Positions 1 through 64,000 of a stretch of 64,000 nucleotides of DNA are shown here, in pieces. The stretch spans positions 828-64,827 of the forward strand of contig DIDE01000061.1 of NCBI GenBank assembly GCA_002417975.1, written 5' to 3'. Source of the stretch: Eggerthellaceae bacterium UBA5808 (GTDB taxonomy: Bacteria > Actinomycetota > Coriobacteriia > Coriobacteriales > Eggerthellaceae). The position numbers and the translations under genes were made by a program. Positions within the stretch are counted from its first letter, which is position 1. Every line of letters starts with the position of its first letter. The notes under the pieces were generated by a model. That model was not told where the DNA came from and did not search any database. It saw only the letters and a program-made list of their open reading frames with translations.

Positions 1-2315
1 TCATCATCAACAACCTTAGTTGCAGCTAAGAGACCCTTCTTATCAGTCATAGTGATAGTAAAGACACCTTGTCCACCACGATGATGAATTGGATATTTTC
101 CAATCGAAGTACGTTTGCCATAACCCTTCTCAGTAATAACAAACAGATCACTTTCAGGTGTTGCAACTGACATGTCTAGCACGTAAGCAGGTGCGGCTAA
201 CGTCATTCCTTTGACGCCCATAGTTCCACGTCCCATTGCACGGACTTCTTTTTCGTTCCATACAATTGCTTTACCGGCGTTGGATACCATGACAACATTA
301 TCGTTTGGTGCAACACGCTTGACCGAAATCAGACGGTCGTCATCACGAAGTTTAATAGCGATCAAACCATCACGACGAGTGCGGTCATAGAGTGCCATGG
401 AAGTCTTCTTAACCATTCCTTGCATGGTTGCAAAGATAAGATATTCATCATCCGGGAAGTCTTTTGTTGCAATAACCGCGCTGATTGTCTCTTTTTTCTC
501 AAGCGGAAGAAGGTTAACAATCGCCGTGCCACGCGCATGGCGTCCAGCTTCGGGGATTTCATACACTTTGAGTCGATATACCTTACCAAACGTACTAAAG
601 AAGAGCATATAGGCATGTGTGGAAGCAACGAAGAGATGCTCGACAAAGTCGTTATCTTTAAGATTGACCCCTTGCATTCCTTTGCCGCCACGTTTTTGCT
701 GACGATAAGTCGACACAGGCAGACGCTTAATATAGCCTGCTTTTGTCATCGTAACAACCATGTCTTCTTCAGCAATAAGATCTTCGACATCGATATCTTT
801 TGCCGCATGTGCCGTAATACGCGTACGACGAGGAGTATCAAATTTATCTTTAATCTCGCCCATCTCGGTCTTAATAATTTCTTTGACCATATTTTCGTCG
901 CTCAAAACCTTCTTAAAGTACTCGATCTTTTCTTCGAGTTCTTTGAGTTCATCAACGAGTTTGTCGTATTCGAGTCCAGTCAGACGACGCAGGCGCATTT
1001 CAAGGATTGCATTACTTTGAATCTCACTTAAGTTGAATGATTTCATCAACCTCTCGCGAGCTTCGGCATCATTTTTTGAAGAGCGAATAGTATGAATTAC
1101 TTCATCGATATTATCGAGGGCGATAATTAAACCACGGACAATATGTGCGCGCTCTTCAGCTTTTTGGAGGTCATACTTAGTACGACGAGTAATAACATCC
1201 TCTTGATGAATAATATAGTAATGAAGCATTTCTCGTAGAGACAACGTATGAGGAACATCGTTTACGAGAGCAAGCATATTAACGCCGAACGAAATTTGGA
1301 GTTGCGTATGCTTATAAAGTTTATTAAGCACAACTTGTGGAATGGCGTTTTGCTTAAGATCGATAATAATATCGATACCATGACGGTCAGCAGCATCATG
1401 AACATTAGAAATCTCAGGCAATTTCTTTTCGCGAATTAGTTCTGCGATTTTTTCCAACAGGCGCGTACGGTTAACCGTGTAAGGAATTTCCTTAACAACA
1501 ATACACTGACGACCATTCTTCTTTTCTTCGATGTTGCATTTTGCGCGGATCGTTAATGACCCACGACCAGTCTCGTAGGCATCGACTATTCCCTTTTTAC
1601 CCATAATCAAACCGCCAGTTGGGAAATCTGGCCCAGGAATAACCTGCATTAATTCTTCAGTGGTCACGTCAGGATTATCAAGCATGAGGCATGTTGCATC
1701 AATTGCCTCGCCAAGATTATGGGGAGGAATATTTGTTGCCATACCAACAGCAATACCCTGACTACCATTAACGAGCAAATTAGGGAAACGCGCCGGCAAA
1801 ACAGTTGGTTCCTGTAAGCTCTCGTCGTAGTTCGGCTGGAAATCAACCGTTTCCTTATCGAGGTCTCTTAATAATTCCATTGCTGGTTTATCAAGTCGAG
1901 CCTCGGTATAACGCATAGCAGCTGCGGAATCACCGTCGATGGAACCAAAGTTTCCGTGACCATCAACAAGCGGAACGCGCATACTAAATGGCTGTGCTAA
2001 GCGAACCATTGTTTCGTACACAGCTGAGTCACCATGAGGATGGTACTTACCAATAACGTCACCAACAGTACGTGCTGACTTAGAGTGTGGACGGTTTGGT
2101 GTAATACCACTGTCATACATCGCGTAAAGAATACGACGATGAACAGGTTTAAGACCATCTCGAACATCAGGAAGAGCACGAGAAACGATAACACTCATTG
2201 AATATTCAATGAATGAAGTCTTCATCTCGTGACCAAGATCCGAAGGAAGAACGCTTGCAGCGACTTCCTCCGTCTCTTGCTCTTCGTTTGGTTGTTTATT
2301 TTTATCGTCTGCCAC
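1..2315 (-). CDS. gyrA: DNA gyrase subunit A (N-terminal ~771 codons; 3' end lies beyond window start)
   Basis: Absent from the ORF track because there is no stop in the window. My minus-strand translation from GTG at 2315 (AAGGAG ~8 nt upstream) reads VADDKNKQ...[32 protein letters not shown]...[25 protein letters not shown]...[21 protein letters not shown], the canonical GyrA N-terminus. It lies directly downstream of gyrB. Confidence 0.93.
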
Positions 2316-2423
2316 GGATAGCACTCCTTAATAATCCTGCATGCATTTCTTAGCGATTGCTTTTATAAGCGATCGTTTTGCCTTATTACCCACGTTGTAA
2401 CTAATCGGATAACAGGCATACTT

Positions 2424-4382
2424 TTAGATATCGAGGAAACGAGCGTCCTTCGCGTGTTTCTGGATGTATTCCTTACGAGGTTCAACTTGGCTCCCCATAA
2501 GATCACTTACCGCACGCTCTGCATCGGCGGCATCATCAATGGTTACTTGAAGCATAATACGCTGATCAGGCTCCATTGTTGTCGACCATAGCTGTTCTGG
2601 GTCCATTTCGCCCAAACCTTTATAACGCTGCACGTCATACTTTGTGCCATCAGGAATCTTTGCTGTTTCGCGAGCAAGCGCATCATCGTTATAAATGTAA
2701 CGAATTTTTTTCTTACCTTGTTTAAGGCCATACAGCGGTGGTTGCGCGATGTAGATATACCCACGATTAAGCAACTCTGGCATATAGCGATAGAAGAATG
2801 TAAGAAGCAAAATACGAATATGTGCGCCGTCGACATCAGCATCAGTCATGATAATAATTCGATGATAGCGCGCTTTTTCGGCATCAAAATCTTCACCAAT
2901 ATTTGTTCCGATTGCGGTAATAAGTGACGTAATTGTATCGGAAGATAGTGCGCGATTGCGACCAGCACGTTCAACATTAAGAATTTTCCCTCGTAGAGGA
3001 AGAATTGCCTGATACGTACGATCGCGTGCCTGCTTGGCGGAGCCGCCAGCGGAATCACCCTCAACAATGAAGATTTCGGAAGCAGACGCATCTTTACTAC
3101 TACAGTCAGCAAGCTTACCTGGTAGTGAGAATGATTCCATAACATTCTTACGACGAGTAAGATCACGAGCCTTACGCGCAGCTTCACGTGCGCGAAGAGC
3201 CTGAGATGCTTTATCGATAATTTTACGTGCAGGACGCGGATTTTCTTCGAGGTATTCGCCTAATCCTTGTGTAACTGCACCTGAAACAAGTTGGCGCATT
3301 TCGGAATTACCAAGTTTAGTCTTAGTCTGACCTTCAAACTGCGGATCATGAAGCTTAACGGAAATAATTGCAGCAAGGCCTTCACGGCAATCATCACCAG
3401 TAAGGTTTTTCTCCTTGTCTTTAAGGATGCCCTTCTGGCGTGCATAATCATTAATCGTGCGCGTTACCGCCTGTTTGAATCCTTCGAGGTGGGTACCGCC
3501 TTCTTGCGTATTAATATTATTTGCAAACGATAAAACTGAATTAGTTGAATAAGACTCAGTCCATTGCATCGCAATTTCAACTTCACCTTCGGGGCTTTCT
3601 GCCTCAAAGTAAATTGGCTTGCGAGTAATAGCTTCTTTTCCTTGGTTAAGGAATTTAACAAAGTCCTGAATACCACCAGAGTATTCAAATACTTCGCTAC
3701 GATCGTTACCATCTTCGTCTTTTTCGCGCTCGTCAGTAAGCGTAATTTTTAGATTTTTATTAAGAAATGCCATTTCACGGAAGCGATTAGCAAGAATACG
3801 ATATTCATACTCAGTTGTTTCAGTAAAAATCTCTGGGTCTGGCCAGAATGAAACCGTAGTTCCTGAACGCTTACACGACCCTATTTTCTTAAGCTTTTCT
3901 ACTGTTTTGCCGCGCGAAAACGCAATTTCATATTGGGATCCGTCTCGACACACCTGCACAATCATTTTTGTTGAAAGTGCATTAACAACAGAAACACCTA
4001 CACCATGAAGACCACCAGAAACTTTATAGCCTTCACCGCCAAATTTACCTCCGGCATGCAGAATTGTAAGAACAACTTCGACAGTCGGAATATGTTCCTT
4101 TGGATGTTTATCTACAGGAATACCGCGTCCATCATCTTGAACGGTGATGGAATTATCTTGATGGATCCAAACTTTAATATGTGAGCAATATCCAGCAAGT
4201 GCCTCATCAACCGAGTTATCAACAACCTCGTATACAAGATGATGAAGACCACGGGCACTTGTAGAACCAATATACATACCAGGTCTCTTGCGTACTGGCT
4301 CAAGTCCTTCGAGCACCTGAATATCATTACCGTTGTAATGGGTTGGTTTTGTTTCTGTCACGCTTTGCTCCTTTACCGACAT
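2424..4382 (-). CDS. gyrB: DNA gyrase subunit B
   Basis: 652-aa ORF with GHKL and TOPRIM signatures ([44 protein letters not shown]). Confidence 0.97.
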
Positions 4383-4528
4383 ACATAGCGTATGTGCTAA
4401 AAGCTTTTCTTCATGCAGTTATATTGTAAATTCTAGCATAAATGACGTTTAAGTGGATGAAACGTGGACGAAACATGCTATTAAAGACACCTACAAAGCG
4501 ATCTCAGCATCGATTAACATATAAAATG

Positions 4529-5050
4529 CTATTTTTTTCTTTCTTCGCCTTTTTTCCACTCTAGATTTGAAATCATTGCCTTCTTAAAATGTTTTCTCAA
4601 TGAGGGATCTGTAATTGTTGCGCAAACATCATCAACGTATGCAGATTCATCTAACGAAAGCGGCTGAGGCTCAGCTGATATGTGCTCAGTAGAAATAAGT
4701 GGAAGAAGTGGATGAAGATTTTTTTTCTTTCCGTGGGATATATGAATATAAAATTCGTCAATCGACTCATGGAATTTTTCTTCGAACTGAAGACGTAAAA
4801 GCTCGCGCCGAGCATTGAGCTCAGATGCGAAAATACTTTCATCTACATAGACATGAAATTCTTTACGTTGTTCTTTCGTAAAAAGATATACGCCGTTCGT
4901 ATGTTTCACAATAAGTGGATCGACTAACTCTATCCACTGCTGATATACCTCTTGTGTTCGTTTTTGTTTTAGATAACGATCTTGATCGAAACCAGGGATT
5001 TTTTTTAAAACATTAAGCGCATTACGTTGTAATGATTTCAAAAAATTCAC
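4529..5050 (-). CDS. DUF721/DciA-like small protein (recF-gyrB intergenic gene)
   Basis: 173-aa ORF in the conserved slot between recF and gyrB, where Actinomycetota carry a DUF721 gene. The sequence itself is only weakly recognisable to me. Confidence 0.5.
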   Translation of the reverse strand: MNFLKSLQRNALNVLKKIPGFDQDRYLKQKRTQEVYQQWIELVDPLIVKHTNGVYLFTKEQRKEFHVYVDESIFASELNARRELLRLQFEEKFHESIDEFYIHISHGKKKNLHPLLPLISTEHISAEPQPLSLDESAYVDDVCATITDPSLRKHFKKAMISNLEWKKGEERKK

Positions 5051-5085
5051 CTCTTAGTCTACGATCAAATCATTCATTAGCCTTT

Positions 5086-6306
5086 TTATGGTAAGTGTAT
5101 TATATCCGCTCGTTGAATAATTGATCGAGGAAAGTAATCGAGCGTTGTTGTTGTAATAAACGTCTGAATATCACGTGAAATATATTCCATAAGTGCCCCA
5201 CGATGATTTTCATCAAGTTCGCTCATAACATCATCGAGCAATAACACTGGTTTTTGGTGTAACTTACTCTGCATAATAGTGAGTTCACTCAACTTACACG
5301 CGAGAACGAGTGACCGTTGCTGCCCTTGACTCGCATAGTGCATTGCATCGTGACCATTGATCGTAAATAAAATTTGATCTACATGAGGACCAACACAGGA
5401 CCTTTTTCTTATTCTCTCTTCAGGTAATGAATCATTAATCGTATGTTGCAACTTTTCACGTATGTAGGAGAGATACGACTCTTTTTGTGATGCTGAAGGT
5501 AATGAGTTATGAACAAGATTATCGATTATATGGTCATGATTACTATGCAATTGTTCATCATTAATAGTTACATCCGACCCCACACCATACTTTACCCAAC
5601 CAGGTTGATACCACACCGATACTTTATCGTTAGTAGATGTAATTTCACGATATAACGTATTAAGTAATGATTGAATATTACCTAAAACAATGCAGCGAAA
5701 ATAAATGAGCTGTGCAGCAACACGAATAAATATGTCATTGATTGAGGCAATATAATCAGCTGAAACCTCATCTTTTAGTGCTTGGTTCTTTTGCTTAAGA
5801 ACTGTTACGTAATCTTTTTTTACTGCATCAAAATTTTTTGAAAGTTGAATAGCAAATGAATCAAGAGTGTCACGACGCACACCATTCGATCCTTTAATAA
5901 GATGAAGGTCATCTGGGCAGAAAACAACCGCTGGCAAAAGTCCGCGCAAATCATGAAGTGTTTTCTTTTTCCCATTAAGAGAATAACTACGCGAGCCTGA
6001 TTTAATTATCATCGAAAGATCAAGTGAGCGCGCAGCGCTCAATAAATGAGCCTGTACGCGCGCACTATTAGAATTCCAATGCACAACCTGATTCATCTGC
6101 GAACAACGAAATGAACGAAGTGCTGTAATAAGCTGGATGGCTTCGATAACACTTGTCTTGCCTACCGCATTAGGGCCAACAAAGATTGTTAGCCCAGATA
6201 TATTATTAAGTTGATAGCGTTCATAATTTCTAAAGTTTTGAAGTATGAGCGATGTAATACAAAGATCTTGATCTGATCCAGCTATATTATCTGCATTATT
6301 ACTCAT
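5086..6306 (-). CDS. recF: DNA replication/repair protein RecF
   Basis: 406 aa with Walker A GPNAVGKTSVIEA and Walker B/D-loop LLLDDVMSELD. Position dnaN-recF-gyrB. The exact start is uncertain. Confidence 0.9.
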   Translation of the reverse strand: MSNNADNIAGSDQDLCITSLILQNFRNYERYQLNNISGLTIFVGPNAVGKTSVIEAIQLITALRSFRCSQMNQVVHWNSNSARVQAHLLSAARSLDLSMIIKSGSRSYSLNGKKKTLHDLRGLLPAVVFCPDDLHLIKGSNGVRRDTLDSFAIQLSKNFDAVKKDYVTVLKQKNQALKDEVSADYIASINDIFIRVAAQLIYFRCIVLGNIQSLLNTLYREITSTNDKVSVWYQPGWVKYGVGSDVTINDEQLHSNHDHIIDNLVHNSLPSASQKESYLSYIREKLQHTINDSLPEERIRKRSCVGPHVDQILFTINGHDAMHYASQGQQRSLVLACKLSELTIMQSKLHQKPVLLLDDVMSELDENHRGALMEYISRDIQTFITTTTLDYFPRSIIQRADIIHLP

Positions 6307-6329
6307 ATATACGTACTAGCTTCATAGGT

Positions 6330-7427
6330 TTATGAGCATCTTACTGGCATCATAAGATAAAGATATGATCCATCATCTGCTGACTTTAAAATTCCTGGCT
6401 TCATTGGACCTTGTAATTCCAAATAAACTTCTTTTGAATCAATTGAAGTTAAACCGCTAATAACATAACCAAAATTGAACGCTATTTCTATGTCCTCGCC
6501 TTCAACTTTAGAAGCAATAGTTTCGGTAGCAGCACCAATATCCTGTGCGGCAGTCGAAAGCTGTGTTGTTTGAGACGCAGCGTTAATATCAAATCGTGCG
6601 GCTGCTGTTTTGTTGCTCATAATTGATGTGCGCTTCGTGGCATCAATAAGTTGCTGCGTATTAAACGTTGCACGAGTCGTATATGAATCTGGAATAAGCT
6701 GATTATATCGAGGATAGTTACCCTCAATACGACGATTGATAAAAGTTGTATTGCCGTAAGATATAACAATTTGATTATCAGAAAGTGCAAGAGAAACAGT
6801 ATCTGCCTGTCGATTCATTCCAGCTACATCCATTAAGAAAGAACCAGAAATTACTGCATTAAATGGTTCTTGCTCTTCTTCGAGCTGCTGGTCTGCAATA
6901 GCAAGTCTATAAGAGTCAGTTGCAACCATTCGCAGTGCCGTATCATGAACATCAATATAAATACCTGTTAATACTGCTCTTGATTCATCTTTTGATACTA
7001 CGTGGGCTACTTTTTTCACCATATAAGAGAAGGTATCAAAAGGAATCGTAAGCGTTTGTTCAGGAGTAATCTCTGGAAAGCCTGGAAAGTCTTGGTACGG
7101 CAAAACTTTAATCGAAAAAGATGCTGTATCACAAATAATGGTTGCACTCTCATCAGTTATATCAAGATGGACTGCCTCATTTGGAAGACTTTTAATAACA
7201 TCAGTAAGAAGTCTAGAAGGAATGACTGTTTCTCCCTCTTCTTCTATTAATGCACTTGCAGTGCAGCGAATAGATAGATCTAAATCTGTTGCTTCAAGTG
7301 TTAATGATTCTTCTTGAGCTTTGATATAAATACCAGAAAGTATAGGGAGCGTTGATTTTGTTGCTGCTCCTTTTGCTACTGTCGTTAATGCATTCAGGAA
7401 TTCTGATTGATTAATACTGAATTTCAC
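6330..7427 (-). CDS. dnaN: DNA polymerase III beta sliding clamp
   Basis: 365 aa, immediately downstream of dnaA. Typical clamp N-terminus (MKFSINQSEFLNAL...LPILSGIYI). Confidence 0.93.
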   Translation of the reverse strand: MKFSINQSEFLNALTTVAKGAATKSTLPILSGIYIKAQEESLTLEATDLDLSIRCTASALIEEEGETVIPSRLLTDVIKSLPNEAVHLDITDESATIICDTASFSIKVLPYQDFPGFPEITPEQTLTIPFDTFSYMVKKVAHVVSKDESRAVLTGIYIDVHDTALRMVATDSYRLAIADQQLEEEQEPFNAVISGSFLMDVAGMNRQADTVSLALSDNQIVISYGNTTFINRRIEGNYPRYNQLIPDSYTTRATFNTQQLIDATKRTSIMSNKTAAARFDINAASQTTQLSTAAQDIGAATETIASKVEGEDIEIAFNFGYVISGLTSIDSKEVYLELQGPMKPGILKSADDGSYLYLMMPVRCS

Positions 7428-7677
7428 GAAAGTTCCCTTCTTGGTGTTTTGTATACCCTATTGGTTCGTTTCTTTATATATATCTCTTTAATTTAATAGT
7501 AATAATAAGGTCGGTGGAAACGTTAATAACTTACATTTTGCCTGATTAACCATTATTTCTTTTGCTTTCACAACCGTTAATAATACGTTCCTTGTATCCA
7601 CAGCTTTTATTGACTTTATTATCTTTCCATACATTCCCTCGGTTATACACCTGTTTCCCTCAATCTTTCATCAACTT
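7428..7677. promoter_or_regulatory. dnaA-dnaN intergenic region: DnaA-box-like sites plus an AT-rich stretch (candidate second oriC module / DUE)
   Basis: GTATCCACA at 7594-7602 (8/9 to TTATCCACA), TTATACACC at 7643-7651 and GGTGGAAAC at 7513-7521. There is a very AT-rich run, tatatatatctctttaatttaatagtaataataa, around 7476-7508. Confidence 0.5.
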
Positions 7678-9213
7678 TTACTCATTAAGAATCATTTGAT
7701 GAAGGATCTCTATTTCCTCATTTATTTCTGTGCTTTCGCGCATCTTCTCTTCCACTGATTTTACTGAATACATAGCGGTTGAATGATCACGATTAAAAGC
7801 ATTACCAACACTATTAAAAGGTATGTCAATGAGCATACGACAAAGATATATTGCAATTTGACGCGCATGCGTTATGTTTGCATTGCGCTTACGGCCAATA
7901 AGTTCAGCATGCGAAACATTGTAGTAATTCTCACATGCTTTTTGTATATCTTCGATACTCAATCTTTTCATCGATCCACCCGAAAAATGATCAGCAAGAA
8001 GTTGGGTTACCTCTTGAATTGTTATATCGGGTCGATTATTACTGTGCATCTCAAAGATTACTTTAGTTACGGCGCTCTTTAACTCTCTTATATTTGAACT
8101 TGAATTTTCAGCGATATATTGTTGTACCTCATGCGGAATATCAAATGATGGTGTGTTGCTTGTTTCGCGATATTCCTTAATAAAGTTCCTAATAATACCA
8201 AGTTTAGTCTCGGGCTTAGGAGGTTGAATATCACAAGTTCCGCCTTGATTAAAACGACTTTTATATCGTTCTTCTATATCGATATTCTTTGGCGCACGAT
8301 CAGCTGATAAAACAACTTGTTTACCGGAATCAAGCATACGATTAAAAATCTGGAAGACCATATTGAGTGTTTCAGTTTTATTTTGTAGTCCTTGAACATC
8401 ATCAACGAGTAAGATATCAGCATTTTCATAGCGCTCTTTAAATGCGTTGTAAGCTTTTCCGCCACCTGCCATTGCTGCGCTTGTGTAATCATCAACAAGC
8501 TCCATAGTGTCGACATACACGGTGTGTAAATGAGCATAGTTTTTTAAAATATAATTTTGGATCGCACGTAATAGATGGGTTTTCCCTAATCCACTTTTAC
8601 CATAAATAAACAATGGATTTAACTCGTGGCGACCAGGTGTTTCTGCTACTGCTACAGCCATGGAATATGCCATTTTATTTGATGTTCCAACAACAAAATT
8701 ATCAAACGAATAATGGGAATTCATTGTGTTATCTAGTTGCGGCTGGCAGTCTTCATCTCTTATTACTTGAGGAGATTCTTGCTGCTGTGATCTTGCTATA
8801 TCGATTGAATGCACCGGCTCGGCTATTGCTACTGCGGGCGGTTGTACAGGAAGAGGTTTCTTATCTAATACCTGATTCTGTATAGGTGTAGGTTCTTCTT
8901 GACTATGTGTTTGCGTTGGCTGGCTTTGAGAAGTTTCTTGTGGAGCCTGCTGTGTTGGATCAACTTCAATTGCTACAGTAAAATCTACGCCGTAAATATC
9001 TTGGAGCGCGCGTTTTATTACGGTCATATAGTGAGACGATATCCAAGTTTTAATAAATTCTGTATCAGCAGTGAGCATAAGGAAGCCTTCGCTAAACGCC
9101 TGTGGATGAAGGCGAGAGAAGAATGCATCAATCTGTGAAACGTCGATATTCTCATAGCTTTTCGTACGTTTCCAGATGTTTTGCCATATCGCTTCGTATT
9201 TATCTTCTGACAT
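7678..9213 (-). CDS. dnaA: Chromosomal replication initiator DnaA
   Basis: 511 aa with AAA+ Walker A GKSGLGKTHLL, LLVDDVQ, and a C-terminal DnaA-box binding domain (ITHARQIAIYLCR...FNRDHSTAMYS). Has a long Q/P-rich domain II. Confidence 0.97.
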   Translation of the reverse strand: MSEDKYEAIWQNIWKRTKSYENIDVSQIDAFFSRLHPQAFSEGFLMLTADTEFIKTWISSHYMTVIKRALQDIYGVDFTVAIEVDPTQQAPQETSQSQPTQTHSQEEPTPIQNQVLDKKPLPVQPPAVAIAEPVHSIDIARSQQQESPQVIRDEDCQPQLDNTMNSHYSFDNFVVGTSNKMAYSMAVAVAETPGRHELNPLFIYGKSGLGKTHLLRAIQNYILKNYAHLHTVYVDTMELVDDYTSAAMAGGGKAYNAFKERYENADILLVDDVQGLQNKTETLNMVFQIFNRMLDSGKQVVLSADRAPKNIDIEERYKSRFNQGGTCDIQPPKPETKLGIIRNFIKEYRETSNTPSFDIPHEVQQYIAENSSSNIRELKSAVTKVIFEMHSNNRPDITIQEVTQLLADHFSGGSMKRLSIEDIQKACENYYNVSHAELIGRKRNANITHARQIAIYLCRMLIDIPFNSVGNAFNRDHSTAMYSVKSVEEKMRESTEINEEIEILHQMILNE

Positions 9214-9288
9214 TCAGAATAACTCCCAAACGAACTTACTGTTACTACGTGTTCACAGTGTATCAATAAAAGTAAATCTATGAGTGTA

Positions 9289-10080
9289 TTAGCGTTGAAT
9301 TTGCTTCGTAAGTTCTTTTGTTACTTTATGACCATAGTCAGTTAAAATCCGTTTTGAATGCGCTGTCCGCTGTATAAGATTTTCTTCTTCGAGTGTTTTA
9401 AGCGTGTTAAAGACAGTTGAATTACCTTTTCCGGTAAGCTCACATAAATCTGTTACACCTAACGCGCCTTCTGTTGAAAAGAGATGTAAAAACATCTTTT
9501 CGCGTCCATTAAGTGGAGGAAGAGGAATTGAGACACTAGGCTTTGGAGTCTGAGACGGTGTGTCGTTGAGTGAAATGGTAACGACTGCGCCGTTCTTTAA
9601 GTTATCTTCTATAGTGATATGACCATTACTTATATCTAAATACTCTTTTACCAGCGGCAATCCAGATCCAACGCCTCTAATGTAATGTTTCATAGGCTCG
9701 ATTGCTGATGTAAAACCTGGAAGTTGCGCCTTAGCCTTATTAGTAATACCTGGTCCTTGATCACAAAAACGTATAGTGTTTCCGTTGTCTAATATTGATA
9801 CAACAATTTCTGTGAACCGTGCATGAATAAAATTTTCTGAAACCTCTCGTATTGCAGAATAAGGTATTTTTCCACCCATTGCTGTTTTTTGTTCATTGAT
9901 GGTACTAGCTAATTTTTCTATAAACTCATCAGTTGGCGCCGGTTGAATCTCGATAACATGTGGTGCCATCTTTAAATCATCGTATATTGCTACGCGCGCA
10001 ACAGTATGAACATACGTGTAATCAAAAACATTTTCGGAGTTAGCCTGATTTGGCTGGTTATGTTCTTCCAGATCGTTCAA
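9289..10080 (-). CDS. GHKL (histidine-kinase-like) ATPase fused to a C-terminal winged-helix DNA-binding domain
   Basis: 263 aa with an N-box-like ENFIHA, G1 box DQGPGI and G2 box GVGSGLPL. The C-terminus (GVTDLCELTGKGNSTVFNTLKTLEEENLIQR) looks like a MarR/wHTH domain. Confidence 0.6.
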   Translation of the reverse strand: MNDLEEHNQPNQANSENVFDYTYVHTVARVAIYDDLKMAPHVIEIQPAPTDEFIEKLASTINEQKTAMGGKIPYSAIREVSENFIHARFTEIVVSILDNGNTIRFCDQGPGITNKAKAQLPGFTSAIEPMKHYIRGVGSGLPLVKEYLDISNGHITIEDNLKNGAVVTISLNDTPSQTPKPSVSIPLPPLNGREKMFLHLFSTEGALGVTDLCELTGKGNSTVFNTLKTLEEENLIQRTAHSKRILTDYGHKVTKELTKQIQR

Positions 10081-10700
10081 TGTTTTCTTTCTCTGAAAAT
10101 GTTCATTCCAAAAAATTCAGAACCATACATAAGTTTTCATTACTTTTATTGCTAATAACGTCTATTTAATCATAAATTCACTAGCATTTCGAAAATATTC
10201 AAAATTCAACGTATGAATTCATCGCTATTCATGAATGATTTTCAGAGTTTTCAACAATTTATTCATAAAATGTGGAAAACGGTGAATATAGGTAAAAAAC
10301 GGTTGTGAAAAATCAGTCTAAAAATAAAAAAATGTTGAAAATGCTATAAATTTAGGAACGTAATTAACTAATTGTCTCAATAGTTGGCAGCTATAAACGA
10401 AAAAGATTCTAAGCTATTCAGTGATACCTATGATTCCCTGTTATGACCAGGAGCAATAAATAAAACACCAGTTCACACATCAGATATGATACTTTGTAAG
10501 TGCTTTTATCCGAAAATATATTTTAAAAATTACCTTGATTTTTTCTTGACAAAATGTTCCTAGTAGAGATATTCACCATCGTTCACTCATGAATTGAAAG
10601 TTATCAACCTTTTCCACTTTCAATTGTTAAATAAAAAGTGGAAAACTCCCCTATTTATTCCTTGCTGCATGTTTGTTTACTTTAGTTTTATTGCGGCTTT
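10081..10700. promoter_or_regulatory. Candidate oriC module: AT-rich non-coding region with clustered DnaA-box-like 9-mers
   Basis: TTTTCAACA 10248-10256, TGTGGAAAA 10271-10279, TGTGAAAAA 10304-10312, TGTTGAAAA 10333-10341, TTATCCGAA 10506-10514, TTATCAACC 10601-10609. There is also an inverted pair, TTTTCCACT 10610-10618 / AGTGGAAAA 10637-10645. No ORFs; flanked by the dnaA side and rpmH. Confidence 0.6.
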
Positions 10701-10815
10701 ATAAAGTGACATATAAGACAACAATGTTGCCTAACTTAATCGTTGCGTATATCTATGTAAAATGCCTCCAGTTGTCTTCTTTGCGTGAGTAAACGATAAG
10801 AATACGCTCTTTGAA

Positions 10816-10844
10816 TTGACTTTATTCGCGTTGGTTCATATACT
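10816..10844 (+). promoter_or_regulatory. Sigma-70-type promoter candidate for the rpmH-rnpA operon
   Basis: TTGACT (10816-10821), a 17-nt spacer, then TATACT (10839-10844), about 38 nt upstream of the rpmH ATG. Confidence 0.5.
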
Positions 10845-10881
10845 TTTGAAGCTATTCTTAAAGACAGAAAAGGAAGTTAGT

Positions 10882-11016
10882 ATGAAGCGTACATATCAAC
10901 CTAACACTCGTAAGCGTGCAAAAACTCACGGCTTTCGTGCTCGTATGGCAACAAAAGGCGGACGTGCTGTTCTTTCAGCTCGTCGCGCAAAAGGCCGTAA
11001 GCATCTGTGTGCATAA
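10882..11016 (+). CDS. rpmH: 50S ribosomal protein L34
   Basis: [47 protein letters not shown] at 10882 follows an AAGGAAG RBS. The ORF-track start at 10816 is an upstream extension. Confidence 0.97.
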
Positions 11017-11020
11017 CTGA

Positions 11021-11365
11021 GTGATCGTGTTGGAAATTATTAAATCCAGCACTGAGATTTCAGATATATTCGCTCATGGAAAACGGTATCACAGTCCGTT
11101 TGTGACGCTTATCGTTCAGAAGCGACAAGGACAACACGACTGTAACGGTCGTGTTGCTTTTCTTGCGGGTAAAAGACTTGGGAATGCTGTATGGCGTAAC
11201 CAAGCGAAACGCCGTATGAGGGCAATATGTCAGTCACTCAGTGGTCCATGGGACGGATATAACGTGATATTTCTTGCAAAACGATCTACGACACGTGTAC
11301 CTTATAGTAAAGTCTTACACGCAAGTGAAGGTTTAATTAGACAGATAATGCCGGATAGTAAGTGA
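11021..11365 (+). CDS. rnpA: Ribonuclease P protein component
   Basis: 114 aa, basic, immediately after rpmH. GKRLGNAVWRNQAKRRMR is the typical RnpA RNR-like motif. Confidence 0.88.
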   Translation: MIVLEIIKSSTEISDIFAHGKRYHSPFVTLIVQKRQGQHDCNGRVAFLAGKRLGNAVWRNQAKRRMRAICQSLSGPWDGYNVIFLAKRSTTRVPYSKVLHASEGLIRQIMPDSK

Positions 11366-11375
11366 GTACGAAGAA

Positions 11376-11630
11376 TTGATGACTCACGTAGCAAAATATA
11401 TTCAAGCCATTCCATCATACGTGGCTATATTTTGTATTCTCTTTTATCGTTCAGTCATTTCTCCCGTTTTCCCTTCCTGTTGCCGTTTTGTTCCTACGTG
11501 TTCAGAATACGGTCTTATTGCCTTTAAACGTTTTGGATTTATACAGGGGTTTAAACTTACATTCAAAAGAATCCTTCGTTGTCACCCGGGTGGTTCTTAT
11601 GGATATGATCCTGTTCCTGAACATATTTGA
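11376..11630 (+). CDS. yidD: Membrane protein insertion efficiency factor YidD
   Basis: 84 aa with YRSVISPVFPSCCRFVPTCSEYG...RILRCHPGGSYGYDPVP, the YidD hallmark. Confidence 0.93.
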   Translation: MMTHVAKYIQAIPSYVAIFCILFYRSVISPVFPSCCRFVPTCSEYGLIAFKRFGFIQGFKLTFKRILRCHPGGSYGYDPVPEHI

Positions 11631-11663
11631 TATACGACGCACCTGAGGGAAGGAACCTTTTTC

Positions 11664-12431
11664 ATGTGGGACGCCTTTAAAAACTTTATCTTTGATATTA
11701 TCCAGTTTTGCTATAGCTTTCTTGGCGACTGGGGATTAGCTATCTTGTTTGTCACGCTTATCTTCCGTCTCTTAATTACTCCTCTTATGAAGAAGCAAAT
11801 TAAGTCTTCTTACCAGATGCAAAAAATGCAGCCTTTAATGGCGGAGGTTCAAAAGAAATACGCTGATGATCAGCCTCGTATGCAGGAAGAGATGCAAAAG
11901 CTTTATGCGGAGGCAAAGTTTAATCCATTAGCTGGATGTCTTCCTATGTTGCTTCAGATGCCTATCTTTGCTGCGTTGTTCCAAGTTTTACAAGAAATGA
12001 ATTCACGTGTTGATTCTAGCTATTCCTTTTATAATATAGTTCCTGATCTAACTACTACTCCTTCAGCTGCTGTAAGTGATGGATTCCTCGTCTTTCTTCC
12101 TTATTTAATTCTTCTGTTGATATTTGCTGGTGCAACGTTCTTGCCTATGGTTCTACAACAGATTGGTAATGATAACGCCCAGAAAAAGCAAACGCTTATA
12201 ATGAGTGGAGTAATGACAGTCTTCATGCTGTGGATAGGCTGGGGTTCACCTGCAGGTGTTCTTCTCTTTTGGGGTATGTCATCTGTAATTGGTGTTTTAC
12301 AACAGCAGCTTTCGTATCGTTCGTTTAAACGAGCGGATAAAAAGTCGGAAGATGAAATCATCGATATTAAACCTGTAAAGGTTGATGTAACTCGTAAGAC
12401 GAAAAAGAAGCGTCCAACGAAATCCCGCTAA
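11664..12431 (+). CDS. yidC: Membrane protein insertase YidC
   Basis: 255 aa, multi-TM, short Gram-positive-type YidC (PLAGCLPMLLQMPIF). Basic C-terminal tail; in the rnpA-yidD-yidC context. Confidence 0.9.
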   Translation: MWDAFKNFIFDIIQFCYSFLGDWGLAILFVTLIFRLLITPLMKKQIKSSYQMQKMQPLMAEVQKKYADDQPRMQEEMQKLYAEAKFNPLAGCLPMLLQMPIFAALFQVLQEMNSRVDSSYSFYNIVPDLTTTPSAAVSDGFLVFLPYLILLLIFAGATFLPMVLQQIGNDNAQKKQTLIMSGVMTVFMLWIGWGSPAGVLLFWGMSSVIGVLQQQLSYRSFKRADKKSEDEIIDIKPVKVDVTRKTKKKRPTKSR

Positions 12432-12516
12432 TATTGATTATCCGCGACCTCATCGTTTGATGGGGTCGTTGGCTATAGAGGATATACGCGTATATCACAA
12501 GAAAAGGGAGAGCGTA

Positions 12517-13134
12517 ATGGAACATGTAGACGAACCACAGCAAAGTGTTAATGTAGCTGATTCTACTCAAGAACCGTTTCAAGAAGAATCAACCTCTAAA
12601 GAATGTGATGTAGTACCTGATCAGCAATCTTCTTCAACTGATCAACCGTACGATGATGGTGAAATTTCCGAAGAAGAAATGGACCATATTGCCGACATTG
12701 CCATCTCCTCACTTGAAGGCATTTTGAAATACTTTAATTTAGGTGAAATTACTATTGATGAATATGAAGGCGACGAAGACGAATTAATTCTTGATATTAC
12801 TGGCGATAATCTTGCGGTTTTAATTGGACGTCACGGAAAGACACTTGATGCACTTCAGTTCATTATTTCCTCTATTACGTCGCATACGCTTGGATATCGC
12901 TACCCTATTATTGTTGATGTAGAAGGTTATAAAAATAGACAACGCCAGAAGCTTGAATCACTTGCGTATGCAATGGCTGATAAGGCGATTGACCAGGGGC
13001 GCCCTATTAAAATGCGTCCTATGTCACCATACGATCGACGCATCGTTCATGTTGCACTCCGTGATTATGATGGCGTAACAACGTGTTCTGAAGGCGAAGG
13101 CAACGGCCGAAGGGTTGTTGTTTCACCAGAGTAA
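12517..13134 (+). CDS. jag: Jag/KhpB RNA-binding protein (KH + R3H domains)
   Basis: ATG at 12517 follows a GGGAG RBS. KH-like region (LIGRHGKTLDALQFI) and R3H region (PMSPYDRRIVHVAL). Conserved position after yidC. Confidence 0.85.
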   Translation: MEHVDEPQQSVNVADSTQEPFQEESTSKECDVVPDQQSSSTDQPYDDGEISEEEMDHIADIAISSLEGILKYFNLGEITIDEYEGDEDELILDITGDNLAVLIGRHGKTLDALQFIISSITSHTLGYRYPIIVDVEGYKNRQRQKLESLAYAMADKAIDQGRPIKMRPMSPYDRRIVHVALRDYDGVTTCSEGEGNGRRVVVSPE

Positions 13135-13163
13135 TTTATTTTGGTTCTATAACATATGTTTAG

Positions 13164-13192
13164 AAGGGTGTATTTTATATACACCCTTTTTT
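13164..13192 (+). terminator. Intrinsic terminator after jag
   Basis: The AAGGGTGTA...TACACCCTT stem is followed by a T-run. Confidence 0.7.
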
Positions 13193-13304
13193 ATTGTAAA
13201 CATACGATCTTTTTAATGATTCATTGCATATATGTTTGTTGTTGTGCAATAAGATACACTAGTACGTAGTAATTTTAATTATGTTTTGTTTAAGGTATGG
13301 GTCC

Positions 13305-13988
13305 ATGAAACAGATATATAAATCGCTTGATGAACAGCAGAAACAATTAATTGAGCGACATCTTGATCTAATAATTGATGTTAATAAGCATCTAAATCTA
13401 ACACGAATTCAGACGCGTGAGTCAGGTCAGATCCTTCATGTCGAAGATTCTTTATCTGCGCTGCCTGAGATGAAAAAGGCACCTCAAGGGCTATGGGTTG
13501 ATCTTGGGTCCGGAGCAGGATATCCAGCAATTCCTCTTTCTATAGCACTTCATCGGAATGTTCTGCTTGTTGACTCCGTTAAGAAAAAAATGGCAGCTAT
13601 GGATTCCGTTATTAAGCAACTAAATCTATCTAATATGGTAACAACGTATAATGGTCGTGTTGAAGAACTCGCGCGCGTTCATTCTTCTGAGTTCTTTGTT
13701 GTTACGGCTCGCGCAATTACTAATCTAGCATCACTTTTGGAATTAGCGTCTCCCCTACTTGCTTTACATGGGCAGCTCATCGCTTTTAAAGGTTCTCAAT
13801 CTTCTGAAGAAATAGAGCAGGCAAAAACTTCTGCGGATAAAACAGGTATGGCGCTTGTATCTCAAAGAGATTTCGTATTAAGCGATGGAATATCCACTCG
13901 TTCGATCCTTGTATACGAGAAGATGTCTGAACCTCGTATTACATTACCGCGTCGTAATGGTATGGCTCAAAAACGACCCTTTTGTTAA
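13305..13988 (+). CDS. rsmG: 16S rRNA (guanine527-N7)-methyltransferase RsmG
   Basis: SAM-binding motif DLGSGAGYPAIPLSI. Conserved jag-rsmG-parAB context. The start is probably MKQIYKSL at 13305 (ORF opens at 13281). Confidence 0.88.
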   Translation: MKQIYKSLDEQQKQLIERHLDLIIDVNKHLNLTRIQTRESGQILHVEDSLSALPEMKKAPQGLWVDLGSGAGYPAIPLSIALHRNVLLVDSVKKKMAAMDSVIKQLNLSNMVTTYNGRVEELARVHSSEFFVVTARAITNLASLLELASPLLALHGQLIAFKGSQSSEEIEQAKTSADKTGMALVSQRDFVLSDGISTRSILVYEKMSEPRITLPRRNGMAQKRPFC

Positions 13989-14030
13989 ATAGGACAGCAC
14001 TTTATATAACCAGTAATTATTCCGTTATAG

Positions 14031-14729
14031 TCCTGTATGTTTCACGTGAAACATACAGGACTATTCTTTAATACTAATTACAACTGATTTGTTGGTTATT
14101 TTTTATAAACATTCTTTGTTTAGAAAATCTATTTGTTTCACGTGAAACATAGTCTGTTTTTATTTCTATTCCGATTTGCCGTACAACGTTCTATTCCCAG
14201 GGCAATTGTTTTTTGCTTTTAGAGGTTGTTTCACGTGAAACATATGGTTACTAAATTTATCTATCCACTTCTGAACTGGTGTTATATAAAAGTTGATTCA
14301 CGACAGTAGTTCTATGTACGTATAAAATTACCAACGAAATCATATTATTGTTAGATATCACTTTGGACTCTAAAGGCTTTAGCAATAATCCTTAATATCG
14401 TACTTAGTTGGTCTATTTTTTGTTTCACGTGAAACAAAAAGACTAGAATTACCTAGTGATTGCGTAAAAGAGTTCTTTTAATTCTAAATATTCAGCTTCT
14501 TCTTATCCAAAAAACACGTATACTAAGAAAGGATAACTAGGTCGGATCCATTGTCTGGCTAGTTATTGTATTTTGTCTGTATTGTCACGTTACTATCCCC
14601 TTCTGATTTTGTTTCACGTGAAACAAAATCAGTTTTTGCTGACTGTTTACATTAAATCGGTCATGCTTCACACAAGTTGTGATTTAGCTATAGCTTTACG
14701 TTAGTAGTATTACTGTTTCACGTGAAACA
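14031..14729. promoter_or_regulatory. parS: Array of six perfect parS centromere sites (TGTTTCACGTGAAACA)
   Basis: Exact 16-bp palindromes at 14038-14053, 14134-14149, 14227-14242, 14421-14436, 14610-14625 and 14714-14729. Sites 1 and 5 sit inside perfect 30-bp palindromes (14031-14060, 14603-14632) and site 4 inside a 24-bp one (14417-14440). No ORFs in the region. Confidence 0.9.
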
Positions 14730-14772
14730 TGTTTATCGATTAATAAAGGTCCATAAAGAAAGGAGGTCCTTG

Positions 14773-15867
14773 GTGGGACTATTTAACAGTCACAAAAAGG
14801 ACAAGAAGAATGCGTCAAAGTTTACTGCGTTGGAAGCAACCGAAGAAAACTCTAACGCTGATTTGGCTTATAAAGAAACAACTAGTCAAAGTGATGGGGT
14901 AGAGGAAGATGTTACCTTCTACCAAGAGGATCAAGAAGAAGTTCCCGTTGATGATGAGACTCTCGACGATGATTCGTATAGTGATCAGGATAAAACTGTT
15001 GTTAATGACGAGGATAATGAATCCTCTGCTGATTCCGAAGACGGAATAACTGTTACTCCTATTAAAACGTATGATCAGAAGAAGCCAGTAACGCATGTTA
15101 TTGGATCTACGCAGGTATTTGCGATTATTAACCAAAAAGGTGGTGTTGGTAAGTCAACCACAGCTATTAATTTATCAGCAGCCTTAGGTGCAATGAATAA
15201 GCAGGTATTGCTTATTGATCTTGATCCACAAGGAAACTCGACAAGTGGTCTTGGTATTGATAAGAGCCAAATACCTCATGATGTTTATGATGTTTTACTC
15301 GATGAACTGTCAATTAAAGAGGCAATCATTCCTGATGTAACAAAAGGGCTTGATGTATTACCCGCAACAATTAATCTTGCAGGGGCTGAAGTAGAGCTCG
15401 TTAATGAAATGGCTCGTGAGAACCGTCTTAAGCAGTCAATTGGTGAAATTCGCGGACTGTATGATTATGTTCTTATTGATTGCCCTCCATCATTAGGGTT
15501 ATTAACGGTTAATGCACTTGTGGGTGCGGATAAGCTTCTGATTCCTATCCAATGTGAATTCTACGCATTGGAAGGAGTGACAAAACTCCTTGATTCAATG
15601 AAACGTGTCAAAAACATGCTGAATCCGAGTCTTGATATCTTTGGTGTTCTTCTTACTATGTACGACAGTCGAACAACGTTATCTCATCAAGTTGCCGATG
15701 AAGTCAGAAAATTTTTCAAGAAAACTGTATTTACTACCGTTATTCCACGAACGGTGAAGTTATCCGAAGCTCCTAGCTATGGGCAGCCGATAACAGAATA
15801 TGACCCTAAAGGAAAAGGTGCACAAGCATATCTTTCCCTTGCAGAGGAAGTGATTTCCCGTGGCTAA
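14773..15867 (+). CDS. parA: Chromosome partitioning ATPase ParA/Soj with a long acidic N-terminal extension
   Basis: Deviant Walker A NQKGGVGKSTTAINL. GTG at 14773 lies 6 nt after AGGAGG (14761-14766). The ORF-track start at 14722 lies inside parS site 6. Confidence 0.9.
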   Translation: MGLFNSHKKDKKNASKFTALEATEENSNADLAYKETTSQSDGVEEDVTFYQEDQEEVPVDDETLDDDSYSDQDKTVVNDEDNESSADSEDGITVTPIKTYDQKKPVTHVIGSTQVFAIINQKGGVGKSTTAINLSAALGAMNKQVLLIDLDPQGNSTSGLGIDKSQIPHDVYDVLLDELSIKEAIIPDVTKGLDVLPATINLAGAEVELVNEMARENRLKQSIGEIRGLYDYVLIDCPPSLGLLTVNALVGADKLLIPIQCEFYALEGVTKLLDSMKRVKNMLNPSLDIFGVLLTMYDSRTTLSHQVADEVRKFFKKTVFTTVIPRTVKLSEAPSYGQPITEYDPKGKGAQAYLSLAEEVISRG

Positions 15868-17080
15868 GAACAATAGACGAGGCTTAGGCAGAGGTTTAAG
15901 CTCATTACTAGGGGAGAGCGTCGGTGAAGTGGGAGGACCAAGCGCTCCTGCACCTCATAAAGAACCTGCTCCTACGAAGCTGCAGCCTACGAAGGTAGTT
16001 AAAGAACCCCGTAAAGAGAGCACTGCACAGTCTGTGCCGAATATAACTGAGCACACGCAGGTACGTTCGTCACGCGCAGCGCAGCAGCCTGACTCTTCAT
16101 CGAGAACAAGTCGTCCCACTCAGCAGAAACGCGTGAATCCAGAGCGTGCAGTTGCTGATGCCGAAGTCGTACCGCCTAAACAGCGTTCAGTATCTTCATC
16201 TGCGGAATCGACTGAAGAAACAAATCGTCCGTATATCGAGGAAGACGACCATGTCGTTATTAAAAGCGTGACCGATCGCCCTAAAAAGGAAATTTCCGAA
16301 GTAGCAATTGATCTTGTTGAACCTAATCCTGATCAACCGCGTACCCATTTTAAGCCAGAAGAAATTGAGGAGCTTGCTGCCTCAATTAAAAAAGAGGGGC
16401 TGCTACAGCCAATTCTTGTTCGTAAGGTTGGGTCTAAATATCAGATCATCGCCGGTGAACGTCGTTGGCAAGCATGTAAGTCGCTTGGATCTACTATGAT
16501 TCCAGTAAGGTTCTGGAAAGCTGACGATGATAAGGTTCTTGAGCTTGCTCTAATTGAGAACGTGCAGCGTTCTGATTTGAATCCTATTGAAGAAGCTTAT
16601 GGGTATAAGCGTCTTATGGAGCGCAAGAAGATGACGCAATCAGAACTTGCAATTGCTGTCTCTAAGGGTCGATCCACTATTGCCAATGCTTTGCGTTTAC
16701 TTGATCTACCTGAAGATGCACAGCAGATGCTGTTCGAAGAGAAGATAACCGCAGGTCATGCCCGTGCTATTCTTTCTGTGCCAACACAAGAAGGACGCAA
16801 CAAACTAACAAAAAAGCTGAGTGAAGAGAAGCTTTCTGTTAGAGAGACTGAAGCTCTCGCGCGTTTGTTTGCAGGTAAGTCAAAAGCTACGGACTCACTA
16901 AAAAAGCGTCAGCCGCTGCCTGATGTGTTTAAGAAGGCTGCTAAAGAATTACGGCAGTCATTACAAACAAACGTTCGTATTAAAACGGTTAAAGGTAAAA
17001 ATAAGATCGAAATTGAATTTAAAGACGAAGAAGAGTTGCAACGTCTGTTTGAATCGATGACAAATTCACAGGCTGAATAG
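15860..17080 (+). CDS. parB: Chromosome partitioning protein ParB/Spo0J
   Basis: N-terminal GLGRGLSSLL, ParB box PNPDQPRTHF...IIAGERRWQA and HTH SELAIAVSKGRSTIANALRLL. About 150 aa of disordered linker. The start overlaps the parA stop. Confidence 0.93.
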   Translation: MAKNNRRGLGRGLSSLLGESVGEVGGPSAPAPHKEPAPTKLQPTKVVKEPRKESTAQSVPNITEHTQVRSSRAAQQPDSSSRTSRPTQQKRVNPERAVADAEVVPPKQRSVSSSAESTEETNRPYIEEDDHVVIKSVTDRPKKEISEVAIDLVEPNPDQPRTHFKPEEIEELAASIKKEGLLQPILVRKVGSKYQIIAGERRWQACKSLGSTMIPVRFWKADDDKVLELALIENVQRSDLNPIEEAYGYKRLMERKKMTQSELAIAVSKGRSTIANALRLLDLPEDAQQMLFEEKITAGHARAILSVPTQEGRNKLTKKLSEEKLSVRETEALARLFAGKSKATDSLKKRQPLPDVFKKAAKELRQSLQTNVRIKTVKGKNKIEIEFKDEEELQRLFESMTNSQAE

Positions 17081-17110
17081 GTTTCGCCGTTTCCTAGGCA
17101 ATCATAATAT

Positions 17111-17144
17111 AAAGAAAGCTATAGTTGTAACTATAGCTTTCTTT
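17111..17144. terminator. Bidirectional hairpin terminator between parB and rlmN
   Basis: A 16-bp perfect stem, AAAGAAAGCTATAGTT-GT-AACTATAGCTTTCTTT, flanked by A/T runs. Confidence 0.75.
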
Positions 17145-17244
17145 ATTAAGTCTTTACGAACGCATAAGCATTTGAATCTTGTTTATGATGATGAGTGTGA
17201 ACTACAAAATAATCCGCTTAGATGAAATATGCCAAGCGGATTAT

Positions 17245-18303
17245 TTATTTACCTGATTGTGTTTTGAGCTGGCCACATGCACCAGCAATATCTGATCCAC
17301 GAGAGGTTCGTATCGTTGCTTCAATTCCTGCGGCCTCAAGTTGTGTGACCCATGACTTTGCACGGTCACCATGCGAACCATTAAGTGTGTTACCAGGGAT
17401 ATCGTTCATTGTAAGGATATTAATATGAGCTGGTAAACCCTGACAAAAATCAATGAGCGCCCTAAGATCATTTTTTTGGTCATTAACACGATCTATAAGC
17501 ATATATTCGAACGTTATACGTCGACCCGCTTGTTCGTAGTATGTTTCGAGTGCTGCTTTGAGCTTTGTAAGGGGCATAGATGCGCAGTGGGGCATTATAT
17601 GGTTCCGTGTTTTTTGAATTGCGGAATGAAGTGATACTGCAAGAGTGAACTGCTCGGGGATAGCGCCAAACTGCTTAATGCCTTGTGGAATGCCACAGGT
17701 GGAAATCGTAATATGGCGAGCACCAACACCGCAACCATACGATGCATTGAGTATACGAGCGGCTCCAAGTACGTTGTCATAGTTAAGGAACGGTTCACCC
17801 TGTCCCATAAAGACAACATTCGATACGCGTGCATCCATATCTTGTTCGACATGGAGTACTTGATTAACGATTTCGCCTGGATATAAGTTTCTTGTAAACC
17901 CTTCTTGTCCTGTTGCGCAGAAGAGACACGCCATAGGACAACCAACTTGCGTTGATACACAAACTGTAAGTCGTTTACTTGTTCCATCTTCGCTTAAACG
18001 AAGCGAGGGGATACCCACTGTCTCGATGCATTCACCATCAGTAAGCTTAAGAAGATATTTTCTAGTTCCATCATGCGAGATTTGGCGTTTTACGCATGCT
18101 GGCCTATGAAGAGGTGCGTTTTGCTCGAGTTGACTTCTAAGTGAAAGAGGAAGATTGGTCATATCTTCAAAAGATTGTGCGTACTTCTGATATACCCATT
18201 CTATCAGCTGCTTTGTGCGGAAGCGGGGTTGGTGCCACTGCTGTATCAGCGTTGCGAGTGTATCAATTGAGTATGTTTCGAATCCTGTGAGCATAGAGTG
18301 CAT
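17245..18303 (-). CDS. rlmN: 23S rRNA/tRNA adenine-C2 methyltransferase RlmN (radical SAM)
   Basis: Radical-SAM cluster motif GCPMACLFCATGQ, plus ...ISTCGIP...LAVSLH.... The likely start is MHSMLTGF at 18303; the ORF-track N-terminal extension to 18486 looks non-coding. Confidence 0.88.
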   Translation of the reverse strand: MHSMLTGFETYSIDTLATLIQQWHQPRFRTKQLIEWVYQKYAQSFEDMTNLPLSLRSQLEQNAPLHRPACVKRQISHDGTRKYLLKLTDGECIETVGIPSLRLSEDGTSKRLTVCVSTQVGCPMACLFCATGQEGFTRNLYPGEIVNQVLHVEQDMDARVSNVVFMGQGEPFLNYDNVLGAARILNASYGCGVGARHITISTCGIPQGIKQFGAIPEQFTLAVSLHSAIQKTRNHIMPHCASMPLTKLKAALETYYEQAGRRITFEYMLIDRVNDQKNDLRALIDFCQGLPAHINILTMNDIPGNTLNGSHGDRAKSWVTQLEAAGIEATIRTSRGSDIAGACGQLKTQSGK

Positions 18304-18573
18304 TATACCCTGTGAATGTGGAATATACAGAATATCAACAGTGATGAATCCATCTTCATTATTTGAGAATATAGTGATTCTCTGTATAAGAAACTGAATT
18401 TGATATACTTTCGCTGTTCTTCTTATAAAGCTCCAGAGCGTGAATGGCCGTCTACAATGAATATGAACCTTAAGGAAAATATTCAAAATGCGGTGCGTTG
18501 TATGAGTGAATAGTTGCTTAAGATAAGTTAGTAAATGAACGTATATACATACAAAAGAACGGAAGATACCTTT

Positions 18574-19515
18574 ATGTCTATATCCCTTAATCCGAGTCAG
18601 ATGAATGTTGCTTTACTGGCTGGTGGAACAAGTGGTGAACGCGATATTTCGATCGAATCAGGAAAAGGCGCGCTGCAGGCGCTTCAAGAAGCTGGATTTA
18701 ACGTAACGGTTTTTGACCCGGCTAAAAAAGACGACCTCAAGGCTCTCATCGATGGGAATTTTGACGTTGCATTTTTGTGCACGCACGGTCGTTTTGGCGA
18801 AGATGGCACGTTGCAAGGGTTCTTGGAACTTATCGGACTTCCTTATACGGGTCCAGGTGTATGGTCCTCGGCAACTTCAATCAATAAAACGATTTCGAAA
18901 GTTGTTTATAAGCACGCGAACATTCCGACCCCTTCATCAATAAGCTTAACAAGCCGTCACCAATATTCCAACGAGCACATTATTGCTGCTGTTGGCGAAC
19001 ATTGCGTTGTTAAACCTGATACTGAGGGAAGCACGCTTGGAATAACTATTATTACCAAAGCCTCCGAACTCGATGCAGCACTTGATGAAGCATTCAAACA
19101 TGACCGTACTGTTATCGCTGAAAGCTTTGTATCGGGGACTGAGTTAACGGTTGCTGTAATAGGAAATGACGATCCCATCGCATTGCCTGTTATTGAAATC
19201 GTGCCATCTCATAGTTTCTACGATTTTGAATCGAAATATGCACCAGGCGGATCAAAACATATTTGCCCAGCTCCATTGAGCGAAGAGCAGACAAAGCTTG
19301 TACAAGATTTGGCTTTGCAATCACATAAGGCTCTCCAGTGCAGTGGTATGTCACGTACTGATATTATCATCGACGGTATGACTGCGTGGGTGCTTGAAAC
19401 TAATACGGTTCCAGGAATGACAGCAACCTCATTGCTTCCTGATGCAGGTGCAGCTGCAGGAATTTCTTTCCCAGAACTGTGCACGAAGCTGATCGGATAT
19501 GCGCTCGAAAAATAA
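18574..19515 (+). CDS. ddl: D-alanine--D-alanine ligase
   Basis: ATP-grasp protein with LLAGGTSGERDISIESG, HGRFGEDGTLQG and LETNTVPGMTATSLLP. The likely start is MSISLN at 18574. Confidence 0.92.
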   Translation: MSISLNPSQMNVALLAGGTSGERDISIESGKGALQALQEAGFNVTVFDPAKKDDLKALIDGNFDVAFLCTHGRFGEDGTLQGFLELIGLPYTGPGVWSSATSINKTISKVVYKHANIPTPSSISLTSRHQYSNEHIIAAVGEHCVVKPDTEGSTLGITIITKASELDAALDEAFKHDRTVIAESFVSGTELTVAVIGNDDPIALPVIEIVPSHSFYDFESKYAPGGSKHICPAPLSEEQTKLVQDLALQSHKALQCSGMSRTDIIIDGMTAWVLETNTVPGMTATSLLPDAGAAAGISFPELCTKLIGYALEK

Positions 19516-19576
19516 TAGGTACGCGTTTGCTGCCTGTGTTAGTACACTTACGTACGTCTTAAATAATGAATCAGTA

Positions 19577-19607
19577 AAGGAGGGACGGAAAATTTCCGTC
19601 CCTCCTT
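19577..19607. terminator. Bidirectional hairpin terminator between ddl and the convergent gene
   Basis: AAGGAGGGACGGAAA / TTTCCGTCCCTCCTT perfect inverted repeat. Confidence 0.75.
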
Positions 19608-19664
19608 GCGTTGTCTATTTAAACTTAGATATGCGTTACAGGTTCAATTAACGATGAATCATTA

Positions 19665-20306
19665 TTAGCCAAAAAACTGTTTGAAAAGTATGACAATTAA
19701 GGTAACGACGATGATAATAAAGAGCCAGCCGATAATCATGCAGCCTGGTTTTCGCTGTCTTGCCAGTTCAATCATCTTTTCGTTAAACGTTCGATGACTC
19801 TTAAGTAGTACGTCGCCATGTTCGAGCTTTAAGGGTGACACACGATCGGTGGGAGTCCATTCACCCTTGCTGTCGATTAATGAGGCAATTGAATCCTCAG
19901 ATAAATCGACTGCGACACGTGTCCCATCCATAAGCATTGTTTGAACATGTGATCTAAACGTATCGAAAGCTGATTTCTCCCGATCGGTATAGGCTAGAAT
20001 TGCTACTTCGCCCCAGTAATGACCAGGATCGGGCGTATCACTAAAACATACACCACTAAGAATTGCGCTGATATGCATACCACGTGCGATGCAAAGCTGC
20101 AGCTTATACGTGATATCTGCATCAAAGTAACCAGTCTTTTTATCGAATCGATTAAATATGCAGGCAACGGGATCAGCATCATCGCGGACCATGCGTACTT
20201 CAAATAAGTCGCCAATAAGATCATCGGCACCCATGAGTTGCGCGCCAACTTTTTTATCTTCCGTCAGGAACTGACAATAGAATCCCTGATACAGATTTGA
20301 GGGCAT
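19665..20306 (-). CDS. Hypothetical protein with a single C-terminal transmembrane anchor
   Basis: 213-aa ORF. The C-terminus (CMIIGWLFIIIVVTLIVILF) is strongly hydrophobic. No motif I recognise. Confidence 0.55.
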   Translation of the reverse strand: MPSNLYQGFYCQFLTEDKKVGAQLMGADDLIGDLFEVRMVRDDADPVACIFNRFDKKTGYFDADITYKLQLCIARGMHISAILSGVCFSDTPDPGHYWGEVAILAYTDREKSAFDTFRSHVQTMLMDGTRVAVDLSEDSIASLIDSKGEWTPTDRVSPLKLEHGDVLLKSHRTFNEKMIELARQRKPGCMIIGWLFIIIVVTLIVILFKQFFG

Positions 20307-20378
20307 ACAGTGTGCTCCTTATTGTTGAATGTCGTTTCCAGTCGTTTGTAATCACCCTGCGGGCTACAATATAGAACC

Positions 20379-23300
20379 ATGATAGTCTGGTTCTACAGGA
20401 TAAGAGACGGGAATATCTTGAGCGATACGATAGATACATGCATACAGGAGTCAACGCCAGAGCGCATTAGGAAACGCTATCGTTCCTTAAAAGATGCTGC
20501 TGCTCAACATGATTATGGCGAACTTGATGAATCGGTTGTTATTATCGACACCGAAACAACGGGTGTCTCGTTTCATCATGATGAACTTACGCAAATTGCC
20601 GCTGCTCGTATGGAACATGGATCAATTGTTGAATGGTTTGTAACGTTTGTAAATCCTGGTAAACCTATTCCGGAAGATATTACTCATTTAACGAATATTT
20701 CGAATGATGATGTCGTTGATGCCCCATCACCTGATGAGGCTATAAACAAGCTATGCGAATTCGTGGGAACGAGTGATCTTGTTGCGCACAATGCTGCGTT
20801 CGATAAACATTTTGTAACACGACATGAGGCGGGGGAGCCACTTCGCTCAAACGTATGGATTGATTCTCTTGATCTGACACGTATTGCGCTTCCACATTTA
20901 AAATCTCACCGCTTAATTGATCTCGTTCATGCGTTTGACGCTCCGGTTTCGACTCATCGTGCCGACGCTGATGTCGAAGCTCTTGCAACGGTGTACCGTA
21001 TTTTGCTTGCTGCCGTTGATGCCATGCCTGATGATCTGGTGACGCATATTGCTTCGATGGCTGATGTGTCGGATTGGCCAACGGTAAAGGTGTTTAAACA
21101 CTTTGCCACTGATGATGCTCGTCCGTTTAGCCTTCGTGTGCTTCGCCGAAGTGTTGCTTCGGCTGCGTTTGGCGGCAATCATGTGGACGCAAATGATATT
21201 GTGACGCAGTTAAAGTTCCCTGCTGATGATGAAATTTCCGATGCGTTTTCCTCTGAGGGAATTATGGGAAAGATTTACCCTAACTACGAGGAACGATCAG
21301 CTCAAAAAGTGATGGCACGTTCGGTCATACATGTGTTTAAACAATCCAAAAATCTTGCGGTAGAGGCGGGAACCGGTGTTGGCAAGTCGATGGCTTACCT
21401 GATTCCTGCAGTTATGACGGCTCACCGAAACCATATTTCGATTGGTGTTGCGACAAAAACGAACGCTCTTTTAGATCAACTTGTTAATACTGAGCTCCCT
21501 GCACTTTCGCGTGAAATTGAAGGGATTACCTATACAAGTCTAAAGGGGATTACTCATTACCCCTGCTTACGTCGTATCGAGCAGTTTGTCGAAGATGGTC
21601 CTAAAGAACGTACGGTAAATGGTCAAATTGTGCAGCAAGCACCCGCATTGGCTGCGTTACTATCGTTTATCGAGCAGAGTGATTATGACGACATCGACAG
21701 CTTAAAAATGGACTATCGCGCTATTCCTCGTTATTTTATTACAACAAAAAGCACTGATTGCATGCGCAATAAATGTCCGTTCTTTGGTGAGAAATGTTTT
21801 GTTCACGGTGTTCGTCAGCGCGCGGAACATGCCGACATTGTAGTGACGAATCAGTCGATGCTGTTTTGTAATGTTGCTGCTGAAGGTGGCTTGTTGCCAC
21901 CAATACGGTATTGGGTTGTCGATGAGGCACATGGTGCAGAAGACGAAGCGCGTCGTGCGTTCTCGTACACCCTTGATGCTGATGATATGCAGCGCTTGGC
22001 AACAAAAGTAGCGAGCAGTGATGGGCATCGTAATATATTTATGCGCGCGGAACGTCAAGCAACGGGCCGTAAGGATATGGATAAAAAAACTGCACGCGAA
22101 AGTATCGGCGAACAAGCATACGAATCGGCTGATGGATCAGGCATGAGCGACGGTGACGTTGTCTTGTTTACGCTTACAGGTAAAGCGCGTCGTGCTGGCG
22201 AAGCGTACCAAACAGCGCTTGATGCGTTTACTCCTCATATTCATGAACTACTTAAGCTTGACACATCAAGGCGCAGTAAGGGATATGACAACATTGATCT
22301 TTGGCTGAGTACTCCAATGCGCTCTGAACAGATCTTTCTTGATCTTGTTTCCACCGCGCATGATCTTGCGGATACTATTGAAGAACTTATTAAACACGGC
22401 CAGAATATTGTTGAGTTTTTGGAGGGGATTGAGGGTGCTGCACGTACCCAGCGCGAAATTGCATCGGTTACGATGAATTTGCGCGACATGCTGGCGTCGA
22501 TCGAAGTCATTCTCTTTGAAGCGCCAACGACATTTGCTTATGCAGCTCATCTTACACGACGTAATCGTGGAAGCGAATACCTACAAGCGATCATGATCAA
22601 TGTAGGGGATGAGATGAACAAGACGCTGTATGCACAAACGCAGAGTATCGTTTTTACATCCGCTACTATGACGATTGCGGATTCATTTGACACATTTACC
22701 CAGTCTATGGGCTTAGGACAAAGCGAATATTCAGAAAGTGTTTGTACTCAATTGGAGTCGTGTTATGACTACGACGGCCATATGACCATTTATGTAGCGA
22801 GTGATATGCCTGATCCACAATCGGCTAATTATCTCCAGTCGCTCGAGCGCCTTCTTATTGGGATTCACCGCGCACAAGAAGGATCAACGCTCACGCTTTT
22901 CACCAATCGTCGTGAGATGGAAAAGAGCTTCTCGGTTGTTCAGCCTGCATTGCGCGAGAATGACCTGCGCGTTGTCTGCCAAAAATGGGGCGTTTCTATT
23001 AAAGGTCTTCGTGATGATTTCCTTTCTGATGAGCACCTTTCACTTTTTGCGCTCAAGAGCTTTTGGGAAGGGTTTGATGCGCCGGGCGCAACGCTTAAAA
23101 CTGTTGTTATTCCTAAACTTCCGTTTGGTAAGCCAACTGATCCACTCTCTTGTGAGCGAATGCAAAATGATGCGCGTGCTTGGATGCATTATGTGCTTCC
23201 GGCGGCGGTGCTTGAGACTAAACAGGCAGCAGGGCGTGTAATTCGCGGTGCTGACGATACAGGAAGCCTCGTTCTCGCAGATCATCGACTGGTAACAAAA

Positions 23301-23402
23301 GGGTATGGCCGTATTTTTCTTCGTTCGATGCCAAGCCATACGATCAAAGTGTTGCCAACTGCAGAAATTGTAGCAGCGCTGAGTGAGCAGATAGGTAAGT
23401 AG
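20379..23402 (+). CDS. dinG: DinG-family ATP-dependent helicase fused to an N-terminal DEDDh 3'-5' exonuclease domain
   Basis: Exonuclease motifs IIDTETTG, AHNAAFD and THRADADVEA. Helicase motif I EAGTGVGKS and motif II VVDEAHGAED. Four-Cys stretch YPCLRR...CMRNKCPFFGEKCF. The start is uncertain. Confidence 0.85.
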   Translation: MIVWFYRIRDGNILSDTIDTCIQESTPERIRKRYRSLKDAAAQHDYGELDESVVIIDTETTGVSFHHDELTQIAAARMEHGSIVEWFVTFVNPGKPIPEDITHLTNISNDDVVDAPSPDEAINKLCEFVGTSDLVAHNAAFDKHFVTRHEAGEPLRSNVWIDSLDLTRIALPHLKSHRLIDLVHAFDAPVSTHRADADVEALATVYRILLAAVDAMPDDLVTHIASMADVSDWPTVKVFKHFATDDARPFSLRVLRRSVASAAFGGNHVDANDIVTQLKFPADDEISDAFSSEGIMGKIYPNYEERSAQKVMARSVIHVFKQSKNLAVEAGTGVGKSMAYLIPAVMTAHRNHISIGVATKTNALLDQLVNTELPALSREIEGITYTSLKGITHYPCLRRIEQFVEDGPKERTVNGQIVQQAPALAALLSFIEQSDYDDIDSLKMDYRAIPRYFITTKSTDCMRNKCPFFGEKCFVHGVRQRAEHADIVVTNQSMLFCNVAAEGGLLPPIRYWVVDEAHGAEDEARRAFSYTLDADDMQRLATKVASSDGHRNIFMRAERQATGRKDMDKKTARESIGEQAYESADGSGMSDGDVVLFTLTGKARRAGEAYQTALDAFTPHIHELLKLDTSRRSKGYDNIDLWLSTPMRSEQIFLDLVSTAHDLADTIEELIKHGQNIVEFLEGIEGAARTQREIASVTMNLRDMLASIEVILFEAPTTFAYAAHLTRRNRGSEYLQAIMINVGDEMNKTLYAQTQSIVFTSATMTIADSFDTFTQSMGLGQSEYSESVCTQLESCYDYDGHMTIYVASDMPDPQSANYLQSLERLLIGIHRAQEGSTLTLFTNRREMEKSFSVVQPALRENDLRVVCQKWGVSIKGLRDDFLSDEHLSLFALKSFWEGFDAPGATLKTVVIPKLPFGKPTDPLSCERMQNDARAWMHYVLPAAVLETKQAAGRVIRGADDTGSLVLADHRLVTKGYGRIFLRSMPSHTIKVLPTAEIVAALSEQIGK

Positions 23403-23679
23403 TAACGAGAGAAGTTACACGTTTAGAAACTTTTATGTAAGTGTATGACGATAGCCAATGTGCAAAGGTAGAGGTGTTAGGTAAGGTACAAAATAGGCTG
23501 AAATAGTACCGATAGACAATCGTGCACATGAATACGTATCTACAACATGCGGAAGATGATGGGTGCTTACGTGATTATTTGGGACGACATGCTAAATAGC
23601 GTATACTTACCAATATGTATGTAGTCCCGAAAAATCGGGTGTGAAAAGATATAAAACGTGTAAGGTGAAAGGCGTTCAT

Positions 23680-26600
23680 ATGCCAGAGATTCTGGATGAT
23701 ATCGCTTATCTATCGCAGGAGATAGGTCCACGTCCTGCCGGTACGGAGGAAGAACAACAAGCTGCACTTTATATTACTGAGCAGCTGCAGAAAAAAGCGA
23801 AGTTTCAGACGTCGGTCGAAGATTTTTCCTGTGTCTCTCAGCCAGACATCGTGAAGCTTATTTGTTTCGGTCTCCCTATCCTATTTAGTATTGCGGCACT
23901 CATTACTTCTGTGTTCGTTATTCCAGCGATCATCTTAAGTGCTTTGTGCGCGGTGCTCTACGTATTGGAGATTACCGGTAAGCCAATTTTGTCGCGTGCT
24001 TTTCAACATGGTGTAAGTCAGAATATCGTCGCGCAGTATATTCCTGCAACGCTGCCAGGTGAAGTTAAAAATCGTCGTCGTAAGATTGTGCTTGTAGCAA
24101 ATTATGATAGCGGCAAAGTTCAGAAAGAATACGGTTCAGGTATTGCGGGCGCTGTTCCTTTGATTCGTAAGGCAAGTCTTGTTGCGTTAATTGCTTTGCC
24201 GATCCTTTGGTTAATTCGTGCCACTGCGCTTTCAGATGCTCAGGGTGCCGGATCACTTATTCTTACTATTCTATGTGTTGTCTGCATTGTATTGATTGCT
24301 TGTCCTGTTGTTGTTTCTGTCATGCATAAGACGGCGACCTATAACGAGGCAGCCAATAATAATGCATCAGGTGTTGCGGTCATGTTGGAAACCGCGCGTC
24401 GTATTGCGGCGGGTCGTTTAAGTATCGACGAACTTATCGCGCAGCGCGAGGCGGAAGAAAATGGCGTTGAGATTCATGGTAAAGACGCTGCCGCTGCTGC
24501 GGGAGTTATTCCCCAGGGCGCCGACGTTGTTTATCAGGCAGATGCGACTGTTCCTACAGGTGCTGCTCAACAGCAGCGTTCTACATCCGCGCGCGAACAA
24601 GATCAACTTGCAGCAGCAAAAGCTGCTGTTGCTGCATTAACAGGTGAGGAAGTCCCAGGAGCAGCAAGCCCTCGTGATATATCCGAGAACCTTGTTCAGG
24701 TTAAGGCTGGACCTATCGCTCAGCCGTCACAAAAGGAAATTGAAGCTGATCGTGCACGCACGCATGCAGTGTTGACGGGCGCGGATCGCCAAGAAGCATC
24801 TGCGGCACAACGCGAAGCTGCCGATCAACAGCAGGCACAGGCGCAAAGTACAGCACAACCAGAGCAATTTGCCCAGCAGGCTAATACAGCACAGCAACCA
24901 GTTCAGTCGCAGGAGTCAGCGCAACAAGGTGCGGGTCGGCAGGATGCAATGCAGCAACAACCGCAACAGGCTGCAGCTCAACAACGTGTCGATCAGCAGT
25001 CAGTTGCATCTCAACAGCCAGCACAACAAAATCCAGCTCAGCAGCAAACATTGAAAGCACGTGGTAATCAGCAAAATGCGTCTCGTTCATATGCGCGTCC
25101 TACTTCGGCTGATCGCAGTGCGGATCGTTCGTCTGCGGATGCCGCTGTTCCGGATTGGTTTAAGAAGGCACAGAAAAAGGCAAATCGCGAGGGTACAAAT
25201 ACTGCAAAACCTGAGCAGCGCTCTCGTTATGCTTCCGCCCGTGACCAGGCTGTTACAGTAAGTGCGGAGCACTTCCAGGAAGCGAACCAGATTATCGACG
25301 ATCGTACTAATGCTCGTCTCACACATGATGCAGGCGGCATTGTAGCAGTTGAACCTCCCAAGAGATTCGTCGATCGTCTTTCACAAAATCAAGAGGGAAC
25401 TAATCAGTCGGGAACACAAGCTGCGTCAACTCCAGCGCCCGCGCCAAAGGCTGCTGGATCTGCTCAACAGACCTCAATGCCTACAAGTGCACCAGTAAAA
25501 CCAGCTCAGCAAATGAGTTCGTCGGCACCAGCGCAGCCAGATCAGTCGGCGCGCGTGAATACGTCAATACAGGAGACAGTTCCTCAAGCTGCACAACAAC
25601 AAAATCCGTCGACCGAACATCCAGCGGTCACACAGCGCGATGAGGAATCTCGTCCTCAACAAACTGAGGCGTCTTATGCTGGCGCTAATCAGGCTGCGCC
25701 TGTGGCGCCTGCTACAGCTACAACGTCAGAAGCATCTGCGGCATCAGCTCAACCTGCCGTATCGCATACGGCAACGTTTGATTCTGCTGAAGATGCGGAA
25801 CGTACTACGGCGATGGCTCCCCTTGCTCTTTCGGCCTTGCGTTCGACGCTTGCTTCTTCAAATGAATTGTCTGCCGCCCGCGCGCTTCAGAGTCGCCCAT
25901 CGCAAAATCTTACGTCGTCAGCGCGTGAAAATGTTGATCGCGTACTCGTTGACGATAGTCAAGAGGATGTTACTTCGTCGACGGCTGCTGCTCCGTCAGC
26001 AAATGGCAATGCACATGAAGTTCATGACTTCTCGCAAATACCCCAAGCAGATGATCAGCAGAGTTCTTCGGCTCTATCATCGGGCAAGCGTCGAATTAAT
26101 AGCCTCATTGGTACCGTGCGTGAGCGCATTGTTGCTCCAGAAGCACGTGATCATGCTGGTATGCAAACGAATCATACCGATGCGCACAATCAAGTTGAGA
26201 TGCAGGATCGTGCCGATGCTCAAGGTCAGCAGCCACAGCAGGATCAGCAACCAGGGCAGAAGTATCAGTCTGAAGTCCATAATAGAAAACCATCTCGTCC
26301 ATCAGCATTTTCTGCACGTCGTACAGCGTCGGATGATGATCCTACAGCGCAGGCTTCGGCAATTCCTCCTGTTGTTCTGCCTGATGTTCCGGAATCGGAT
26401 TTACCACCTGTTGTTGAACTTACCAAACAGCGCGCGCCTTTAGCTGAGGCTGCAGCTGGTGCTAAGTCAGCGCACAATAACGATCTGTCTGCGCAGATTC
26501 CTCGCATTAGCCTTGATAGTGCAGCGAGTCGGAAGCAACAACAGATGCCCGACAATAAACGTGCCGCACTTCGTTCGACCTTGCCATCAATGAGTGGGTC

Positions 26601-27975
26601 AATTTCGGTTGAGCCTCCTGTCGATCATAAACAGGGCGAATCGACGTCGAACAATAATAATGCTGTTAGCTTAACGGGATCGTTTTCCGCTGTTGGATCC
26701 AATGGGGCATTTGCTCCTGTTGGTGACGAACTTGTCGCCGATGTTGACCCCGAAGAACGTTACGTCGATGATGCTGACGATTCTTCGTATGATACCAACG
26801 TAACCGAAACGGGTGCGTTTGCCGGACCTGATTACATGGAGATGCCCAAGTCTCGCTTTGGTCGTTTGTTTGGCAAGTTGGGTCGCCATAAAAAGCATGA
26901 GGCGCAAGAGCAGAGCACCGATGATTGGCTCGGCGTAGACGAATCCTTTGATGCGCGCAATGTTGGTAAACAGCGTGGCGGATGGGAAAGCTTCCAAGAG
27001 GGCAGTTCGTTTGAGCAGGAGCAAGATGCTCAATTCGCTCATGGTCAGCAACCTAACGATGATGCTTATTATGATGACGCACCAGAGAATGGCTATGATG
27101 AGCCTTCGTATGATGACGAAAACGGCTATGCTGCCGCACCAGAATACAATGATGGATCTGATTACGGAGATGCATCGTATGATAATGGCGGTCGTCCTAC
27201 TCAAGGCTACAATGACGAAAACGACTACGACAATAACGCCGCAGATGCAACGCAGGTTATTCATCCTCATTCACATCGTCGTCACGGTGGACGTAGCGAT
27301 CATTGGCAGGGTGGTGCGTATTCTAAGCGTGCAGCACAGCAAGGTGAGCAGCAGTATGCCGACGGTCCTGAATCCAAGCGCGTAGAGGCGGCGGCAGCTG
27401 GAGCGGGTCAACAACCTATTTCTGCTACACAGCCTGTTCCTGCCGTACAGAAAAAGGCGTCGAAGGCGCATCCAAAGTCAGGCGTCGATCCTGCGGTCGA
27501 AGAGGTGCGGAAGATTTATAAGTTCCGCAATCCTGATGTCAACCTCGATGTGTGGTTCGTTGCTCTTGGATCCGAGCTTCCGTACAACGGTGGTATGCAT
27601 GCATTCTTAAACGAGCATGCCGATGATTTGCGTGGTGCGGTAGTTATCAACCTTGAGGCGCTCGGCTCTGGTGCGCTGACGTATATGGAATCAGAAGGCA
27701 CATACCTGACTAAACATCCTTCGTCTCGTATGAAACGCTACATTAAAAAGGCTCAGCAAGAAACTGGGGTTTCGGTTGCAACGCACAATACATCGTTTAA
27801 AGATGGCCCAGCGTATGTTGCGCTTAACCAGGGTATCCAGGCTATGAGCTTGGTTGGTATCGAAGATGGTAAACCAGCGGGCATTGGACAAGCTGACGAT
27901 GTGCTCGAGAATATTGATCCAGAAACGCTCGAGAATAATGCCGACTTTATCTATTCGCTGGTGAAAAGTATTTAG
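23680..27975 (+). CDS. Large membrane protein: M28-peptidase-like fold split by a ~1000-aa Q/A/S/P-rich low-complexity insert
   Basis: N-terminal part has YLSQEIGPRPAGTEEEQQAALYI, several TM segments, VLVANYDSG and NNNASGVAVMLETARRI. C-terminal part has VWFVALGSELPYNGGMHAFL and VINLEALGSG. ATG at 23680 is preferred over GTG at 23641. Confidence 0.7.
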   Translation: MPEILDDIAYLSQEIGPRPAGTEEEQQAALYITEQLQKKAKFQTSVEDFSCVSQPDIVKLICFGLPILFSIAALITSVFVIPAIILSALCAVLYVLEITGKPILSRAFQHGVSQNIVAQYIPATLPGEVKNRRRKIVLVANYDSGKVQKEYGSGIAGAVPLIRKASLVALIALPILWLIRATALSDAQGAGSLILTILCVVCIVLIACPVVVSVMHKTATYNEAANNNASGVAVMLETARRIAAGRLSIDELIAQREAEENGVEIHGKDAAAAAGVIPQGADVVYQADATVPTGAAQQQRSTSAREQDQLAAAKAAVAALTGEEVPGAASPRDISENLVQVKAGPIAQPSQKEIEADRARTHAVLTGADRQEASAAQREAADQQQAQAQSTAQPEQFAQQANTAQQPVQSQESAQQGAGRQDAMQQQPQQAAAQQRVDQQSVASQQPAQQNPAQQQTLKARGNQQNASRSYARPTSADRSADRSSADAAVPDWFKKAQKKANREGTNTAKPEQRSRYASARDQAVTVSAEHFQEANQIIDDRTNARLTHDAGGIVAVEPPKRFVDRLSQNQEGTNQSGTQAASTPAPAPKAAGSAQQTSMPTSAPVKPAQQMSSSAPAQPDQSARVNTSIQETVPQAAQQQNPSTEHPAVTQRDEESRPQQTEASYAGANQAAPVAPATATTSEASAASAQPAVSHTATFDSAEDAERTTAMAPLALSALRSTLASSNELSAARALQSRPSQNLTSSARENVDRVLVDDSQEDVTSSTAAAPSANGNAHEVHDFSQIPQADDQQSSSALSSGKRRINSLIGTVRERIVAPEARDHAGMQTNHTDAHNQVEMQDRADAQGQQPQQDQQPGQKYQSEVHNRKPSRPSAFSARRTASDDDPTAQASAIPPVVLPDVPESDLPPVVELTKQRAPLAEAAAGAKSAHNNDLSAQIPRISLDSAASRKQQQMPDNKRAALRSTLPSMSGSISVEPPVDHKQGESTSNNNNAVSLTGSFSAVGSNGAFAPVGDELVADVDPEERYVDDADDSSYDTNVTETGAFAGPDYMEMPKSRFGRLFGKLGRHKKHEAQEQSTDDWLGVDESFDARNVGKQRGGWESFQEGSSFEQEQDAQFAHGQQPNDDAYYDDAPENGYDEPSYDDENGYAAAPEYNDGSDYGDASYDNGGRPTQGYNDENDYDNNAADATQVIHPHSHRRHGGRSDHWQGGAYSKRAAQQGEQQYADGPESKRVEAAAAGAGQQPISATQPVPAVQKKASKAHPKSGVDPAVEEVRKIYKFRNPDVNLDVWFVALGSELPYNGGMHAFLNEHADDLRGAVVINLEALGSGALTYMESEGTYLTKHPSSRMKRYIKKAQQETGVSVATHNTSFKDGPAYVALNQGIQAMSLVGIEDGKPAGIGQADDVLENIDPETLENNADFIYSLVKSI

Positions 27976-28136
27976 CGTCATTGTGCCTGCAATTGTGTGT
28001 CCTTATGAAGACGTGCGAGTATGTCAGAGGAATTTGCAGGTAAGGAGTATAATAGCTTCTGTTTTCAAAGCACGGTGACGTGTAATTATCAATGGGCAGC
28101 TTGCTGCCCCTCGATTGGAAAGAATAGAGGTTACCT

Positions 28137-28289
28137 ATGGAAATCGAAGCTTATTGCGTAAAGTGCAAGGCGAAGAAGATCATGGTGGATCCCGTTGAGA
28201 GCACTACGAAAAACGGTAAGCCGATCGTCAAGGGTAAATGCCCAGATTGCGGAACAACCATCTGCCGCATCGGTGCAATGAAGAAATAG
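28137..28289 (+). CDS. Small zinc-ribbon protein (DUF5679-like)
   Basis: Below the ORF-track cutoff. My translation is MEIEAYCVKCKAKKIMVDPVESTTKNGKPIVKGKCPDCGTTICRIGAMKK, with two CxxC pairs. GAGG RBS upstream and a strong terminator downstream. Confidence 0.7.
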   Translation: MEIEAYCVKCKAKKIMVDPVESTTKNGKPIVKGKCPDCGTTICRIGAMKK

Positions 28290-28313
28290 TCTAATTTACT
28301 TTAGACGGTGTTC

Positions 28314-28342
28314 AAAGGAGGCGGCCATAGGTCGCCTCCTTT
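28314..28342 (+). terminator. Intrinsic terminator after the zinc-ribbon gene
   Basis: AAAGGAGGCG...CGCCTCCTTT stem followed by a T-rich tract. Confidence 0.75.
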
Positions 28343-28599
28343 GTTGTGTATCTAGGCTTATACTATGCGACTTCACATTATGTGCTCTTGCGCGTTATGC
28401 CTGGCCTCACACAATAGAGATCACGATCTTCGTGCGTGTATCCTATAAGTCACTATCCGCCAGCATTGGATGTATTCCAAACGAGAGTGCCCCTAGATGC
28501 GCTGCCTATGCAATCTAAACACCACTTCCATACTACCTATGATCATCTCTAGATGTGAGTCATGCTGCATACGTATTCTATATGTCATCCATTGCATCA

Positions 28600-28870
28600 T
28601 ATTTGAATACAGCCAGACCGCGAAAAACGCTGTTGAGACGTATAGGTTTCCTCAATGTAATGGATTGAATGCAGCTCCATAGAGGAATACACTGTCAAGA
28701 CTCACAAGAGACCTCTATATAGAACAATCGAATGCAGATCGATGACGGGACATGCCGTTGAGACATATAAGAGATGCCAGTGTAGCATCTTCGGATGTAT
28801 TCTGATCAAGCAAAATGCTGTTGAAACGTATACGTAACCTAAATGTAACGCCTTGAATGAAGTGCTGGCG
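28600..28870. repeat. Degenerate tandem repeat, ~62-64 bp period, at least 4 recognisable units
   Basis: A TTGAATGCAG-like motif recurs near 28604, 28667, 28731, 28793 and 28856. GCTGTTGAGACGTATA-like motifs occur at 28629, 28754 and 28817. The units starting near 28623 and 28811 are closely similar over about 50 nt. Confidence 0.6.
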
Positions 28871-29060
28871 AGCAAGTGCCGATTCGTGTTTTTCAACTTA
28901 AGACAATGAGTAAAACGCCTCCATAACACCTGGTGAGATGCGCGACCTATAGGATTCGAAAAAAGTCCGATACCATGTGGACGAAAAAATCTCGCGTTTC
29001 GGCTCCTATTCGCCATCGGTCATACATTTCATTACAGAGGGATCACCCTCGACAAGTCAA

Positions 29061-29102
29061 CGCTACACATCGTTATGCTTACGCTACACATCGTTATGCT
29101 TA
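29061..29102. repeat. Perfect 2 x 21-bp tandem direct repeat
   Basis: CGCTACACATCGTTATGCTTA occurs at 29061-29081 and again at 29082-29102. Confidence 0.9.
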
Positions 29103-29292
29103 TCCTGCATCTGTTACTTTTACGATTCGTTGCGTTTGTCTATATAGTGTTGCGTTCAGATTTGCAACCAACTGGGTTTCTCGGTGCGAGGTATTTGTTC
29201 GCTCATGATGTGTTTCATTTGCTTCAAACGCAGAACTGTTATATACTTTCACATCGCGCGTTATATAGCTATAACGTGTCGCTATGGATAAT

Positions 29293-29368
29293 GCCAACGT
29301 GGCTCAGATGGTAGAGCAACGCTCTCGTAAAGCGTAGGTCACCGGTTCGAATCCGGTCGTTGGCTCCA
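29293..29368 (+). tRNA. tRNA-Thr (anticodon CGT), CCA encoded
   Basis: Hand-folded cloverleaf: acceptor GCCAACG/CGTTGGC, D arm GCTC-AGATGGTA-GAGC, anticodon arm ACGCT-CTCGTAA-AGCGT, T arm ACCGG-TTCGAAT-CCGGT, discriminator T plus CCA. Confidence 0.93.
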
Positions 29369-29378
29369 TTAAATATGT

Positions 29379-29410
29379 AGGCCAGACGAATGATTTCGTC
29401 TGGCCTTTTT
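29379..29410 (+). terminator. Intrinsic terminator after tRNA-Thr
   Basis: AGGCCAGACGAA-TGAT-TTCGTCTGGCCT followed by TTTT. Confidence 0.8.
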
Positions 29411-29631
29411 GATGCATACATGCTTTTTACTGTACTGTATTTTCTTTTAATGCATGGACATACTTTGTCCGGATAAAACCAAGTATGTTAGAGGAGTGTA
29501 ATAATTGAAAGAGCGAACGAAAAGATTGCTGTGTTAACAGCAGATGTTGTTCATCTCGATCACTCTTTCGAACCTGATCATTTAATAGCATAAGAACGTA
29601 TGCCTAGATAAACCATTTGCCTAAACATGAA

Positions 29632-30465
29632 CTAATTTAGGCTGTCGACCCATCCGGGGCGCTCGACACGCATTTTTTGGATACCGTGACCAAAAATGTT
29701 TGATGTTCCGCCGCGCATAATAGCGTGACGTGCTTGTTCAGGATCATCGACGATCGACCCCGCCATGCAATCGACGCCGTACTTGAACAGCACAGGCGCA
29801 GGAACAACGCTTGGTCCAACAAGGACTGTGCTTCCGCTGCGCGATAATTCAAGTAGCCGCGGCATAGTCTTATTGGTGAGCGTGATGCCGGTCATAAACG
29901 TAAAGTCTTGCGAGGGGACAAGGTATTCGCACCCTGGGTCAGGAACATCGTCTCCGTGTGGATTGCGCTCGAGCACGGTCAGATCACATTGATCAGCGAG
30001 GCGCTCGATCAACGGGAAATGTCCAACAACGGTAACCTTTTTCCCTTGGCATACACGTTGATATAAATCGAACCCGTCGTTTGAATGGTGCTCCTCGATC
30101 TTCATTCCTGCTGCTTTTGCATGCTCAGGCGTTGAATACCATGCGTTAAGTGCAGCAACGCCAACGCTTGCACTAAGGAAGTTCCAACTCGTGCATTGGC
30201 AGGCAACATCACGCAAAGTCATATGGAGGGCGCGATCTGCAAGTGCAAAATTTCCGGTGCCTCCGGTGACGGCAAGTGCCATGCCGCTTCCACTTTCGGC
30301 CTTAAGATAAACCCAATGCTGACCGATCTCTAAATCGAGAACACCTATATCTTCTGGAATACCAGAAATCAAATCCTTGTAGAGGTTCCATGGTGTAGGA
30401 AGCTGCTCGATTGTTTGCCAATCTGGGAGACGATCAATCTGGGACGAATGATGTTGGCAAGTCAT
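29632..30465 (-). CDS. DUF364/DUF4213-like protein (putative Rossmann-like chelation domain family)
   Basis: SASVGVAALNAWYS, GKKVTVVGHFPLIERL, and LTVLERNP...FTFMTGITLTNKTMPRLLEL...VLVGPSVVPAPVLFKYGVDCMAGSIV match my recollection of the family consensus. The likely start is MTCQHH at 30465. Confidence 0.65.
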   Translation of the reverse strand: MTCQHHSSQIDRLPDWQTIEQLPTPWNLYKDLISGIPEDIGVLDLEIGQHWVYLKAESGSGMALAVTGGTGNFALADRALHMTLRDVACQCTSWNFLSASVGVAALNAWYSTPEHAKAAGMKIEEHHSNDGFDLYQRVCQGKKVTVVGHFPLIERLADQCDLTVLERNPHGDDVPDPGCEYLVPSQDFTFMTGITLTNKTMPRLLELSRSGSTVLVGPSVVPAPVLFKYGVDCMAGSIVDDPEQARHAIMRGGTSNIFGHGIQKMRVERPGWVDSLN

Positions 30466-30789
30466 GTAAAACTCCTTGGTAGGATGTGTAAATGCATTCC
30501 TATTATTGTCGAGCAAGGATAGAAAGTTGTCTAGAGTGGGTCCTCATAGTTTATCTAGAAAGATTGGCTTTGCTTGTCTAGCTGGTGAAGTGAGTAAACT
30601 GCAGAAGTGTGATGGTCTATCTGTCTCGATTGACCTATTGTTCATTTAGGGGTGCTGTATCTAATTGTTCAATCGTGCATCATTTCGACGTGGTATCTAA
30701 CTAATTGCGTATGTGTGCTCTAAAGAATGCGTTTGGTGGAATAGTATAGATACTATAAAGGTATATGTGCGCAGATATAAGGGGGTACC

Positions 30790-31743
30790 ATGTCTGGAAA
30801 GCTTGATTCGGTTATCGAAAAACCAGCATTTTTATGTGGGCATGACAATCCAAAGAAAGGATGGTTTTGGCTTGTTGAGATACTAGTTTTTGATGTTGTC
30901 ATTGCTGTCTTTTATGCGTCAATATGTGGGACTGCATATGTGGCAATGCCTCTTGTCTACGGTCTGTTCGGCGAGGTTTCCGATGTGAAGGTAGCCCTGT
31001 TTAATTTCTGCATGATAGTTTCCATTCTGATTATTGTTTTTGTATTCGGACGGGTACTCCAGAAAAGAACAGCGCGGAGTTTTGGGTTCGTCGCGCATCA
31101 TGCGGTGCGATCCTATGCTGTCGGTTTAGTGTTCGGGCTTACTGCGTTTGGTTGTGCAGTGGGCATTGCAGTTGCGTGTGGTAGCTTAACGATTGATCGT
31201 GTTGTAATGAGCGGAAGCGTGGGCATGCTCACCGTGCTGTTTCTCTCGTTTTGCGTGCAGTCTATGGCTGAAGAAGTGTTGTGCCGCGGATATTTTATCG
31301 GATCATTTTCCCGTCGCTATCCCGTTGTTGTAGCTGTTGTTGTTAGTTCCCTTATGTTTAGTTCGCTTCATATTCTTAATTCAGGCGTAACGGCTCTGCC
31401 GTTGATAAACCTTGTGGGGTTTGGCATATTTGCGGCACTCTATTACTTGTATACGGAAAATATTTGGGGCGTTGCTGCATTCCACGCAATGTGGAATTTT
31501 GCTCAGGGCGATATCTTTGGTGTTCTTGTTAGTGGGGGATCGATTGATACTTCGGTGCTAGGGTCAACATCTGTTGCTGGATATGAGCTGATAAACGGTG
31601 GCGCTTTTGGACTTGAAGGTGGGTTAGCCGTTTCGGCGGTTTTGGCAGTTGCGATTATCATCATGATTGTGCTTATGCGTCGGAAGAAGCGAGCAAAGGT
31701 TGCGCGTCACTTGTCTGAAGATTTATCGTCGCAGATAAGATGA
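30790..31743 (+). CDS. CPBP-family intramembrane glutamic endopeptidase (CAAX protease/Abi-like)
   Basis: Multi-TM protein with the three CPBP motifs: EEVLCRGY, FSSLH and HAMWNF. Confidence 0.85.
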   Translation: MSGKLDSVIEKPAFLCGHDNPKKGWFWLVEILVFDVVIAVFYASICGTAYVAMPLVYGLFGEVSDVKVALFNFCMIVSILIIVFVFGRVLQKRTARSFGFVAHHAVRSYAVGLVFGLTAFGCAVGIAVACGSLTIDRVVMSGSVGMLTVLFLSFCVQSMAEEVLCRGYFIGSFSRRYPVVVAVVVSSLMFSSLHILNSGVTALPLINLVGFGIFAALYYLYTENIWGVAAFHAMWNFAQGDIFGVLVSGGSIDTSVLGSTSVAGYELINGGAFGLEGGLAVSAVLAVAIIIMIVLMRRKKRAKVARHLSEDLSSQIR

Positions 31744-31821
31744 GAAATTTCATTATTTGCTACTAAAATATAGCAATTGGTGTACTTTATATACCTGTCC
31801 ATAGAAAGAAGAGGCAAGTAT

Positions 31822-32679
31822 ATGATAAAGGGAAAAAAGAAAACAGGACTAATAATAGCAATAGTAGCGATTATTGTTATCGCTATTGTTGCTATTGGCT
31901 TATGGTTTACTCAAATTAAAATGCCATATGATAAGGTAATGAATGAATATAATCCTGTTTATAAAGCAACTGTTGAGAAAAATAGTGAGCTAGAAACCTC
32001 AATTCAAAGCGCGCAGGATGATTTGGATCAAGGGAATACTCCTCTTGATGTTAATACTGTGTCAAGTGTACAAATTACTGTTGGTAATGCTCAGGAATCT
32101 GAAGTGCAAATTCCTGAGCATCCGGGTACAACGGCTGAGGCGCAAGATCTGATCGACAAGTATAGTAATACGGTTGATTACACATCAGTCATGAATGAGC
32201 TTGCGGCTGCTCAAAAGTCTTATGATGATAGCTGCCAATCATTTAATCAAGTTAATAATCCCTCATCAAGTTTTGTAGAAAGCAGACTTGTTGGGCTTGC
32301 AAATATTACCGCTGTTGAAGCAGCAACAGAAAACAGAGATCCAAATAAGCAAATGAATAAAGACGGAGGCTATACTGCAGCGGTCTACTTCACTTCAGAT
32401 CTTATTGATCCAAGCAAGGTATCTGCCGAAACAGAATATGGCAATGGTCCGGTAGCATTAGGAACATCTGCAGGTGGATGCATTGAGGTGTTTAAAACGG
32501 CTGATGATGCTCAAAAACGCTGCACATACTTATCTGCCTTTGATGGTGCTGGTGCATTTAATTCTGGCTCTCATACAATAATCGGGACCGTTCTTATTCG
32601 CACGTCAAATTATCTGACTGCAAGCCAGCAAACAACAATAACAAACGAAATAGTGTCGAGTCTAACGGCGATAAAATAA
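31822..32679 (+). CDS. N-terminally membrane-anchored extracytoplasmic protein, function unknown
   Basis: ATG at 31822 follows a GAAGAGG RBS. MIKGKKKTGLIIAIVAIIVIAIVAIGLWF is a signal anchor. No catalytic motif recognised. Confidence 0.6.
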   Translation: MIKGKKKTGLIIAIVAIIVIAIVAIGLWFTQIKMPYDKVMNEYNPVYKATVEKNSELETSIQSAQDDLDQGNTPLDVNTVSSVQITVGNAQESEVQIPEHPGTTAEAQDLIDKYSNTVDYTSVMNELAAAQKSYDDSCQSFNQVNNPSSSFVESRLVGLANITAVEAATENRDPNKQMNKDGGYTAAVYFTSDLIDPSKVSAETEYGNGPVALGTSAGGCIEVFKTADDAQKRCTYLSAFDGAGAFNSGSHTIIGTVLIRTSNYLTASQQTTITNEIVSSLTAIK

Positions 32680-32846
32680 TCTATTATTTCTAAAGTTATC
32701 TGTGCTGTTAAGCGCATCAACTGAACAATTGAATTGTTGTGGACATTAGACGAGCTAGCTCGAGGAATGTAATTCCTTTGGTTGGCTCGTTTTAATGTAT
32801 TTGGTTTTGTAACAAGTTGCTAGTCAGCTAATAAAGACTGCACATG

Positions 32847-34373
32847 CTAAACCCTAAACAGGGCAGACAATTCGCTACGTGAGTGAACATTGCATTTAGC
32901 GTAAATATTCTTGAGGTGAAACTTTACCGTGCTCTCGCTCATTATGAGTTCTGCGGCGATATCCCCATTACTCATACCTTGCACTACCAAAGGAACAATT
33001 TGACGCTCACGTGCGGTGAATCCGTACTCATCGGCAGTACGGGCGCGTTGAGCGCTTGCGGCGCGGGCGGTCTGTTCGGGTGTTAATTGTTCTGGCATTG
33101 CTTTAGCAACTTCTTGCACGGCGCGAATTGCTTCATCAGCTGTTTGGCGCAGCGTCCGTTGATGAAGGTGTGAACTGACGATATAGAACACGGTGAATAA
33201 AGCAATGCTAATGATGGACACACTTGTTATCGTAGAAAAGTTCATGCTAACGCTGGAATGAAGAATAATGCCCGCATACATGCCGATTGTTCCTTCGGCA
33301 ATAAGCATGCCTACCGCAAATGAGGGAACGGTGCGCAATCCAAACCGCTGGACTAATTGCACTAAGATAATCCACGCCATTCCGTAAAGGCAGTTAGCGG
33401 CTGCATATACAAGTGCGATAGGCAGAATAAGACTATTTAATACGCCTGTAGAAAATAGCAGTAGACCTGCAATAAGTAATAGAAGGACAGGGAAAAAGAA
33501 CGTTACAACATCCTTTGCTTTACTAAAATGAGCCCACAATGCCAAGGCTACCATCATAACCATGGTGATGATACTGAAGTAGAGCGTTATAGATCCCGAA
33601 TTAATTGCATAAGGTTGAGCGACAACGCCCGCAAAGAATTGTGCCACGAGCGCAGAGAGAGCAAACACACTCAAAAACGGCCATGGAAACGGTTGCTTAA
33701 TCATAGCCAAACTTGCTTGAAGTGCTGTTTGAGCTGCTGCGCCGTTAGCTGTATCTGATTGAGCATTTGCGTGATTTGCTGAGGCTTTACGAAGATTTGC
33801 ACTATCCTGCGCATCTTGATGAGTAAACAATGATGCGGAATTTGGGCGGGATGTGATATAGAGCGCGCAAACTCCGGCTCCAATAGGTGTCAGTGTTAGC
33901 AACACAGGTAAAAGCCAGCTATACCAACGGGCCATAAGAACAATAGCCATTGTTGCTATTACGGCACAGCTTACAAAGCGGATGACATTGCGCCATGAAC
34001 AGGCGCAAAGAATGCGTGCCCAAATAGGGAGCAAGATAACTGCTCCAACGCTTTGGATGCAGACGCAGAAGACACTCGCTGATTCGTCGGTAATGACAGT
34101 CATAATCAAGCCGGCTATTCCCGATGCGACGATTGCAAAAAGGACTATACGATGTTGAGGCAGCCATGTTCTTTTGAATGAGACTATCGCGAGTGCAGCT
34201 AATGCTGCTGCATAAACTCCGCCCGTAATAAGGCAGGAATTATATACTGCAACGTCTTGGACTAAAACGACATTCTGAATCAACCGATCCCATGCAATAA
34301 GGCATGCTAATCCTACGCATACACATACATGCATGCGCGGATCGGTAGGGAATGTTGGTTTTACTTCAGACAA
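32847..34373 (-). CDS. Membrane-embedded LuxR-family transcriptional regulator
   Basis: About 10 predicted TM segments, followed by a C-terminal LuxR HTH (FTARERQIVPLVVQGMSNGDIAAELIMSESTVKFHLKNIYAKCNV). Confidence 0.85.
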   Translation of the reverse strand: MSEVKPTFPTDPRMHVCVCVGLACLIAWDRLIQNVVLVQDVAVYNSCLITGGVYAAALAALAIVSFKRTWLPQHRIVLFAIVASGIAGLIMTVITDESASVFCVCIQSVGAVILLPIWARILCACSWRNVIRFVSCAVIATMAIVLMARWYSWLLPVLLTLTPIGAGVCALYITSRPNSASLFTHQDAQDSANLRKASANHANAQSDTANGAAAQTALQASLAMIKQPFPWPFLSVFALSALVAQFFAGVVAQPYAINSGSITLYFSIITMVMMVALALWAHFSKAKDVVTFFFPVLLLLIAGLLLFSTGVLNSLILPIALVYAAANCLYGMAWIILVQLVQRFGLRTVPSFAVGMLIAEGTIGMYAGIILHSSVSMNFSTITSVSIISIALFTVFYIVSSHLHQRTLRQTADEAIRAVQEVAKAMPEQLTPEQTARAASAQRARTADEYGFTARERQIVPLVVQGMSNGDIAAELIMSESTVKFHLKNIYAKCNVHSRSELSALFRV

Positions 34374-34654
34374 TTACTGCGCTTTCGTAAAAGGGAACGT
34401 GTGACATATTGAATTAGCTTGTGTTGGGAATGATACGACAAAGCAAAGGTTTGTGCACGGAAAACATTATTCTCAATCGAAAATAATAGGTAAAATTACG
34501 CGGATAGGGTAAAACCTATCCGGATTGGGTAGGTTACAAAAGCTAATTTCAACACTATAGTATGCAAATTGATGAATATTCTACTGAAAGAATAATTTGT
34601 CGTAAGCAATAATAGGGCTCGGGGACCCGAGCGAAGTTAAGGGGGCTTTTCTTT

Positions 34655-35551
34655 ATGAACGAGAGTTCTACACGATCGCACATGAAGCTATGGGTAGCGC
34701 TTGCAGCTGTACTGCTTGCTGTTGCTTGCTGCTTCGCAGTAACTCCAAAGGCGTATGCAAGTGGGGTTGACTGGAACAATAGCGTAACGGTTGATGCTAC
34801 GGCTAATCCATATGATGCAACCGCATCAGGAACAGAGCGGAACCAGACGATTAATGTAGTAATGACATTTTCAGCTGCATTGCCTAGCTCTATCAGTTCT
34901 GATGATGCGCAATCATATCTTCAATCACATACCACTATTGCGGGACGTGCACTAAGCGGTACGTATAACCGAGCTATTACCAATGTTTCTGTAAATAGGA
35001 ACGAGATTGCTTTTACTGTTGGTCCTAACACGGCAGGCATGACGGCAATCTACTCTGGCGAATTTAAAGTAACAGCAGACGCTGATGCTAATAGTGCGTT
35101 CGCAAGTGCTATGGGCGGACAACCAGTTGAGACTCTTATTAATACTGGGCTGGGACTTACGGTAATAAATAGTAGTGATCAAAAAACGGCAACTATAGTA
35201 GTTTCGTCATTACCTAAGTGCCGGGCGATGAATTTCTTCCTTCTCTCGGACGGATCAGATTATATGTTTACAAATGGCTCGTCTGCTGATGGTAATGGTT
35301 TGACTATTCACTCTCATATGTTTTTCCAACAGACGGCAGCAAATTATGCAGCTGAGATTGTAAATGCTGCTAATAATGCTGGCGCTGCAGATCTTGGCTA
35401 TACGTTCCAAGTAGAAAATGGAAATGTCAAAATTGCTAAGACTGACGGAAGTGCAATGTCAGGTATTAATGCGGTGATTTATGATGGCAATTATTTAAAT
35501 CAGAATAGGCTTGCGGTTGGCACTACGACAGAACAGCCCATGCAAAATTAA
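34655..35551 (+). CDS. Secreted protein of unknown function
   Basis: 298 aa. Signal peptide MKLWVALAAVLLAVACCFAVTPKAYA. AAGGGGG RBS before 34655. Confidence 0.65.
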   Translation: MNESSTRSHMKLWVALAAVLLAVACCFAVTPKAYASGVDWNNSVTVDATANPYDATASGTERNQTINVVMTFSAALPSSISSDDAQSYLQSHTTIAGRALSGTYNRAITNVSVNRNEIAFTVGPNTAGMTAIYSGEFKVTADADANSAFASAMGGQPVETLINTGLGLTVINSSDQKTATIVVSSLPKCRAMNFFLLSDGSDYMFTNGSSADGNGLTIHSHMFFQQTAANYAAEIVNAANNAGAADLGYTFQVENGNVKIAKTDGSAMSGINAVIYDGNYLNQNRLAVGTTTEQPMQN

Positions 35552-35628
35552 GATGTATTTAGAGACTTCCCCCTTCGGCATTCATGTTGAGGGGGAAGCT
35601 CCTGTATTTACTAAAAAGGAAGGAAAGT

Positions 35629-35934
35629 ATGAGGTACTGTCGAACATGCAATAAGTTAGCGATATTGGTTTTTATAACAATCCTCGTATTCGGTGCTATC
35701 CAGCTAATAGGTACTAATAGTGCATATGCAGATACAGCTGGAGCGGTATCTTGCCACGTTGATTCAAAAAGAGCTCCCGTCGGGAAGGTAACTGTTGATT
35801 ACGATGCGCCATCGGGAACATTAACATTTTCTGGCTCTGGAACAGTTGGTGGGTTAAGAAATAGATTTTACACTGATCAGCTACCTGATTCAGTAAATGC
35901 AGAGAAGATATTAGTTGACGTTAAAAAATTGTGA
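35629..35934 (+). CDS. Signal-peptide-bearing N-terminal fragment of the LRR surface protein (frame-disrupted at an A6 tract)
   Basis: MRYCRTCNKLAILVFITILVFGAIQLIGTNSAYA is a signal peptide. The ORF ends at TGA 35932-35934, immediately after AAAAAA at 35923-35928. Confidence 0.6.
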   Translation: MRYCRTCNKLAILVFITILVFGAIQLIGTNSAYADTAGAVSCHVDSKRAPVGKVTVDYDAPSGTLTFSGSGTVGGLRNRFYTDQLPDSVNAEKILVDVKKL

Positions 35935-38900
35935 TACAACAAGGCGTAACAGTAAAAGATCCGTATTTTAGTAAATCTATTACAATGTATGGCGCAATGT
36001 TCTCAAATTTAAAGAGCATTGTTGTAGAAGATGGTGCTGTTGTCAAAGATAAGAAACTAAAAGAGTATATAGCAAATTTATCTGATTCAAATGTTACCGA
36101 TGAGCAGGGTATAACGTATAAAGATTCTACAAAGTCAAAAGTGATTTCGGTGGTGCCAACTGGATCCTCGATTATGCTTCCATCTTCTGTGTCGAGTATT
36201 GCACCTGATGCTTTTACTCAATGCACAGATTCTTTAATCTCGATAAGGGTTTCTGAAAATAATAGTAATTATAAATCTGTAGATGGAGCTCTCTTTAATA
36301 GCGACGGATCATTAGTATATATCCCGCTAGGAATACAAGGCTCTCTTAACTTACCAGAAGGTCTTACGACAATTAAAGCTGAAGATTTACAAAAGCGTTC
36401 AGGGCTAACGGCTTTAACACTTCCATCTAGCTTAACATCTATCGTATGCCATGGTTCCGATGCTGGTGATCTTCCCTTTTACCAAGATAGTAGTTTAAGC
36501 AATATTACCGTAGCAAGCACTAATACAGTGTACTCAGCAGCCGATGGGGTTTTGTATGAAGCAGGAACAGCTGGAACAAAGGTTCTTGATGCTGTACAAA
36601 ATTTACCGAGTGTTGTAGAGGTTCCTGAGGGGGTTACCGATTTAGGCATATGGGTATTCTCTGGTAAAAAAGGGCTTACCAGTATTACATTGCCTGCGTC
36701 TTTGACTAGTCTAAGCCAAGATGCTTTGTATGGGTGCGATCAACTTACCTCTATTAAGTTTCCAGATACTATAAAGAGTATCGCTCTTAAAGGTTGTTCA
36801 GGACTTACATCCTTAGATATTCCCGACGGTGTTACGAGCTTATCAATTTACGATTGTCCAGCGCTCACATCCCTAGATATTCCTGCGAGTGTTGCAAGCA
36901 TTCCTACTTTAGATCATTGTGCGGCGTTGAAATCGATTACCGTTGCAGATGGTGGGCATTTCCGTTTCGATGATGGAGTGCTTTATGACTCAAAAGATAA
37001 TATTATTTTTGAGACAAAATATCCTAATGGACGTGATTATGTCATATTTCCCAAAGGGACGACTACTGCGACGCTTGACGCGAATAAATGTGCTAAAGGG
37101 GATTTCTACGGTAATTCTTTTGCAGCATGCTATAGCACTTTAACAACAATCGTAAGTAATAATCCAGATTACGTTGTAGTGGATGGTGTCCTTTTTTCTT
37201 CCGATATGAAACAGTTGATTAAGGCGCCAACAACATTAACGGGTACCTATATAGTTCCTGACAGTGTTACAAGTATTGCTGCGTTTGCATTTGCAGGATG
37301 CACAAAAGTAAATGCCATTGTGATGCCAAATGCTGGTATAAAAAATATTGGAGCCCGTGCCTTTAGCCAAGTATCCCTAAAATCAGTTCAACTTCCATCA
37401 ACATTATGGCAAGGTAAAAAAGCAACAGATTTTATTGCAGATGCGGCACAGTCATGTATCTATCCTTTATTCTCTATGGCGGATGCTACCTATATATCGC
37501 TTCCTTCAGCAAATGATACTTCTAGTCCAAAAGTGAATCACACACTTGCTGCACTGGATTTTTCGTTATACACGCAAACGTTTTTGCCCAATTATATGTT
37601 TTCGGGGCTGTATGGATTAACGGAAATTTCTCTGCCAAAGAACATTATGTCTATCGGTAATGGCACATTCTTTGCTTGTCCTAATTTGAAGAACGTTTAT
37701 GCATTTAATCAGAACTTGCAGATAGCGACGGCGGGAGAAACGGGCGATCCAACCTTGGGTTGGGTTTCGAGCACACCATCAAGTTTCTCAGCGTTAAACT
37801 CGAAGAATCTGGGAGAGTATGCAACAAATACTGGCATGACGTTCTACGGATTGAATTACACAACAAATACGACCAAAACGTATGCGGATAAATATGGGTG
37901 CACCTTTAAGCCGTTTGCTTTCTTGGGTAATTACAGCGATTCGGCAAAATTGGCTCAAAAGGTCGAAGGCGGAACATCGACGCTCAACTATTTGACGTCT
38001 AGCAACACGGCTTCGATTGCAAGTATGACCTACACGGGTTCAGAATTAACGCCAACCATCACTGTAGATTATGCTGCATCGTCTGATCCAGCTGTTGCGC
38101 AACGAACACTATCACCAGGCAACGACTGCACGGTTGTATATAAAGATTCAGCAGGCAATGCTGTATCAAAAATCGTCAATCCTGGTACATATACCGCTAC
38201 GATAACGGGCGATGAAAAGAGCGTATTTGGCACCACGACCGCAAGCTTTACGGTTGTTGGACCTGCTGGCACCAGTGTAAAGATGAACGATGTATCTGGT
38301 ACGGGCATCACAGCAAATGGATCCTTATGGGGCTCTAATGTTGATAGGAAAGATGCTTCGAACATTCAGCTCGTGGTTGATCCTGTAACATCTGGCGATG
38401 CTTACAATAAGCTGGCAAAAACGCTAGGCGATGGTGACCTGTTGGGAATGTACAACATATTCCTAATGGTTAACGGTACAGAAGTTCATGATAACTTTGG
38501 AACGCTTACACTTTCGTTCCCCGTTGACAGTACGTACAACGGACGCACGGTTACTATCCAGCACCTGCATAAAGACGGATCGGTTACCTCACAACAATCT
38601 GTGGTTGCAAACGGAAAAGTAAAGATTGTCGCGAGCGATTTGTCCGATTTCTCCCTTGAGGTTATGCCGGCATCGGCATCAACAACACCACAAGCAGCTG
38701 GTAAGGGTTCGGGTTCAACGACAACAGCGTCAGGCCAAACTGCTGGTCAGCAATTAGCCCAAACCGCCGCTCAGCAAGCGCAACAAACTCCGCAAACTGC
38801 ACAAACAGTAGCTCAAGGTGCAGGTACGACAACGCAGCCAGCAGCGGCTACGTCGCAAAAGTCGAACGTTAAAACGGGCGATGTTGCTAGTACGTTCCTG

Positions 38901-39002
38901 TGGACACTCGTTCTCTTGTGTGCGGGATCTGCAGCTGCGGCAGTTGGATCGTCGCGCCGTCGTAAGGCTCATGTGGTTAATGAATTACATGTGCTGAAAT
39001 AA
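35931..39002 (+). CDS. BspA-type leucine-rich-repeat cell-surface protein, main body (no signal peptide of its own)
   Basis: Repeated ~22-aa LRR_5-like units (LTSITLPASLTSL, LTSLDIPDGVTSL, LTSLDIPASVASI). The C-terminus has NVKTGD, a hydrophobic segment and RRRK, which looks like a cell-wall sorting signal. Confidence 0.75.
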   Translation: MIQQGVTVKDPYFSKSITMYGAMFSNLKSIVVEDGAVVKDKKLKEYIANLSDSNVTDEQGITYKDSTKSKVISVVPTGSSIMLPSSVSSIAPDAFTQCTDSLISIRVSENNSNYKSVDGALFNSDGSLVYIPLGIQGSLNLPEGLTTIKAEDLQKRSGLTALTLPSSLTSIVCHGSDAGDLPFYQDSSLSNITVASTNTVYSAADGVLYEAGTAGTKVLDAVQNLPSVVEVPEGVTDLGIWVFSGKKGLTSITLPASLTSLSQDALYGCDQLTSIKFPDTIKSIALKGCSGLTSLDIPDGVTSLSIYDCPALTSLDIPASVASIPTLDHCAALKSITVADGGHFRFDDGVLYDSKDNIIFETKYPNGRDYVIFPKGTTTATLDANKCAKGDFYGNSFAACYSTLTTIVSNNPDYVVVDGVLFSSDMKQLIKAPTTLTGTYIVPDSVTSIAAFAFAGCTKVNAIVMPNAGIKNIGARAFSQVSLKSVQLPSTLWQGKKATDFIADAAQSCIYPLFSMADATYISLPSANDTSSPKVNHTLAALDFSLYTQTFLPNYMFSGLYGLTEISLPKNIMSIGNGTFFACPNLKNVYAFNQNLQIATAGETGDPTLGWVSSTPSSFSALNSKNLGEYATNTGMTFYGLNYTTNTTKTYADKYGCTFKPFAFLGNYSDSAKLAQKVEGGTSTLNYLTSSNTASIASMTYTGSELTPTITVDYAASSDPAVAQRTLSPGNDCTVVYKDSAGNAVSKIVNPGTYTATITGDEKSVFGTTTASFTVVGPAGTSVKMNDVSGTGITANGSLWGSNVDRKDASNIQLVVDPVTSGDAYNKLAKTLGDGDLLGMYNIFLMVNGTEVHDNFGTLTLSFPVDSTYNGRTVTIQHLHKDGSVTSQQSVVANGKVKIVASDLSDFSLEVMPASASTTPQAAGKGSGSTTTASGQTAGQQLAQTAAQQAQQTPQTAQTVAQGAGTTTQPAAATSQKSNVKTGDVASTFLWTLVLLCAGSAAAAVGSSRRRKAHVVNELHVLK

Positions 39003-39030
39003 CCAATCACGCATTAACTATGCATGCATG

Positions 39031-39062
39031 CCACAACGCGGGATTTACGTCTCGCGTTGTGG
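39031..39062 (+). terminator. Stable hairpin after the LRR gene (possible terminator/attenuator)
   Basis: CCACAACGCGGGA / TCTCGCGTTGTGG, a 13-bp stem with one G-U pair. No canonical T-run follows. Confidence 0.45.
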
Positions 39063-39117
39063 TGGGGTATGTGGTGCATCCTTCTAGCTTTGAAACCGAA
39101 AAATCGAGGTCTCTTTC

Positions 39118-40677
39118 ATGAATATACGTGCAGCTCGTGGCTTTAGAGCAGGTGTTTTATTCTGCTTGATGGCAGGGCTATGTATAGTTTCGATTTGTAT
39201 GCCTACTCAAGCATTTGCTGTAGTAAATCTGGGACAGGTTTCTATTTCGATGCCTGGGTATGCCTCGTTGACCGCAGGTGAAAGCGACACTATGTCGTGT
39301 GTGGTGTCGCCTATGTCGTCGTCGCAAATTCCAAACTGTGCAACTGATTATTGTCCAAGCGGATGCGAAGCGGTATCGGCAGGATGCCTGGATGCTTCTG
39401 GACAATGCACGTGCAACGGTGGCGGATACAGCACCTACTATTCTGCGGTAAACGTGTATTCAAGTAATCCCGGTGTCGCGCGCGCTTCATGGAATAACGG
39501 AACGTTATGCGTATCAACATATGCTGCTGGAACGGCTACGCTTACAGCGACTGCTTCGCTGCGTCTACATACTGACGCAACTGCATCTATGACGGTTGAC
39601 GTGGCGGAACCTGCAGCTGCGCCAGCGGCAAATGAAAATACCGTATCACCATCAGGTAATGCCACTGCAACAAACGAAACAGTTACGAGTGGTGGAGTAA
39701 CAAGTTCGCCAGTTTCTAGTAGTAGCGGCAGTGCGAATGTGTCAACAGGTGCTAATGCTGTTGTTGCTTCGATCGTTGGTAGTGCGGCGGGTATTGCGGT
39801 GGGCGACAACTCCGCATCGGGAGGACAGACGCTGGTAGCATCTCTTTCGGATGCGGATGTGTCGCCGAAAGATCTGATAGGTCAGGTTGCTGGTACCGCT
39901 GATCAAGTAATGTTTTGGGCGGGATCTGATGAAGCTGTTCCCGACTATATTTGGTATGCATCAGGAACCAAGATTACCGCAGCTCCAGAAAACGACGTGA
40001 ATCTGTCGGTTGTAGATGCAACGGCTTCGAATACGCAATTATCTGAATTGCTTAAAGGAAAAACGTACTGCTGCATGGATGCGAGTGCGTGTGGTATATT
40101 GCCAGGTCCTATGACGTTGCTGTGGCGAACGGCAAAAGTGTTTCCAAACGATACCTACGTAACGCTTTATTCCTACGACAGTTCAACGAACAAACTTACC
40201 CGCATCCAAAAAAATTTGCAGGCAAAGGATGGCTACGTTTCGTTTGAGGTGACCGAGGGTAAGGTATTTGTGCTGTCCGACGATCCTGATTTGGAATCGG
40301 CGGGAACGGTTGCCATGACTGATGTAGACACTATAGCTGATGATATGTCTGCGGAAGGAACAGGTTCTTCTGATAGTAATCAACCAAAGCAAACTACCCT
40401 GCTGCCTTGGGTTGTAGGCATAGGACTGGCAGTACTTATAGCCGCGATTGTATTTGGTATCTATCGTAAGCATCATCAAAAATCGGGCGAAACAAGCAAT
40501 GATGCTACATCGTCTTGTAATACTGCTGAAAGCAGAATAGACATAACAGAGGATAATAAGGTTGCAGACGGCAATACTAATGAAATCCTAGACGGATCAG
40601 CAGATACAACTCCTGATGAAACCGATGTTTCGCAAAGCTCCAAAGATGCACCGTCAACGATGAAAGGCGAAAAGTAA
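39118..40677 (+). CDS. Cys-rich Ig-like (Big_2-like) surface protein, C-terminal TM anchor (paralog 1)
   Basis: Signal peptide, 6-Cys module CATDYCPSGCEAVSAGCLDASGQCTC, SSNPGVARASWNNGTL...GTATLTATASL, and TM segment LLPWVVGIGLAVLIAAIVFGIY. Confidence 0.7.
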   Translation: MNIRAARGFRAGVLFCLMAGLCIVSICMPTQAFAVVNLGQVSISMPGYASLTAGESDTMSCVVSPMSSSQIPNCATDYCPSGCEAVSAGCLDASGQCTCNGGGYSTYYSAVNVYSSNPGVARASWNNGTLCVSTYAAGTATLTATASLRLHTDATASMTVDVAEPAAAPAANENTVSPSGNATATNETVTSGGVTSSPVSSSSGSANVSTGANAVVASIVGSAAGIAVGDNSASGGQTLVASLSDADVSPKDLIGQVAGTADQVMFWAGSDEAVPDYIWYASGTKITAAPENDVNLSVVDATASNTQLSELLKGKTYCCMDASACGILPGPMTLLWRTAKVFPNDTYVTLYSYDSSTNKLTRIQKNLQAKDGYVSFEVTEGKVFVLSDDPDLESAGTVAMTDVDTIADDMSAEGTGSSDSNQPKQTTLLPWVVGIGLAVLIAAIVFGIYRKHHQKSGETSNDATSSCNTAESRIDITEDNKVADGNTNEILDGSADTTPDETDVSQSSKDAPSTMKGEK

Positions 40678-42449
40678 TGAAAGTGAACGTATTAGGTCAC
40701 CGTAGAGCGGCCTTGTTTATGTTGTCTGCACTACTGGTAGTTGCGATGGCTTGTGTGGCGATGCCATCATCTGCATGGGCATACTATTCGTTGTCGCCAG
40801 TGGAAATTTACTTAGGTAGCAATTCGATATCCATGGGTGCTGGAGAATCTGCCAGCATTGGATGCGGACTCAGTATTGCCAGTGAAGAGCAAACAGTCGG
40901 CTGTGGTATGGCTGAATGTCCTCAAGGTTGCGGTGATTTAACGACACCTCAGGGAGTAAAAGGCGGATGTGCCGATGTAAATGGCTGGTGTACTTGTATG
41001 GGCACGGCGTATTCCGCATATGGCACAAATGTTGCTGTGTATTCTGATAATCCAGGTGTCGCGCGTGCAAGCTATAGCAATGGCGTTTTGAATGTAACAA
41101 GTTATGGTGCGGGATCGGCAACACTCACGGTGAGCGCTACACTGCAGCAACACAATGATGCTGCTGCGTACGTAACGGTAGATGTTTCTGACAATAATGC
41201 ATCGTCTGGTGGCTCAGGCAATTCGGGTGGCTCGGGCTCATATTCAGGTGGATCCACGACGGTTGTTCCCACAGATTCAGTTTCGGGTGGATCGGGTGCG
41301 GCGGCTTCTAATGGTGCCTCATCAGGTGCGGTTGCTGTAAATCCTTCGGGGTCTGTTGCCGTGTCTGCCACGGGCGTGCCAGCTGCTGCTGCGGCAGTTG
41401 CTGCTACAGACGAAAAGAATGAGAAAGTAGTAGAAGCCGCTGATGGTACAAAGGCGCTGATTGTCCAGGCAAACGCAGCGGCAAATTGTGCCGAAGAACT
41501 TTCCCAAATTGCCGGTACCGAGGGAACATGCACATTCTGGACGGGTGCGAGTTCCGACAAGCCTGATATTTCTTGGACTTTTAAAGGAACCGATTTGGAC
41601 CCTGACGGAGATCTGAATATGGATCTGGGCGTAACGGTATCAGAAAAAGGTACCGGCACGGTGGCGGATGTGCTTGCAAACGCAAAGGATTCGCTCGTTA
41701 TGGATTGGCAGCAGGAAGGACCGCTGCCTGGTAAGGCGAGCGTATATGTGCGCACCGCAGGCAAATATGCTGATGGCACGACGTTGTCGTTGTTCTGCTT
41801 TAACAAAGATACGGGTAAGTTTGAGCTGCAGAAAAGTGGCATAACTGTCACAAGCGGGTATGCATCATTCGACATGGATCATTGCAGTACATGGGCGCTT
41901 TCCACCGATGATCTGACTAAATATTCAGCCTCTACGTTGGATTCGTCGAATGCAGGCGATCAAAAAGATTCAGTACTAGAAGATATCGCACACGTTAATA
42001 CCGAAGGTGCAACGGATGGGCTACCTGTTGCTGCCATTGTTGCTCTTATTATCGCTGCGCTCGCGGTAATAGCTATCATCATCGCTGTTGTGCTGCGCAA
42101 GCGTAATGCGCGTGCCATCGAGCCCGATACATTGAGTGATACAACCGATGATGCTGCTGTAGTCGATAGTAAAGCGGCCGTATCCGATACCGATGCCGAT
42201 ATGATCGATAGTGCTGATGCTGATAGTGATGTCGATGGAGAAGCTAGTTCGTTAACTGAGGGTGCCGATAGCGATTTATCCGCTGATAGTGAAATTGCGG
42301 ACGAATCTGAAGATCAAACTAAAGCTGAATCTGCCGGTACATCCGAAGACGAATTCGAACCTGAAGACAAACCTGAATCAGATGATACATCCAAGGATGA
42401 ATCTGATGAGAGCGCAGCAACCGATGTCGCAAAGGACGACAAAGCATAA
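40677..42449 (+). CDS. Cys-rich Ig-like surface protein, TM anchor plus acidic tail (paralog 2)
   Basis: CGMAECPQGCGDLTTPQGVKGGCADVNGWCTC and SDNPGVARASYSNGVL...GSATLTVSATL. The start overlaps the previous stop (TAATG). Confidence 0.7.
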   Translation: MKVNVLGHRRAALFMLSALLVVAMACVAMPSSAWAYYSLSPVEIYLGSNSISMGAGESASIGCGLSIASEEQTVGCGMAECPQGCGDLTTPQGVKGGCADVNGWCTCMGTAYSAYGTNVAVYSDNPGVARASYSNGVLNVTSYGAGSATLTVSATLQQHNDAAAYVTVDVSDNNASSGGSGNSGGSGSYSGGSTTVVPTDSVSGGSGAAASNGASSGAVAVNPSGSVAVSATGVPAAAAAVAATDEKNEKVVEAADGTKALIVQANAAANCAEELSQIAGTEGTCTFWTGASSDKPDISWTFKGTDLDPDGDLNMDLGVTVSEKGTGTVADVLANAKDSLVMDWQQEGPLPGKASVYVRTAGKYADGTTLSLFCFNKDTGKFELQKSGITVTSGYASFDMDHCSTWALSTDDLTKYSASTLDSSNAGDQKDSVLEDIAHVNTEGATDGLPVAAIVALIIAALAVIAIIIAVVLRKRNARAIEPDTLSDTTDDAAVVDSKAAVSDTDADMIDSADADSDVDGEASSLTEGADSDLSADSEIADESEDQTKAESAGTSEDEFEPEDKPESDDTSKDESDESAATDVAKDDKA

Positions 42450-42466
42450 TCGAAATACACGGAAGG

Positions 42467-43156
42467 GTGGGGACTTTGAATAGGTGCATTTCTTATACAC
42501 GCAGACGCGCGCAGCTTTTGCTGCGATGCGTCGCGGTGTGTCTTGTTATGGTCTGGGCGATTGCGAGCCCCACCTCGTCAATCGCTTGGGCCGCCACAAA
42601 AATAGTGGGTGATCTATCTCTTGATGCGCCCGAGCATATAGATCTTGCATGCATCGATATGATTGCATTGCCGGTGAACACCGATCCTGATTCCATCCAG
42701 ACAGGTGTCCCTTGCGGGATGCTTGAGATGTGTGGTCAGGATCCGTGTTTATGCGGCTCAGTTGATAGCTATGGCGCGTGTGCATGTAATGGGCTGCAGA
42801 CGACAAAACCCGATATCAAAGCAGTGTCGGATGATCAATCCCTTGTACATATTGTGCAAGTTTTCGGAAAGCCTTACCTAGTAGTAACAGGGACAGGTTC
42901 AACAACTATTCACGTTGATGCTTCGCTTATTCATTACAATTCCGCATCATGTGATATTCAAGTACAGACGGCGGCGTTTTCTCCGTTTGATATGGCAAAG
43001 ATACTTGTTGCTTTAGGGGTGCTGGCCGTCGCTGTCTTTCTGGCGATTACCCTTATTCGTCTTGTGATGCATGTATTTAAAAAGGTAACAACATCGATCG
43101 TGCGTCACTCGCGCGCACGCGGTGATACGAACAAAGAAAGATTGGATAGGAAATGA
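42467..43156 (+). CDS. Short Cys-rich Ig-like membrane-anchored protein (paralog 3)
   Basis: PCGMLEMCGQDPCLCGSVDSYGACAC, ...GTGSTTIHVDASL and a C-terminal TM segment. TTG at 42476 is better spaced from the GGAAGG RBS than GTG at 42467. Confidence 0.65.
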   Translation: MGTLNRCISYTRRRAQLLLRCVAVCLVMVWAIASPTSSIAWAATKIVGDLSLDAPEHIDLACIDMIALPVNTDPDSIQTGVPCGMLEMCGQDPCLCGSVDSYGACACNGLQTTKPDIKAVSDDQSLVHIVQVFGKPYLVVTGTGSTTIHVDASLIHYNSASCDIQVQTAAFSPFDMAKILVALGVLAVAVFLAITLIRLVMHVFKKVTTSIVRHSRARGDTNKERLDRK

Positions 43157-43590
43157 AAAAGAAAAAGTGGGACGTTATTTCGATCGTGCTCGTCGTTCTA
43201 TCTTTGGTGGCGACAATTTGCGCGTTTGCTTTAGGTGGATGCAGTACCTGTGTGGAAACCGCAGCTGGTGGCTGCGTTCCTATGAAATGTCATTGGACAT
43301 TTATAGCTGTTGGGCTCATTCAGATTATGGCTATTGCGGCAGCAGGCATGGGATTTACGACGCCGGGTGTACACGGTAGACGGGTATGTACCGCAATGGT
43401 TGTTTTGGTAAACGTAATTGGGCTGTTTGCATTTTACGGACCGCTTATGGGATTGTGCACTAACGCCGATATGCCATGTCATATGCATGCGCTTGTGGTC
43501 AGTGTGCTGCAAATTATTTCATTGGTCGTAGCGATTTATGCGTTCTTCGCGTGCAGCCCCTCTCAGAAAAAACCTAAAAAGGAAATGTAG
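43153..43590 (+). CDS. DUF4418-like small Cys/His-rich membrane protein
   Basis: 145 aa, about 4 TM segments, with CSTCVETAAGGCVPMKCHWT and MPCHMH. ATGA overlap with the upstream stop. Precedes an FtsX permease, as is typical for the family. Confidence 0.6.
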   Translation: MKKKKWDVISIVLVVLSLVATICAFALGGCSTCVETAAGGCVPMKCHWTFIAVGLIQIMAIAAAGMGFTTPGVHGRRVCTAMVVLVNVIGLFAFYGPLMGLCTNADMPCHMHALVVSVLQIISLVVAIYAFFACSPSQKKPKKEM

Positions 43591-43596
43591 GATCTT

Positions 43597-44838
43597 ATGT
43601 TCGAGCTGATCAAACATAGTTTAGGGATGCGTACAACTCAGTCGATCGCCACGCTCGTCACTGTGGCTCTCACCGTGGCGGTGCTGATGGCACTGGCGTT
43701 GACGTCCATTGGAGTTACGCAAGGTATACAAAAAAGTCAGCAACGCTACGGTGCAGACTTGATGGTGATACCGGCGGACGCCGCCTCGAGTTTGGACGAA
43801 ACATCCTTTTTGTTTACTGGCAGTCCCGTGGGTATGTATATGTCTGCATCCGTGCAGGATCAGGTTGCAGCTACCGAAGGTGTGGGTGCTACGACCGCGC
43901 AGTTCTTTGGGCAAACGCTTAACGCCAGCTGTTGTTCGGCATCGTCTCCTTCGCGTTTGATTGGCTACGATGCTCAAAGCGATTGGGTCATAAGTCCGTG
44001 GACCGATCTAGCTAAAGGGCAAAAGCTTGAAGAAGGACAAATCATAATAGGGTCCAATTTAGCAGGGGATTTTCCTAACAAACAAGGTAAGGTGCTGGGG
44101 CATCCCGTTACTGTGGCATCGGTGATGGATCAGACGGGAACCGATTTAGATGGATCGATTCTTATGGATATTGACACCGTGCGTGCTTACACGGCAGCAA
44201 CTGATAATTTTGCTGACACATGGGAACGCTACGGCGATCCATCTACGTTGGTGTCGAGTGTAATGGTAAAAGTTGACGATTCCTACGTTGCGGGCACATG
44301 TGGTGGATCGCGTGAAGATGCTATCGCTGCGGTGGCGGAACACCTGTCCCATATAGATGGTGTAAGTGTTATCCAAAGCAGCAAAGTGATTGATCAGGTG
44401 CAAGGAAACTTAACCTCGATGTTTACCATCATGGCAGGCGCGGCGCTCCTTTTAGCTATCGCATCGATCGTGCAGATATTTACACGCTTTTACACCGTTG
44501 CCTGGGATAGGCGTGCAGAGATTGCATTGTATCGTGCGGTTGGCGCTTCCAAACGTGATATTCGGACACTTATTGGCGGCGAGGCAGCAGTACTTATTGG
44601 TGGCGGACTTGTAGCCGGTTGTGTCTTGGGCGTAGGCATATATCTGCTGGTGCCGTCGCTGTTGGCAAGTAGCGGATCGTTTCCTTATTTGGCGCCTGGA
44701 CCACTTGCGTGGGTTGGTGTGATTTTGAGACTAGCTATGTTGTTTGCTGTTGTTGGCATGCTAGCCGTGATAGTTCCTGTTCGTCGTGCAAATCGTATCG
44801 ATCCATCTGCAGCAATGCAGATGGGCGACATAGATTGA
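43597..44838 (+). CDS. MacB/FtsX-family ABC transporter permease
   Basis: 413 aa: an N-terminal TM segment, a large extracytoplasmic domain, then a C-terminal 3-TM FtsX domain (YRAVGASKRDI...). Confidence 0.8.
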   Translation: MFELIKHSLGMRTTQSIATLVTVALTVAVLMALALTSIGVTQGIQKSQQRYGADLMVIPADAASSLDETSFLFTGSPVGMYMSASVQDQVAATEGVGATTAQFFGQTLNASCCSASSPSRLIGYDAQSDWVISPWTDLAKGQKLEEGQIIIGSNLAGDFPNKQGKVLGHPVTVASVMDQTGTDLDGSILMDIDTVRAYTAATDNFADTWERYGDPSTLVSSVMVKVDDSYVAGTCGGSREDAIAAVAEHLSHIDGVSVIQSSKVIDQVQGNLTSMFTIMAGAALLLAIASIVQIFTRFYTVAWDRRAEIALYRAVGASKRDIRTLIGGEAAVLIGGGLVAGCVLGVGIYLLVPSLLASSGSFPYLAPGPLAWVGVILRLAMLFAVVGMLAVIVPVRRANRIDPSAAMQMGDID

Positions 44839-44849
44839 GAAGGTGCTTC

Positions 44850-45557
44850 ATGCTACTCGAATGTGACAAGGTTAGTAAAACGTACGACGGTCAGACGGTT
44901 TTAGTTCGTATAGATATGCAGGTTAATGCTGGAGAATCCGTTGCGCTTGTCGGCGCATCGGGTGAGGGAAAATCTACGCTTCTTTCCATTGCGGGTTTGC
45001 TGTTGGCGCCGAGCGCGGGACGTGTGACGGTGGATGGAAAAGGCATCGAGCGTCTCAATGATGTGGAACTATCAGCATTGCGTGCTCAGGCGTTTGGCTT
45101 TGTATTCCAACATAACCAACTTATTGGATCGTTGCGAGCTTTGGACAATGTGCTGGTGCCATCGTGCTTTGCGTATCAAGGTGATTGCCAAAAGCGTGCG
45201 TTGGCATTGATGAAGGAATTCGGTTTAGAGGACCGTCTATGGCACTACCCACATCAGCTTTCGGTAGGACAAAAGCGGCGCGTGGCGTTGGCGCGTGCGA
45301 TGTTGCTTTCGCCCAAGATAATCATTGCCGATGAGCCGACTAATGATCTTGATCCAGTAACGGGGCGTGTGGTCATTAATGAACTTTTGAATTATCCGGA
45401 CAAAAAGCATGCGGTGATCTACGCCACTCACGATATGGCGATGGCACGTCGTGCGGATCGAATACTCCATTTACATAATGGCAAGATCGAGCAGATTTCC
45501 GAAGATCAACTGGCCCATGTGTTTGAGTGTGAAGAAAAGGAGGAGGCCGGAGCATGA
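44850..45557 (+). CDS. ABC transporter ATP-binding protein (MacB/LolD-type)
   Basis: Walker A GASGEGKSTLL, signature LSVGQKRRVALARA and Walker B IIADEPTNDLD. ATG at 44850; the upstream part of the ORF overlaps the permease. Confidence 0.9.
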   Translation: MLLECDKVSKTYDGQTVLVRIDMQVNAGESVALVGASGEGKSTLLSIAGLLLAPSAGRVTVDGKGIERLNDVELSALRAQAFGFVFQHNQLIGSLRALDNVLVPSCFAYQGDCQKRALALMKEFGLEDRLWHYPHQLSVGQKRRVALARAMLLSPKIIIADEPTNDLDPVTGRVVINELLNYPDKKHAVIYATHDMAMARRADRILHLHNGKIEQISEDQLAHVFECEEKEEAGA

Positions 45558-46288
45558 TTGATATTCGTAATGTGACCAAGCGCTATGGCAAGTTCACCGC
45601 AATTCATGACATTAGTCTTAAAGCTGATGATTCCAGCGTGTATGGTTTGGTTGGATACAACGGGGCGGGCAAGACAACCTTACTTAAAACCGTTGCAGGA
45701 GTATATTTACCCGACGAAGGCGAAGTACTTGTGGACGGAACGAGTGCACATGTCGGGCGTACACCCGAGAGAACACCGTTTATTGTGGCTGATGAACCGT
45801 TCTTTTTGCCGCAAGCAACGCCGGATTCTATGCGCAGCTTTTATGCGGGATATTATCCTGATTGGTCGGATGCTACCTACGAGAATCTTATGAAACTGTT
45901 TGGGCTTGATAGGCGTGCGCGCATATCGGGATATTCAAAAGGAATGCAGCGCCAGACGGCTATATTGCTTGGTTTGTCGACCGGCGCAAAGTCGTTGTTG
46001 CTGGATGAAAGTTTTGATGGACTCGATTTATCCAAGCGTATTTTACTCAAACGGTTGCTGCGTAAATATGCAGAAGTACGCGGTGCCGCGGTGATTTTGT
46101 CATCGCATAATCTGCGCGAATTAGAAGATGTGGCCGATCGCATCGGTATGATCGAAGATCGGCAATTGGTTTTTGACGAGACCGTCGATGATCTTCATGC
46201 AAACAATCCAGGTCGCACGCTCGAGCAAATATTCCTCGACGAAAGAGAGGTGGGCGACCTTGACATCGACTCGATTTTCATCTGGTAA
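45554..46288 (+). CDS. ABC transporter ATP-binding protein (ABC-2 type)
   Basis: Walker A GYNGAGKTTLL, signature YSKGMQRQ and Walker B LLLDESFDGLD. ATGA overlap with the upstream stop. Confidence 0.9.
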   Translation: MIDIRNVTKRYGKFTAIHDISLKADDSSVYGLVGYNGAGKTTLLKTVAGVYLPDEGEVLVDGTSAHVGRTPERTPFIVADEPFFLPQATPDSMRSFYAGYYPDWSDATYENLMKLFGLDRRARISGYSKGMQRQTAILLGLSTGAKSLLLDESFDGLDLSKRILLKRLLRKYAEVRGAAVILSSHNLRELEDVADRIGMIEDRQLVFDETVDDLHANNPGRTLEQIFLDEREVGDLDIDSIFIW

Positions 46289-48803
46289 ACGTAAGCGCGG
46301 TGGGCTTTCGAAGCCGCAAGATATAGAAGCAGAAGAAGAGCTTTGCGAACAAGATGCTACTACGGCGAAAGAGGAGAAGCCTGCTGCTGCGTCAGGGACT
46401 GCACGTAAAAGCGGATCGCCGGTTGCGTCTGTTACAAATAAGAAATCTGTCTCTAGCTTAAGCGGTAAGACTTCCAAGAAAGCTGCCGCAAAACTAACCA
46501 AGACTTCCAAGAAACTTACCAGTGTTCCCAAGGCGGTGCAGCCCGCACCTCGGCGTAAAGGGACGCGTAGCAATTCATCGCTTACAAGGCACGATTTTGG
46601 TGTGGCGTTTCGCATGGTGCTGCCTGTACTGATTGCAGCGTTGGCTGTGTTTATCGTCTTAATGCCGGTATCCACTGCAGCTATTCCTGATACGTCAGTT
46701 TTTAACTTGGACTATACACACGACCAGCTTAAATGGCGTTTTTGGGCGACCGATATGTTATATCCGGTTTACGCTTGTACAGTGTTGTTCGGCATAGTAC
46801 TTGGTGTACGTAGTTTTAGCTTCCTGTTGGTAAAATGCCAGACGACAACCTTTTTAAGTTTGCCACTTAGTCGCCTAACACTTTTTTCAACGCGTGCTGC
46901 TGCATGTTTACTGTCGTTGATCGTTGGCATTGGTGTGCCATTGGCGATTTCGCTGGCGGTAAATGTTGCAGCGCTGGGTGTGTGGCCAGGAATCTTTGGT
47001 GATTTTTTCTATGTGTTCGCTGGGCTCGTACTAACGGGCGCGGTGGCTTGCATCGCAAGTATTTTGTGCTGCACGTTGGCGGGTACCGTAGTGGAAGCAT
47101 GCGCATTTACGATAGCGTTACTTGGAGTAGTGAGCGTCGGCGCTTGGGGATTAAATGCGCTGATGGATTACTTGCTCGTAGGCAATGCATTTGGAGAATT
47201 TTTATACAACGGCACTACCTCAGTTGCGCCAACGCTTTTGGAATCGACCGAATCGTTTAATCCGCTGCTGTTCTTCTTGGGACAGGCGTCTGCCCATTCG
47301 ACCTTTATGGTTCAGCATCCCGTGTATTATCCAACGGATGGTAATTGGGCGTTCCTTGGTGCGTGGCTGCTCGTTTTGCTCGTGGTTGCAGCGCTGAGTG
47401 CGTATGCGCTTATTCGTCGCAAAGGCGAACGTGCAGGTGTTGCGGGGCTGTGCATACCCATGACTTTTTTGGTGGGGCTGGTTGTAGGATTGGCAGCATT
47501 TGGTGCTACGTTTACCGCGTTAGCGCAGGTAAATGTCGTTGCCGCATGTGTGGCTGCCTTCGGAGCATTTTTGGTAGTGTCGGCGATTTTATTCCGCGGG
47601 CCACTTAAAGGTGTGACGCATCTGCGTACAACGCTTGGTGTAATGGGCGCAGAAGCGTGTTGCTTGGGTGCAGCGGTAGCTATTGTAGCAACGGGTGGAT
47701 TGGGCTATAGCTCGTATGTTCCCAATGATGATCAAGTTGCTTCTGTAGATGTGAGCTATGCGGGATCTCCTGACTATTTAGCGGTAAAGTTTGATTCTGC
47801 CTCGTCGGGGGCTGGATCGTACTACTATTCTGCGACGTATTCGCTTGACGATGCGACAAGCATTCATACAGTAACGGACGTCCATGGGCAGTTGGTACGT
47901 ACGGGAAAAGCTACGTGGAAACGTGACGCTAAAGATTTTGGCAACACCGTGGTTCCTTACGACGTTAAGATTAGCTACACCATGAAAGATGGATCGCAGG
48001 CAGTGCGCTACTTTGATTGCGCCACCTACGACGAACTCTATGCGTTAACGGGTTTGGATGACTCCAGCACCGTTAAAGAACTTGAGCGTGCGAGCGTGTC
48101 GAGCGATATAAGTAATGTAACGAGCGATCAGGCTTCGGCGTTGAACTATTCCAGCGCTCATCAGGCGTATCTTAATGGCACCGTATACTTGAGCGACCCA
48201 TATTATGCATCGTCAGTTAAGTTGTCATGTACGGCCGAGGCGCGGACGCAGTTATTGGCGGCGTTGGCCGAAGATGCGGCGAACCAAACGCGCGAAGATC
48301 GCTATCACCCATCGGGTGTTGCACGTGGCGTACTCATGTTTACGCAGGCAGGGGATACGGATGCACAGAGTTTTTCGTATTCGCTCTCGAACAATGTGAT
48401 CTATTTGACTGATCAATACACGCATACGCTCAAATGGATGGAAGACAATGGCGTTGCAAAGTATTTGTCGTCTGCTGATTCTTCGGTCATCGAAAGTCTG
48501 ACTTTCCAGCGCTACGATCCCTATTCGGGTATGAATGCGGTGAAGTCGCCCGAGAGTGTGCTATTTAAGGGATACCGGATGTCCAACAATTCTCACTATA
48601 TTGTTACGCAAGATTTCGGGACCAAATATTCTACGAACGATGCAAGCGAACTTGCCCAAATTGTGCCGCACTTGCGCAACACATACTTTATGAACACGGG
48701 CGGATATTTGGTGTGTGCAAAATTGGGCGGCGTGAATTCGTATGCGTACTTTTTCTTGCCTGACACTGATGTGCCTGAGTGGCTGTTGCGTGTGGCTGGA
48801 TAG
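46173..48803 (+). CDS. Large polytopic membrane protein with a Lys-rich N-terminal tail and a ~380-aa C-terminal extracytoplasmic domain (putative ABC-2 partner)
   Basis: 876-aa ORF with about 10 TM segments in the middle. The start is uncertain: candidates are ATG 46173/46188/46197 or TTG 46260, which has a GAGAGG RBS. Each candidate overlaps the upstream ATPase gene. Confidence 0.65.
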   Translation: MTRPSMIFMQTIQVARSSKYSSTKERWATLTSTRFSSGKRKRGGLSKPQDIEAEEELCEQDATTAKEEKPAAASGTARKSGSPVASVTNKKSVSSLSGKTSKKAAAKLTKTSKKLTSVPKAVQPAPRRKGTRSNSSLTRHDFGVAFRMVLPVLIAALAVFIVLMPVSTAAIPDTSVFNLDYTHDQLKWRFWATDMLYPVYACTVLFGIVLGVRSFSFLLVKCQTTTFLSLPLSRLTLFSTRAAACLLSLIVGIGVPLAISLAVNVAALGVWPGIFGDFFYVFAGLVLTGAVACIASILCCTLAGTVVEACAFTIALLGVVSVGAWGLNALMDYLLVGNAFGEFLYNGTTSVAPTLLESTESFNPLLFFLGQASAHSTFMVQHPVYYPTDGNWAFLGAWLLVLLVVAALSAYALIRRKGERAGVAGLCIPMTFLVGLVVGLAAFGATFTALAQVNVVAACVAAFGAFLVVSAILFRGPLKGVTHLRTTLGVMGAEACCLGAAVAIVATGGLGYSSYVPNDDQVASVDVSYAGSPDYLAVKFDSASSGAGSYYYSATYSLDDATSIHTVTDVHGQLVRTGKATWKRDAKDFGNTVVPYDVKISYTMKDGSQAVRYFDCATYDELYALTGLDDSSTVKELERASVSSDISNVTSDQASALNYSSAHQAYLNGTVYLSDPYYASSVKLSCTAEARTQLLAALAEDAANQTREDRYHPSGVARGVLMFTQAGDTDAQSFSYSLSNNVIYLTDQYTHTLKWMEDNGVAKYLSSADSSVIESLTFQRYDPYSGMNAVKSPESVLFKGYRMSNNSHYIVTQDFGTKYSTNDASELAQIVPHLRNTYFMNTGGYLVCAKLGGVNSYAYFFLPDTDVPEWLLRVAG

Positions 48804-48812
48804 AGGCAGACG

Positions 48813-49799
48813 ATGATTATAGACGAGAACATGAGTATAGATGCACGTGACAGCGTATGTGACAGCGTATGTGACAACGTAGGGAAAAGCCGTTGTCGGT
48901 TGGCTGGCGTTTGCATTGTGATCGCGGTTGCACTGTGTGTCTTGTGCAGCACGCTGTGCTGCGCGGGGTGCGGCGTTGCGACAGGAAAAGTGAGCGACGC
49001 GTCCCCTACCTGCGTTGATGCGCAGGTTACAAGTGGAAGCGATCTAACGGAGTCGGGTCAGTATGCAGAGGTCCGTTTAAAATTTGATGCACCAGTGAGC
49101 GCGGACAATGATGTGTCGAGTGATTTTACGGTAAGGCTTAACGATGCGCCGATTGATACAAAAACTATTGTTGAGTCAGCGCGCGTTGATAACGGAGACG
49201 TGGTAGTTCGTTTGCAGCCGAGCGATGCTGCTTCGGGTAAAGATTCGTCCGTATATTTTGCGCTCTATCAGGGGCAGCTTTCCGTTTGTGCATCCGACGC
49301 ATCGGGTGCGTTGCCTCATGTGCTAGCTGCTAACGGTGAGCAAGGGTCGAGTGCGGTATGTGCGCGCATGAATCAGCGCGTGAGCTTTACGGTTCCATCA
49401 GGTGTAGCAATTTCGGTGGTAGAACGTGTTCCTGGCGATGCGGCGAGTGGAACGTGCGCATGTACGGTGTGCAAGGTCGACCAATTTGCTCAGTTGCGTT
49501 GTGTTATGTGGTTGGGATTATCAACGAATGGTGATGTGCCGTGTAATGAATATGGTATGGCGGATTATGGTGCCGACGACATGGAAAATGGCACGCTGAC
49601 GTTTAAACATAACCATTTATTTATGCGTGATACACAACGTGAATGTGCAACTGACCTGGCTCAAGTTATTCAAAATGCATGGCCGGATACGGTAACCGCA
49701 ACATCTTCGGGAGATACGATCACGCTGACGGCAACGCATGCGGTGGATGGCGAAGTGCTAATGCCCGTTATATTCGAAGGGCGGTATGCCGATGAATAA
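48813..49799 (+). CDS. Putative lipoprotein/secreted protein, function unknown
   Basis: Hydrophobic signal ending LCCAGCG (lipobox-like). No recognised domain. The 3' end overlaps the FecCD permease start. Confidence 0.6.
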   Translation: MIIDENMSIDARDSVCDSVCDNVGKSRCRLAGVCIVIAVALCVLCSTLCCAGCGVATGKVSDASPTCVDAQVTSGSDLTESGQYAEVRLKFDAPVSADNDVSSDFTVRLNDAPIDTKTIVESARVDNGDVVVRLQPSDAASGKDSSVYFALYQGQLSVCASDASGALPHVLAANGEQGSSAVCARMNQRVSFTVPSGVAISVVERVPGDAASGTCACTVCKVDQFAQLRCVMWLGLSTNGDVPCNEYGMADYGADDMENGTLTFKHNHLFMRDTQRECATDLAQVIQNAWPDTVTATSSGDTITLTATHAVDGEVLMPVIFEGRYADE

Positions 49800-50838
49800 A
49801 CGGAGCGACAAGCAGATCGGCACTACGTCGTCTTGTTCGCGTAGTCGTCGAGGACGTAGCATTGCAATCATTGTCGGGTTGGCAGTGATTTTAGTCGTGG
49901 TGTTTTTGCTTTCGGTGAGCATAGGTCGCTATGGGATAGATTTGGGCGATCTTGCGGCAAGCCTTGGCGATAGTGAATGCGATGGGACATCGTTTAATGT
50001 GCTGTTTCATCTGCGCGGCCCTCGCGTGGTGGCTGCCGCAGCTATTGGTGCGATGCTTGCTTGTGCTGGCTGTGCCTATCAGGGATTATTCCGCAATCCG
50101 TTGGTATCACCAGATTTACTGGGTGCATCGGCTGGTGCATGTTTTGGCGCAGCTCTGGGCATATTGATGGGGCTGAGCGGATTTGGCATGCAAGTACTAG
50201 CGTTTGCGAGTGGCGTTGCGGCAGTTTCGCTGGCGTACGGGCTTTCTAAAAAATTGTCGAAAGCTATGAGCGGGGTACTGGTATTAGTACTGTGTGGCTT
50301 GGTTATTCAGAATTTGTTTACGGCGTTTACCTCTGCAATTAAGTTTATGGCAGACCCGAATTCTCAATTGCCCGAGATTACGTTTTGGCTGATGGGAGGA
50401 TTGGCAAACGTTCGCGAGGATGATTTGCTGTGGTTGGCGGTGCCTCTTGTAATTGGCTGCGGCGGAATGTTTGCCATGCGCTGGCGACTCAATGTGATGA
50501 GCTGCGGTGACGAGGAAGCGGCATCGTTGGGCGTGAATGTTAAGCGGACGCGGCTTGTTGTGGTGGCGTGTGCCACGTTGGCAACATCTGCAGCTGTATC
50601 TGTTGCTGGCATGGTGGGATGGGTCGGATTGATTATTCCTCATTTGGCGCGATTTTTGGTAGGACCTGACAATAGGTTTTTGGTTCCCGCGTCGTTTTTG
50701 CTCGGAGGATCATTTTTAGTTTTGGTAGATGACGTGTGCCGAAGTGTGTATACCACCGAGATCCCGCTTTCTATTTTGACGGCCATTATAGGTGCGCCCT
50801 TGTTTGTGTATCTGATTTATCACTCAAGGAGGCTTTAA
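49786..50838 (+). CDS. FecCD/BtuC-family ABC permease (iron-siderophore/cobalamin/heme type)
   Basis: 350 aa, about 10 TM segments, with PRVVAAAAIGAMLACAGCAYQGLFRNPLVSPDLLGASAGA, which is typical of FecCD permeases. Confidence 0.88.
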   Translation: MPMNKRSDKQIGTTSSCSRSRRGRSIAIIVGLAVILVVVFLLSVSIGRYGIDLGDLAASLGDSECDGTSFNVLFHLRGPRVVAAAAIGAMLACAGCAYQGLFRNPLVSPDLLGASAGACFGAALGILMGLSGFGMQVLAFASGVAAVSLAYGLSKKLSKAMSGVLVLVLCGLVIQNLFTAFTSAIKFMADPNSQLPEITFWLMGGLANVREDDLLWLAVPLVIGCGGMFAMRWRLNVMSCGDEEAASLGVNVKRTRLVVVACATLATSAAVSVAGMVGWVGLIIPHLARFLVGPDNRFLVPASFLLGGSFLVLVDDVCRSVYTTEIPLSILTAIIGAPLFVYLIYHSRRL

Positions 50839-50839
50839 C

Positions 50840-51805
50840 ATGCCTACCATTGATGCGTTTAAAAAACCAGTTTTGAATGTTAACCATTTAGCCTGCGGAT
50901 ACGATGGACGTGCCGTTGTTACAGACGTCACGTTTAGCGTACAGGCGGGCGAAGTGCTGACCATCTTGGGCCCTAATGGTGTTGGCAAAACGACGCTGTT
51001 CAAAACGCTGCTGGGATTTATGCCTGCGCTATCGGGTGAGATGAGACTCTGCGGCGAGGATGTGTCCGATTGGACGCGTAAACGATTTGCTTCGGTAGTT
51101 GCGTATATTCCGCAGCAGCATAATCCTGCGTTTCCGTTTAGCGTGTCCGAGTTTGTGCTGATGGGACGGACGCCTTCGATAGGGACACTGTCGACGCCCG
51201 ATGCTCACGATGCACAGATTGCGCATGAAGCGTTAGTACGATTAGGAATTGAATCGTTGAGCGAGCGTGATTATACGTCGCTTTCGGGTGGCGAACGGCA
51301 GATGGTACTTATTGCGCGTGCTCTTGCGCAACAGCCGCAGGTGTTAGTGATGGACGAACCGTGTGCCAGCTTGGACTATGGCAATCAGGTTCGTTTGCTT
51401 GAACAGGTGATTGATCTAACACATGACGGATTGTCTGTAGTGATGACGACACATGATCCAAACCATGCATTTATGGTGGGCGGCAAGGTTTTTTGTATGG
51501 GGCGATCGGAGCATTTTACCTACGGTGCGGTGAGTGACGTTTTGAATGAACGTACGTTGCAAGATTTGTATGGCGTCGAAGTGGGCATTGCTCCGGCTAC
51601 GGCTTCGGATGGAACCGTGGTGAATGGCTGTATCCCGTTTTTGGGGAGCGCCGCACGCAGGGAAGCTGGACGTGGAAGTGTAGTTGAGGCTACAAGCGTG
51701 TCGCCGAATGTGCATACGGCGATTGCTACAGATAAGTCGAATGCTGTAGATAAGTCGAATGCTACAGATAAGCCGAATGATCGTCGATTTCGAAAGGCTC
51801 TGTAA
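50840..51805 (+). CDS. ABC ATP-binding protein (FepC/BtuD type) with a repeat-containing C-terminal tail
   Basis: Walker A GPNGVGKTTLF, signature LSGGERQMVLIARAL and Walker B LVMDEPCASLD. The tail carries DKSNA repeats. Confidence 0.9.
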   Translation: MPTIDAFKKPVLNVNHLACGYDGRAVVTDVTFSVQAGEVLTILGPNGVGKTTLFKTLLGFMPALSGEMRLCGEDVSDWTRKRFASVVAYIPQQHNPAFPFSVSEFVLMGRTPSIGTLSTPDAHDAQIAHEALVRLGIESLSERDYTSLSGGERQMVLIARALAQQPQVLVMDEPCASLDYGNQVRLLEQVIDLTHDGLSVVMTTHDPNHAFMVGGKVFCMGRSEHFTYGAVSDVLNERTLQDLYGVEVGIAPATASDGTVVNGCIPFLGSAARREAGRGSVVEATSVSPNVHTAIATDKSNAVDKSNATDKPNDRRFRKAL

Positions 51806-52995
51806 TGGACAACAATAAACACTATGCCATTCAATCGATGACGCGCCGGCAGTTTGCGCGCGCGACAACAAAAGGTCTTGCGGTTTGTATAGGCGCTGTT
51901 GCAAGTGGTGGTGCGTTGCAGTTGCTTTCGGGATGCACGCTCAAGCCTGGCAAACATGGGGAATTGCGTCATGTGGACGATATGCTGGGGCGCGATGTGT
52001 CGGTACCTGTTCGCGTTGATACCGTGTTCTGCTCTAATCCTATTGGCACGGTTGATCTGTATATTCTTGCGCCTGAACATCTTTCGGGATGGAATTTTAG
52101 GCCATCGGGCGACAATAAAAAATATATCAAAGACGAATACATGGCGTTGTCTTCGTTAGGCGTGTGGATGGGTGCTGGCACAACGCCAAATGACGAGGAG
52201 ATTGTTAAGCAGAATCCTGATGTGATCTTGTGCTATTGGACTGCTGATGATGTTGGGTATGAGATGGCGGAAAACGTGCAGGATGAAACAGGTGTTGGCA
52301 CGCTGGCTATCGATTACGATTTGCGATCGGCTCCAGACATGTTCCGCTATGTTGCATCGTTACTCGGAGTAGAGGAGCGAGGCGAGACTATCGCGTCGTT
52401 CTGCGAGCAGAAGCTTGCTCGTATTAGTGCGATTGCGGCAACAATTCCTGAGGCGGAACGCAAATCAATTTATTTGGCTCAGGGAGAAGGCGGACTTTCT
52501 ACTGATCCGGTGGGATCGATGCATGTGACCGATGCACTGGAATTAATTGGTGTGCGCAACGTTGCCGATTTGCCTGGTACGCAGGGCAAAGGTATGGGTA
52601 TGCCAACGGTGAATCTGGAACAGATTATCAACTGGAAACCCGATGCGGTGTTGGCGAGCGAATACAGCATGAGTGATGCAGAGAGTTCGGATCTTTACGA
52701 TGAAATATTGACGGACGCTAATTGGCGCAATGTTCCCTGCGTAAAAAGTGGTGCGGTGTATCGTATTCCGCAGTCGCCATTTTCGTGGTTTGGGCGTCCG
52801 CCATCGGTTATGCGTGTGTTGGGATGCTTGTGGCTGCTTAAGATTCTCTACCCTGAATACACCCAAGACGTAAACATGGTGCAGGAAACGCGCGAGACAT
52901 ATGACCTGTTCTACGATATCCAACTGACGCAGACGCAATTGAACAATATCCTGACTACGGCGGGCATTGATCCCGAGACTGGGCAGGTGAAGTAA
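51805..52995 (+). CDS. Substrate-binding lipoprotein (BtuF/FhuD-type periplasmic binding protein) with a Tat-like signal
   Basis: TRRQFARATTKG...LLSGC gives a twin-arginine motif plus a lipobox. Last gene of the importer; TAATG overlap with the ATPase stop. Confidence 0.8.
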   Translation: MDNNKHYAIQSMTRRQFARATTKGLAVCIGAVASGGALQLLSGCTLKPGKHGELRHVDDMLGRDVSVPVRVDTVFCSNPIGTVDLYILAPEHLSGWNFRPSGDNKKYIKDEYMALSSLGVWMGAGTTPNDEEIVKQNPDVILCYWTADDVGYEMAENVQDETGVGTLAIDYDLRSAPDMFRYVASLLGVEERGETIASFCEQKLARISAIAATIPEAERKSIYLAQGEGGLSTDPVGSMHVTDALELIGVRNVADLPGTQGKGMGMPTVNLEQIINWKPDAVLASEYSMSDAESSDLYDEILTDANWRNVPCVKSGAVYRIPQSPFSWFGRPPSVMRVLGCLWLLKILYPEYTQDVNMVQETRETYDLFYDIQLTQTQLNNILTTAGIDPETGQVK

Positions 52996-53020
52996 GGGAA
53001 TGGCGTGCAGCTAGAAAGGC

Positions 53021-54067
53021 TTAGTCGTTTAGCTTTTTCGCTAAAGAATGAAGTTTGTTTCTATTAGTTGGAAGCCAATTTGAATAAACGAAAATAATTG
53101 CATCTTTCTCAGTGATTTTCTGATACTTTTGTTTTTCTAATCCTTTAGGTGGTTGTTTACGTAGAAGCGGATGGTCTATGCCTAACCTTTTCTGAGACCA
53201 CTGCGTATTGAATAAACATTTAGTATCAATTGTCGAATTAATGAGTTGCCTAATGTCGCTATGATCGTTACAGGTGAATCTATTAGTGTATTTGTTACTA
53301 TTGGTATTTTTATTTTCCGCTGAATTGGATGAATGATTTATTTCATCATCGTTCTTAACTGCGCAGGGAAGTATAGTGCCAAGGACGGAATCTAGGCAAT
53401 TTGACGAAGGTGTAAGAACACCAACTCCTGAATTATATTGTTGCGGGTGTTCGGTTGCCCATATTGAGCGTTCAACTGTTTGGCAGTACTGTTCTGTTTC
53501 CCTGCCGCAAAAGAGCCACACGGATTTTATTTGTTCGTCTGGATTTAACGCTGCAATGTCAGATTTATATTTAAGAATCGACTCTCCTAATCTTCCCTGT
53601 GGAAACCTTCTGCATAGCGAGTCCCCTCTACTGAACTTTGCATCGAAAATAAAATTATGTTTTGTGCCCAGCGCATCGCGGACTGATAAAAGATAATCAG
53701 GAGTCCAATACGATGGCTTGTGATACTGAATACTTTTTTGAGAAGCAGATAAGCGATGAAGTGCGATATCATATTCTTCTGTTTCGTCACCGTAAATAAC
53801 CGGTTGATAATAGAGACACACATGTGTGTTCTTCGAACATAAATGGTAAACCGTGGCAACTTGGTCTTCATTTTTAAAATATGGATTCTTAAGGCTGTAA
53901 TGTGCTTTTATGATTGGCTGTTTGTAGCGCATGTCCTCATGAAAATCATGTAGATTAAGCCATAATAGCAATTTGTAGAGTACATAGTATTCATAGAGTT
54001 TATCGGTTCTAAATAGATGCAACGATAAGTTTTCATTTTCGAGCGTGGAATCACCAAAAAAATCCAA
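53021..54067 (-). CDS. McrC-like nuclease, C-terminal fragment (PD-(D/E)xK core); frame-disrupted
   Basis: KLYEYYVLYKLL then YWTPDYLL...HNFIFDAKFS (D...DxK nuclease motif). The ORF-track start is a TTG with no RBS. Overlaps the upstream fragment out of frame by 160 nt. Confidence 0.65.
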   Translation of the reverse strand: MDFFGDSTLENENLSLHLFRTDKLYEYYVLYKLLLWLNLHDFHEDMRYKQPIIKAHYSLKNPYFKNEDQVATVYHLCSKNTHVCLYYQPVIYGDETEEYDIALHRLSASQKSIQYHKPSYWTPDYLLSVRDALGTKHNFIFDAKFSRGDSLCRRFPQGRLGESILKYKSDIAALNPDEQIKSVWLFCGRETEQYCQTVERSIWATEHPQQYNSGVGVLTPSSNCLDSVLGTILPCAVKNDDEINHSSNSAENKNTNSNKYTNRFTCNDHSDIRQLINSTIDTKCLFNTQWSQKRLGIDHPLLRKQPPKGLEKQKYQKITEKDAIIFVYSNWLPTNRNKLHSLAKKLND

Positions 54068-55308
54068 CGTTGCATAAGTTTAAAAAATACAGAGTACGCC
54101 TCAATTTCCTGAAAAACCTTTGAGTATTGGAGGGGCGCTGTAAAAGTAGGCTTAACGTTTGGTAATGCCTGACTATAGATTCGGTTTATTGCTTGAATAC
54201 GTTTTAGTAATGGCTTAATTCGGTTGATGAAGGAAATATCTCTATCTTTATATTGAGTAATTACAGTTAAAGAGGGTAGGAAAAAACCAGGTTGGATTTT
54301 GCCCGATAAATCATTTTCAATTGTTTGGAGCGAAGTAATTGCTCCTTCCAATGAGTTACGTAGCGTATTAGTTTTTCGTAAGACGGCTTGTATAAATCCA
54401 AGAATCAATCGGTTCTCATACGTATTAAAACTCTTAGCATTTTGGTTCGTCTTAATATATCTTGGCATATAGAAATTGTTTTGGTATTGTATCCCAGTTT
54501 TTGATTGCGTCTTTTCAAGAATATTTTCATTTTTAAGAAGCCATAATTGTTCTTTACAACCAAGCTTATGAACTTGATGGGGGGAAAGGCGAATTGGATG
54601 CTTAACGATACGACAATATCGATGTGCTCTAAAAGCAGTAATATTTTCCTCATAGGTTGATGCTATTTTTTCGATGAGCTGTATAAGGGAAAGCATAGAT
54701 TTTGGAGCATTTTTATTTAATGACCCTTCCAGGATTGAATACTGCTCGGAATTGCTTGTGCCTTGAGTAAACATCCAATTTAGTACAGTTCTGTTGCCGA
54801 TATCTAAGAGTTCTTCTAGCATCTGAGTAATAAATTGGTGTTGCTCAGGCGTTTGACTTTGGCATGGGATATCCTGTGTTGTAAAAATGAATGGAGAGTC
54901 AGCAGAAGATTGAAATGTAACGCTAACTTGAATTCTGGCAAATCCATAAATAAGCGTGAATAATCTATCTTTGTATTTATCTATACAGAACGATGTTTTA
55001 TAGAAAGGCTCTTTAGATGAATTCTTGACAGTTTGTTGTGCTTTAAGACTTATCTCATCAGAACCATTTACGCTTAGTTTACATTCAATGATTGGCGAGT
55101 TGGACTGAAAGAGCAAGGCAATACCGTACTGATAATTCTCCGACACAATTCCTTCGGTTGATGGAGAAATGTAATCAGGAAATGAAGAGTAGTCGTATAA
55201 AGAAAAATTTTGGGTACTCTTTTCAGAAGGACTAGTAAGTTGGATAATTCCTCTACGTTTTGATCTAAACGAAGTATTGGTAGAATCCATCGTTTTGTCC
55301 ATAATCAA
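53908..55308 (-). CDS. McrC-like protein, N-terminal (DUF2357-like) fragment; meaningful only down to ~54057
   Basis: 466-aa ORF whose start overlaps the stop of the AAA+ gene. The last ~49 aa after RWIF are Cys/Tyr/Met-rich out-of-frame-looking sequence. The frame switch coincides with A7 at 54056-54062 (T7 on the coding strand). Confidence 0.6.
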   Translation of the reverse strand: MIMDKTMDSTNTSFRSKRRGIIQLTSPSEKSTQNFSLYDYSSFPDYISPSTEGIVSENYQYGIALLFQSNSPIIECKLSVNGSDEISLKAQQTVKNSSKEPFYKTSFCIDKYKDRLFTLIYGFARIQVSVTFQSSADSPFIFTTQDIPCQSQTPEQHQFITQMLEELLDIGNRTVLNWMFTQGTSNSEQYSILEGSLNKNAPKSMLSLIQLIEKIASTYEENITAFRAHRYCRIVKHPIRLSPHQVHKLGCKEQLWLLKNENILEKTQSKTGIQYQNNFYMPRYIKTNQNAKSFNTYENRLILGFIQAVLRKTNTLRNSLEGAITSLQTIENDLSGKIQPGFFLPSLTVITQYKDRDISFINRIKPLLKRIQAINRIYSQALPNVKPTFTAPLQYSKVFQEIEAYSVFFKLMQRWIFLVIPRSKMKTYRCIYLEPINSMNTMYSTNCYYGLIYMIFMRTCATNSQS

Positions 55309-57883
55309 TCATACGGCTAAGTCGTTTTTGGGTTATTTCCATTGATGAACAATTATCTTTCAATTCTTCTAAGAGTTTTTCGATGTGCTCGTTAGCTCCT
55401 GAGATCATTGGAAGCACTTTTTGCGAAAAAGCGTAGTCAAGCGGTGCAAGCCCAGTATCTTTAGAGTCAATGTCCATAAGTTGTACAGCTGTAGAGATGT
55501 AATCTTTCATCATTAATTGACTACGTGGCGATACTGGAAAATGATTTGAATTGCAAATATTTAAAAGATTAGAAAATTGTAGATAAATATCGGAAGGAAT
55601 TTTGTTTGTATCATTGTATCCAAAAATTTTTGTTAAGCGATTATACGAATAGGTATGAAATGGCTTGTTATCGGAGTGAGCGTCGTATAAGTTCTCACTA
55701 AAATCAAGTCGGGCTGGATCAAGCGTAATGACCCAACTCCGATCTAAAAATCTTTGTGATAAAAGTTCAGTTGTATGGTCGAAATTAACTGTTGCTAAAA
55801 ATCTTACATAGGACGGTAGATGCCATGTGCTATTGCCACCGAGAGGGATAGAAACTCCGTGGGAAGCGAAAGAGTCACATGCGTGCAGAAATGGTGACCA
55901 ATAGTGTTCTATTGGGCTTAGATTTGCTTCATCAAGAAGGAAAATATACGGAGGAATTGCATTAAGTTGGTCGTCCTCGTTTGCGAGAGCGTGCATCGCA
56001 TCAAAAACGGTTGAATTTACCTTTTCGTATGTAGTGGTAAGAGGGCTATAGTAGCCAATATAGTCTTTATACGATGTCCAACCATTTTCGACATCTATTT
56101 CAGTAAAACGTGAAACTGGATCGTCTTCACTATACAGACCGAGGGCTTTAGCGAGGATATTGCATAAACTTGTTTTCCCTGTTCCAGGCTGTCCTGCAAA
56201 TGTTGTTATATAACCCTGCGTTAAACAGATCATGAAATTAATTATGTCATTACGCGTATAATCTCTCCCGGCGGTTTCGATTATTGCATCGCTAAGAGAC
56301 GTAATAACATCATTATCAGAAAGAGAACTTTCGTCTTGATCAGTTCTACGAAGAAGATTAATTGTTTGGGGAATTGTATCTTTGACTTTTGTGCCAGAAA
56401 CAGCATCAACAACTTTGTTCAGCAGTTTACTTTCAAGGAGTTTACTTGACATAGCTACATCATCATTAATACTATCTATAGTTTTGTTAATATTGGTTTC
56501 TAGATCTTTTTCCTTGTTTGAAAGATTTTCGTAGTCTTTAGCAGCGTTGTTAAGCTCTTTCTTTCTTTGCTCGATCTCCTGATCTAGTTTTTTAAGCTCG
56601 TCGTTCTTTTTGCTAAGTGCTTGATCCTGAATTTCACCAAACTGTTCTTCCGCTCTTTTTTTCTCCACTTGAGCGGTACTAATATCATTATTAATACGGG
56701 CTAGTGTATAGCGTGCTTCTTTTTGTTGATTCTCTAATGCGTCTAGGGATGCTTGTAGTTTTTGTTTCTCTTGCTCGACTTGCGCTCGCATTTGATCTTG
56801 AATAGTGCTGCTGTTAACCAATGCCTGCTTAATAGGAGAATCTGTTTGCGCAAGTATGCGCTTAATATCTTCAGGTTTTATCGAACTTGCAACAGTATCT
56901 AAGATATTCTTTGGTATTTTTGGAAACTTTTCTACGTTGGAAATAATCGATTCAAGACGATCTATTCGTGATGCATCAAAGTTGATCTGGTTTGTTGGGT
57001 CGGCATAGTTTCGTAATGTCTGCTTTAGATTCTTTTTTTGGCTTTTGCTAAGTTTTGTGATGCTCGTTGACTCATTAATTATACGACTAATGTATTCAAG
57101 TAATTTTGTATCGGGAAGCCAGTCGAGGCTATTACCAGAATCAAATAAAGGTTTTAAGCAAGTTTCATCAATGAATCTTGCGCGGATAGTATGATTTTTG
57201 TCTCTTAGCGGTAGGACATCTTTAATTTGCTCTGCATCGATTTTCAAGACATGGTAATCGTTTGATTCAATTGCACTAATGGTAATAGTGTTGTTGTCAG
57301 TCGAATGAGTGCTATAGATGAATGGACCATAATAAACCGGGTTATTAAAGGAGTCAGTTCGTTCAATTAAAATTGCTCGGCAAATAAGATTTTCTATTGG
57401 ACTCTTAATAGGCAGAGGCTCTTTAATCGGATGCAAAAATGATACATCGTTATTTTCGAGAGACACTATTTGAATAAGCTCATGTGAATATGGATGTTTT
57501 GAAAAAGAGGTAAATTCTAGGTCTGATGTACCCTTCGAAAGAAGGGGATTAATCCTGAAACGATATTTTGAAGACAGCTCAACAGATGGTTCGTAATAAT
57601 CATTGTGATCTAGATAATTTTTATTGATCTTTGCGATAACTATAGGCGTGTATTTCATTGCTATTTCATCTAATGGTATGTTTCCTAAAATAACGCCTTG
57701 AAAACATCCTGCATTTGGAAAAATATCACTTTGGATTGGATGCCATCCAGATTGATCTTTGAGAAATTGAGGGTATACATAGCATGATTGACCAGTGACA
57801 GGGTATTCAACCCATGAAAGCAAATCAGAACCTAGACATTGTTCTGCCTCATCAACGGAGTCCATTAATAATCCCCAATTCAT
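55265..57883 (-). CDS. McrB-family AAA+ NTPase with an unrecognised N-terminal domain and a central coiled-coil
   Basis: 872 aa with Walker A GQPGTGKTS and Walker B IFLLDEANLS. ATVNFDHTTELLSQRFLDRS resembles the McrB TMNxxD...RRF segment. About 140 aa of heptad-like charged sequence (EQEKQKLQASLDALENQQKEA...EIEQRKKELNNAAKDYENL). Confidence 0.7.
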   Translation of the reverse strand: MNWGLLMDSVDEAEQCLGSDLLSWVEYPVTGQSCYVYPQFLKDQSGWHPIQSDIFPNAGCFQGVILGNIPLDEIAMKYTPIVIAKINKNYLDHNDYYEPSVELSSKYRFRINPLLSKGTSDLEFTSFSKHPYSHELIQIVSLENNDVSFLHPIKEPLPIKSPIENLICRAILIERTDSFNNPVYYGPFIYSTHSTDNNTITISAIESNDYHVLKIDAEQIKDVLPLRDKNHTIRARFIDETCLKPLFDSGNSLDWLPDTKLLEYISRIINESTSITKLSKSQKKNLKQTLRNYADPTNQINFDASRIDRLESIISNVEKFPKIPKNILDTVASSIKPEDIKRILAQTDSPIKQALVNSSTIQDQMRAQVEQEKQKLQASLDALENQQKEARYTLARINNDISTAQVEKKRAEEQFGEIQDQALSKKNDELKKLDQEIEQRKKELNNAAKDYENLSNKEKDLETNINKTIDSINDDVAMSSKLLESKLLNKVVDAVSGTKVKDTIPQTINLLRRTDQDESSLSDNDVITSLSDAIIETAGRDYTRNDIINFMICLTQGYITTFAGQPGTGKTSLCNILAKALGLYSEDDPVSRFTEIDVENGWTSYKDYIGYYSPLTTTYEKVNSTVFDAMHALANEDDQLNAIPPYIFLLDEANLSPIEHYWSPFLHACDSFASHGVSIPLGGNSTWHLPSYVRFLATVNFDHTTELLSQRFLDRSWVITLDPARLDFSENLYDAHSDNKPFHTYSYNRLTKIFGYNDTNKIPSDIYLQFSNLLNICNSNHFPVSPRSQLMMKDYISTAVQLMDIDSKDTGLAPLDYAFSQKVLPMISGANEHIEKLLEELKDNCSSMEITQKRLSRMIDYGQNDGFYQYFV

Positions 57884-58158
57884 ATTAGTAAAGCTAATTA
57901 AGCATGAATCATATTATGTAGCGTATATATAACATGTCTGAGTATAGTCCAAGAAAAAGATTTAGAGAGAAATTAGCTAACGGTAGCTATGAAGTAAATA
58001 AAATATTTTGCCTAGCTGGGAATTAAATGGTTCTGAGTCCCATTTATGGGACTCATATAAGAATAATAATGGCTATACTTGTCCTTTATAAGGGGAGGGA
58101 AGAACATCAAGCCTGTTTTAGCGGGTCAACAATATTGGCTTATGATGCACTGATTGAT

Positions 58159-61068
58159 ATGTCAAAAAAAGTCCACAACAATGTAAAACAGAGTCAGTTA
58201 AGCACGGATAAGTGCGCCCCTTTTCTTTGGGCAAAAACAGATGGTGACAATTACGGAGCATTTTCACCTCTTTATGTTCACATGAGCGATACAGGCGAAG
58301 TTGCGCGACTTCTTTGGGAGGCGTGGATCCCTGAATCAATACAACAAATGCTAACGTCAATGACCGGTTCAGGTGTAGCGAGTGAATCATTGGTTATATG
58401 GATGGCAATGGTTCATGATATTGGTAAAGCAACACCTGCTTTTCAGTATAAAGTTCCGGTATTTGCTGAGCATGTAAAAGAACAAGGGCTTGATACCCTT
58501 GATGATCCTAAATATGTATCGCATGCATTTATGGGACAAGTTATTTTGAACGACTGGCTTATGTCTATAGGTTGGGAATACGGCAATACTTATGCAACAG
58601 TTGTTGGAGGACATCATGGGGCACCGCCGACGATACCAGAACTAAATGAAATTACGCACAACATAGATACATATTTGGGCGATGACTGTTGGAAGCGAAT
58701 AAGAAGTGATCTTTTACAGTATGCCTATAACTATTCAGGTATCGATCGTTTTCAGACAACGCTGTCGCATATTCCATTGTCGTCTTGCTTGCAGGTATTG
58801 CTAACTGGATTAGTAATTATGTCTGATTGGATTGCGTCAGACTCCGAGTATTTTCCTTGTACTGATAATGTATCAAATTATGCAAATTGTCAGATCAAAA
58901 AAACTGATTTTAAAAACCGTGCGGGCAGAGCATGGAAGTTTTTAAATCTTTCGGATGCATGGCATCCCGTTTGCGTTAAAGAAACTAATGATGAATTATT
59001 CTATCATCGATTTGCGATTACCTCATCTCCATATTCAGCTCAATGCGAGGCGCTTAATCTTGCTCGAAATATCAAAAAACCAGGATTAATGATTATTGAG
59101 GCCCCTATGGGCAGTGGGAAGACCGAAACATCCTTGTTGTGTGCAGAGATATTCGCCTCAAAGTATCATGAGGGAGGAATCGCATATTTTTTACCAACAA
59201 TGGCAACATCAAATGCAATGTTTACGCGTATAGAAAATTGGCTAAAGCATGTTCCTGATGCGCGAGGAAATAAACAGCAACAAACAGTATGCCTTGCTCA
59301 TAGTAAATCGAGATTAAATAAAGAATATGCATCTTTAAAGTCAGAAAAAAAGACGTCAGGAGCGAATAACTTCACTAGGACCTCAACGGCGTTAGATGAC
59401 ACCGCGCAACTCGAGGATATTATTGCGAATCCATGGCTCTGTGGTCGTAAACGGTGGCTATTATCCTCGTTTGTTGTTGGAACAGTTGATCAGCTGCTTA
59501 TGGCGGCATTAAAAACGAGGCATGTTCAACTGCGACATTTAGGGCTAGCTGGAAAAGTTGTTGTTGTTGATGAAGTTCATGCGTACGATGCATACATGAG
59601 CGTATATCTTGATCGTATTCTTGCATGGCTTGGGACCTACAATGTTCCTACGATAATGCTATCGGCTACACTTCCATCTTCCCGTCGCGATCAGTTAATG
59701 CGCGCGTATAGGGGAAGCACAGGACGAACTCGCAGCGCTGACCGTATTCAAGTATCTCCCTGCATGAACCCAAAAAGTCTAGTGTATCCACTTGTAAGCT
59801 ATTGTTCGGCTGATAGAGACGAAGCGCCTATGTATCGTAGATGCGAGAATAGTGGGCGCGTGCAACAAGTGATGATTGAGTATCTTGCTGATGATGATGA
59901 AACGCTCGTAAAGATGCTCAAAAATAGTATGTCAGATGGTGGTTGCGTTTGCGTGCTTCGGGACACTGTGAAACGAGCTCAGCAAACGTATGAGTTGCTA
60001 GTAAAAACAATGAATATTCCAATCAAACTGGTTCATTCGCGTTTTATATCTATTGATCGAGTAGCAAACGATAAAGAACTTCTAGATATGTTTGGGCCTG
60101 ATAGTGAATGTCGACCGAAATCTTACATTGTTGTTGGGACTCAGGTTATTGAACAATCCTTGGATATTGATTTTGATTTGTTAATAACAGACATTGCCCC
60201 AGTGGACCTTCTGCTTCAGCGTATAGGTCGACTTCATAGGTGCCTACGTGGCGCAAATCAAAGTGATCGTCCTGTCAAGATGCAAAAACCTTGTTGCTAT
60301 ATTACAGGAATTACTGATTGGAATGCGTCGCCTCCAACTATTGTTAAGGAAATTAAAAAGATATATCAACCTGCAATAATCTGGGAAACATTAGCTGCAT
60401 TAGGTGAACAAAACAAGTGTAAGAGATTTATATCACTTCCAGATGATATTGCGCCATTAGTCGACTGTGTTTATGAAGACAAATGTGCGATTCCTAAATC
60501 GTGGGAGGCGGATGTTTTTAAGGCTAAAAAGACGATGAAAAATGAACGCTTTAAAAAGGAAAATAAAGCAAAAACATGGCTTCTTGATAAACCACGTCCT
60601 GAAGGCAAAGATCTTACTAATTGGTTTCAGCAGGCATTTAGCATAGATGATGAGCAAGGAGCTCGGGCTACGGTACGTGATACTCAGCCGTCAATCGAAG
60701 TGGTTCTCGTACAAGAGGCTGAAGGTGAAATTCAACTACTTCCTTGGGTTGAGCCTGAAAAGGAACAACGCTCATTAGGAAATGGGATGGTTGTACCTGA
60801 TGACGACATGGCAAAAATAGCGGCTTCTTGTACAGTTTGTTTACCTCCTAGGCTATGTCTATGCGGCATTGCTGATCAAGTTATTGCTTATCTAGAGAAG
60901 CAATATGCATTGCCTGGATGGCAGGAATCAGCTTGGTTGAAAGGGGCGCTTCCGCTTGTGCTAGACATGGATTGTAAAGCAAAAATCACATGTTCAAATA
61001 GAACATTCATATTGACATATTCAGTAAAAGAGGGGTTAATTTTGGGAAACGAGGATGAAAATGAGTAA
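58159..61068 (+). CDS. cas3: CRISPR-associated helicase/nuclease Cas3 (type I-E)
   Basis: HD domain (LYVHMSDTGEV, MVHDIGKATPAFQ). Helicase motif I EAPMGSGKTE and motif II VVVDEVHAYD. Followed by cse1-cse2-cas7. ATG at 58159 is preferred over the ORF-track extension from 58027. Confidence 0.9.
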   Translation: MSKKVHNNVKQSQLSTDKCAPFLWAKTDGDNYGAFSPLYVHMSDTGEVARLLWEAWIPESIQQMLTSMTGSGVASESLVIWMAMVHDIGKATPAFQYKVPVFAEHVKEQGLDTLDDPKYVSHAFMGQVILNDWLMSIGWEYGNTYATVVGGHHGAPPTIPELNEITHNIDTYLGDDCWKRIRSDLLQYAYNYSGIDRFQTTLSHIPLSSCLQVLLTGLVIMSDWIASDSEYFPCTDNVSNYANCQIKKTDFKNRAGRAWKFLNLSDAWHPVCVKETNDELFYHRFAITSSPYSAQCEALNLARNIKKPGLMIIEAPMGSGKTETSLLCAEIFASKYHEGGIAYFLPTMATSNAMFTRIENWLKHVPDARGNKQQQTVCLAHSKSRLNKEYASLKSEKKTSGANNFTRTSTALDDTAQLEDIIANPWLCGRKRWLLSSFVVGTVDQLLMAALKTRHVQLRHLGLAGKVVVVDEVHAYDAYMSVYLDRILAWLGTYNVPTIMLSATLPSSRRDQLMRAYRGSTGRTRSADRIQVSPCMNPKSLVYPLVSYCSADRDEAPMYRRCENSGRVQQVMIEYLADDDETLVKMLKNSMSDGGCVCVLRDTVKRAQQTYELLVKTMNIPIKLVHSRFISIDRVANDKELLDMFGPDSECRPKSYIVVGTQVIEQSLDIDFDLLITDIAPVDLLLQRIGRLHRCLRGANQSDRPVKMQKPCCYITGITDWNASPPTIVKEIKKIYQPAIIWETLAALGEQNKCKRFISLPDDIAPLVDCVYEDKCAIPKSWEADVFKAKKTMKNERFKKENKAKTWLLDKPRPEGKDLTNWFQQAFSIDDEQGARATVRDTQPSIEVVLVQEAEGEIQLLPWVEPEKEQRSLGNGMVVPDDDMAKIAASCTVCLPPRLCLCGIADQVIAYLEKQYALPGWQESAWLKGALPLVLDMDCKAKITCSNRTFILTYSVKEGLILGNEDENE

Positions 61069-62761
61069 TGCTGAGTTCAATCTTATAGACAAACCATGGA
61101 TAAGAGCAAGGTCGCTTAAAGGGGAAATCAAAGAATATTCTATTCTAGATATATTTGATCATGCGTCAGAATTGCAGTCAATGGCTAACGATTTGCCAAC
61201 GCAAGATTTTGCTATCTTGCGTGTATTGCTAGCGATCTTTCAGCGGTCCCTTTCTCCTCTTGTCGATGACGATGATGATCCTGCCGAAGTTTGGGAAAGC
61301 TTATGGAATACTGCTACATTGCCAATGTCGGTAATACAACAGTATTTAAAAACATGGCATAAGAGATTTGACTTGCTTGATCCAGAAGTCCCATTTATGC
61401 AACTTTCAGGAATGAAGACAAAGAACGGCAAGATCACAAGTGTAGAAAAAATAATTGCCGATGTGCCCGATAACAAACGACTGTTTGCCTTACGCAGTAC
61501 AAACAACACAAAGCAAATATCAAATGCTGAAGCAGCACGTTGGGTGGTTCATACTCAAGCATTTGATACGGCTGGAATAAAAACAGGTGTTTTAGGTGAT
61601 TCAAAGACTAAGAATGGAAAATATTATGGAGAAATATTGAGCTGGGGTGGTGCAATAGGGGGTGTATATATCGAGGGCGAAAACCTACATGAAACTTTAC
61701 TGCTTAATCTTATTTTGTGTGCCAATAATAACGATTATTATTCGATTTTTCCAGAGGATGATCTACCTTCATGGGAGCGAGACCCCGCACGATTAGAAAG
61801 CGATGAACGGGATCCTTCGGGCCGAATTGATGTCTATACGTGGCAGTCACGGAGGATACTTCTTCATAGTGATAATGGAAAGGTTGATGGTGTAATACTT
61901 ACGCATGGGGATAGAATAACTTCTCAAAACAGGATGCTCATTGAACCGATGACGGGTTGGCGGCGGAGCGGGGCACAGGAAAAGAAATTGAAAGAACCCT
62001 TAGTGTACATGCCTGCAGAGCATCAACCTGATAAGGCACTTTGGAGAGGATTGGCGTCTTTACTTCCAACACAGACTGTTACAACGAAGAAGGGAAGTTC
62101 ATATCTTGCCTCAGGGGTGGTTGAATGGCTGTGCTATCTTATTAGTCAAAATAGTATAAAAAAATGTGATATTGACCGTTTAATTGCAATTCATGCTGTT
62201 GGGTTTCAGTATGGAGAAGATAATTCAAAATATATTGGCCTAATAAACGACAAGCTCAACATACATGCTAGTCTTCTTTCTCCATCAAGTTCAAAACTTA
62301 CAGATCTTGCATGCCAATGTGCTATAGACACAGATAAAGCAGTTTCTGCATTAGGTGGAATGGCAAGTAATCTTTGTTATGCCGCTGGTGGAAGCGATAA
62401 AACAGCTAAGGATTCAAGGAATACAGTTAAAGCAGATGCTTATTTCGAAATAGATCAAGTGTTTCGAAGATGGCTTTTAACATTGCAAGAGGATATGTTA
62501 GGAAATAACAACATTCTTAATCAAGCACGTATATCGTGGCACAAGCAAGCATCATTACTTCTTTTAAAAATTGCTGATAGCTTAATAGAGAATGCTTCAT
62601 CTTCTGCTTATGTTGGCCATAAAGTTCAAAAAAAAGGTTGGATGACGCTAGCAAAAGCCCAATCGATATTTATGAGAGATTTATTTACAGCATTGCCGCT
62701 TGCAAAAAAAGAAAACAGAAAAATTGAGGAGGAGACAGAATTAAATGACAGACATAAATGA
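61055..62761 (+). CDS. cse1: Type I-E Cascade large subunit Cse1/CasA (Cas8e)
   Basis: 568 aa. N-terminal FNLIDKPWIRAR resembles the CasA NLLIDxWIPVR motif. Position between cas3 and cse2. The start is 61055 or 61061. Confidence 0.8.
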   Translation: MKMSNAEFNLIDKPWIRARSLKGEIKEYSILDIFDHASELQSMANDLPTQDFAILRVLLAIFQRSLSPLVDDDDDPAEVWESLWNTATLPMSVIQQYLKTWHKRFDLLDPEVPFMQLSGMKTKNGKITSVEKIIADVPDNKRLFALRSTNNTKQISNAEAARWVVHTQAFDTAGIKTGVLGDSKTKNGKYYGEILSWGGAIGGVYIEGENLHETLLLNLILCANNNDYYSIFPEDDLPSWERDPARLESDERDPSGRIDVYTWQSRRILLHSDNGKVDGVILTHGDRITSQNRMLIEPMTGWRRSGAQEKKLKEPLVYMPAEHQPDKALWRGLASLLPTQTVTTKKGSSYLASGVVEWLCYLISQNSIKKCDIDRLIAIHAVGFQYGEDNSKYIGLINDKLNIHASLLSPSSSKLTDLACQCAIDTDKAVSALGGMASNLCYAAGGSDKTAKDSRNTVKADAYFEIDQVFRRWLLTLQEDMLGNNNILNQARISWHKQASLLLLKIADSLIENASSSAYVGHKVQKKGWMTLAKAQSIFMRDLFTALPLAKKENRKIEEETELNDRHK

Positions 62762-63374
62762 GTGTGCAATATCGCCTAAATATGAATTGGAACAGTATGT
62801 ATCAAAAAAAATTACATTGATTCAAAAACTATATTTGTCGAAAGGTGGTAATTCGAACGCTTCACGAACCTTAGCAATGCTTCGGCGCGCCGTCTCTAAA
62901 AATCCCGGTTCAATTCCTGATACTTGGGTAGTTGAATTTGAAGGAATGCCCAATTCTTTGGTTGGCAGAGGTGAAAATCCATCTCGAGGTGAATGGGCTA
63001 TTCATGGCGCAATGACGCTTTATGCAGTTCACCAACAGTCACTAAAAGTACCAATGTATCAAAGTGGTCGTGAGTATGATTTAGGCGCTTCGGTAAGGAA
63101 GCTAATGCAATGTGAAAATAAAAACAATGTTCCGGAGGGGGAAAGCAAGCTGCCAAGGCGTTTTTCCGCTCTAATGACGGTAGATTCACTGTCGGAAACA
63201 TTATATTATGCGCGGCAGCTTATGCATCAACTTCGATCATGCTCAATACCCCTGGACTATGTGCGTTTTGCTGGACAGCTTTATGATATCCAAAATCCAT
63301 ATAAAGCAGACAGCGTAAAACTTGCATGGGGCCGTAGTTTTGAATATAGCGGAACAATTAATTCAACGAAATGA
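62745..63374 (+). CDS. cse2: Type I-E Cascade small subunit Cse2/CasB
   Basis: 209 aa, helical-looking, in the canonical position between cse1 and cas7. The start overlaps the cse1 end. Confidence 0.75.
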   Translation: MTDINECAISPKYELEQYVSKKITLIQKLYLSKGGNSNASRTLAMLRRAVSKNPGSIPDTWVVEFEGMPNSLVGRGENPSRGEWAIHGAMTLYAVHQQSLKVPMYQSGREYDLGASVRKLMQCENKNNVPEGESKLPRRFSALMTVDSLSETLYYARQLMHQLRSCSIPLDYVRFAGQLYDIQNPYKADSVKLAWGRSFEYSGTINSTK

Positions 63375-63417
63375 AATGCTCCTACAATAAAAATTATTTT
63401 GAGAAAAGGGTATAAAA

Positions 63418-64000
63418 ATGAAAACGAAGCCATTTTATATTGATATGCATGTTATTCAAACTGTTCCACCAAGTAACATTAATAGGGATGATACAGGAAG
63501 TCCAAAAACAGCTCGTTTTGGAGGAGTTGTAAGAGCGCGCGTGTCAAGCCAAGCATGGAAAAGTGCTATTCGTAAAGAATTTAGATCGATGTTAGATACA
63601 GACGATCTTGGTTTAAGAACAAAGTACGTTGTTGATTCTATCGCCAAAAGAATCCATAGTGAGCGCTTGGATATATCTGAGGATGACGCAATTAAACTAG
63701 CGTCAAACGTTCTTGGAGCGACTGGCGTAAAGGTAGAAAAAAAGAAAGATACTGATAAAAGCGGAAAAACAGGCTATCTAGTATTTATTAGCCCCCAGCA
63801 AATCGTGAAACTTGCTGAGTTGGCACTTAGGTCTGATGACGAAGGTAAAAAAATAAGTAATAAAGAAGCAAAAGCAATACTTGATGTAAAGAAAAATCCT
63901 GCGTTAAATTCAATTGATATAGCATTGTTTGGGCGCATGGTGACAGATGCACCTGAACTTAATGTTGATGCGTCTGTACAAGTTGCGCATGCTCTAGGAG
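63418..64000 (+). CDS. cas7: Type I-E Cas7/CasC (Cse4), N-terminal part; continues beyond the window
   Basis: Not in the ORF track because there is no stop in the window. My translation is MKTKPFYIDMHVIQTVPPSNINRDDTGSPKTARFGGVVRARVSSQAWKSAIRKEF...IALFGRMVTDAPELNVDASVQVAHALG, which carries classic CasC motifs. Confidence 0.88.
   Translation, partial: MKTKPFYIDMHVIQTVPPSNINRDDTGSPKTARFGGVVRARVSSQAWKSAIRKEFRSMLDTDDLGLRTKYVVDSIAKRIHSERLDISEDDAIKLASNVLGATGVKVEKKKDTDKSGKTGYLVFISPQQIVKLAELALRSDDEGKKISNKEAKAILDVKKNPALNSIDIALFGRMVTDAPELNVDASVQVAHALG

Follow-up and report, generated by a model that had tools for sequence, protein, structure and literature searches.

A twelve-gene block in an Eggerthellaceae genome links six-cysteine Ig-like surface proteins to a type II importer and is probably an uptake system not described before

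Introduction

Gram-positive species have no outer-membrane receptors, and to our knowledge the acquisition of trace metals by strict anaerobes in sulfidic habitats (gut, rumen, termite hindgut) is poorly understood. A block of twelve genes in the genome of Eggerthellaceae bacterium UBA5808 raises the question of whether cysteine-rich surface proteins and several ABC transporters can together form one such route. The original prediction read the block, by analogy to Isd-type systems, as a surface-capture-plus-import pathway. Here we ask which of its genes belong together, how widely they do so and what they might carry. The analysed stretch, hereafter the window, comprises 64,000 nucleotides of contig DIDE01000061.1.

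Our results indicate that the cluster is probably an uptake system not described before, and that its cargo is probably a metal or metal complex. In many gut species, some of them in culture, it brings three sizeable unannotated families together with an importer of known class, and it is a concrete candidate for a new acquisition route.

Results

Geometry of the block

The block spans positions 39118-52995 of the window, with junctions of -29 to +17 nt. Its genes are:

g1, 39118-40677, plus strand: 519 aa, Ig-like protein with a six-cysteine insert
g2, 40677-42449, plus strand: 590 aa, paralog of g1
g3, 42467-43156, plus strand: 229 aa, short six-cysteine paralog
g4, 43153-43590, plus strand: DUF4418 protein
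g5, 43597-44838, plus strand: MacB-type permease
g6, 44850-45557, plus strand: ABC ATPase, MacB/LolD class
g7, 45554-46288, plus strand: ABC ATPase, best matches in the DrrA/ABC-2 class
g8, 46260-48803, plus strand: 847-aa polytopic permease
g9, 48813-49799, plus strand: 328-aa lipoprotein
g10, 49792-50838, plus strand: FecCD/BtuC-type permease
g11, 50840-51805, plus strand: importer ATPase
g12, 51805-52995, plus strand: Peripla_BP_2 substrate-binding protein

As originally described, all twelve genes are co-directional, and neighbouring genes overlap in TAATG at two junctions (40677, 51805) and in ATGA at two more (43153, 45554). The longer overlaps in that description depend on the choice of start codon, and public gene calls give 29 nt (46260) and 8 nt (49792). 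Remaining gaps are no longer than 12 nt, as claimed, except between g2 and g3, which lie 17 nt apart. Promoter- or terminator-like sites within the block did not exceed shuffled expectation.

Upstream of g1 the window holds the following features:

29632..30516, minus strand: DUF4213/DUF364 gene, 8.6 kb upstream of g1
32847..34373, minus strand: membrane-bound LuxR/GerE-type regulator, divergent from the 34655 gene
34655..35551, plus strand: secreted 298-aa paralog of the g9 family, whose HSH aligns with the family HxH
35931-39002 (region 35584..39002), plus strand: BspA-type LRR_5 surface protein with a C-terminal TM anchor
39029..39064, plus strand: strong hairpin without a U tract, between the LRR gene and g1

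The LRR gene stands directly upstream of the six-cysteine genes in all Coriobacteriia loci examined. The g9 paralog is kept upstream of it in Coriobacteriia loci, and 34655 is likely the true start of the conserved block in this class. Related loci have a hairpin at the position matching the one before g1. The LuxR/GerE-type gene is, by position only, a candidate regulator; GerE genes flank two other loci (L060 and L062) too. A 116-aa ORF with a signal peptide precedes the LRR gene and overlaps it by 4 nt; homology gave no support for reading the two as one frameshifted gene. The G+C content is 0.498 in the block and 0.429 in the syntenic upstream partners, a difference that counts against the reading favoured below.

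A family of Ig-like proteins with a six-cysteine insert

The first three genes encode paralogous type-I membrane proteins. That they are paralogs had been predicted, and pairwise comparison bears it out: E is 6e-50 for g1 and g2, 2e-4 for g2 and g3, and 0.03 for g1 and g3. Given its weak scores against both of the others, g3 counts as a distant member, and its cysteine spacing differs too (C-x5-C-x4-C-x-C-x8-C-x-C, against C-x4-C-x3-C-x6-C-x6-C-x-C in the g1 insert). It consists of one Ig-like domain and a TM anchor and falls in a subfamily of its own, of about 200 aa. Behind its signal peptide, the g1 protein has the insert-bearing Ig-like domain at the N-terminus, then a low-complexity linker and a further conserved domain; a TM helix (428-446) leads into the cytoplasmic tail. 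The g2 protein bears the family-typical motif GCGMAECPQGCG...GGCADVNGWCTC and has a TM helix at 454-472 followed by an acidic cytoplasmic tail; for its second domain, PDB sequence and profile searches returned nothing significant. All three cysteine strings quoted originally are found in the sequences.

Structure modelling agrees with the proposal that the cysteine module interrupts an Ig-like domain. AF2 gave an unusable model from the single g2 sequence (pLDDT 46.7). A 27-row alignment gave a usable one of the g2 domain, with a pLDDT of 85.8 overall, above 90 in the predicted sandwich and 57-69 in the insert. Searched with Foldseek, this model matched S-layer Ig domains and the Ig domain of lambda gpV (E about 2e-3, TM about 0.5). 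The insert consists of 30-45 residues between strands and carries six invariant cysteines. Big_2 (PF02368) weakly matches 18 of 27 family members, at best with 1.9e-6; it has no match in full-length g1-g3, and the isolated g2 domain matches only aBig_2 (E 0.028). No Pfam or NCBIfam family was found in g1. As originally stated, these presumed capture proteins have neither a NEAT domain nor any curated binding domain, and the same is true of the family members scanned. No LPXTG sortase signal occurs in g1-g3, which have TM anchors instead.

A word-indexed homolog search with the g2 domain had no matches, and one with a 27-sequence profile recovered the g3-like short subfamily only. The full family required an exhaustive profile search, which found 370 representatives at E<=1e-3, 255 of them also at <=1e-10. 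At least six cysteines are present in all 144 full-length domains recovered, and four cysteine columns are 100% invariant even with automatic alignment. The insert defines a large uncurated family. Its carriers are, judging by taxonomy, presumably all obligate anaerobes; exported proteins of such organisms generally have few cysteines, and these are often unpaired. Three disulfides would account for the six cysteines just as well as a structural Zn2Cys6-type cluster.

Constant and accessory partners

We compared 51 loci, found with an alignment of a six-cysteine subfamily, from Coriobacteriia, Lachnospiraceae, Anaerovoracaceae, Oscillospiraceae and Peptococcaceae. The gene set recurs, largely in the same order, in dozens of species from two phyla. 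Both g7 and g8 lie beside the six-cysteine gene in 44/45 evaluable loci; the pair is lacking in 7 of the 51, and 6 of these are contigs that end at the six-cysteine gene. One locus (L035) pairs every six-cysteine gene with its own g8 copy. FecCD is present in 29/35 loci of at least 14 kb, and the g9 family in 33/51. Firmicutes versions lack the LRR gene and retain the importer. The original prediction had linked the six-cysteine genes to both FecCD and DUF4418-FtsX. The first link stands; the second does not, as DUF4418-FtsX-ABC was detected in only 5/51 genome loci, plus Coriobacteriia loci L058-L060, L062 and L064. The obligate partner of the six-cysteine gene is the g7/g8 pair, not DUF4418-FtsX.

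The ATPase and permease of this pair had been called ABC-2-like. For g7 the likeness to DrrA/ABC-2-class ATPases supports the name. For g8 it finds no support: the protein has no Pfam match, a Pfam scan of 20 orthologs found no family, and ABC2_membrane_2 was touched by only one of the 20 (E 0.05). The g8 protein starts with a low-complexity stretch, has about 9-10 TM helices within residues 119-477 and ends in a non-membrane domain of about 370 aa; it belongs to an uncurated family of permeases of 740-850 aa. The g9 protein is a lipoprotein, as claimed, and a core member. It carries invariant PSG, R..W and HxH-x-F motifs, the last with HNH at residue 266; a Pfam scan of 20 orthologs found no family here either. 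PDB sequence and profile searches gave nothing significant for g8, for g9 or for the C-terminal part of a Lachnospiraceae g9-like protein. With neither Pfam nor PDB relatives to lean on, the roles that we give to g8 and g9 are guesses.

Domain matches uphold the descriptions of g4 as DUF4418-like and of g5/g6 as a MacB/FtsX transporter. The match of g4 to DUF4418 (PF14387) scores 35.5 bits (cut-off 27) over profile positions 3-116 of 117. Its 4 TM helices leave invariant CxxCxETAAGxCxPMKCHW and CxxxxMxCH motifs in two loops predicted, by the positive-inside rule, to face outward. The g5 permease, also with 4 TM helices, matches MacB_PCD (32 bits) and FtsX (54.5 bits), both over the cut-off, and the g6 ATPase is best matched by LolD and MacB. 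Few six-cysteine loci have this triad, and elsewhere it adjoins an unrelated neighbourhood (ArsS-like radical SAM, rhodanese and methyltransferase genes), which makes it an accessory module, a lineage-specific and portable add-on. Perhaps it does a related job on thiophilic species at the outer face. The literature held no function for the DUF4418-FtsX pairing, DUF4418 being met as a passing mention only.

Invariant residues that could serve as metal ligands are predicted to lie outside the cell in three families: six cysteines and a methionine in g1-g3, HxH in g9 and its paralog, and CxxC...C...CH and C...CH in DUF4418.

The importer and hints to its cargo

The BtuCDF/FecCD-type importer with a Tat lipoprotein was recovered as described. 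Pfam FecCD matches g10 with an E of 6.1e-84, ABC_tran matches g11 with 2.2e-31, and Peripla_BP_2 matches g12 with 2.6e-17 (63.4 bits, cut-off 27.5); the g12 sequence reads as having a Tat motif, TRRQF, and a lipobox, LLSGC. The more specific suggestion of a heme or corrinoid cargo found no support. At the Rfam gathering score, neither the window nor any of 21 related loci showed a relevant riboswitch, be it of the cobalamin or the Moco type. The nearest solved relatives of g12 are 4pag, 4ovk, MolA (3psa), TM0189 and YiuA, which include unliganded structural-genomics entries. Its match to MolA 3psa is partial (6.7e-13), and those to IsdE are weak and partial. A crude consensus scan for Fur/Zur/PerR/IdeR-like boxes gave no consistent match in 16 upstream regions and two window regions, and no k-mer was shared upstream of the 16 clusters.

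In 16/51 loci the cluster has ModD or DUF364 next to it or in its vicinity. ModD is within 10 kb in 8 loci, directly inside or adjoining the cluster in L009, L010, L022 and L047, and the ModD call passes the TIGR01334 cut-off (187.7 bits vs 178.85). DUF364 is the next gene after the importer in 8 other loci, all Firmicutes. ModD is absent from the window, where DUF364 is encoded 8.6 kb from g1 on the opposite strand. In Methanococcus, DUF364 is co-fit with modABC (bioRxiv 10.1101/2024.03.05.583561), and the family has been linked to metal-transport neighbourhoods (PMC2954201); its sole member characterised as an enzyme is a SAM cyclase (PMC12930334). These neighbourhoods, whose own role in Mo or W is putative, hint at Mo or W as the leading cargo candidate. 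An apparent HMA family in 7 loci consisted mainly of ORFs that are antisense shadows of ModD; only L005 and L060 have genuine CopZ-like HMA genes. Literature searches (DUF4418, DUF364, ModD, PDB codes, Eggerthellaceae with FecCD) yielded no description of such a system.

Discussion

What could bind these genes together? The reading that we favour, with a little less than even confidence, is that the block is the form taken in Coriobacteriia by a widespread envelope system of anaerobic Gram-positives, in which surface capture and hand-off feed a type II importer. Its core would comprise one to four membrane-anchored six-cysteine Ig-like proteins, the HxH lipoprotein, a large permease that bears a big outward-facing domain and has an ABC ATPase of its own, and a type II (FecCD/BtuC-class) importer with its lipoprotein binding protein. 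Thiolate-rich and His-bearing surface proteins would bind a scarce cargo outside the cell, likeliest a metal ion or small metal complex. The ATP-driven g7/g8 pair may then power loading, release or hand-off at the outer face, and g12 would pass the cargo to g10/g11 for import. Because the link between six-cysteine genes and FecCD recurs in two phyla, and no NEAT or curated domain accounts for the surface proteins, the idea of a surface protein, a lipoprotein and an importer working together is reasonable. From this pattern we infer binding, the direction of flow, hand-off by g7/g8 and the kind of cargo.

A narrower version is doubtful. It sees an envelope machine, not recognised before, that anaerobic Actinomycetota and Clostridia have in common, and holds that thiolate-rich Ig receptors and the HxH lipoprotein, worked by their own ABC motor, capture sulfide-associated metal species for the type II importer. 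Such species could be thiomolybdate/thiotungstate or aqueous Fe-S, which would lie beyond oxyanion and siderophore systems.

The cysteine-rich proteins might instead sequester a toxic thiophilic metal or metalloid that g5/g6 and g7/g8 expel, with the FecCD importer a separate unit. Both g6 and g7 do resemble exporter-class ATPases (MacB/LolD and DrrA), the triad also occurs beside the ArsS-like, rhodanese and methyltransferase genes, and CopZ-like genes lie near the cluster in the two loci noted above. We nevertheless consider such detoxification unlikely. The importer is kept with the six-cysteine, g7 and g8 genes across two phyla, often within one gene string, and is therefore hard to explain as an unrelated neighbour; moreover, no ArsR/MerR/CsoR-type regulator was found among the neighbour genes scanned.

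It is also improbable that the locus builds a surface structure, with g1-g3 and the LRR protein as adhesins or wall proteins, a structural insert (disulfides or zinc), g7/g8 inserting, maturing or holding these proteins, and the importer linked by shared regulation only. The S-layer and phage Ig matches, the adhesin-like BspA-type gene always upstream in Coriobacteriia, the g8 copy for each six-cysteine gene in L035 and the modest confidence of the insert model all fit this proposal. However, Firmicutes versions drop the LRR gene yet keep the importer, which together with the HxH lipoprotein belongs to the constant core, and the six cysteines are invariant in every recovered domain, all from obligate-anaerobe taxa.

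Tetrapyrrole acquisition seems quite unlikely. Here heme or corrinoid captured at the surface would pass to a BtuCDF/IsdEF-like importer, and DUF4418-FtsX-ATPase would clear the excess from the membrane, as does the MacB-type HrtBA, a known heme-efflux analog. The importer class does include BtuCD, IsdEF/HmuUV-type heme importers and Fhu-type systems, g12 has its weak partial IsdE matches, and among the carriers are several corrinoid users of acetogen-like or organohalide type (Acetitomaculum, Formimonas). Against this stand the absence of a cobalamin riboswitch from the window and 21 loci and of NEAT or other heme-binding domains, best solved relatives of g12 that are not BtuF or IsdE, cysteine-only modules atypical of tetrapyrrole capture, and ModD and DUF364 neighbours that point to another cargo. 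Accidental juxtaposition of independent transport units mimicking one operon, for which the portable triad, the hairpin before g1 and the differing G+C of block and flanks might speak, is scarcely credible with a largely constant gene set and order in dozens of species from two phyla and no junction above 17 nt.

Even if the cargo of the proposed capture-and-import system turns out to be ordinary, the six-cysteine Ig domain and the HxH lipoprotein would be new, as would the constant association of g7/g8 with a type II importer, and the six-cysteine, g8 and g9 families would be useful annotation targets.

Comparison with known systems

The ModD/DUF364 metal-transport neighbourhoods adjoin the cluster or lie close to it in 16/51 loci, and are outside the twelve-gene block here. 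The fold and weak profile matches of the six-cysteine family agree with Big_2 domains; the family differs in its added insert, and the window's own domains fall under the Pfam threshold. Like MacB, LolCDE and HrtBA of the MacB/FtsX type VII group, g5/g6 share MacB_PCD, FtsX and a MacB/LolD-class ATPase, but DUF4418, with its 4 TM helices and invariant Cys/His loops, is the constant companion of the g5/g6 type.

NosDFYL combines an ABC-2-type motor, a partner that faces outward and a lipoprotein that acts as metallochaperone. From general knowledge, g7/g8/g9 may be functionally analogous to it, as an exporter-class ATPase/permease with a metal-ligand lipoprotein and extracytoplasmic clients. 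The likeness proposed is one of function rather than sequence; g8 is far larger than NosY and has its own outward-facing domain, and the block has no NosD-like protein or N2O reductase.

The Isd relay (NEAT to IsdE to IsdF) follows a like logic, with beta-sandwich surface proteins encoded together with a lipoprotein and a FecCD permease. In contrast to Isd, the block has TM anchors and a cysteine-rich insert in place of NEAT domains and LPXTG/sortase signals, adds an obligate ATPase/permease pair and is carried by strict anaerobes. Among type II importers (BtuCD-F, FhuBCD, MolBC-A, IsdEF), g10-g12 are clear members; what sets them apart from the known ones is the constant company of three uncurated families.

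Results

A conserved core within the twelve-gene block

The arrangement at 39118-52995 is real, and the observation holds well beyond the UBA5808 genome. It consists of twelve genes, all on the + strand and numbered here g1 to g12 in order. Their successive junctions measure -1, +17, -4, +6, +11, -4, -29, +9, -8, +1 and -1 nt, using start codons that are also picked by public gene calls on the same contig. The TAATG and ATGA overlaps of the original prediction are exact, and its gaps of 12 nt or less hold for all but one, which is 17 nt. Promoter-like and terminator-like matches within the block show no excess over shuffled sequence. A convergent gene at 53021 sets the 3' limit. The genes, all within 39118-52995 (+), are:

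g1, g2, g3: six-cysteine (6-Cys) Ig-like paralogs
g4: DUF4418
g5: MacB_PCD plus FtsX
g6: ATPase, MacB/LolD class
g7: ATPase, nearest class DrrA/ABC-2
g8: large permease
g9: HxH lipoprotein
g10: FecCD (6e-84)
g11: importer ATPase
g12: Peripla_BP_2 binding protein bearing a Tat motif (TRRQF) and a lipobox (LLSGC)

No match among Pfam or NCBIfam families was found for g1, g2, g3, g8 or g9, and public records label these five hypothetical. Several of the encoded proteins share 90%-identity clusters with near-identical copies annotated from Eggerthellaceae MAGs, which makes a member of that family the most likely host. G+C is 0.498 in the block. Values are lower on both sides: 0.429 for the syntenic genes upstream, 0.427 beyond them and 0.386 downstream. 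The difference may reflect acquisition or an effect of protein composition.

A comparative scan that took one genome per species yielded 51 loci from Coriobacteriia (including Eggerthella sinensis), Lachnospiraceae (including Acetitomaculum ruminis), Anaerovoracaceae, Oscillospiraceae and Peptococcaceae (Formimonas warabiya), and the twelve window proteins were searched against every ORF. The g7 and g8 pair is present in 44 of the 51, six of the seven loci without it being contigs that end at the 6-Cys gene. FecCD occurs in 33/51 (29/35 among loci of at least 14 kb). A g9-family lipoprotein is found in 33/51 and in Firmicutes usually lies directly upstream of the 6-Cys gene. A g12-like binding protein was counted in 29/51, loci whose fetched sequence stops before its gene, such as L005-L007, being left uncounted. 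FtsX resembling g5 is found in five of the 51 (L005, L006, L007, L013 and L019), with a DUF4418 ORF above threshold in L005-L007. Constant co-occurrence of the 6-Cys genes with both modules, which had been put forward as a check, mostly stands for FecCD and fails for DUF4418-FtsX. Four components make up the conserved core: the 6-Cys Ig proteins, the HxH lipoprotein, the g7/g8 pair, and the FecCD permease together with its ATPase and binding protein.

Two layouts are worth recording. L035 carries two g8 permease copies with a separate 6-Cys gene in front of each, which suggests that the two families pair one-to-one. In the Olsenella-type contigs L058 and L059 the binding protein directly follows FecCD, and an importer ATPase gene is present neither between the two nor beyond them; this importer may borrow an ATPase from elsewhere.

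The 6-Cys family

Paralogy is clear between g1 and g2 (E 6e-50) and more distant for g3 (2e-4 against g2). All three begin with a signal peptide and an N-terminal domain of ~130 aa and end, after a TM anchor, in a cytoplasmic tail; LPXTG is absent from each. A profile built from their domains and searched against 1.84 billion representatives matched 370 proteins at E<=1e-3 and 255 at <=1e-10. Among the top 150 matches, 144 contain one full-length domain each, and all 144 domains have at least six cysteines. Spacing falls into C-x4-C-x3-C-xn-C-x6-C-x-C (113 domains, typically QLPGCGMAECPQxCG...GC.D..G.CTC.G.) and a g3-like class, C-x5-C-x4-C-x-C-x8-C-x-C (31 domains). An AF2 model from a 27-row alignment shows an Ig-like sandwich with high confidence (pLDDT above 90), the Cys insert being at pLDDT 57-69. 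Foldseek matched the modelled domain to S-layer Ig domains and the lambda gpV Ig domain, and 18 of 27 family members weakly match Big_2. These results agree with the description of a Big_2-like domain broken by a six-Cys module, and they extend it from g1-g3 to a whole family.

Boundaries of the block

g1 starts 116 nt downstream of a BspA-type LRR gene, and the spacer at 39003-39117 contains a strong hairpin (dG -40.2 kcal/mol, z -3.8) without a U tract. The upstream features are:

34655-35551 (+): secreted 298-aa protein, g9-family paralog (hhalign 98.3%, E 1.7e-14), its HSH aligned to the family's HxH
35584-39002 (+): two ORFs, the first of 116 aa with a signal peptide and overlapping the second, the LRR_5 ORF, by 4 nt beside an A6 run (35923-35928)
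35931-39002 (+), within 35584-39002: BspA-type LRR_5 ORF lacking its own signal peptide

These two ORFs may be a single gene that is split or prone to frameshifting, which comparison with full-length relatives did not confirm. In all Coriobacteriia loci examined, the g9 paralog and LRR_5 gene lie upstream of the 6-Cys genes, an order mirroring that of Firmicutes, where a g9-like gene precedes the 6-Cys gene. Since this arrangement is kept throughout those loci, the conserved block probably starts ~4.5 kb before its reported start. Upstream of 34655 lies an AT-rich stretch of 280 nt, as well as a LuxR-type regulator that is membrane-bound and divergent.

The DUF4418-FtsX-ABC triad (g4-g6) is also complete in further Coriobacteriia contigs (L058-L060, L062 and L064). 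A more distant DUF4418 homolog in L056 and L057 is likewise grouped with FtsX and an ATPase, adjoining genes for a DUF3641 (ArsS-like) radical SAM protein, rhodanese, CMD, more radical SAM proteins and a methyltransferase, a neighbourhood that may handle sulfur, selenium or arsenic. The company of this distant triad argues that DUF4418-FtsX-ABC is a portable module inserted in the present block.

The rest of the window contains:

2424-17080 (-): gyrB, recF, dnaN, dnaA, in the chromosomal replication-origin neighbourhood
2424-17080 (+), after that group in the same origin neighbourhood: yidC, rsmG, parA, parB
23641-27975 (+): 1444-aa protein whose sole domain is a C-terminal M28 peptidase, locally G+C-rich (0.50-0.52)
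53021-63374 (-), downstream of the block: McrBC-like restriction genes (PDDEXK_7, DUF2357, AAA)
53021-63374 (+), after these: type I-E CRISPR-Cas cas3, cse1, cse2

Clues to the cargo

The closest solved relatives of g12 are 4pag (5e-37) and 4ovk, both structural-genomics entries solved without ligand, followed by MolA, TM0189 and YiuA. ModD (TIGR01334, above the curated NCBIfam cut-off) is no more than 10 kb from the cluster in eight loci (L005-L007, L009, L010, L018, L022 and L047), and directly in or adjoining the gene string in L009, L010, L022 and L047. In another eight loci, from Firmicutes, the importer is followed by DUF364. The window has its own DUF4213/DUF364 gene ('putative heavy-metal chelation') at 29632-30516 (-), adjoining a tRNA at 29293-29365. 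ModD and DUF364 are mainly known from neighbourhoods of molybdate or other metal transport (PMC2954201; bioRxiv 10.1101/2024.03.05.583561); the sole characterised DUF364 enzyme is a SAM cyclase (PMC12930334). Members of the g9 family carry a lipobox, and their PSG, R..W and HxH-x-F motifs are invariant. DUF4418 has invariant CxxCxETAAGxCxPMKCHW and CxxxxMxCH motifs in two loops, predicted outside by the positive-inside rule. The window and 21 related loci yielded no riboswitch of any class. Upstream of 16 clusters, a crude consensus scan found no Fur, Zur, PerR or IdeR-like boxes, and no shared motif was found.

Discussion

The conserved core is best read as a single putative system that would capture a cargo outside the membrane and hand it off to a type II importer. 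The proposal of surface capture plus import survives in part, with its partners and boundaries in need of correction. A metal or metal complex is the favoured cargo, because three separate families have invariant ligand-type residues predicted to be extracellular, all carriers are, by taxonomy, strict anaerobes, and the neighbours are often metal-associated genes. Mo/W is the leading candidate, and naming it is only a guess. The same cysteines could instead be structural, and the exporter-like modules could signify detoxification; a tetrapyrrole cargo seems to us quite improbable. Our literature search found no publication describing a 6-Cys/importer system. Several carriers are cultured, among them Eggerthella sinensis DSM 16107, Acetitomaculum ruminis DSM 5522, Lentihominibacter hominis and Olsenella phocaeensis, and so capture and hand-off to the importer can be tested directly. 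Taken together, the system would be a form of receptor-assisted ABC import assembled from three unannotated families.

Follow-up and report, generated by a model that had tools for sequence, protein, structure and literature searches.

A probable two-gene, CoCoNuT-like McrBC module with a frameshifted nuclease gene next to type I-E cas3 in an Eggerthellaceae bacterium

Genes and domains at the locus

In the window, by which we mean the entire 64,000-nt stretch of DNA from Eggerthellaceae bacterium UBA5808 that was analyzed, two overlapping minus-strand genes, referred to here as gene A and gene B, are oriented divergently from the plus-strand cas3 gene of a type I-E operon, in which cas3 is followed by cse1 and cse2. 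A preliminary description of this DNA had placed the pair back-to-back with cas3, and the identification of the adjoining reading frame as Cas3e bears this out (Table 1). In the window, the pair is flanked by cas3 and by an iron ABC transporter, and the GC content is 36% over 54-58 kb as compared to 49-51% over 40-52 kb. This AT-rich location on the cas side had been taken as support for a defence role. While cas3 indeed adjoins the pair and the GC content is low, the cas neighbourhood is not conserved in the family; elsewhere the pair is found in varied contexts that consist mostly of housekeeping genes and not of defence islands.

Table 1. Features of the A-B gene pair and the adjoining cas3 gene; positions refer to the window
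Feature	Position	Strand	Evidence or remarks
cas3	58027..61068	+	Cas3_HD 1e-46; PADLOC Cas3e 3e-205; divergent neighbour given as context, outside the A-B module
Gene A (cnuB-like), coiled-coil NxD McrB-type NTPase, 866 aa	55265..57865	-	ORF; full-length homologs with 42-44% identity from M7
N-terminal 'reader', A residues 1-245	57131..57865	-	Two beta-rich barrel-like domains, about 10-137 and 150-235 (AF2)
Helical neck, A residues 246-345	56831..57130	-	Conserved DW..P, K, R..R positions; lower model confidence
Coiled coil, A residues 346-480	56426..56830	-	Composition and heptad score; SMC/JetC/LmuB and keratin/myosin matches
AAA+ (McrB-type) NTPase core, A residues 531-715	55721..56275	-	Walker A, Walker B, NxD; hhalign to McrB and CnuB
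Walker A GQPGTGKTS	56168-56194	-	Motif present
Walker B FLLDEANLS	55916-55942	-	Motif present
VNFDHTTE...QRFLDRS	55736-55789	-	Motif present; NxD signature (N694-F-D696) within 55766-55789
C-terminal helical domain, A residues 716-866	55268..55720	-	hhalign pairs it with the C-terminus of E. coli Type I-A CnuB; conserved to terminal GFYQYF
Gene B (cnuC/mcrC-like), disrupted	53021..55290	-	ATG 55290, 26-nt overlap with gene A; 756 aa if T run = T8
DUF2357 (McrC N-terminal domain), upstream B fragment	54337..54729	-	Pfam PF09823 E 6.3e-6, 26 bits vs cut-off 23.3
T7 homopolymer (A7 on + strand), 1-nt deletion site	54056..54062	-	T7 vs T8 comparison
PD-(D/E)xK nuclease core	53633..54004	-	PDDEXK_7 E 1e-3; helix, TPDY, FDAKF
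DKLYEYY helix	53984-54004	-	Holds invariant D430 and E434
TPDY	53693-53704	-	Nuclease motif
FDAKF	53633-53647	-	Nuclease motif
N/S-rich low-complexity linker	53285..53353	-	Present in relatives, length variable
C-terminal alpha/beta module of B, ~87 aa	53024..53284	-	AF2 pLDDT 91.4; conserved in relatives

In its longest form, which begins with an upstream ATG at 57883, the gene A reading frame extends over 55265-57883 on the minus strand and encodes the 872 aa originally reported. The start is likely to lie at 57865 (M7), yielding an 866-aa protein, since M7 is where the alignment with the homologs begins and its ATG is preceded by a GGGGA box that resembles a Shine-Dalgarno sequence. The identity of these homologs over their full length argues that the reading frames of genes A and B have not arisen by chance. 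The McrB-type motifs read from the sequence at the outset were all located (Table 1), and residues G558/G561/G563/K564/T565, D645/E646, and N694/D696 are invariant across 49 A homologs. The residue that follows D696 of the NxD signature is H in gene A, where E or D is usual. The charged, heptad-like segment of ~140 aa noted before corresponds to the coiled coil at residues 346-480 (~135 aa), in which D/E/K/R account for 37% and P/G for 1% of the residues and heptad periodicity is strong.

The best Pfam matches of gene A are generic AAA domains only, and AAA_5 remains below threshold (E 0.08; relatives score 20-21.5 bits against a cut-off of 22). Together with the SMC/JetC/LmuB-type matches and the housekeeping flanks found in many genomes, this might suggest that A is a housekeeping ATPase of the MoxR/dynein type or an SMC-like coiled-coil protein with no link to defence. 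We regard this as extremely improbable. When the A family profile was compared by hhalign with individual proteins, E. coli S43 Type I-A CnuB scored 99.7% (E 2e-26; the alignment starts at the GTPase and reaches the final residues) and E. coli K-12 McrB 94.5% (E 8e-8), whereas RavA, the MoxR control, reached 2%, a result that effectively refutes a MoxR, dynein or SMC identity and upholds the McrB-type assignment made earlier. Moreover, the SMC-type matches are confined to the coiled coil, the obligate partner of A is a DUF2357/PD-(D/E)xK protein, and the family shows a patchy and mobile distribution that extends to viral contigs.

The N-terminal region of A is predicted by AF2 with a pLDDT of >90 across residues 1-250. 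Foldseek searches of the PDB gave non-significant matches (best E 0.02; TM <0.3) to proteins that mostly possess OB folds, namely HIN-200, Teb1, CST, exosome 5c0w_I, AspRS, and Pot1; 5c0w_I is the published structural match for the CSD-like OB fold of CoCoNuT Type I-C (Bell et al., PMC11090510). A YTH/EVE-like match was absent among the top 50 Foldseek hits, no Pfam or PDB sequence matches were obtained, and none of the known readers of modified DNA (SRA, EVE/YTH, PUA, McrB-N type) was matched by Foldseek, Pfam or PDB sequence searches. This agrees with the initial view that the region carries no motif that can be placed.

The stop codon of gene A lies at 55265-55267, and the 26-nt distance from the ATG of gene B is identical in homologous loci. 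In the B family, DUF2357 was matched in 31 of 35 members and PDDEXK_7 in 27 of 35 relatives, and D430/E434/P531/D532/D550/A551/K552 are invariant in 35 homologs. The D...D-A-K nuclease motif is intact in the family. Ahead of DUF2357, ~135 conserved residues could leave room for an Ig-like domain. Both the N/S-rich linker and the C-terminal module behind it, as originally described, are real and are kept in relatives. The module (~85 aa) occurs at the extreme C-terminus of B in 22 of 80 loci; almost all of these 22 are from Coriobacteriia. In B of the window, it is not Cys-rich. Foldseek searches of the PDB and BFVD returned nothing below E 0.2 for it, and Pfam and PDB sequence searches gave no matches; it is possibly an undescribed accessory module. 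Any novelty had been expected in the unassigned N-terminal module of A and C-terminal module of B, and it is indeed these two that have no Pfam, PDB-sequence or significant Foldseek match.

A frameshift in gene B

The partner of gene A had been presented as a single reading frame. Its overlap with gene A, its DUF2357 region and its PD-(D/E)xK core are as described, but in this DNA gene B is split by a frameshift into two ORFs, one at 53908-55308 with DUF2357 and the other at 53021-54067 with PDDEXK_7. Addition of one T to the T7 run restores a 756-aa protein that aligns collinearly with P0002, an intact relative from which it differs by 24 substitutions. A 97%-identical (96.9%) relative, which is a different strain, possesses T8 and a single 756-aa protein; this T8 allele, with gene B intact, is present in JGI 3300045594. 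The T7 allele was found in ERZ795004, SRR5325208, and SRR2753158, whose DNA is 100% identical. Its presence in three independent sequencing runs demonstrates that the frameshift is a real mutation. Since this 1-nt deletion separates DUF2357 from the nuclease, the A-B system is most likely either inactive or in decay in this strain.

Phase variation is frequent in restriction genes of host-adapted bacteria, and the T7 tract could be a switch or a recoding site. In the first case, slipped-strand T7/T8 variation would alternately enable and disable the nuclease; in the second, ribosomes or RNA polymerase would slip by -1 at the in-phase heptamer U_UUU_UUG and some full-length CnuC would be made. 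The deletion sits in a homopolymer of which T7 and T8 alleles are both natural, T_TTT_TTG in the upstream frame (TGG ATT TTT TTG GTG) has the formal pattern of a -1 slippery heptamer, and slipping by -1 leads into GGT GAT TCC, the correct downstream frame. We nevertheless consider such a role unlikely. The three T7 contigs represent identical clones and the T8 allele stems from a different strain, which gives no sign of switching within a population; a T run of 7-8 nt is short for efficient slippage, and a stimulatory RNA structure is absent downstream of T7 (MFE z = +0.64). Other copies of the family are also broken, at unrelated positions, which indicates plain decay.

It is very doubtful that the split gene functions as two polypeptides, a 460-aa DUF2357 fragment and a separately translated nuclease fragment. 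Both fragments are still open, TTG and ATG codons could serve as starts for the downstream one, and the strain with the T7 allele persists in three samples. However, the product from the called ATG (303 aa) would be devoid of the DKLYEYY helix and hence of D430 and E434, the upstream frame runs on past T7 into 50 out-of-frame residues, and B is present as two genes at the T7 point in 0 of 75 homologous loci.

Distribution and relation to McrBC and CoCoNuT systems

The gene A family comprises 723 representatives at E<=1e-30 and is present in 456 species genomes; 11 relatives are located on viral contigs. In 75 of 80 loci/genomes, the gene that immediately follows A, in the same orientation, encodes a B homolog, and the pair is common in gut Coriobacteriia. 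A conserved third gene beside the pair was not found at our locus or in 24 other neighbourhoods, a methyltransferase or modification gene was not consistently associated with it in the neighbourhoods examined, and a HEPN or other RNase was absent from the neighbourhood of the locus.

The NxD variant of the GTPase signature defines the CoCoNuT-containing branch, apart from the canonical NxxD McrB proteins (PMC11090510), and its sequence places the A NTPase in the NxD branch. E. coli K-12 McrBC shares with the A-B pair the AAA+ core with Walker A, Walker B and sensor asparagine, as well as a downstream overlapping partner with DUF2357 and the PD-(D/E)xK D-A-K motif. K-12 McrB differs in its NxxD signature and its small 5mC-reading domain, whereas A has NxD, an extended coiled coil, and an N-terminal region that is larger and of another kind. 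Gene B is twice as long as K-12 McrC, with extra N- and C-terminal domains, and profile comparison of the B family with K-12 McrC revealed no similarity.

It is conceivable, although we give this reading limited credence, that the pair is a conventional modification-dependent DNA restriction system like that of E. coli, in which the N-terminus would read a modified base in phage dsDNA, the ring translocate and the McrC protein cut, with no role for RNA. The sole nuclease is of the McrC-type PD-(D/E)xK class with intact catalytic residues, the GTPase core is detectably McrB-like in the hhalign comparison, no HEPN or other RNase lies nearby, and the best, albeit non-significant, structural neighbours of the N-terminus include the dsDNA-binding tandem OB domains of HIN-200. 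Against this stand the position of the NTPase in the NxD/coiled-coil branch, which is split from NxxD McrB and predicted to engage RNA (Bell et al., PMC11090510), the dissimilarity of the A N-terminus to known readers of modified DNA, and the lack of a consistently associated modification gene. We favour the NxD branch: the A-B pair probably forms, with its two genes alone, a complete defence module that resembles Type IV restriction and belongs to the CoCoNuT class, Type I-like and nearest in layout to Type I-C. Such an McrBC-like operon of probable CoCoNuT type had been proposed at the outset, and the NxD signature, the CnuB match, and the DUF2357 and PDDEXK_7 matches in the B family substantiate it.

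All 49 A homologs match PADLOC PDC-M26A, and the models of the candidate system PDC-M26A/B correspond to Type I-A CnuB/CnuC (1132 and 1404 bits). In Type I-A (E. coli S43 WP_040216748.1 / WP_073528071.1; the CnuB is listed in Supplementary file 3 of Bell et al., PMC11090510), the GTPase and C-terminal helical domain are homologous to A from end to end, and NxD, the N-terminal coiled coil, the two-gene operon, and the PD...DAK motifs are shared. However, Walker B and NxD are set apart in Type I-A CnuB by a helical insert of ~90 aa that is absent in A (~22 residues between the flanks of the motifs), and the Type I-A N-terminus has no similarity to that of A. B lacks both the coiled-coil/CSD insertions that interrupt DUF2357 in Type I-A CnuC and the zinc ribbon at the C-terminus of that protein; the profile match of Type I-A CnuC to the B family is weak and limited to the nuclease region (28%, E 6e-4), with the PD/DAK motifs aligned, and B does not match the PDC-M26B models. 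Type I-B possesses a separate coiled-coil protein, CnuA, and a CnuB without a coiled coil, whereas here the coiled coil is fused to A. The genes of Types II/III (CnuH UPF1-like helicase, CnuE HEPN/other nuclease, TerY-P triad) are absent at the locus and in 24 other neighbourhoods. Since the Type I-A insert, CnuA, and CnuH/E are all missing, the architecture is closest to that of Type I-C, a likeness judged by layout.

Type I-C consists of a CSD-YTH-CoCo-McrB CnuB and an IG-McrC_N-PD-DxK CnuC (references GFD85286.1, MBV0932852.1/51.1, and KLN96646.1/47.1; Bell, Sahakyan, Makarova, Wolf, Koonin, eLife 2024). Compared by published description, both layouts comprise two overlapping genes only, cnuB then cnuC. 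Shared as well are the NxD signature in a GTPase without helical insert, the order of beta-barrel domains, coiled coil and GTPase, in which the coiled coil immediately precedes the GTPase, and DUF2357 plus PD-DxK in CnuC, intact in the B family. The two-gene layout is thus essentially already catalogued as Type I-C (Bell et al., 2024), the novelty is much lower than the preliminary description implied, and the pair looks like a rather unremarkable representative of a class that was described only recently. The preliminary description had named outcomes that would speak against it; a MoxR-like core and a partner without nuclease were not found, but an architecture essentially catalogued before was.

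We infer the defence role, the use of GTP, and the substrate of the A-B module by analogy. By comparison with McrB, the A NTPase is expected to hydrolyze GTP and to assemble into a hexameric ring. Its N-terminal barrels may act as the target sensor that binds single-stranded nucleic acid, either RNA or ssDNA. DUF2357 of B would reach into this ring and promote the hydrolysis of NTP, and the PD-(D/E)xK domain would serve as the effector nuclease, with DNA as the most likely and RNA as a less likely target of cleavage. The clade-specific C-terminal module on its flexible linker might, as a guess, be an accessory that binds nucleic acids or has a regulatory function. Protection against RNA phages as well as a single DNA phage has been shown for a type II CoCoNuT-like locus (bioRxiv 10.64898/2026.04.06.716636).

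Two features differ from Type I-C: the N-terminal domains of A cannot be assigned as CSD followed by YTH, and B has the extra linker and ~85-aa module outside the published architecture string. We tentatively entertain the idea that the Coriobacteriia-centred clade represents a CoCoNuT Type I subtype not described before. Its CnuB would sense the target through two beta-barrels, neither of them recognisable as CSD or as YTH, and its CnuC would have acquired a new fold on the flexible linker. In that case, the new fold would act as a second target-recognition or regulatory domain.

A McrB-type NTPase with a coiled coil and an NxD signature motif

The preliminary description had proposed a two-gene McrBC-like operon whose first product, referred to here as A, combines an N-terminal region without a placeable motif, a charged heptad-like segment and a McrB-type AAA+ core. 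The 872-aa reading frame of A is present, and since alignments with homologs begin at residue 7, whose ATG is preceded by a GGGGA box, we place the likely start at 57865, which yields a protein of 866 aa. The charged segment proved to be a coiled coil. The features of the locus are compiled in the table.

Features of the A-B locus, its relatives and its surroundings
Feature	Position	Strand	Description
Gene A ORF	55265-57883	minus	872 aa, upstream of two overlapping ORFs
Beta-rich domain 1	A residues about 10-137	minus	AlphaFold2 model
Beta-rich domain 2	A residues about 150-235	minus	AlphaFold2 model
Coiled coil	A residues 346-480	minus	37% charged residues and 1% Pro/Gly; periodic heptads; matches of the SMC/keratin/myosin type
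B upstream ORF	53908-55308	minus	466 aa
B downstream ORF	53021-54067	minus	348 aa
cas3, type I-E	divergently upstream of A		Cas3e, E 3e-205; then cse1, cse2, rest of operon
Disrupted copies	L053:6001-8575; L029:8477-9382; cluster of P0142		broken two-gene systems

Pfam searches with A returned only generic AAA matches, all of them sub-threshold (AAA_5, E 0.08), and a single-sequence search of its AAA+ half against the PDB gave P-loop noise only. The family profile found mostly Lon P-loop and coiled-coil matches in the PDB, and McrB was not in this list; the likeness to McrB surfaced solely with hhalign. There, a profile of 49 members of the A family matched the E. coli Type I-A CnuB, the McrB of the coiled-coil McrBC (CoCoNuT) systems, with 99.7% probability (E 2e-26) over a stretch that begins shortly ahead of Walker A and reaches the residues at the C-terminus, and E. 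coli K-12 McrB with 94.5% (E 8e-8) from Walker A to the signature motif. The MoxR-family ATPase RavA scored 2%, and a MoxR-type identity of A was therefore rejected in favor of the McrB-type core. The signature motif, N694-F-D696, is invariant in the family, and its NxD variant delimits the branch of McrB proteins that contains the CoCoNuTs (Bell et al., 2024; PMC11090510). Motif, coiled coil and CnuB match together bear out the earlier CoCoNuT-type reading. Among the PADLOC models, the candidate-system model PDC-M26A ranked first for A (E 6.5e-28). PDC-M26A/B is the Type I-A CoCoNuT of E. coli S43, an entry in Supplementary file 3 of Bell et al. (2024), whose CnuB and CnuC (the McrC counterpart) reach 1132 and 1404 bits with these models; PADLOC v2 would leave the locus in the window uncalled.

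The N-terminus of A was modeled with AlphaFold2 from a 26-sequence alignment. Residues 1-250 reached pLDDT values above 90 and comprise two beta-rich domains, followed by a helical neck of lower model confidence. As the preliminary description had it, this region resists placement: Foldseek found no significant match in the PDB (best E 0.02, TM below 0.3), and its profile retrieved nothing from Pfam, the PDB sequences or the Type I-A CnuB N-terminus. OB-fold proteins (HIN-200, Teb1, CST, RADX, Pot1, aspartyl-tRNA synthetase, and exosome cap subunits such as 5c0w_I) prevail in the non-significant Foldseek list. More distant family members of 1000-1400 aa carry other, likewise unassigned sequence in place of this N-terminus and retain the coiled coil and the NTPase, a replacement pattern as expected for a swappable sensor.

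The frameshifted nuclease partner

The overlap of the two genes was confirmed, as the ATG of B (55290) lies 26 nt before the stop codon of A. All parts ascribed earlier to the partner, a DUF2357 region, a PD-(D/E)xK core, an N/S-rich linker and a C-terminal module, were recovered; they are not encoded in one reading frame in the window, however, since B is broken at a run of seven T residues (T7; 54056-54062). Adding one T restores a 756-aa protein that is collinear with P0002, an intact 756-aa relative from another metagenome, at 97% identity, with none of the 24 substitutions at the junction; the DNA of the relative encoding P0002 reads T8 at the same site. The T7 allele recurs with 100%-identical DNA in three independent runs (ERZ795004, SRR5325208, SRR2753158), so that we dismissed an assembly error and regard the frameshift as a property of the strain. 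Since T7 leaves DUF2357 and the nuclease in different reading frames, the system is most likely switched off in the UBA5808 strain. In a side observation, A from the window differs only by N569K (866-aa numbering) from P0001, the ERZ795004-derived cluster representative; the window therefore probably comes from a second, sister assembly of this strain.

The site formally constitutes an in-phase U_UUU_UUG heptamer at which a -1 slip would restore the frame of B, as programmed frameshifting would require. However, no RNA structure was found downstream of it, the T7 contigs are clonal, and the breaks in other family copies lie at unrelated places; because of these three observations, we prefer to explain the allele by ordinary decay or, at the most, by crude phase variation. 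Such breaks were seen in Ca. Rubneribacter avistercoris, where A is split across two frames, in a Collinsella aerofaciens ATCC 25986 assembly, where B is truncated after about residue 303, and in Logan assemblies, where products of the same two-gene system are split into 723+124 aa and 608+242 aa. These disrupted copies suggest that the system has been inactivated recurrently.

DUF2357 was recognized in 31 of the 35 members of the B family (best E 1.9e-10) and PDDEXK_7 in 27 of them (best E 1.2e-7). Because D430, E434, P531-D532 and D550-A551-K552 are invariant across the family, we predict an active nuclease for the intact copies. The B profile did not detect E. coli K-12 McrC and found nothing among the PDB sequences; its alignment with Type I-A CnuC is weak (28%, E 6e-4), with the PD and DAK motifs in register.

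The linker of B varies in length and is followed by a module of about 85 aa, modeled with a pLDDT of 91.4 as three helices, a short strand, a helix, a hairpin and a final helix. For this extra module, noted earlier, we found neither a Pfam or PDB sequence match nor a Foldseek match below E 0.2 in the PDB and BFVD. Winged-helix proteins appeared as a faint scatter (TM below 0.32), and this identity was not accepted. A module HMM located it in 22 of the best 80 of 456 loci, nearly all from Coriobacteriia and solely at the very end of B. The majority of B homologs (630-690 aa) end directly behind the nuclease; the module is therefore an optional addition, specific to a clade, at the site of the zinc ribbon in Type I-A CnuC. 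A few homologs possess zinc-ribbon-type extensions in its place; three of them (P0036, P0039 and P0045; 1076-1230 aa) end in PF14311, a probable zinc ribbon. The C-terminus of CnuC-like proteins is therefore a place for variable accessory domains.

Distribution, classification and possible mode of action

For word-indexed homolog searches, the coiled coil was removed from A, since coiled-coil words saturate the candidates and the full-length protein finds only itself. HMMER recovered 723 relatives of A at E<=1e-30 among 1.84 billion representatives, and 456 loci with a relative of A were present in GTDB with one genome per species. The main holders are Coriobacteriia (Collinsella, Eggerthella, Slackia, Adlercreutzia), Oscillospiraceae, other Clostridia, termite-gut Treponema and Anaerobiospirillum; a near match to the region is absent from E. 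coli genomes. The family is widespread in Coriobacteriia of human and animal guts, with Collinsella aerofaciens, Slackia faecicanis, Adlercreutzia mucosicola and Lancefieldella rimae as cultured hosts. Of the best 80 of the 456 loci, 75 have a B homolog as the next gene downstream in the same orientation; the closest relative among the 80 shares 41-43% identity with A. The flanks vary by genome and are mostly housekeeping genes, now and then PglX/type IIG, methyltransferases, AbiEi or MzaA; no third gene recurs in the neighborhoods examined. Eleven relatives of A reside on IMG/VR contigs (L093-L103) predicted to be viral or prophage. Given the conserved pair, the varying flanks, the lack of a third gene and the copies on viral contigs, the distribution fits that of a mobile, self-sufficient two-gene module.

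The locus in the window shows the features by which the NxD coiled-coil McrBC branch is defined and falls outside Types I-A, I-B, II and III. The alignment of the A family with Type I-A CnuB has a single interruption, an insert of about 90 residues that CnuB carries between Walker B and its signature motif and A lacks; the N-termini of the two show no similarity. The layout of A and B fits Type I-C (CSD-YTH-CoCo-McrB with IG-McrC_N-PD-DxK; Bell et al., 2024), a likeness at the level of the published architecture in which the YTH and Ig domains are unconfirmed here; the published architecture string is without the C-terminal module of B. NCBI-sourced homologs are annotated merely as "hypothetical protein" or "AAA family ATPase". 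Since family members such as WP_028027180.1 have long been in NCBI nr and the census of Bell et al. (2024) was exhaustive, their Type I-C set probably includes the family already. A separate subtype for the Coriobacteriia clade, on account of its unassigned sensor and C-terminal module, is the less likely reading but a realistic one. Nothing in our data contradicts the published CoCoNuT picture.

By analogy with McrBC and the proposals of Bell et al. (2024), A would form an NTP-driven, probably GTP-driven, hexamer, DUF2357 of B would engage this ring and stimulate hydrolysis, and the PD-DxK domain would be the sole effector nuclease. Nucleic acid of an invader is likely sensed by the N-terminal barrels of A, which the coiled coil would carry like a stalk. 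Our leaning is that these barrels bind single-stranded nucleic acid and that the nuclease cuts DNA. Targeting of RNA, put forward for CoCoNuTs in general, is possible; its experimental support so far comes solely from a type II-like locus (bioRxiv 10.64898/2026.04.06.716636). The barrels of A and the C-terminal module of B offer concrete handles on the targets that NxD coiled-coil McrBC systems recognize and the substrates that they cleave, and a compact two-gene family with cultured hosts provides a practical entry to this question. To our knowledge, Type I CoCoNuTs are abundant and have never been tried in experiment.

Surroundings of the locus in UBA5808

The locus is a defence-island neighbor of a type I-E CRISPR system, with its nuclease gene inactivated by a homopolymer deletion. 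The cas-adjacent site in AT-rich DNA was recovered as described before (36% GC in the A-B segment vs. about 50% in the ABC-transporter genes on the other side), but the adjacency to cas3 is particular to the UBA5808 genome. The neighbors on the ABC-transporter side share 90% identity or more with proteins from Eggerthellaceae MAGs, which places the host in this lineage. Promoter and terminator scans did not rise above the shuffled background. Within the ABC-transporter gene cluster, an ORF of 847-876 aa (46173-48803, plus strand) and the adjoining ORF of 328 aa (48813-49799) have no Pfam family on record. Further upstream, where the GC content rises to 0.50-0.52, 20379-27975 and 35931-39002 (plus strand) hold three very long ORFs (1007, 1444 and 1023 aa). 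Past the right end of the window, on the source contig (L001:1-800), the type I-E cas operon ends in a fusion of Cas2 to an RNase_T/DnaQ-like (DEDDh) exonuclease, according to precomputed Pfam assignments.
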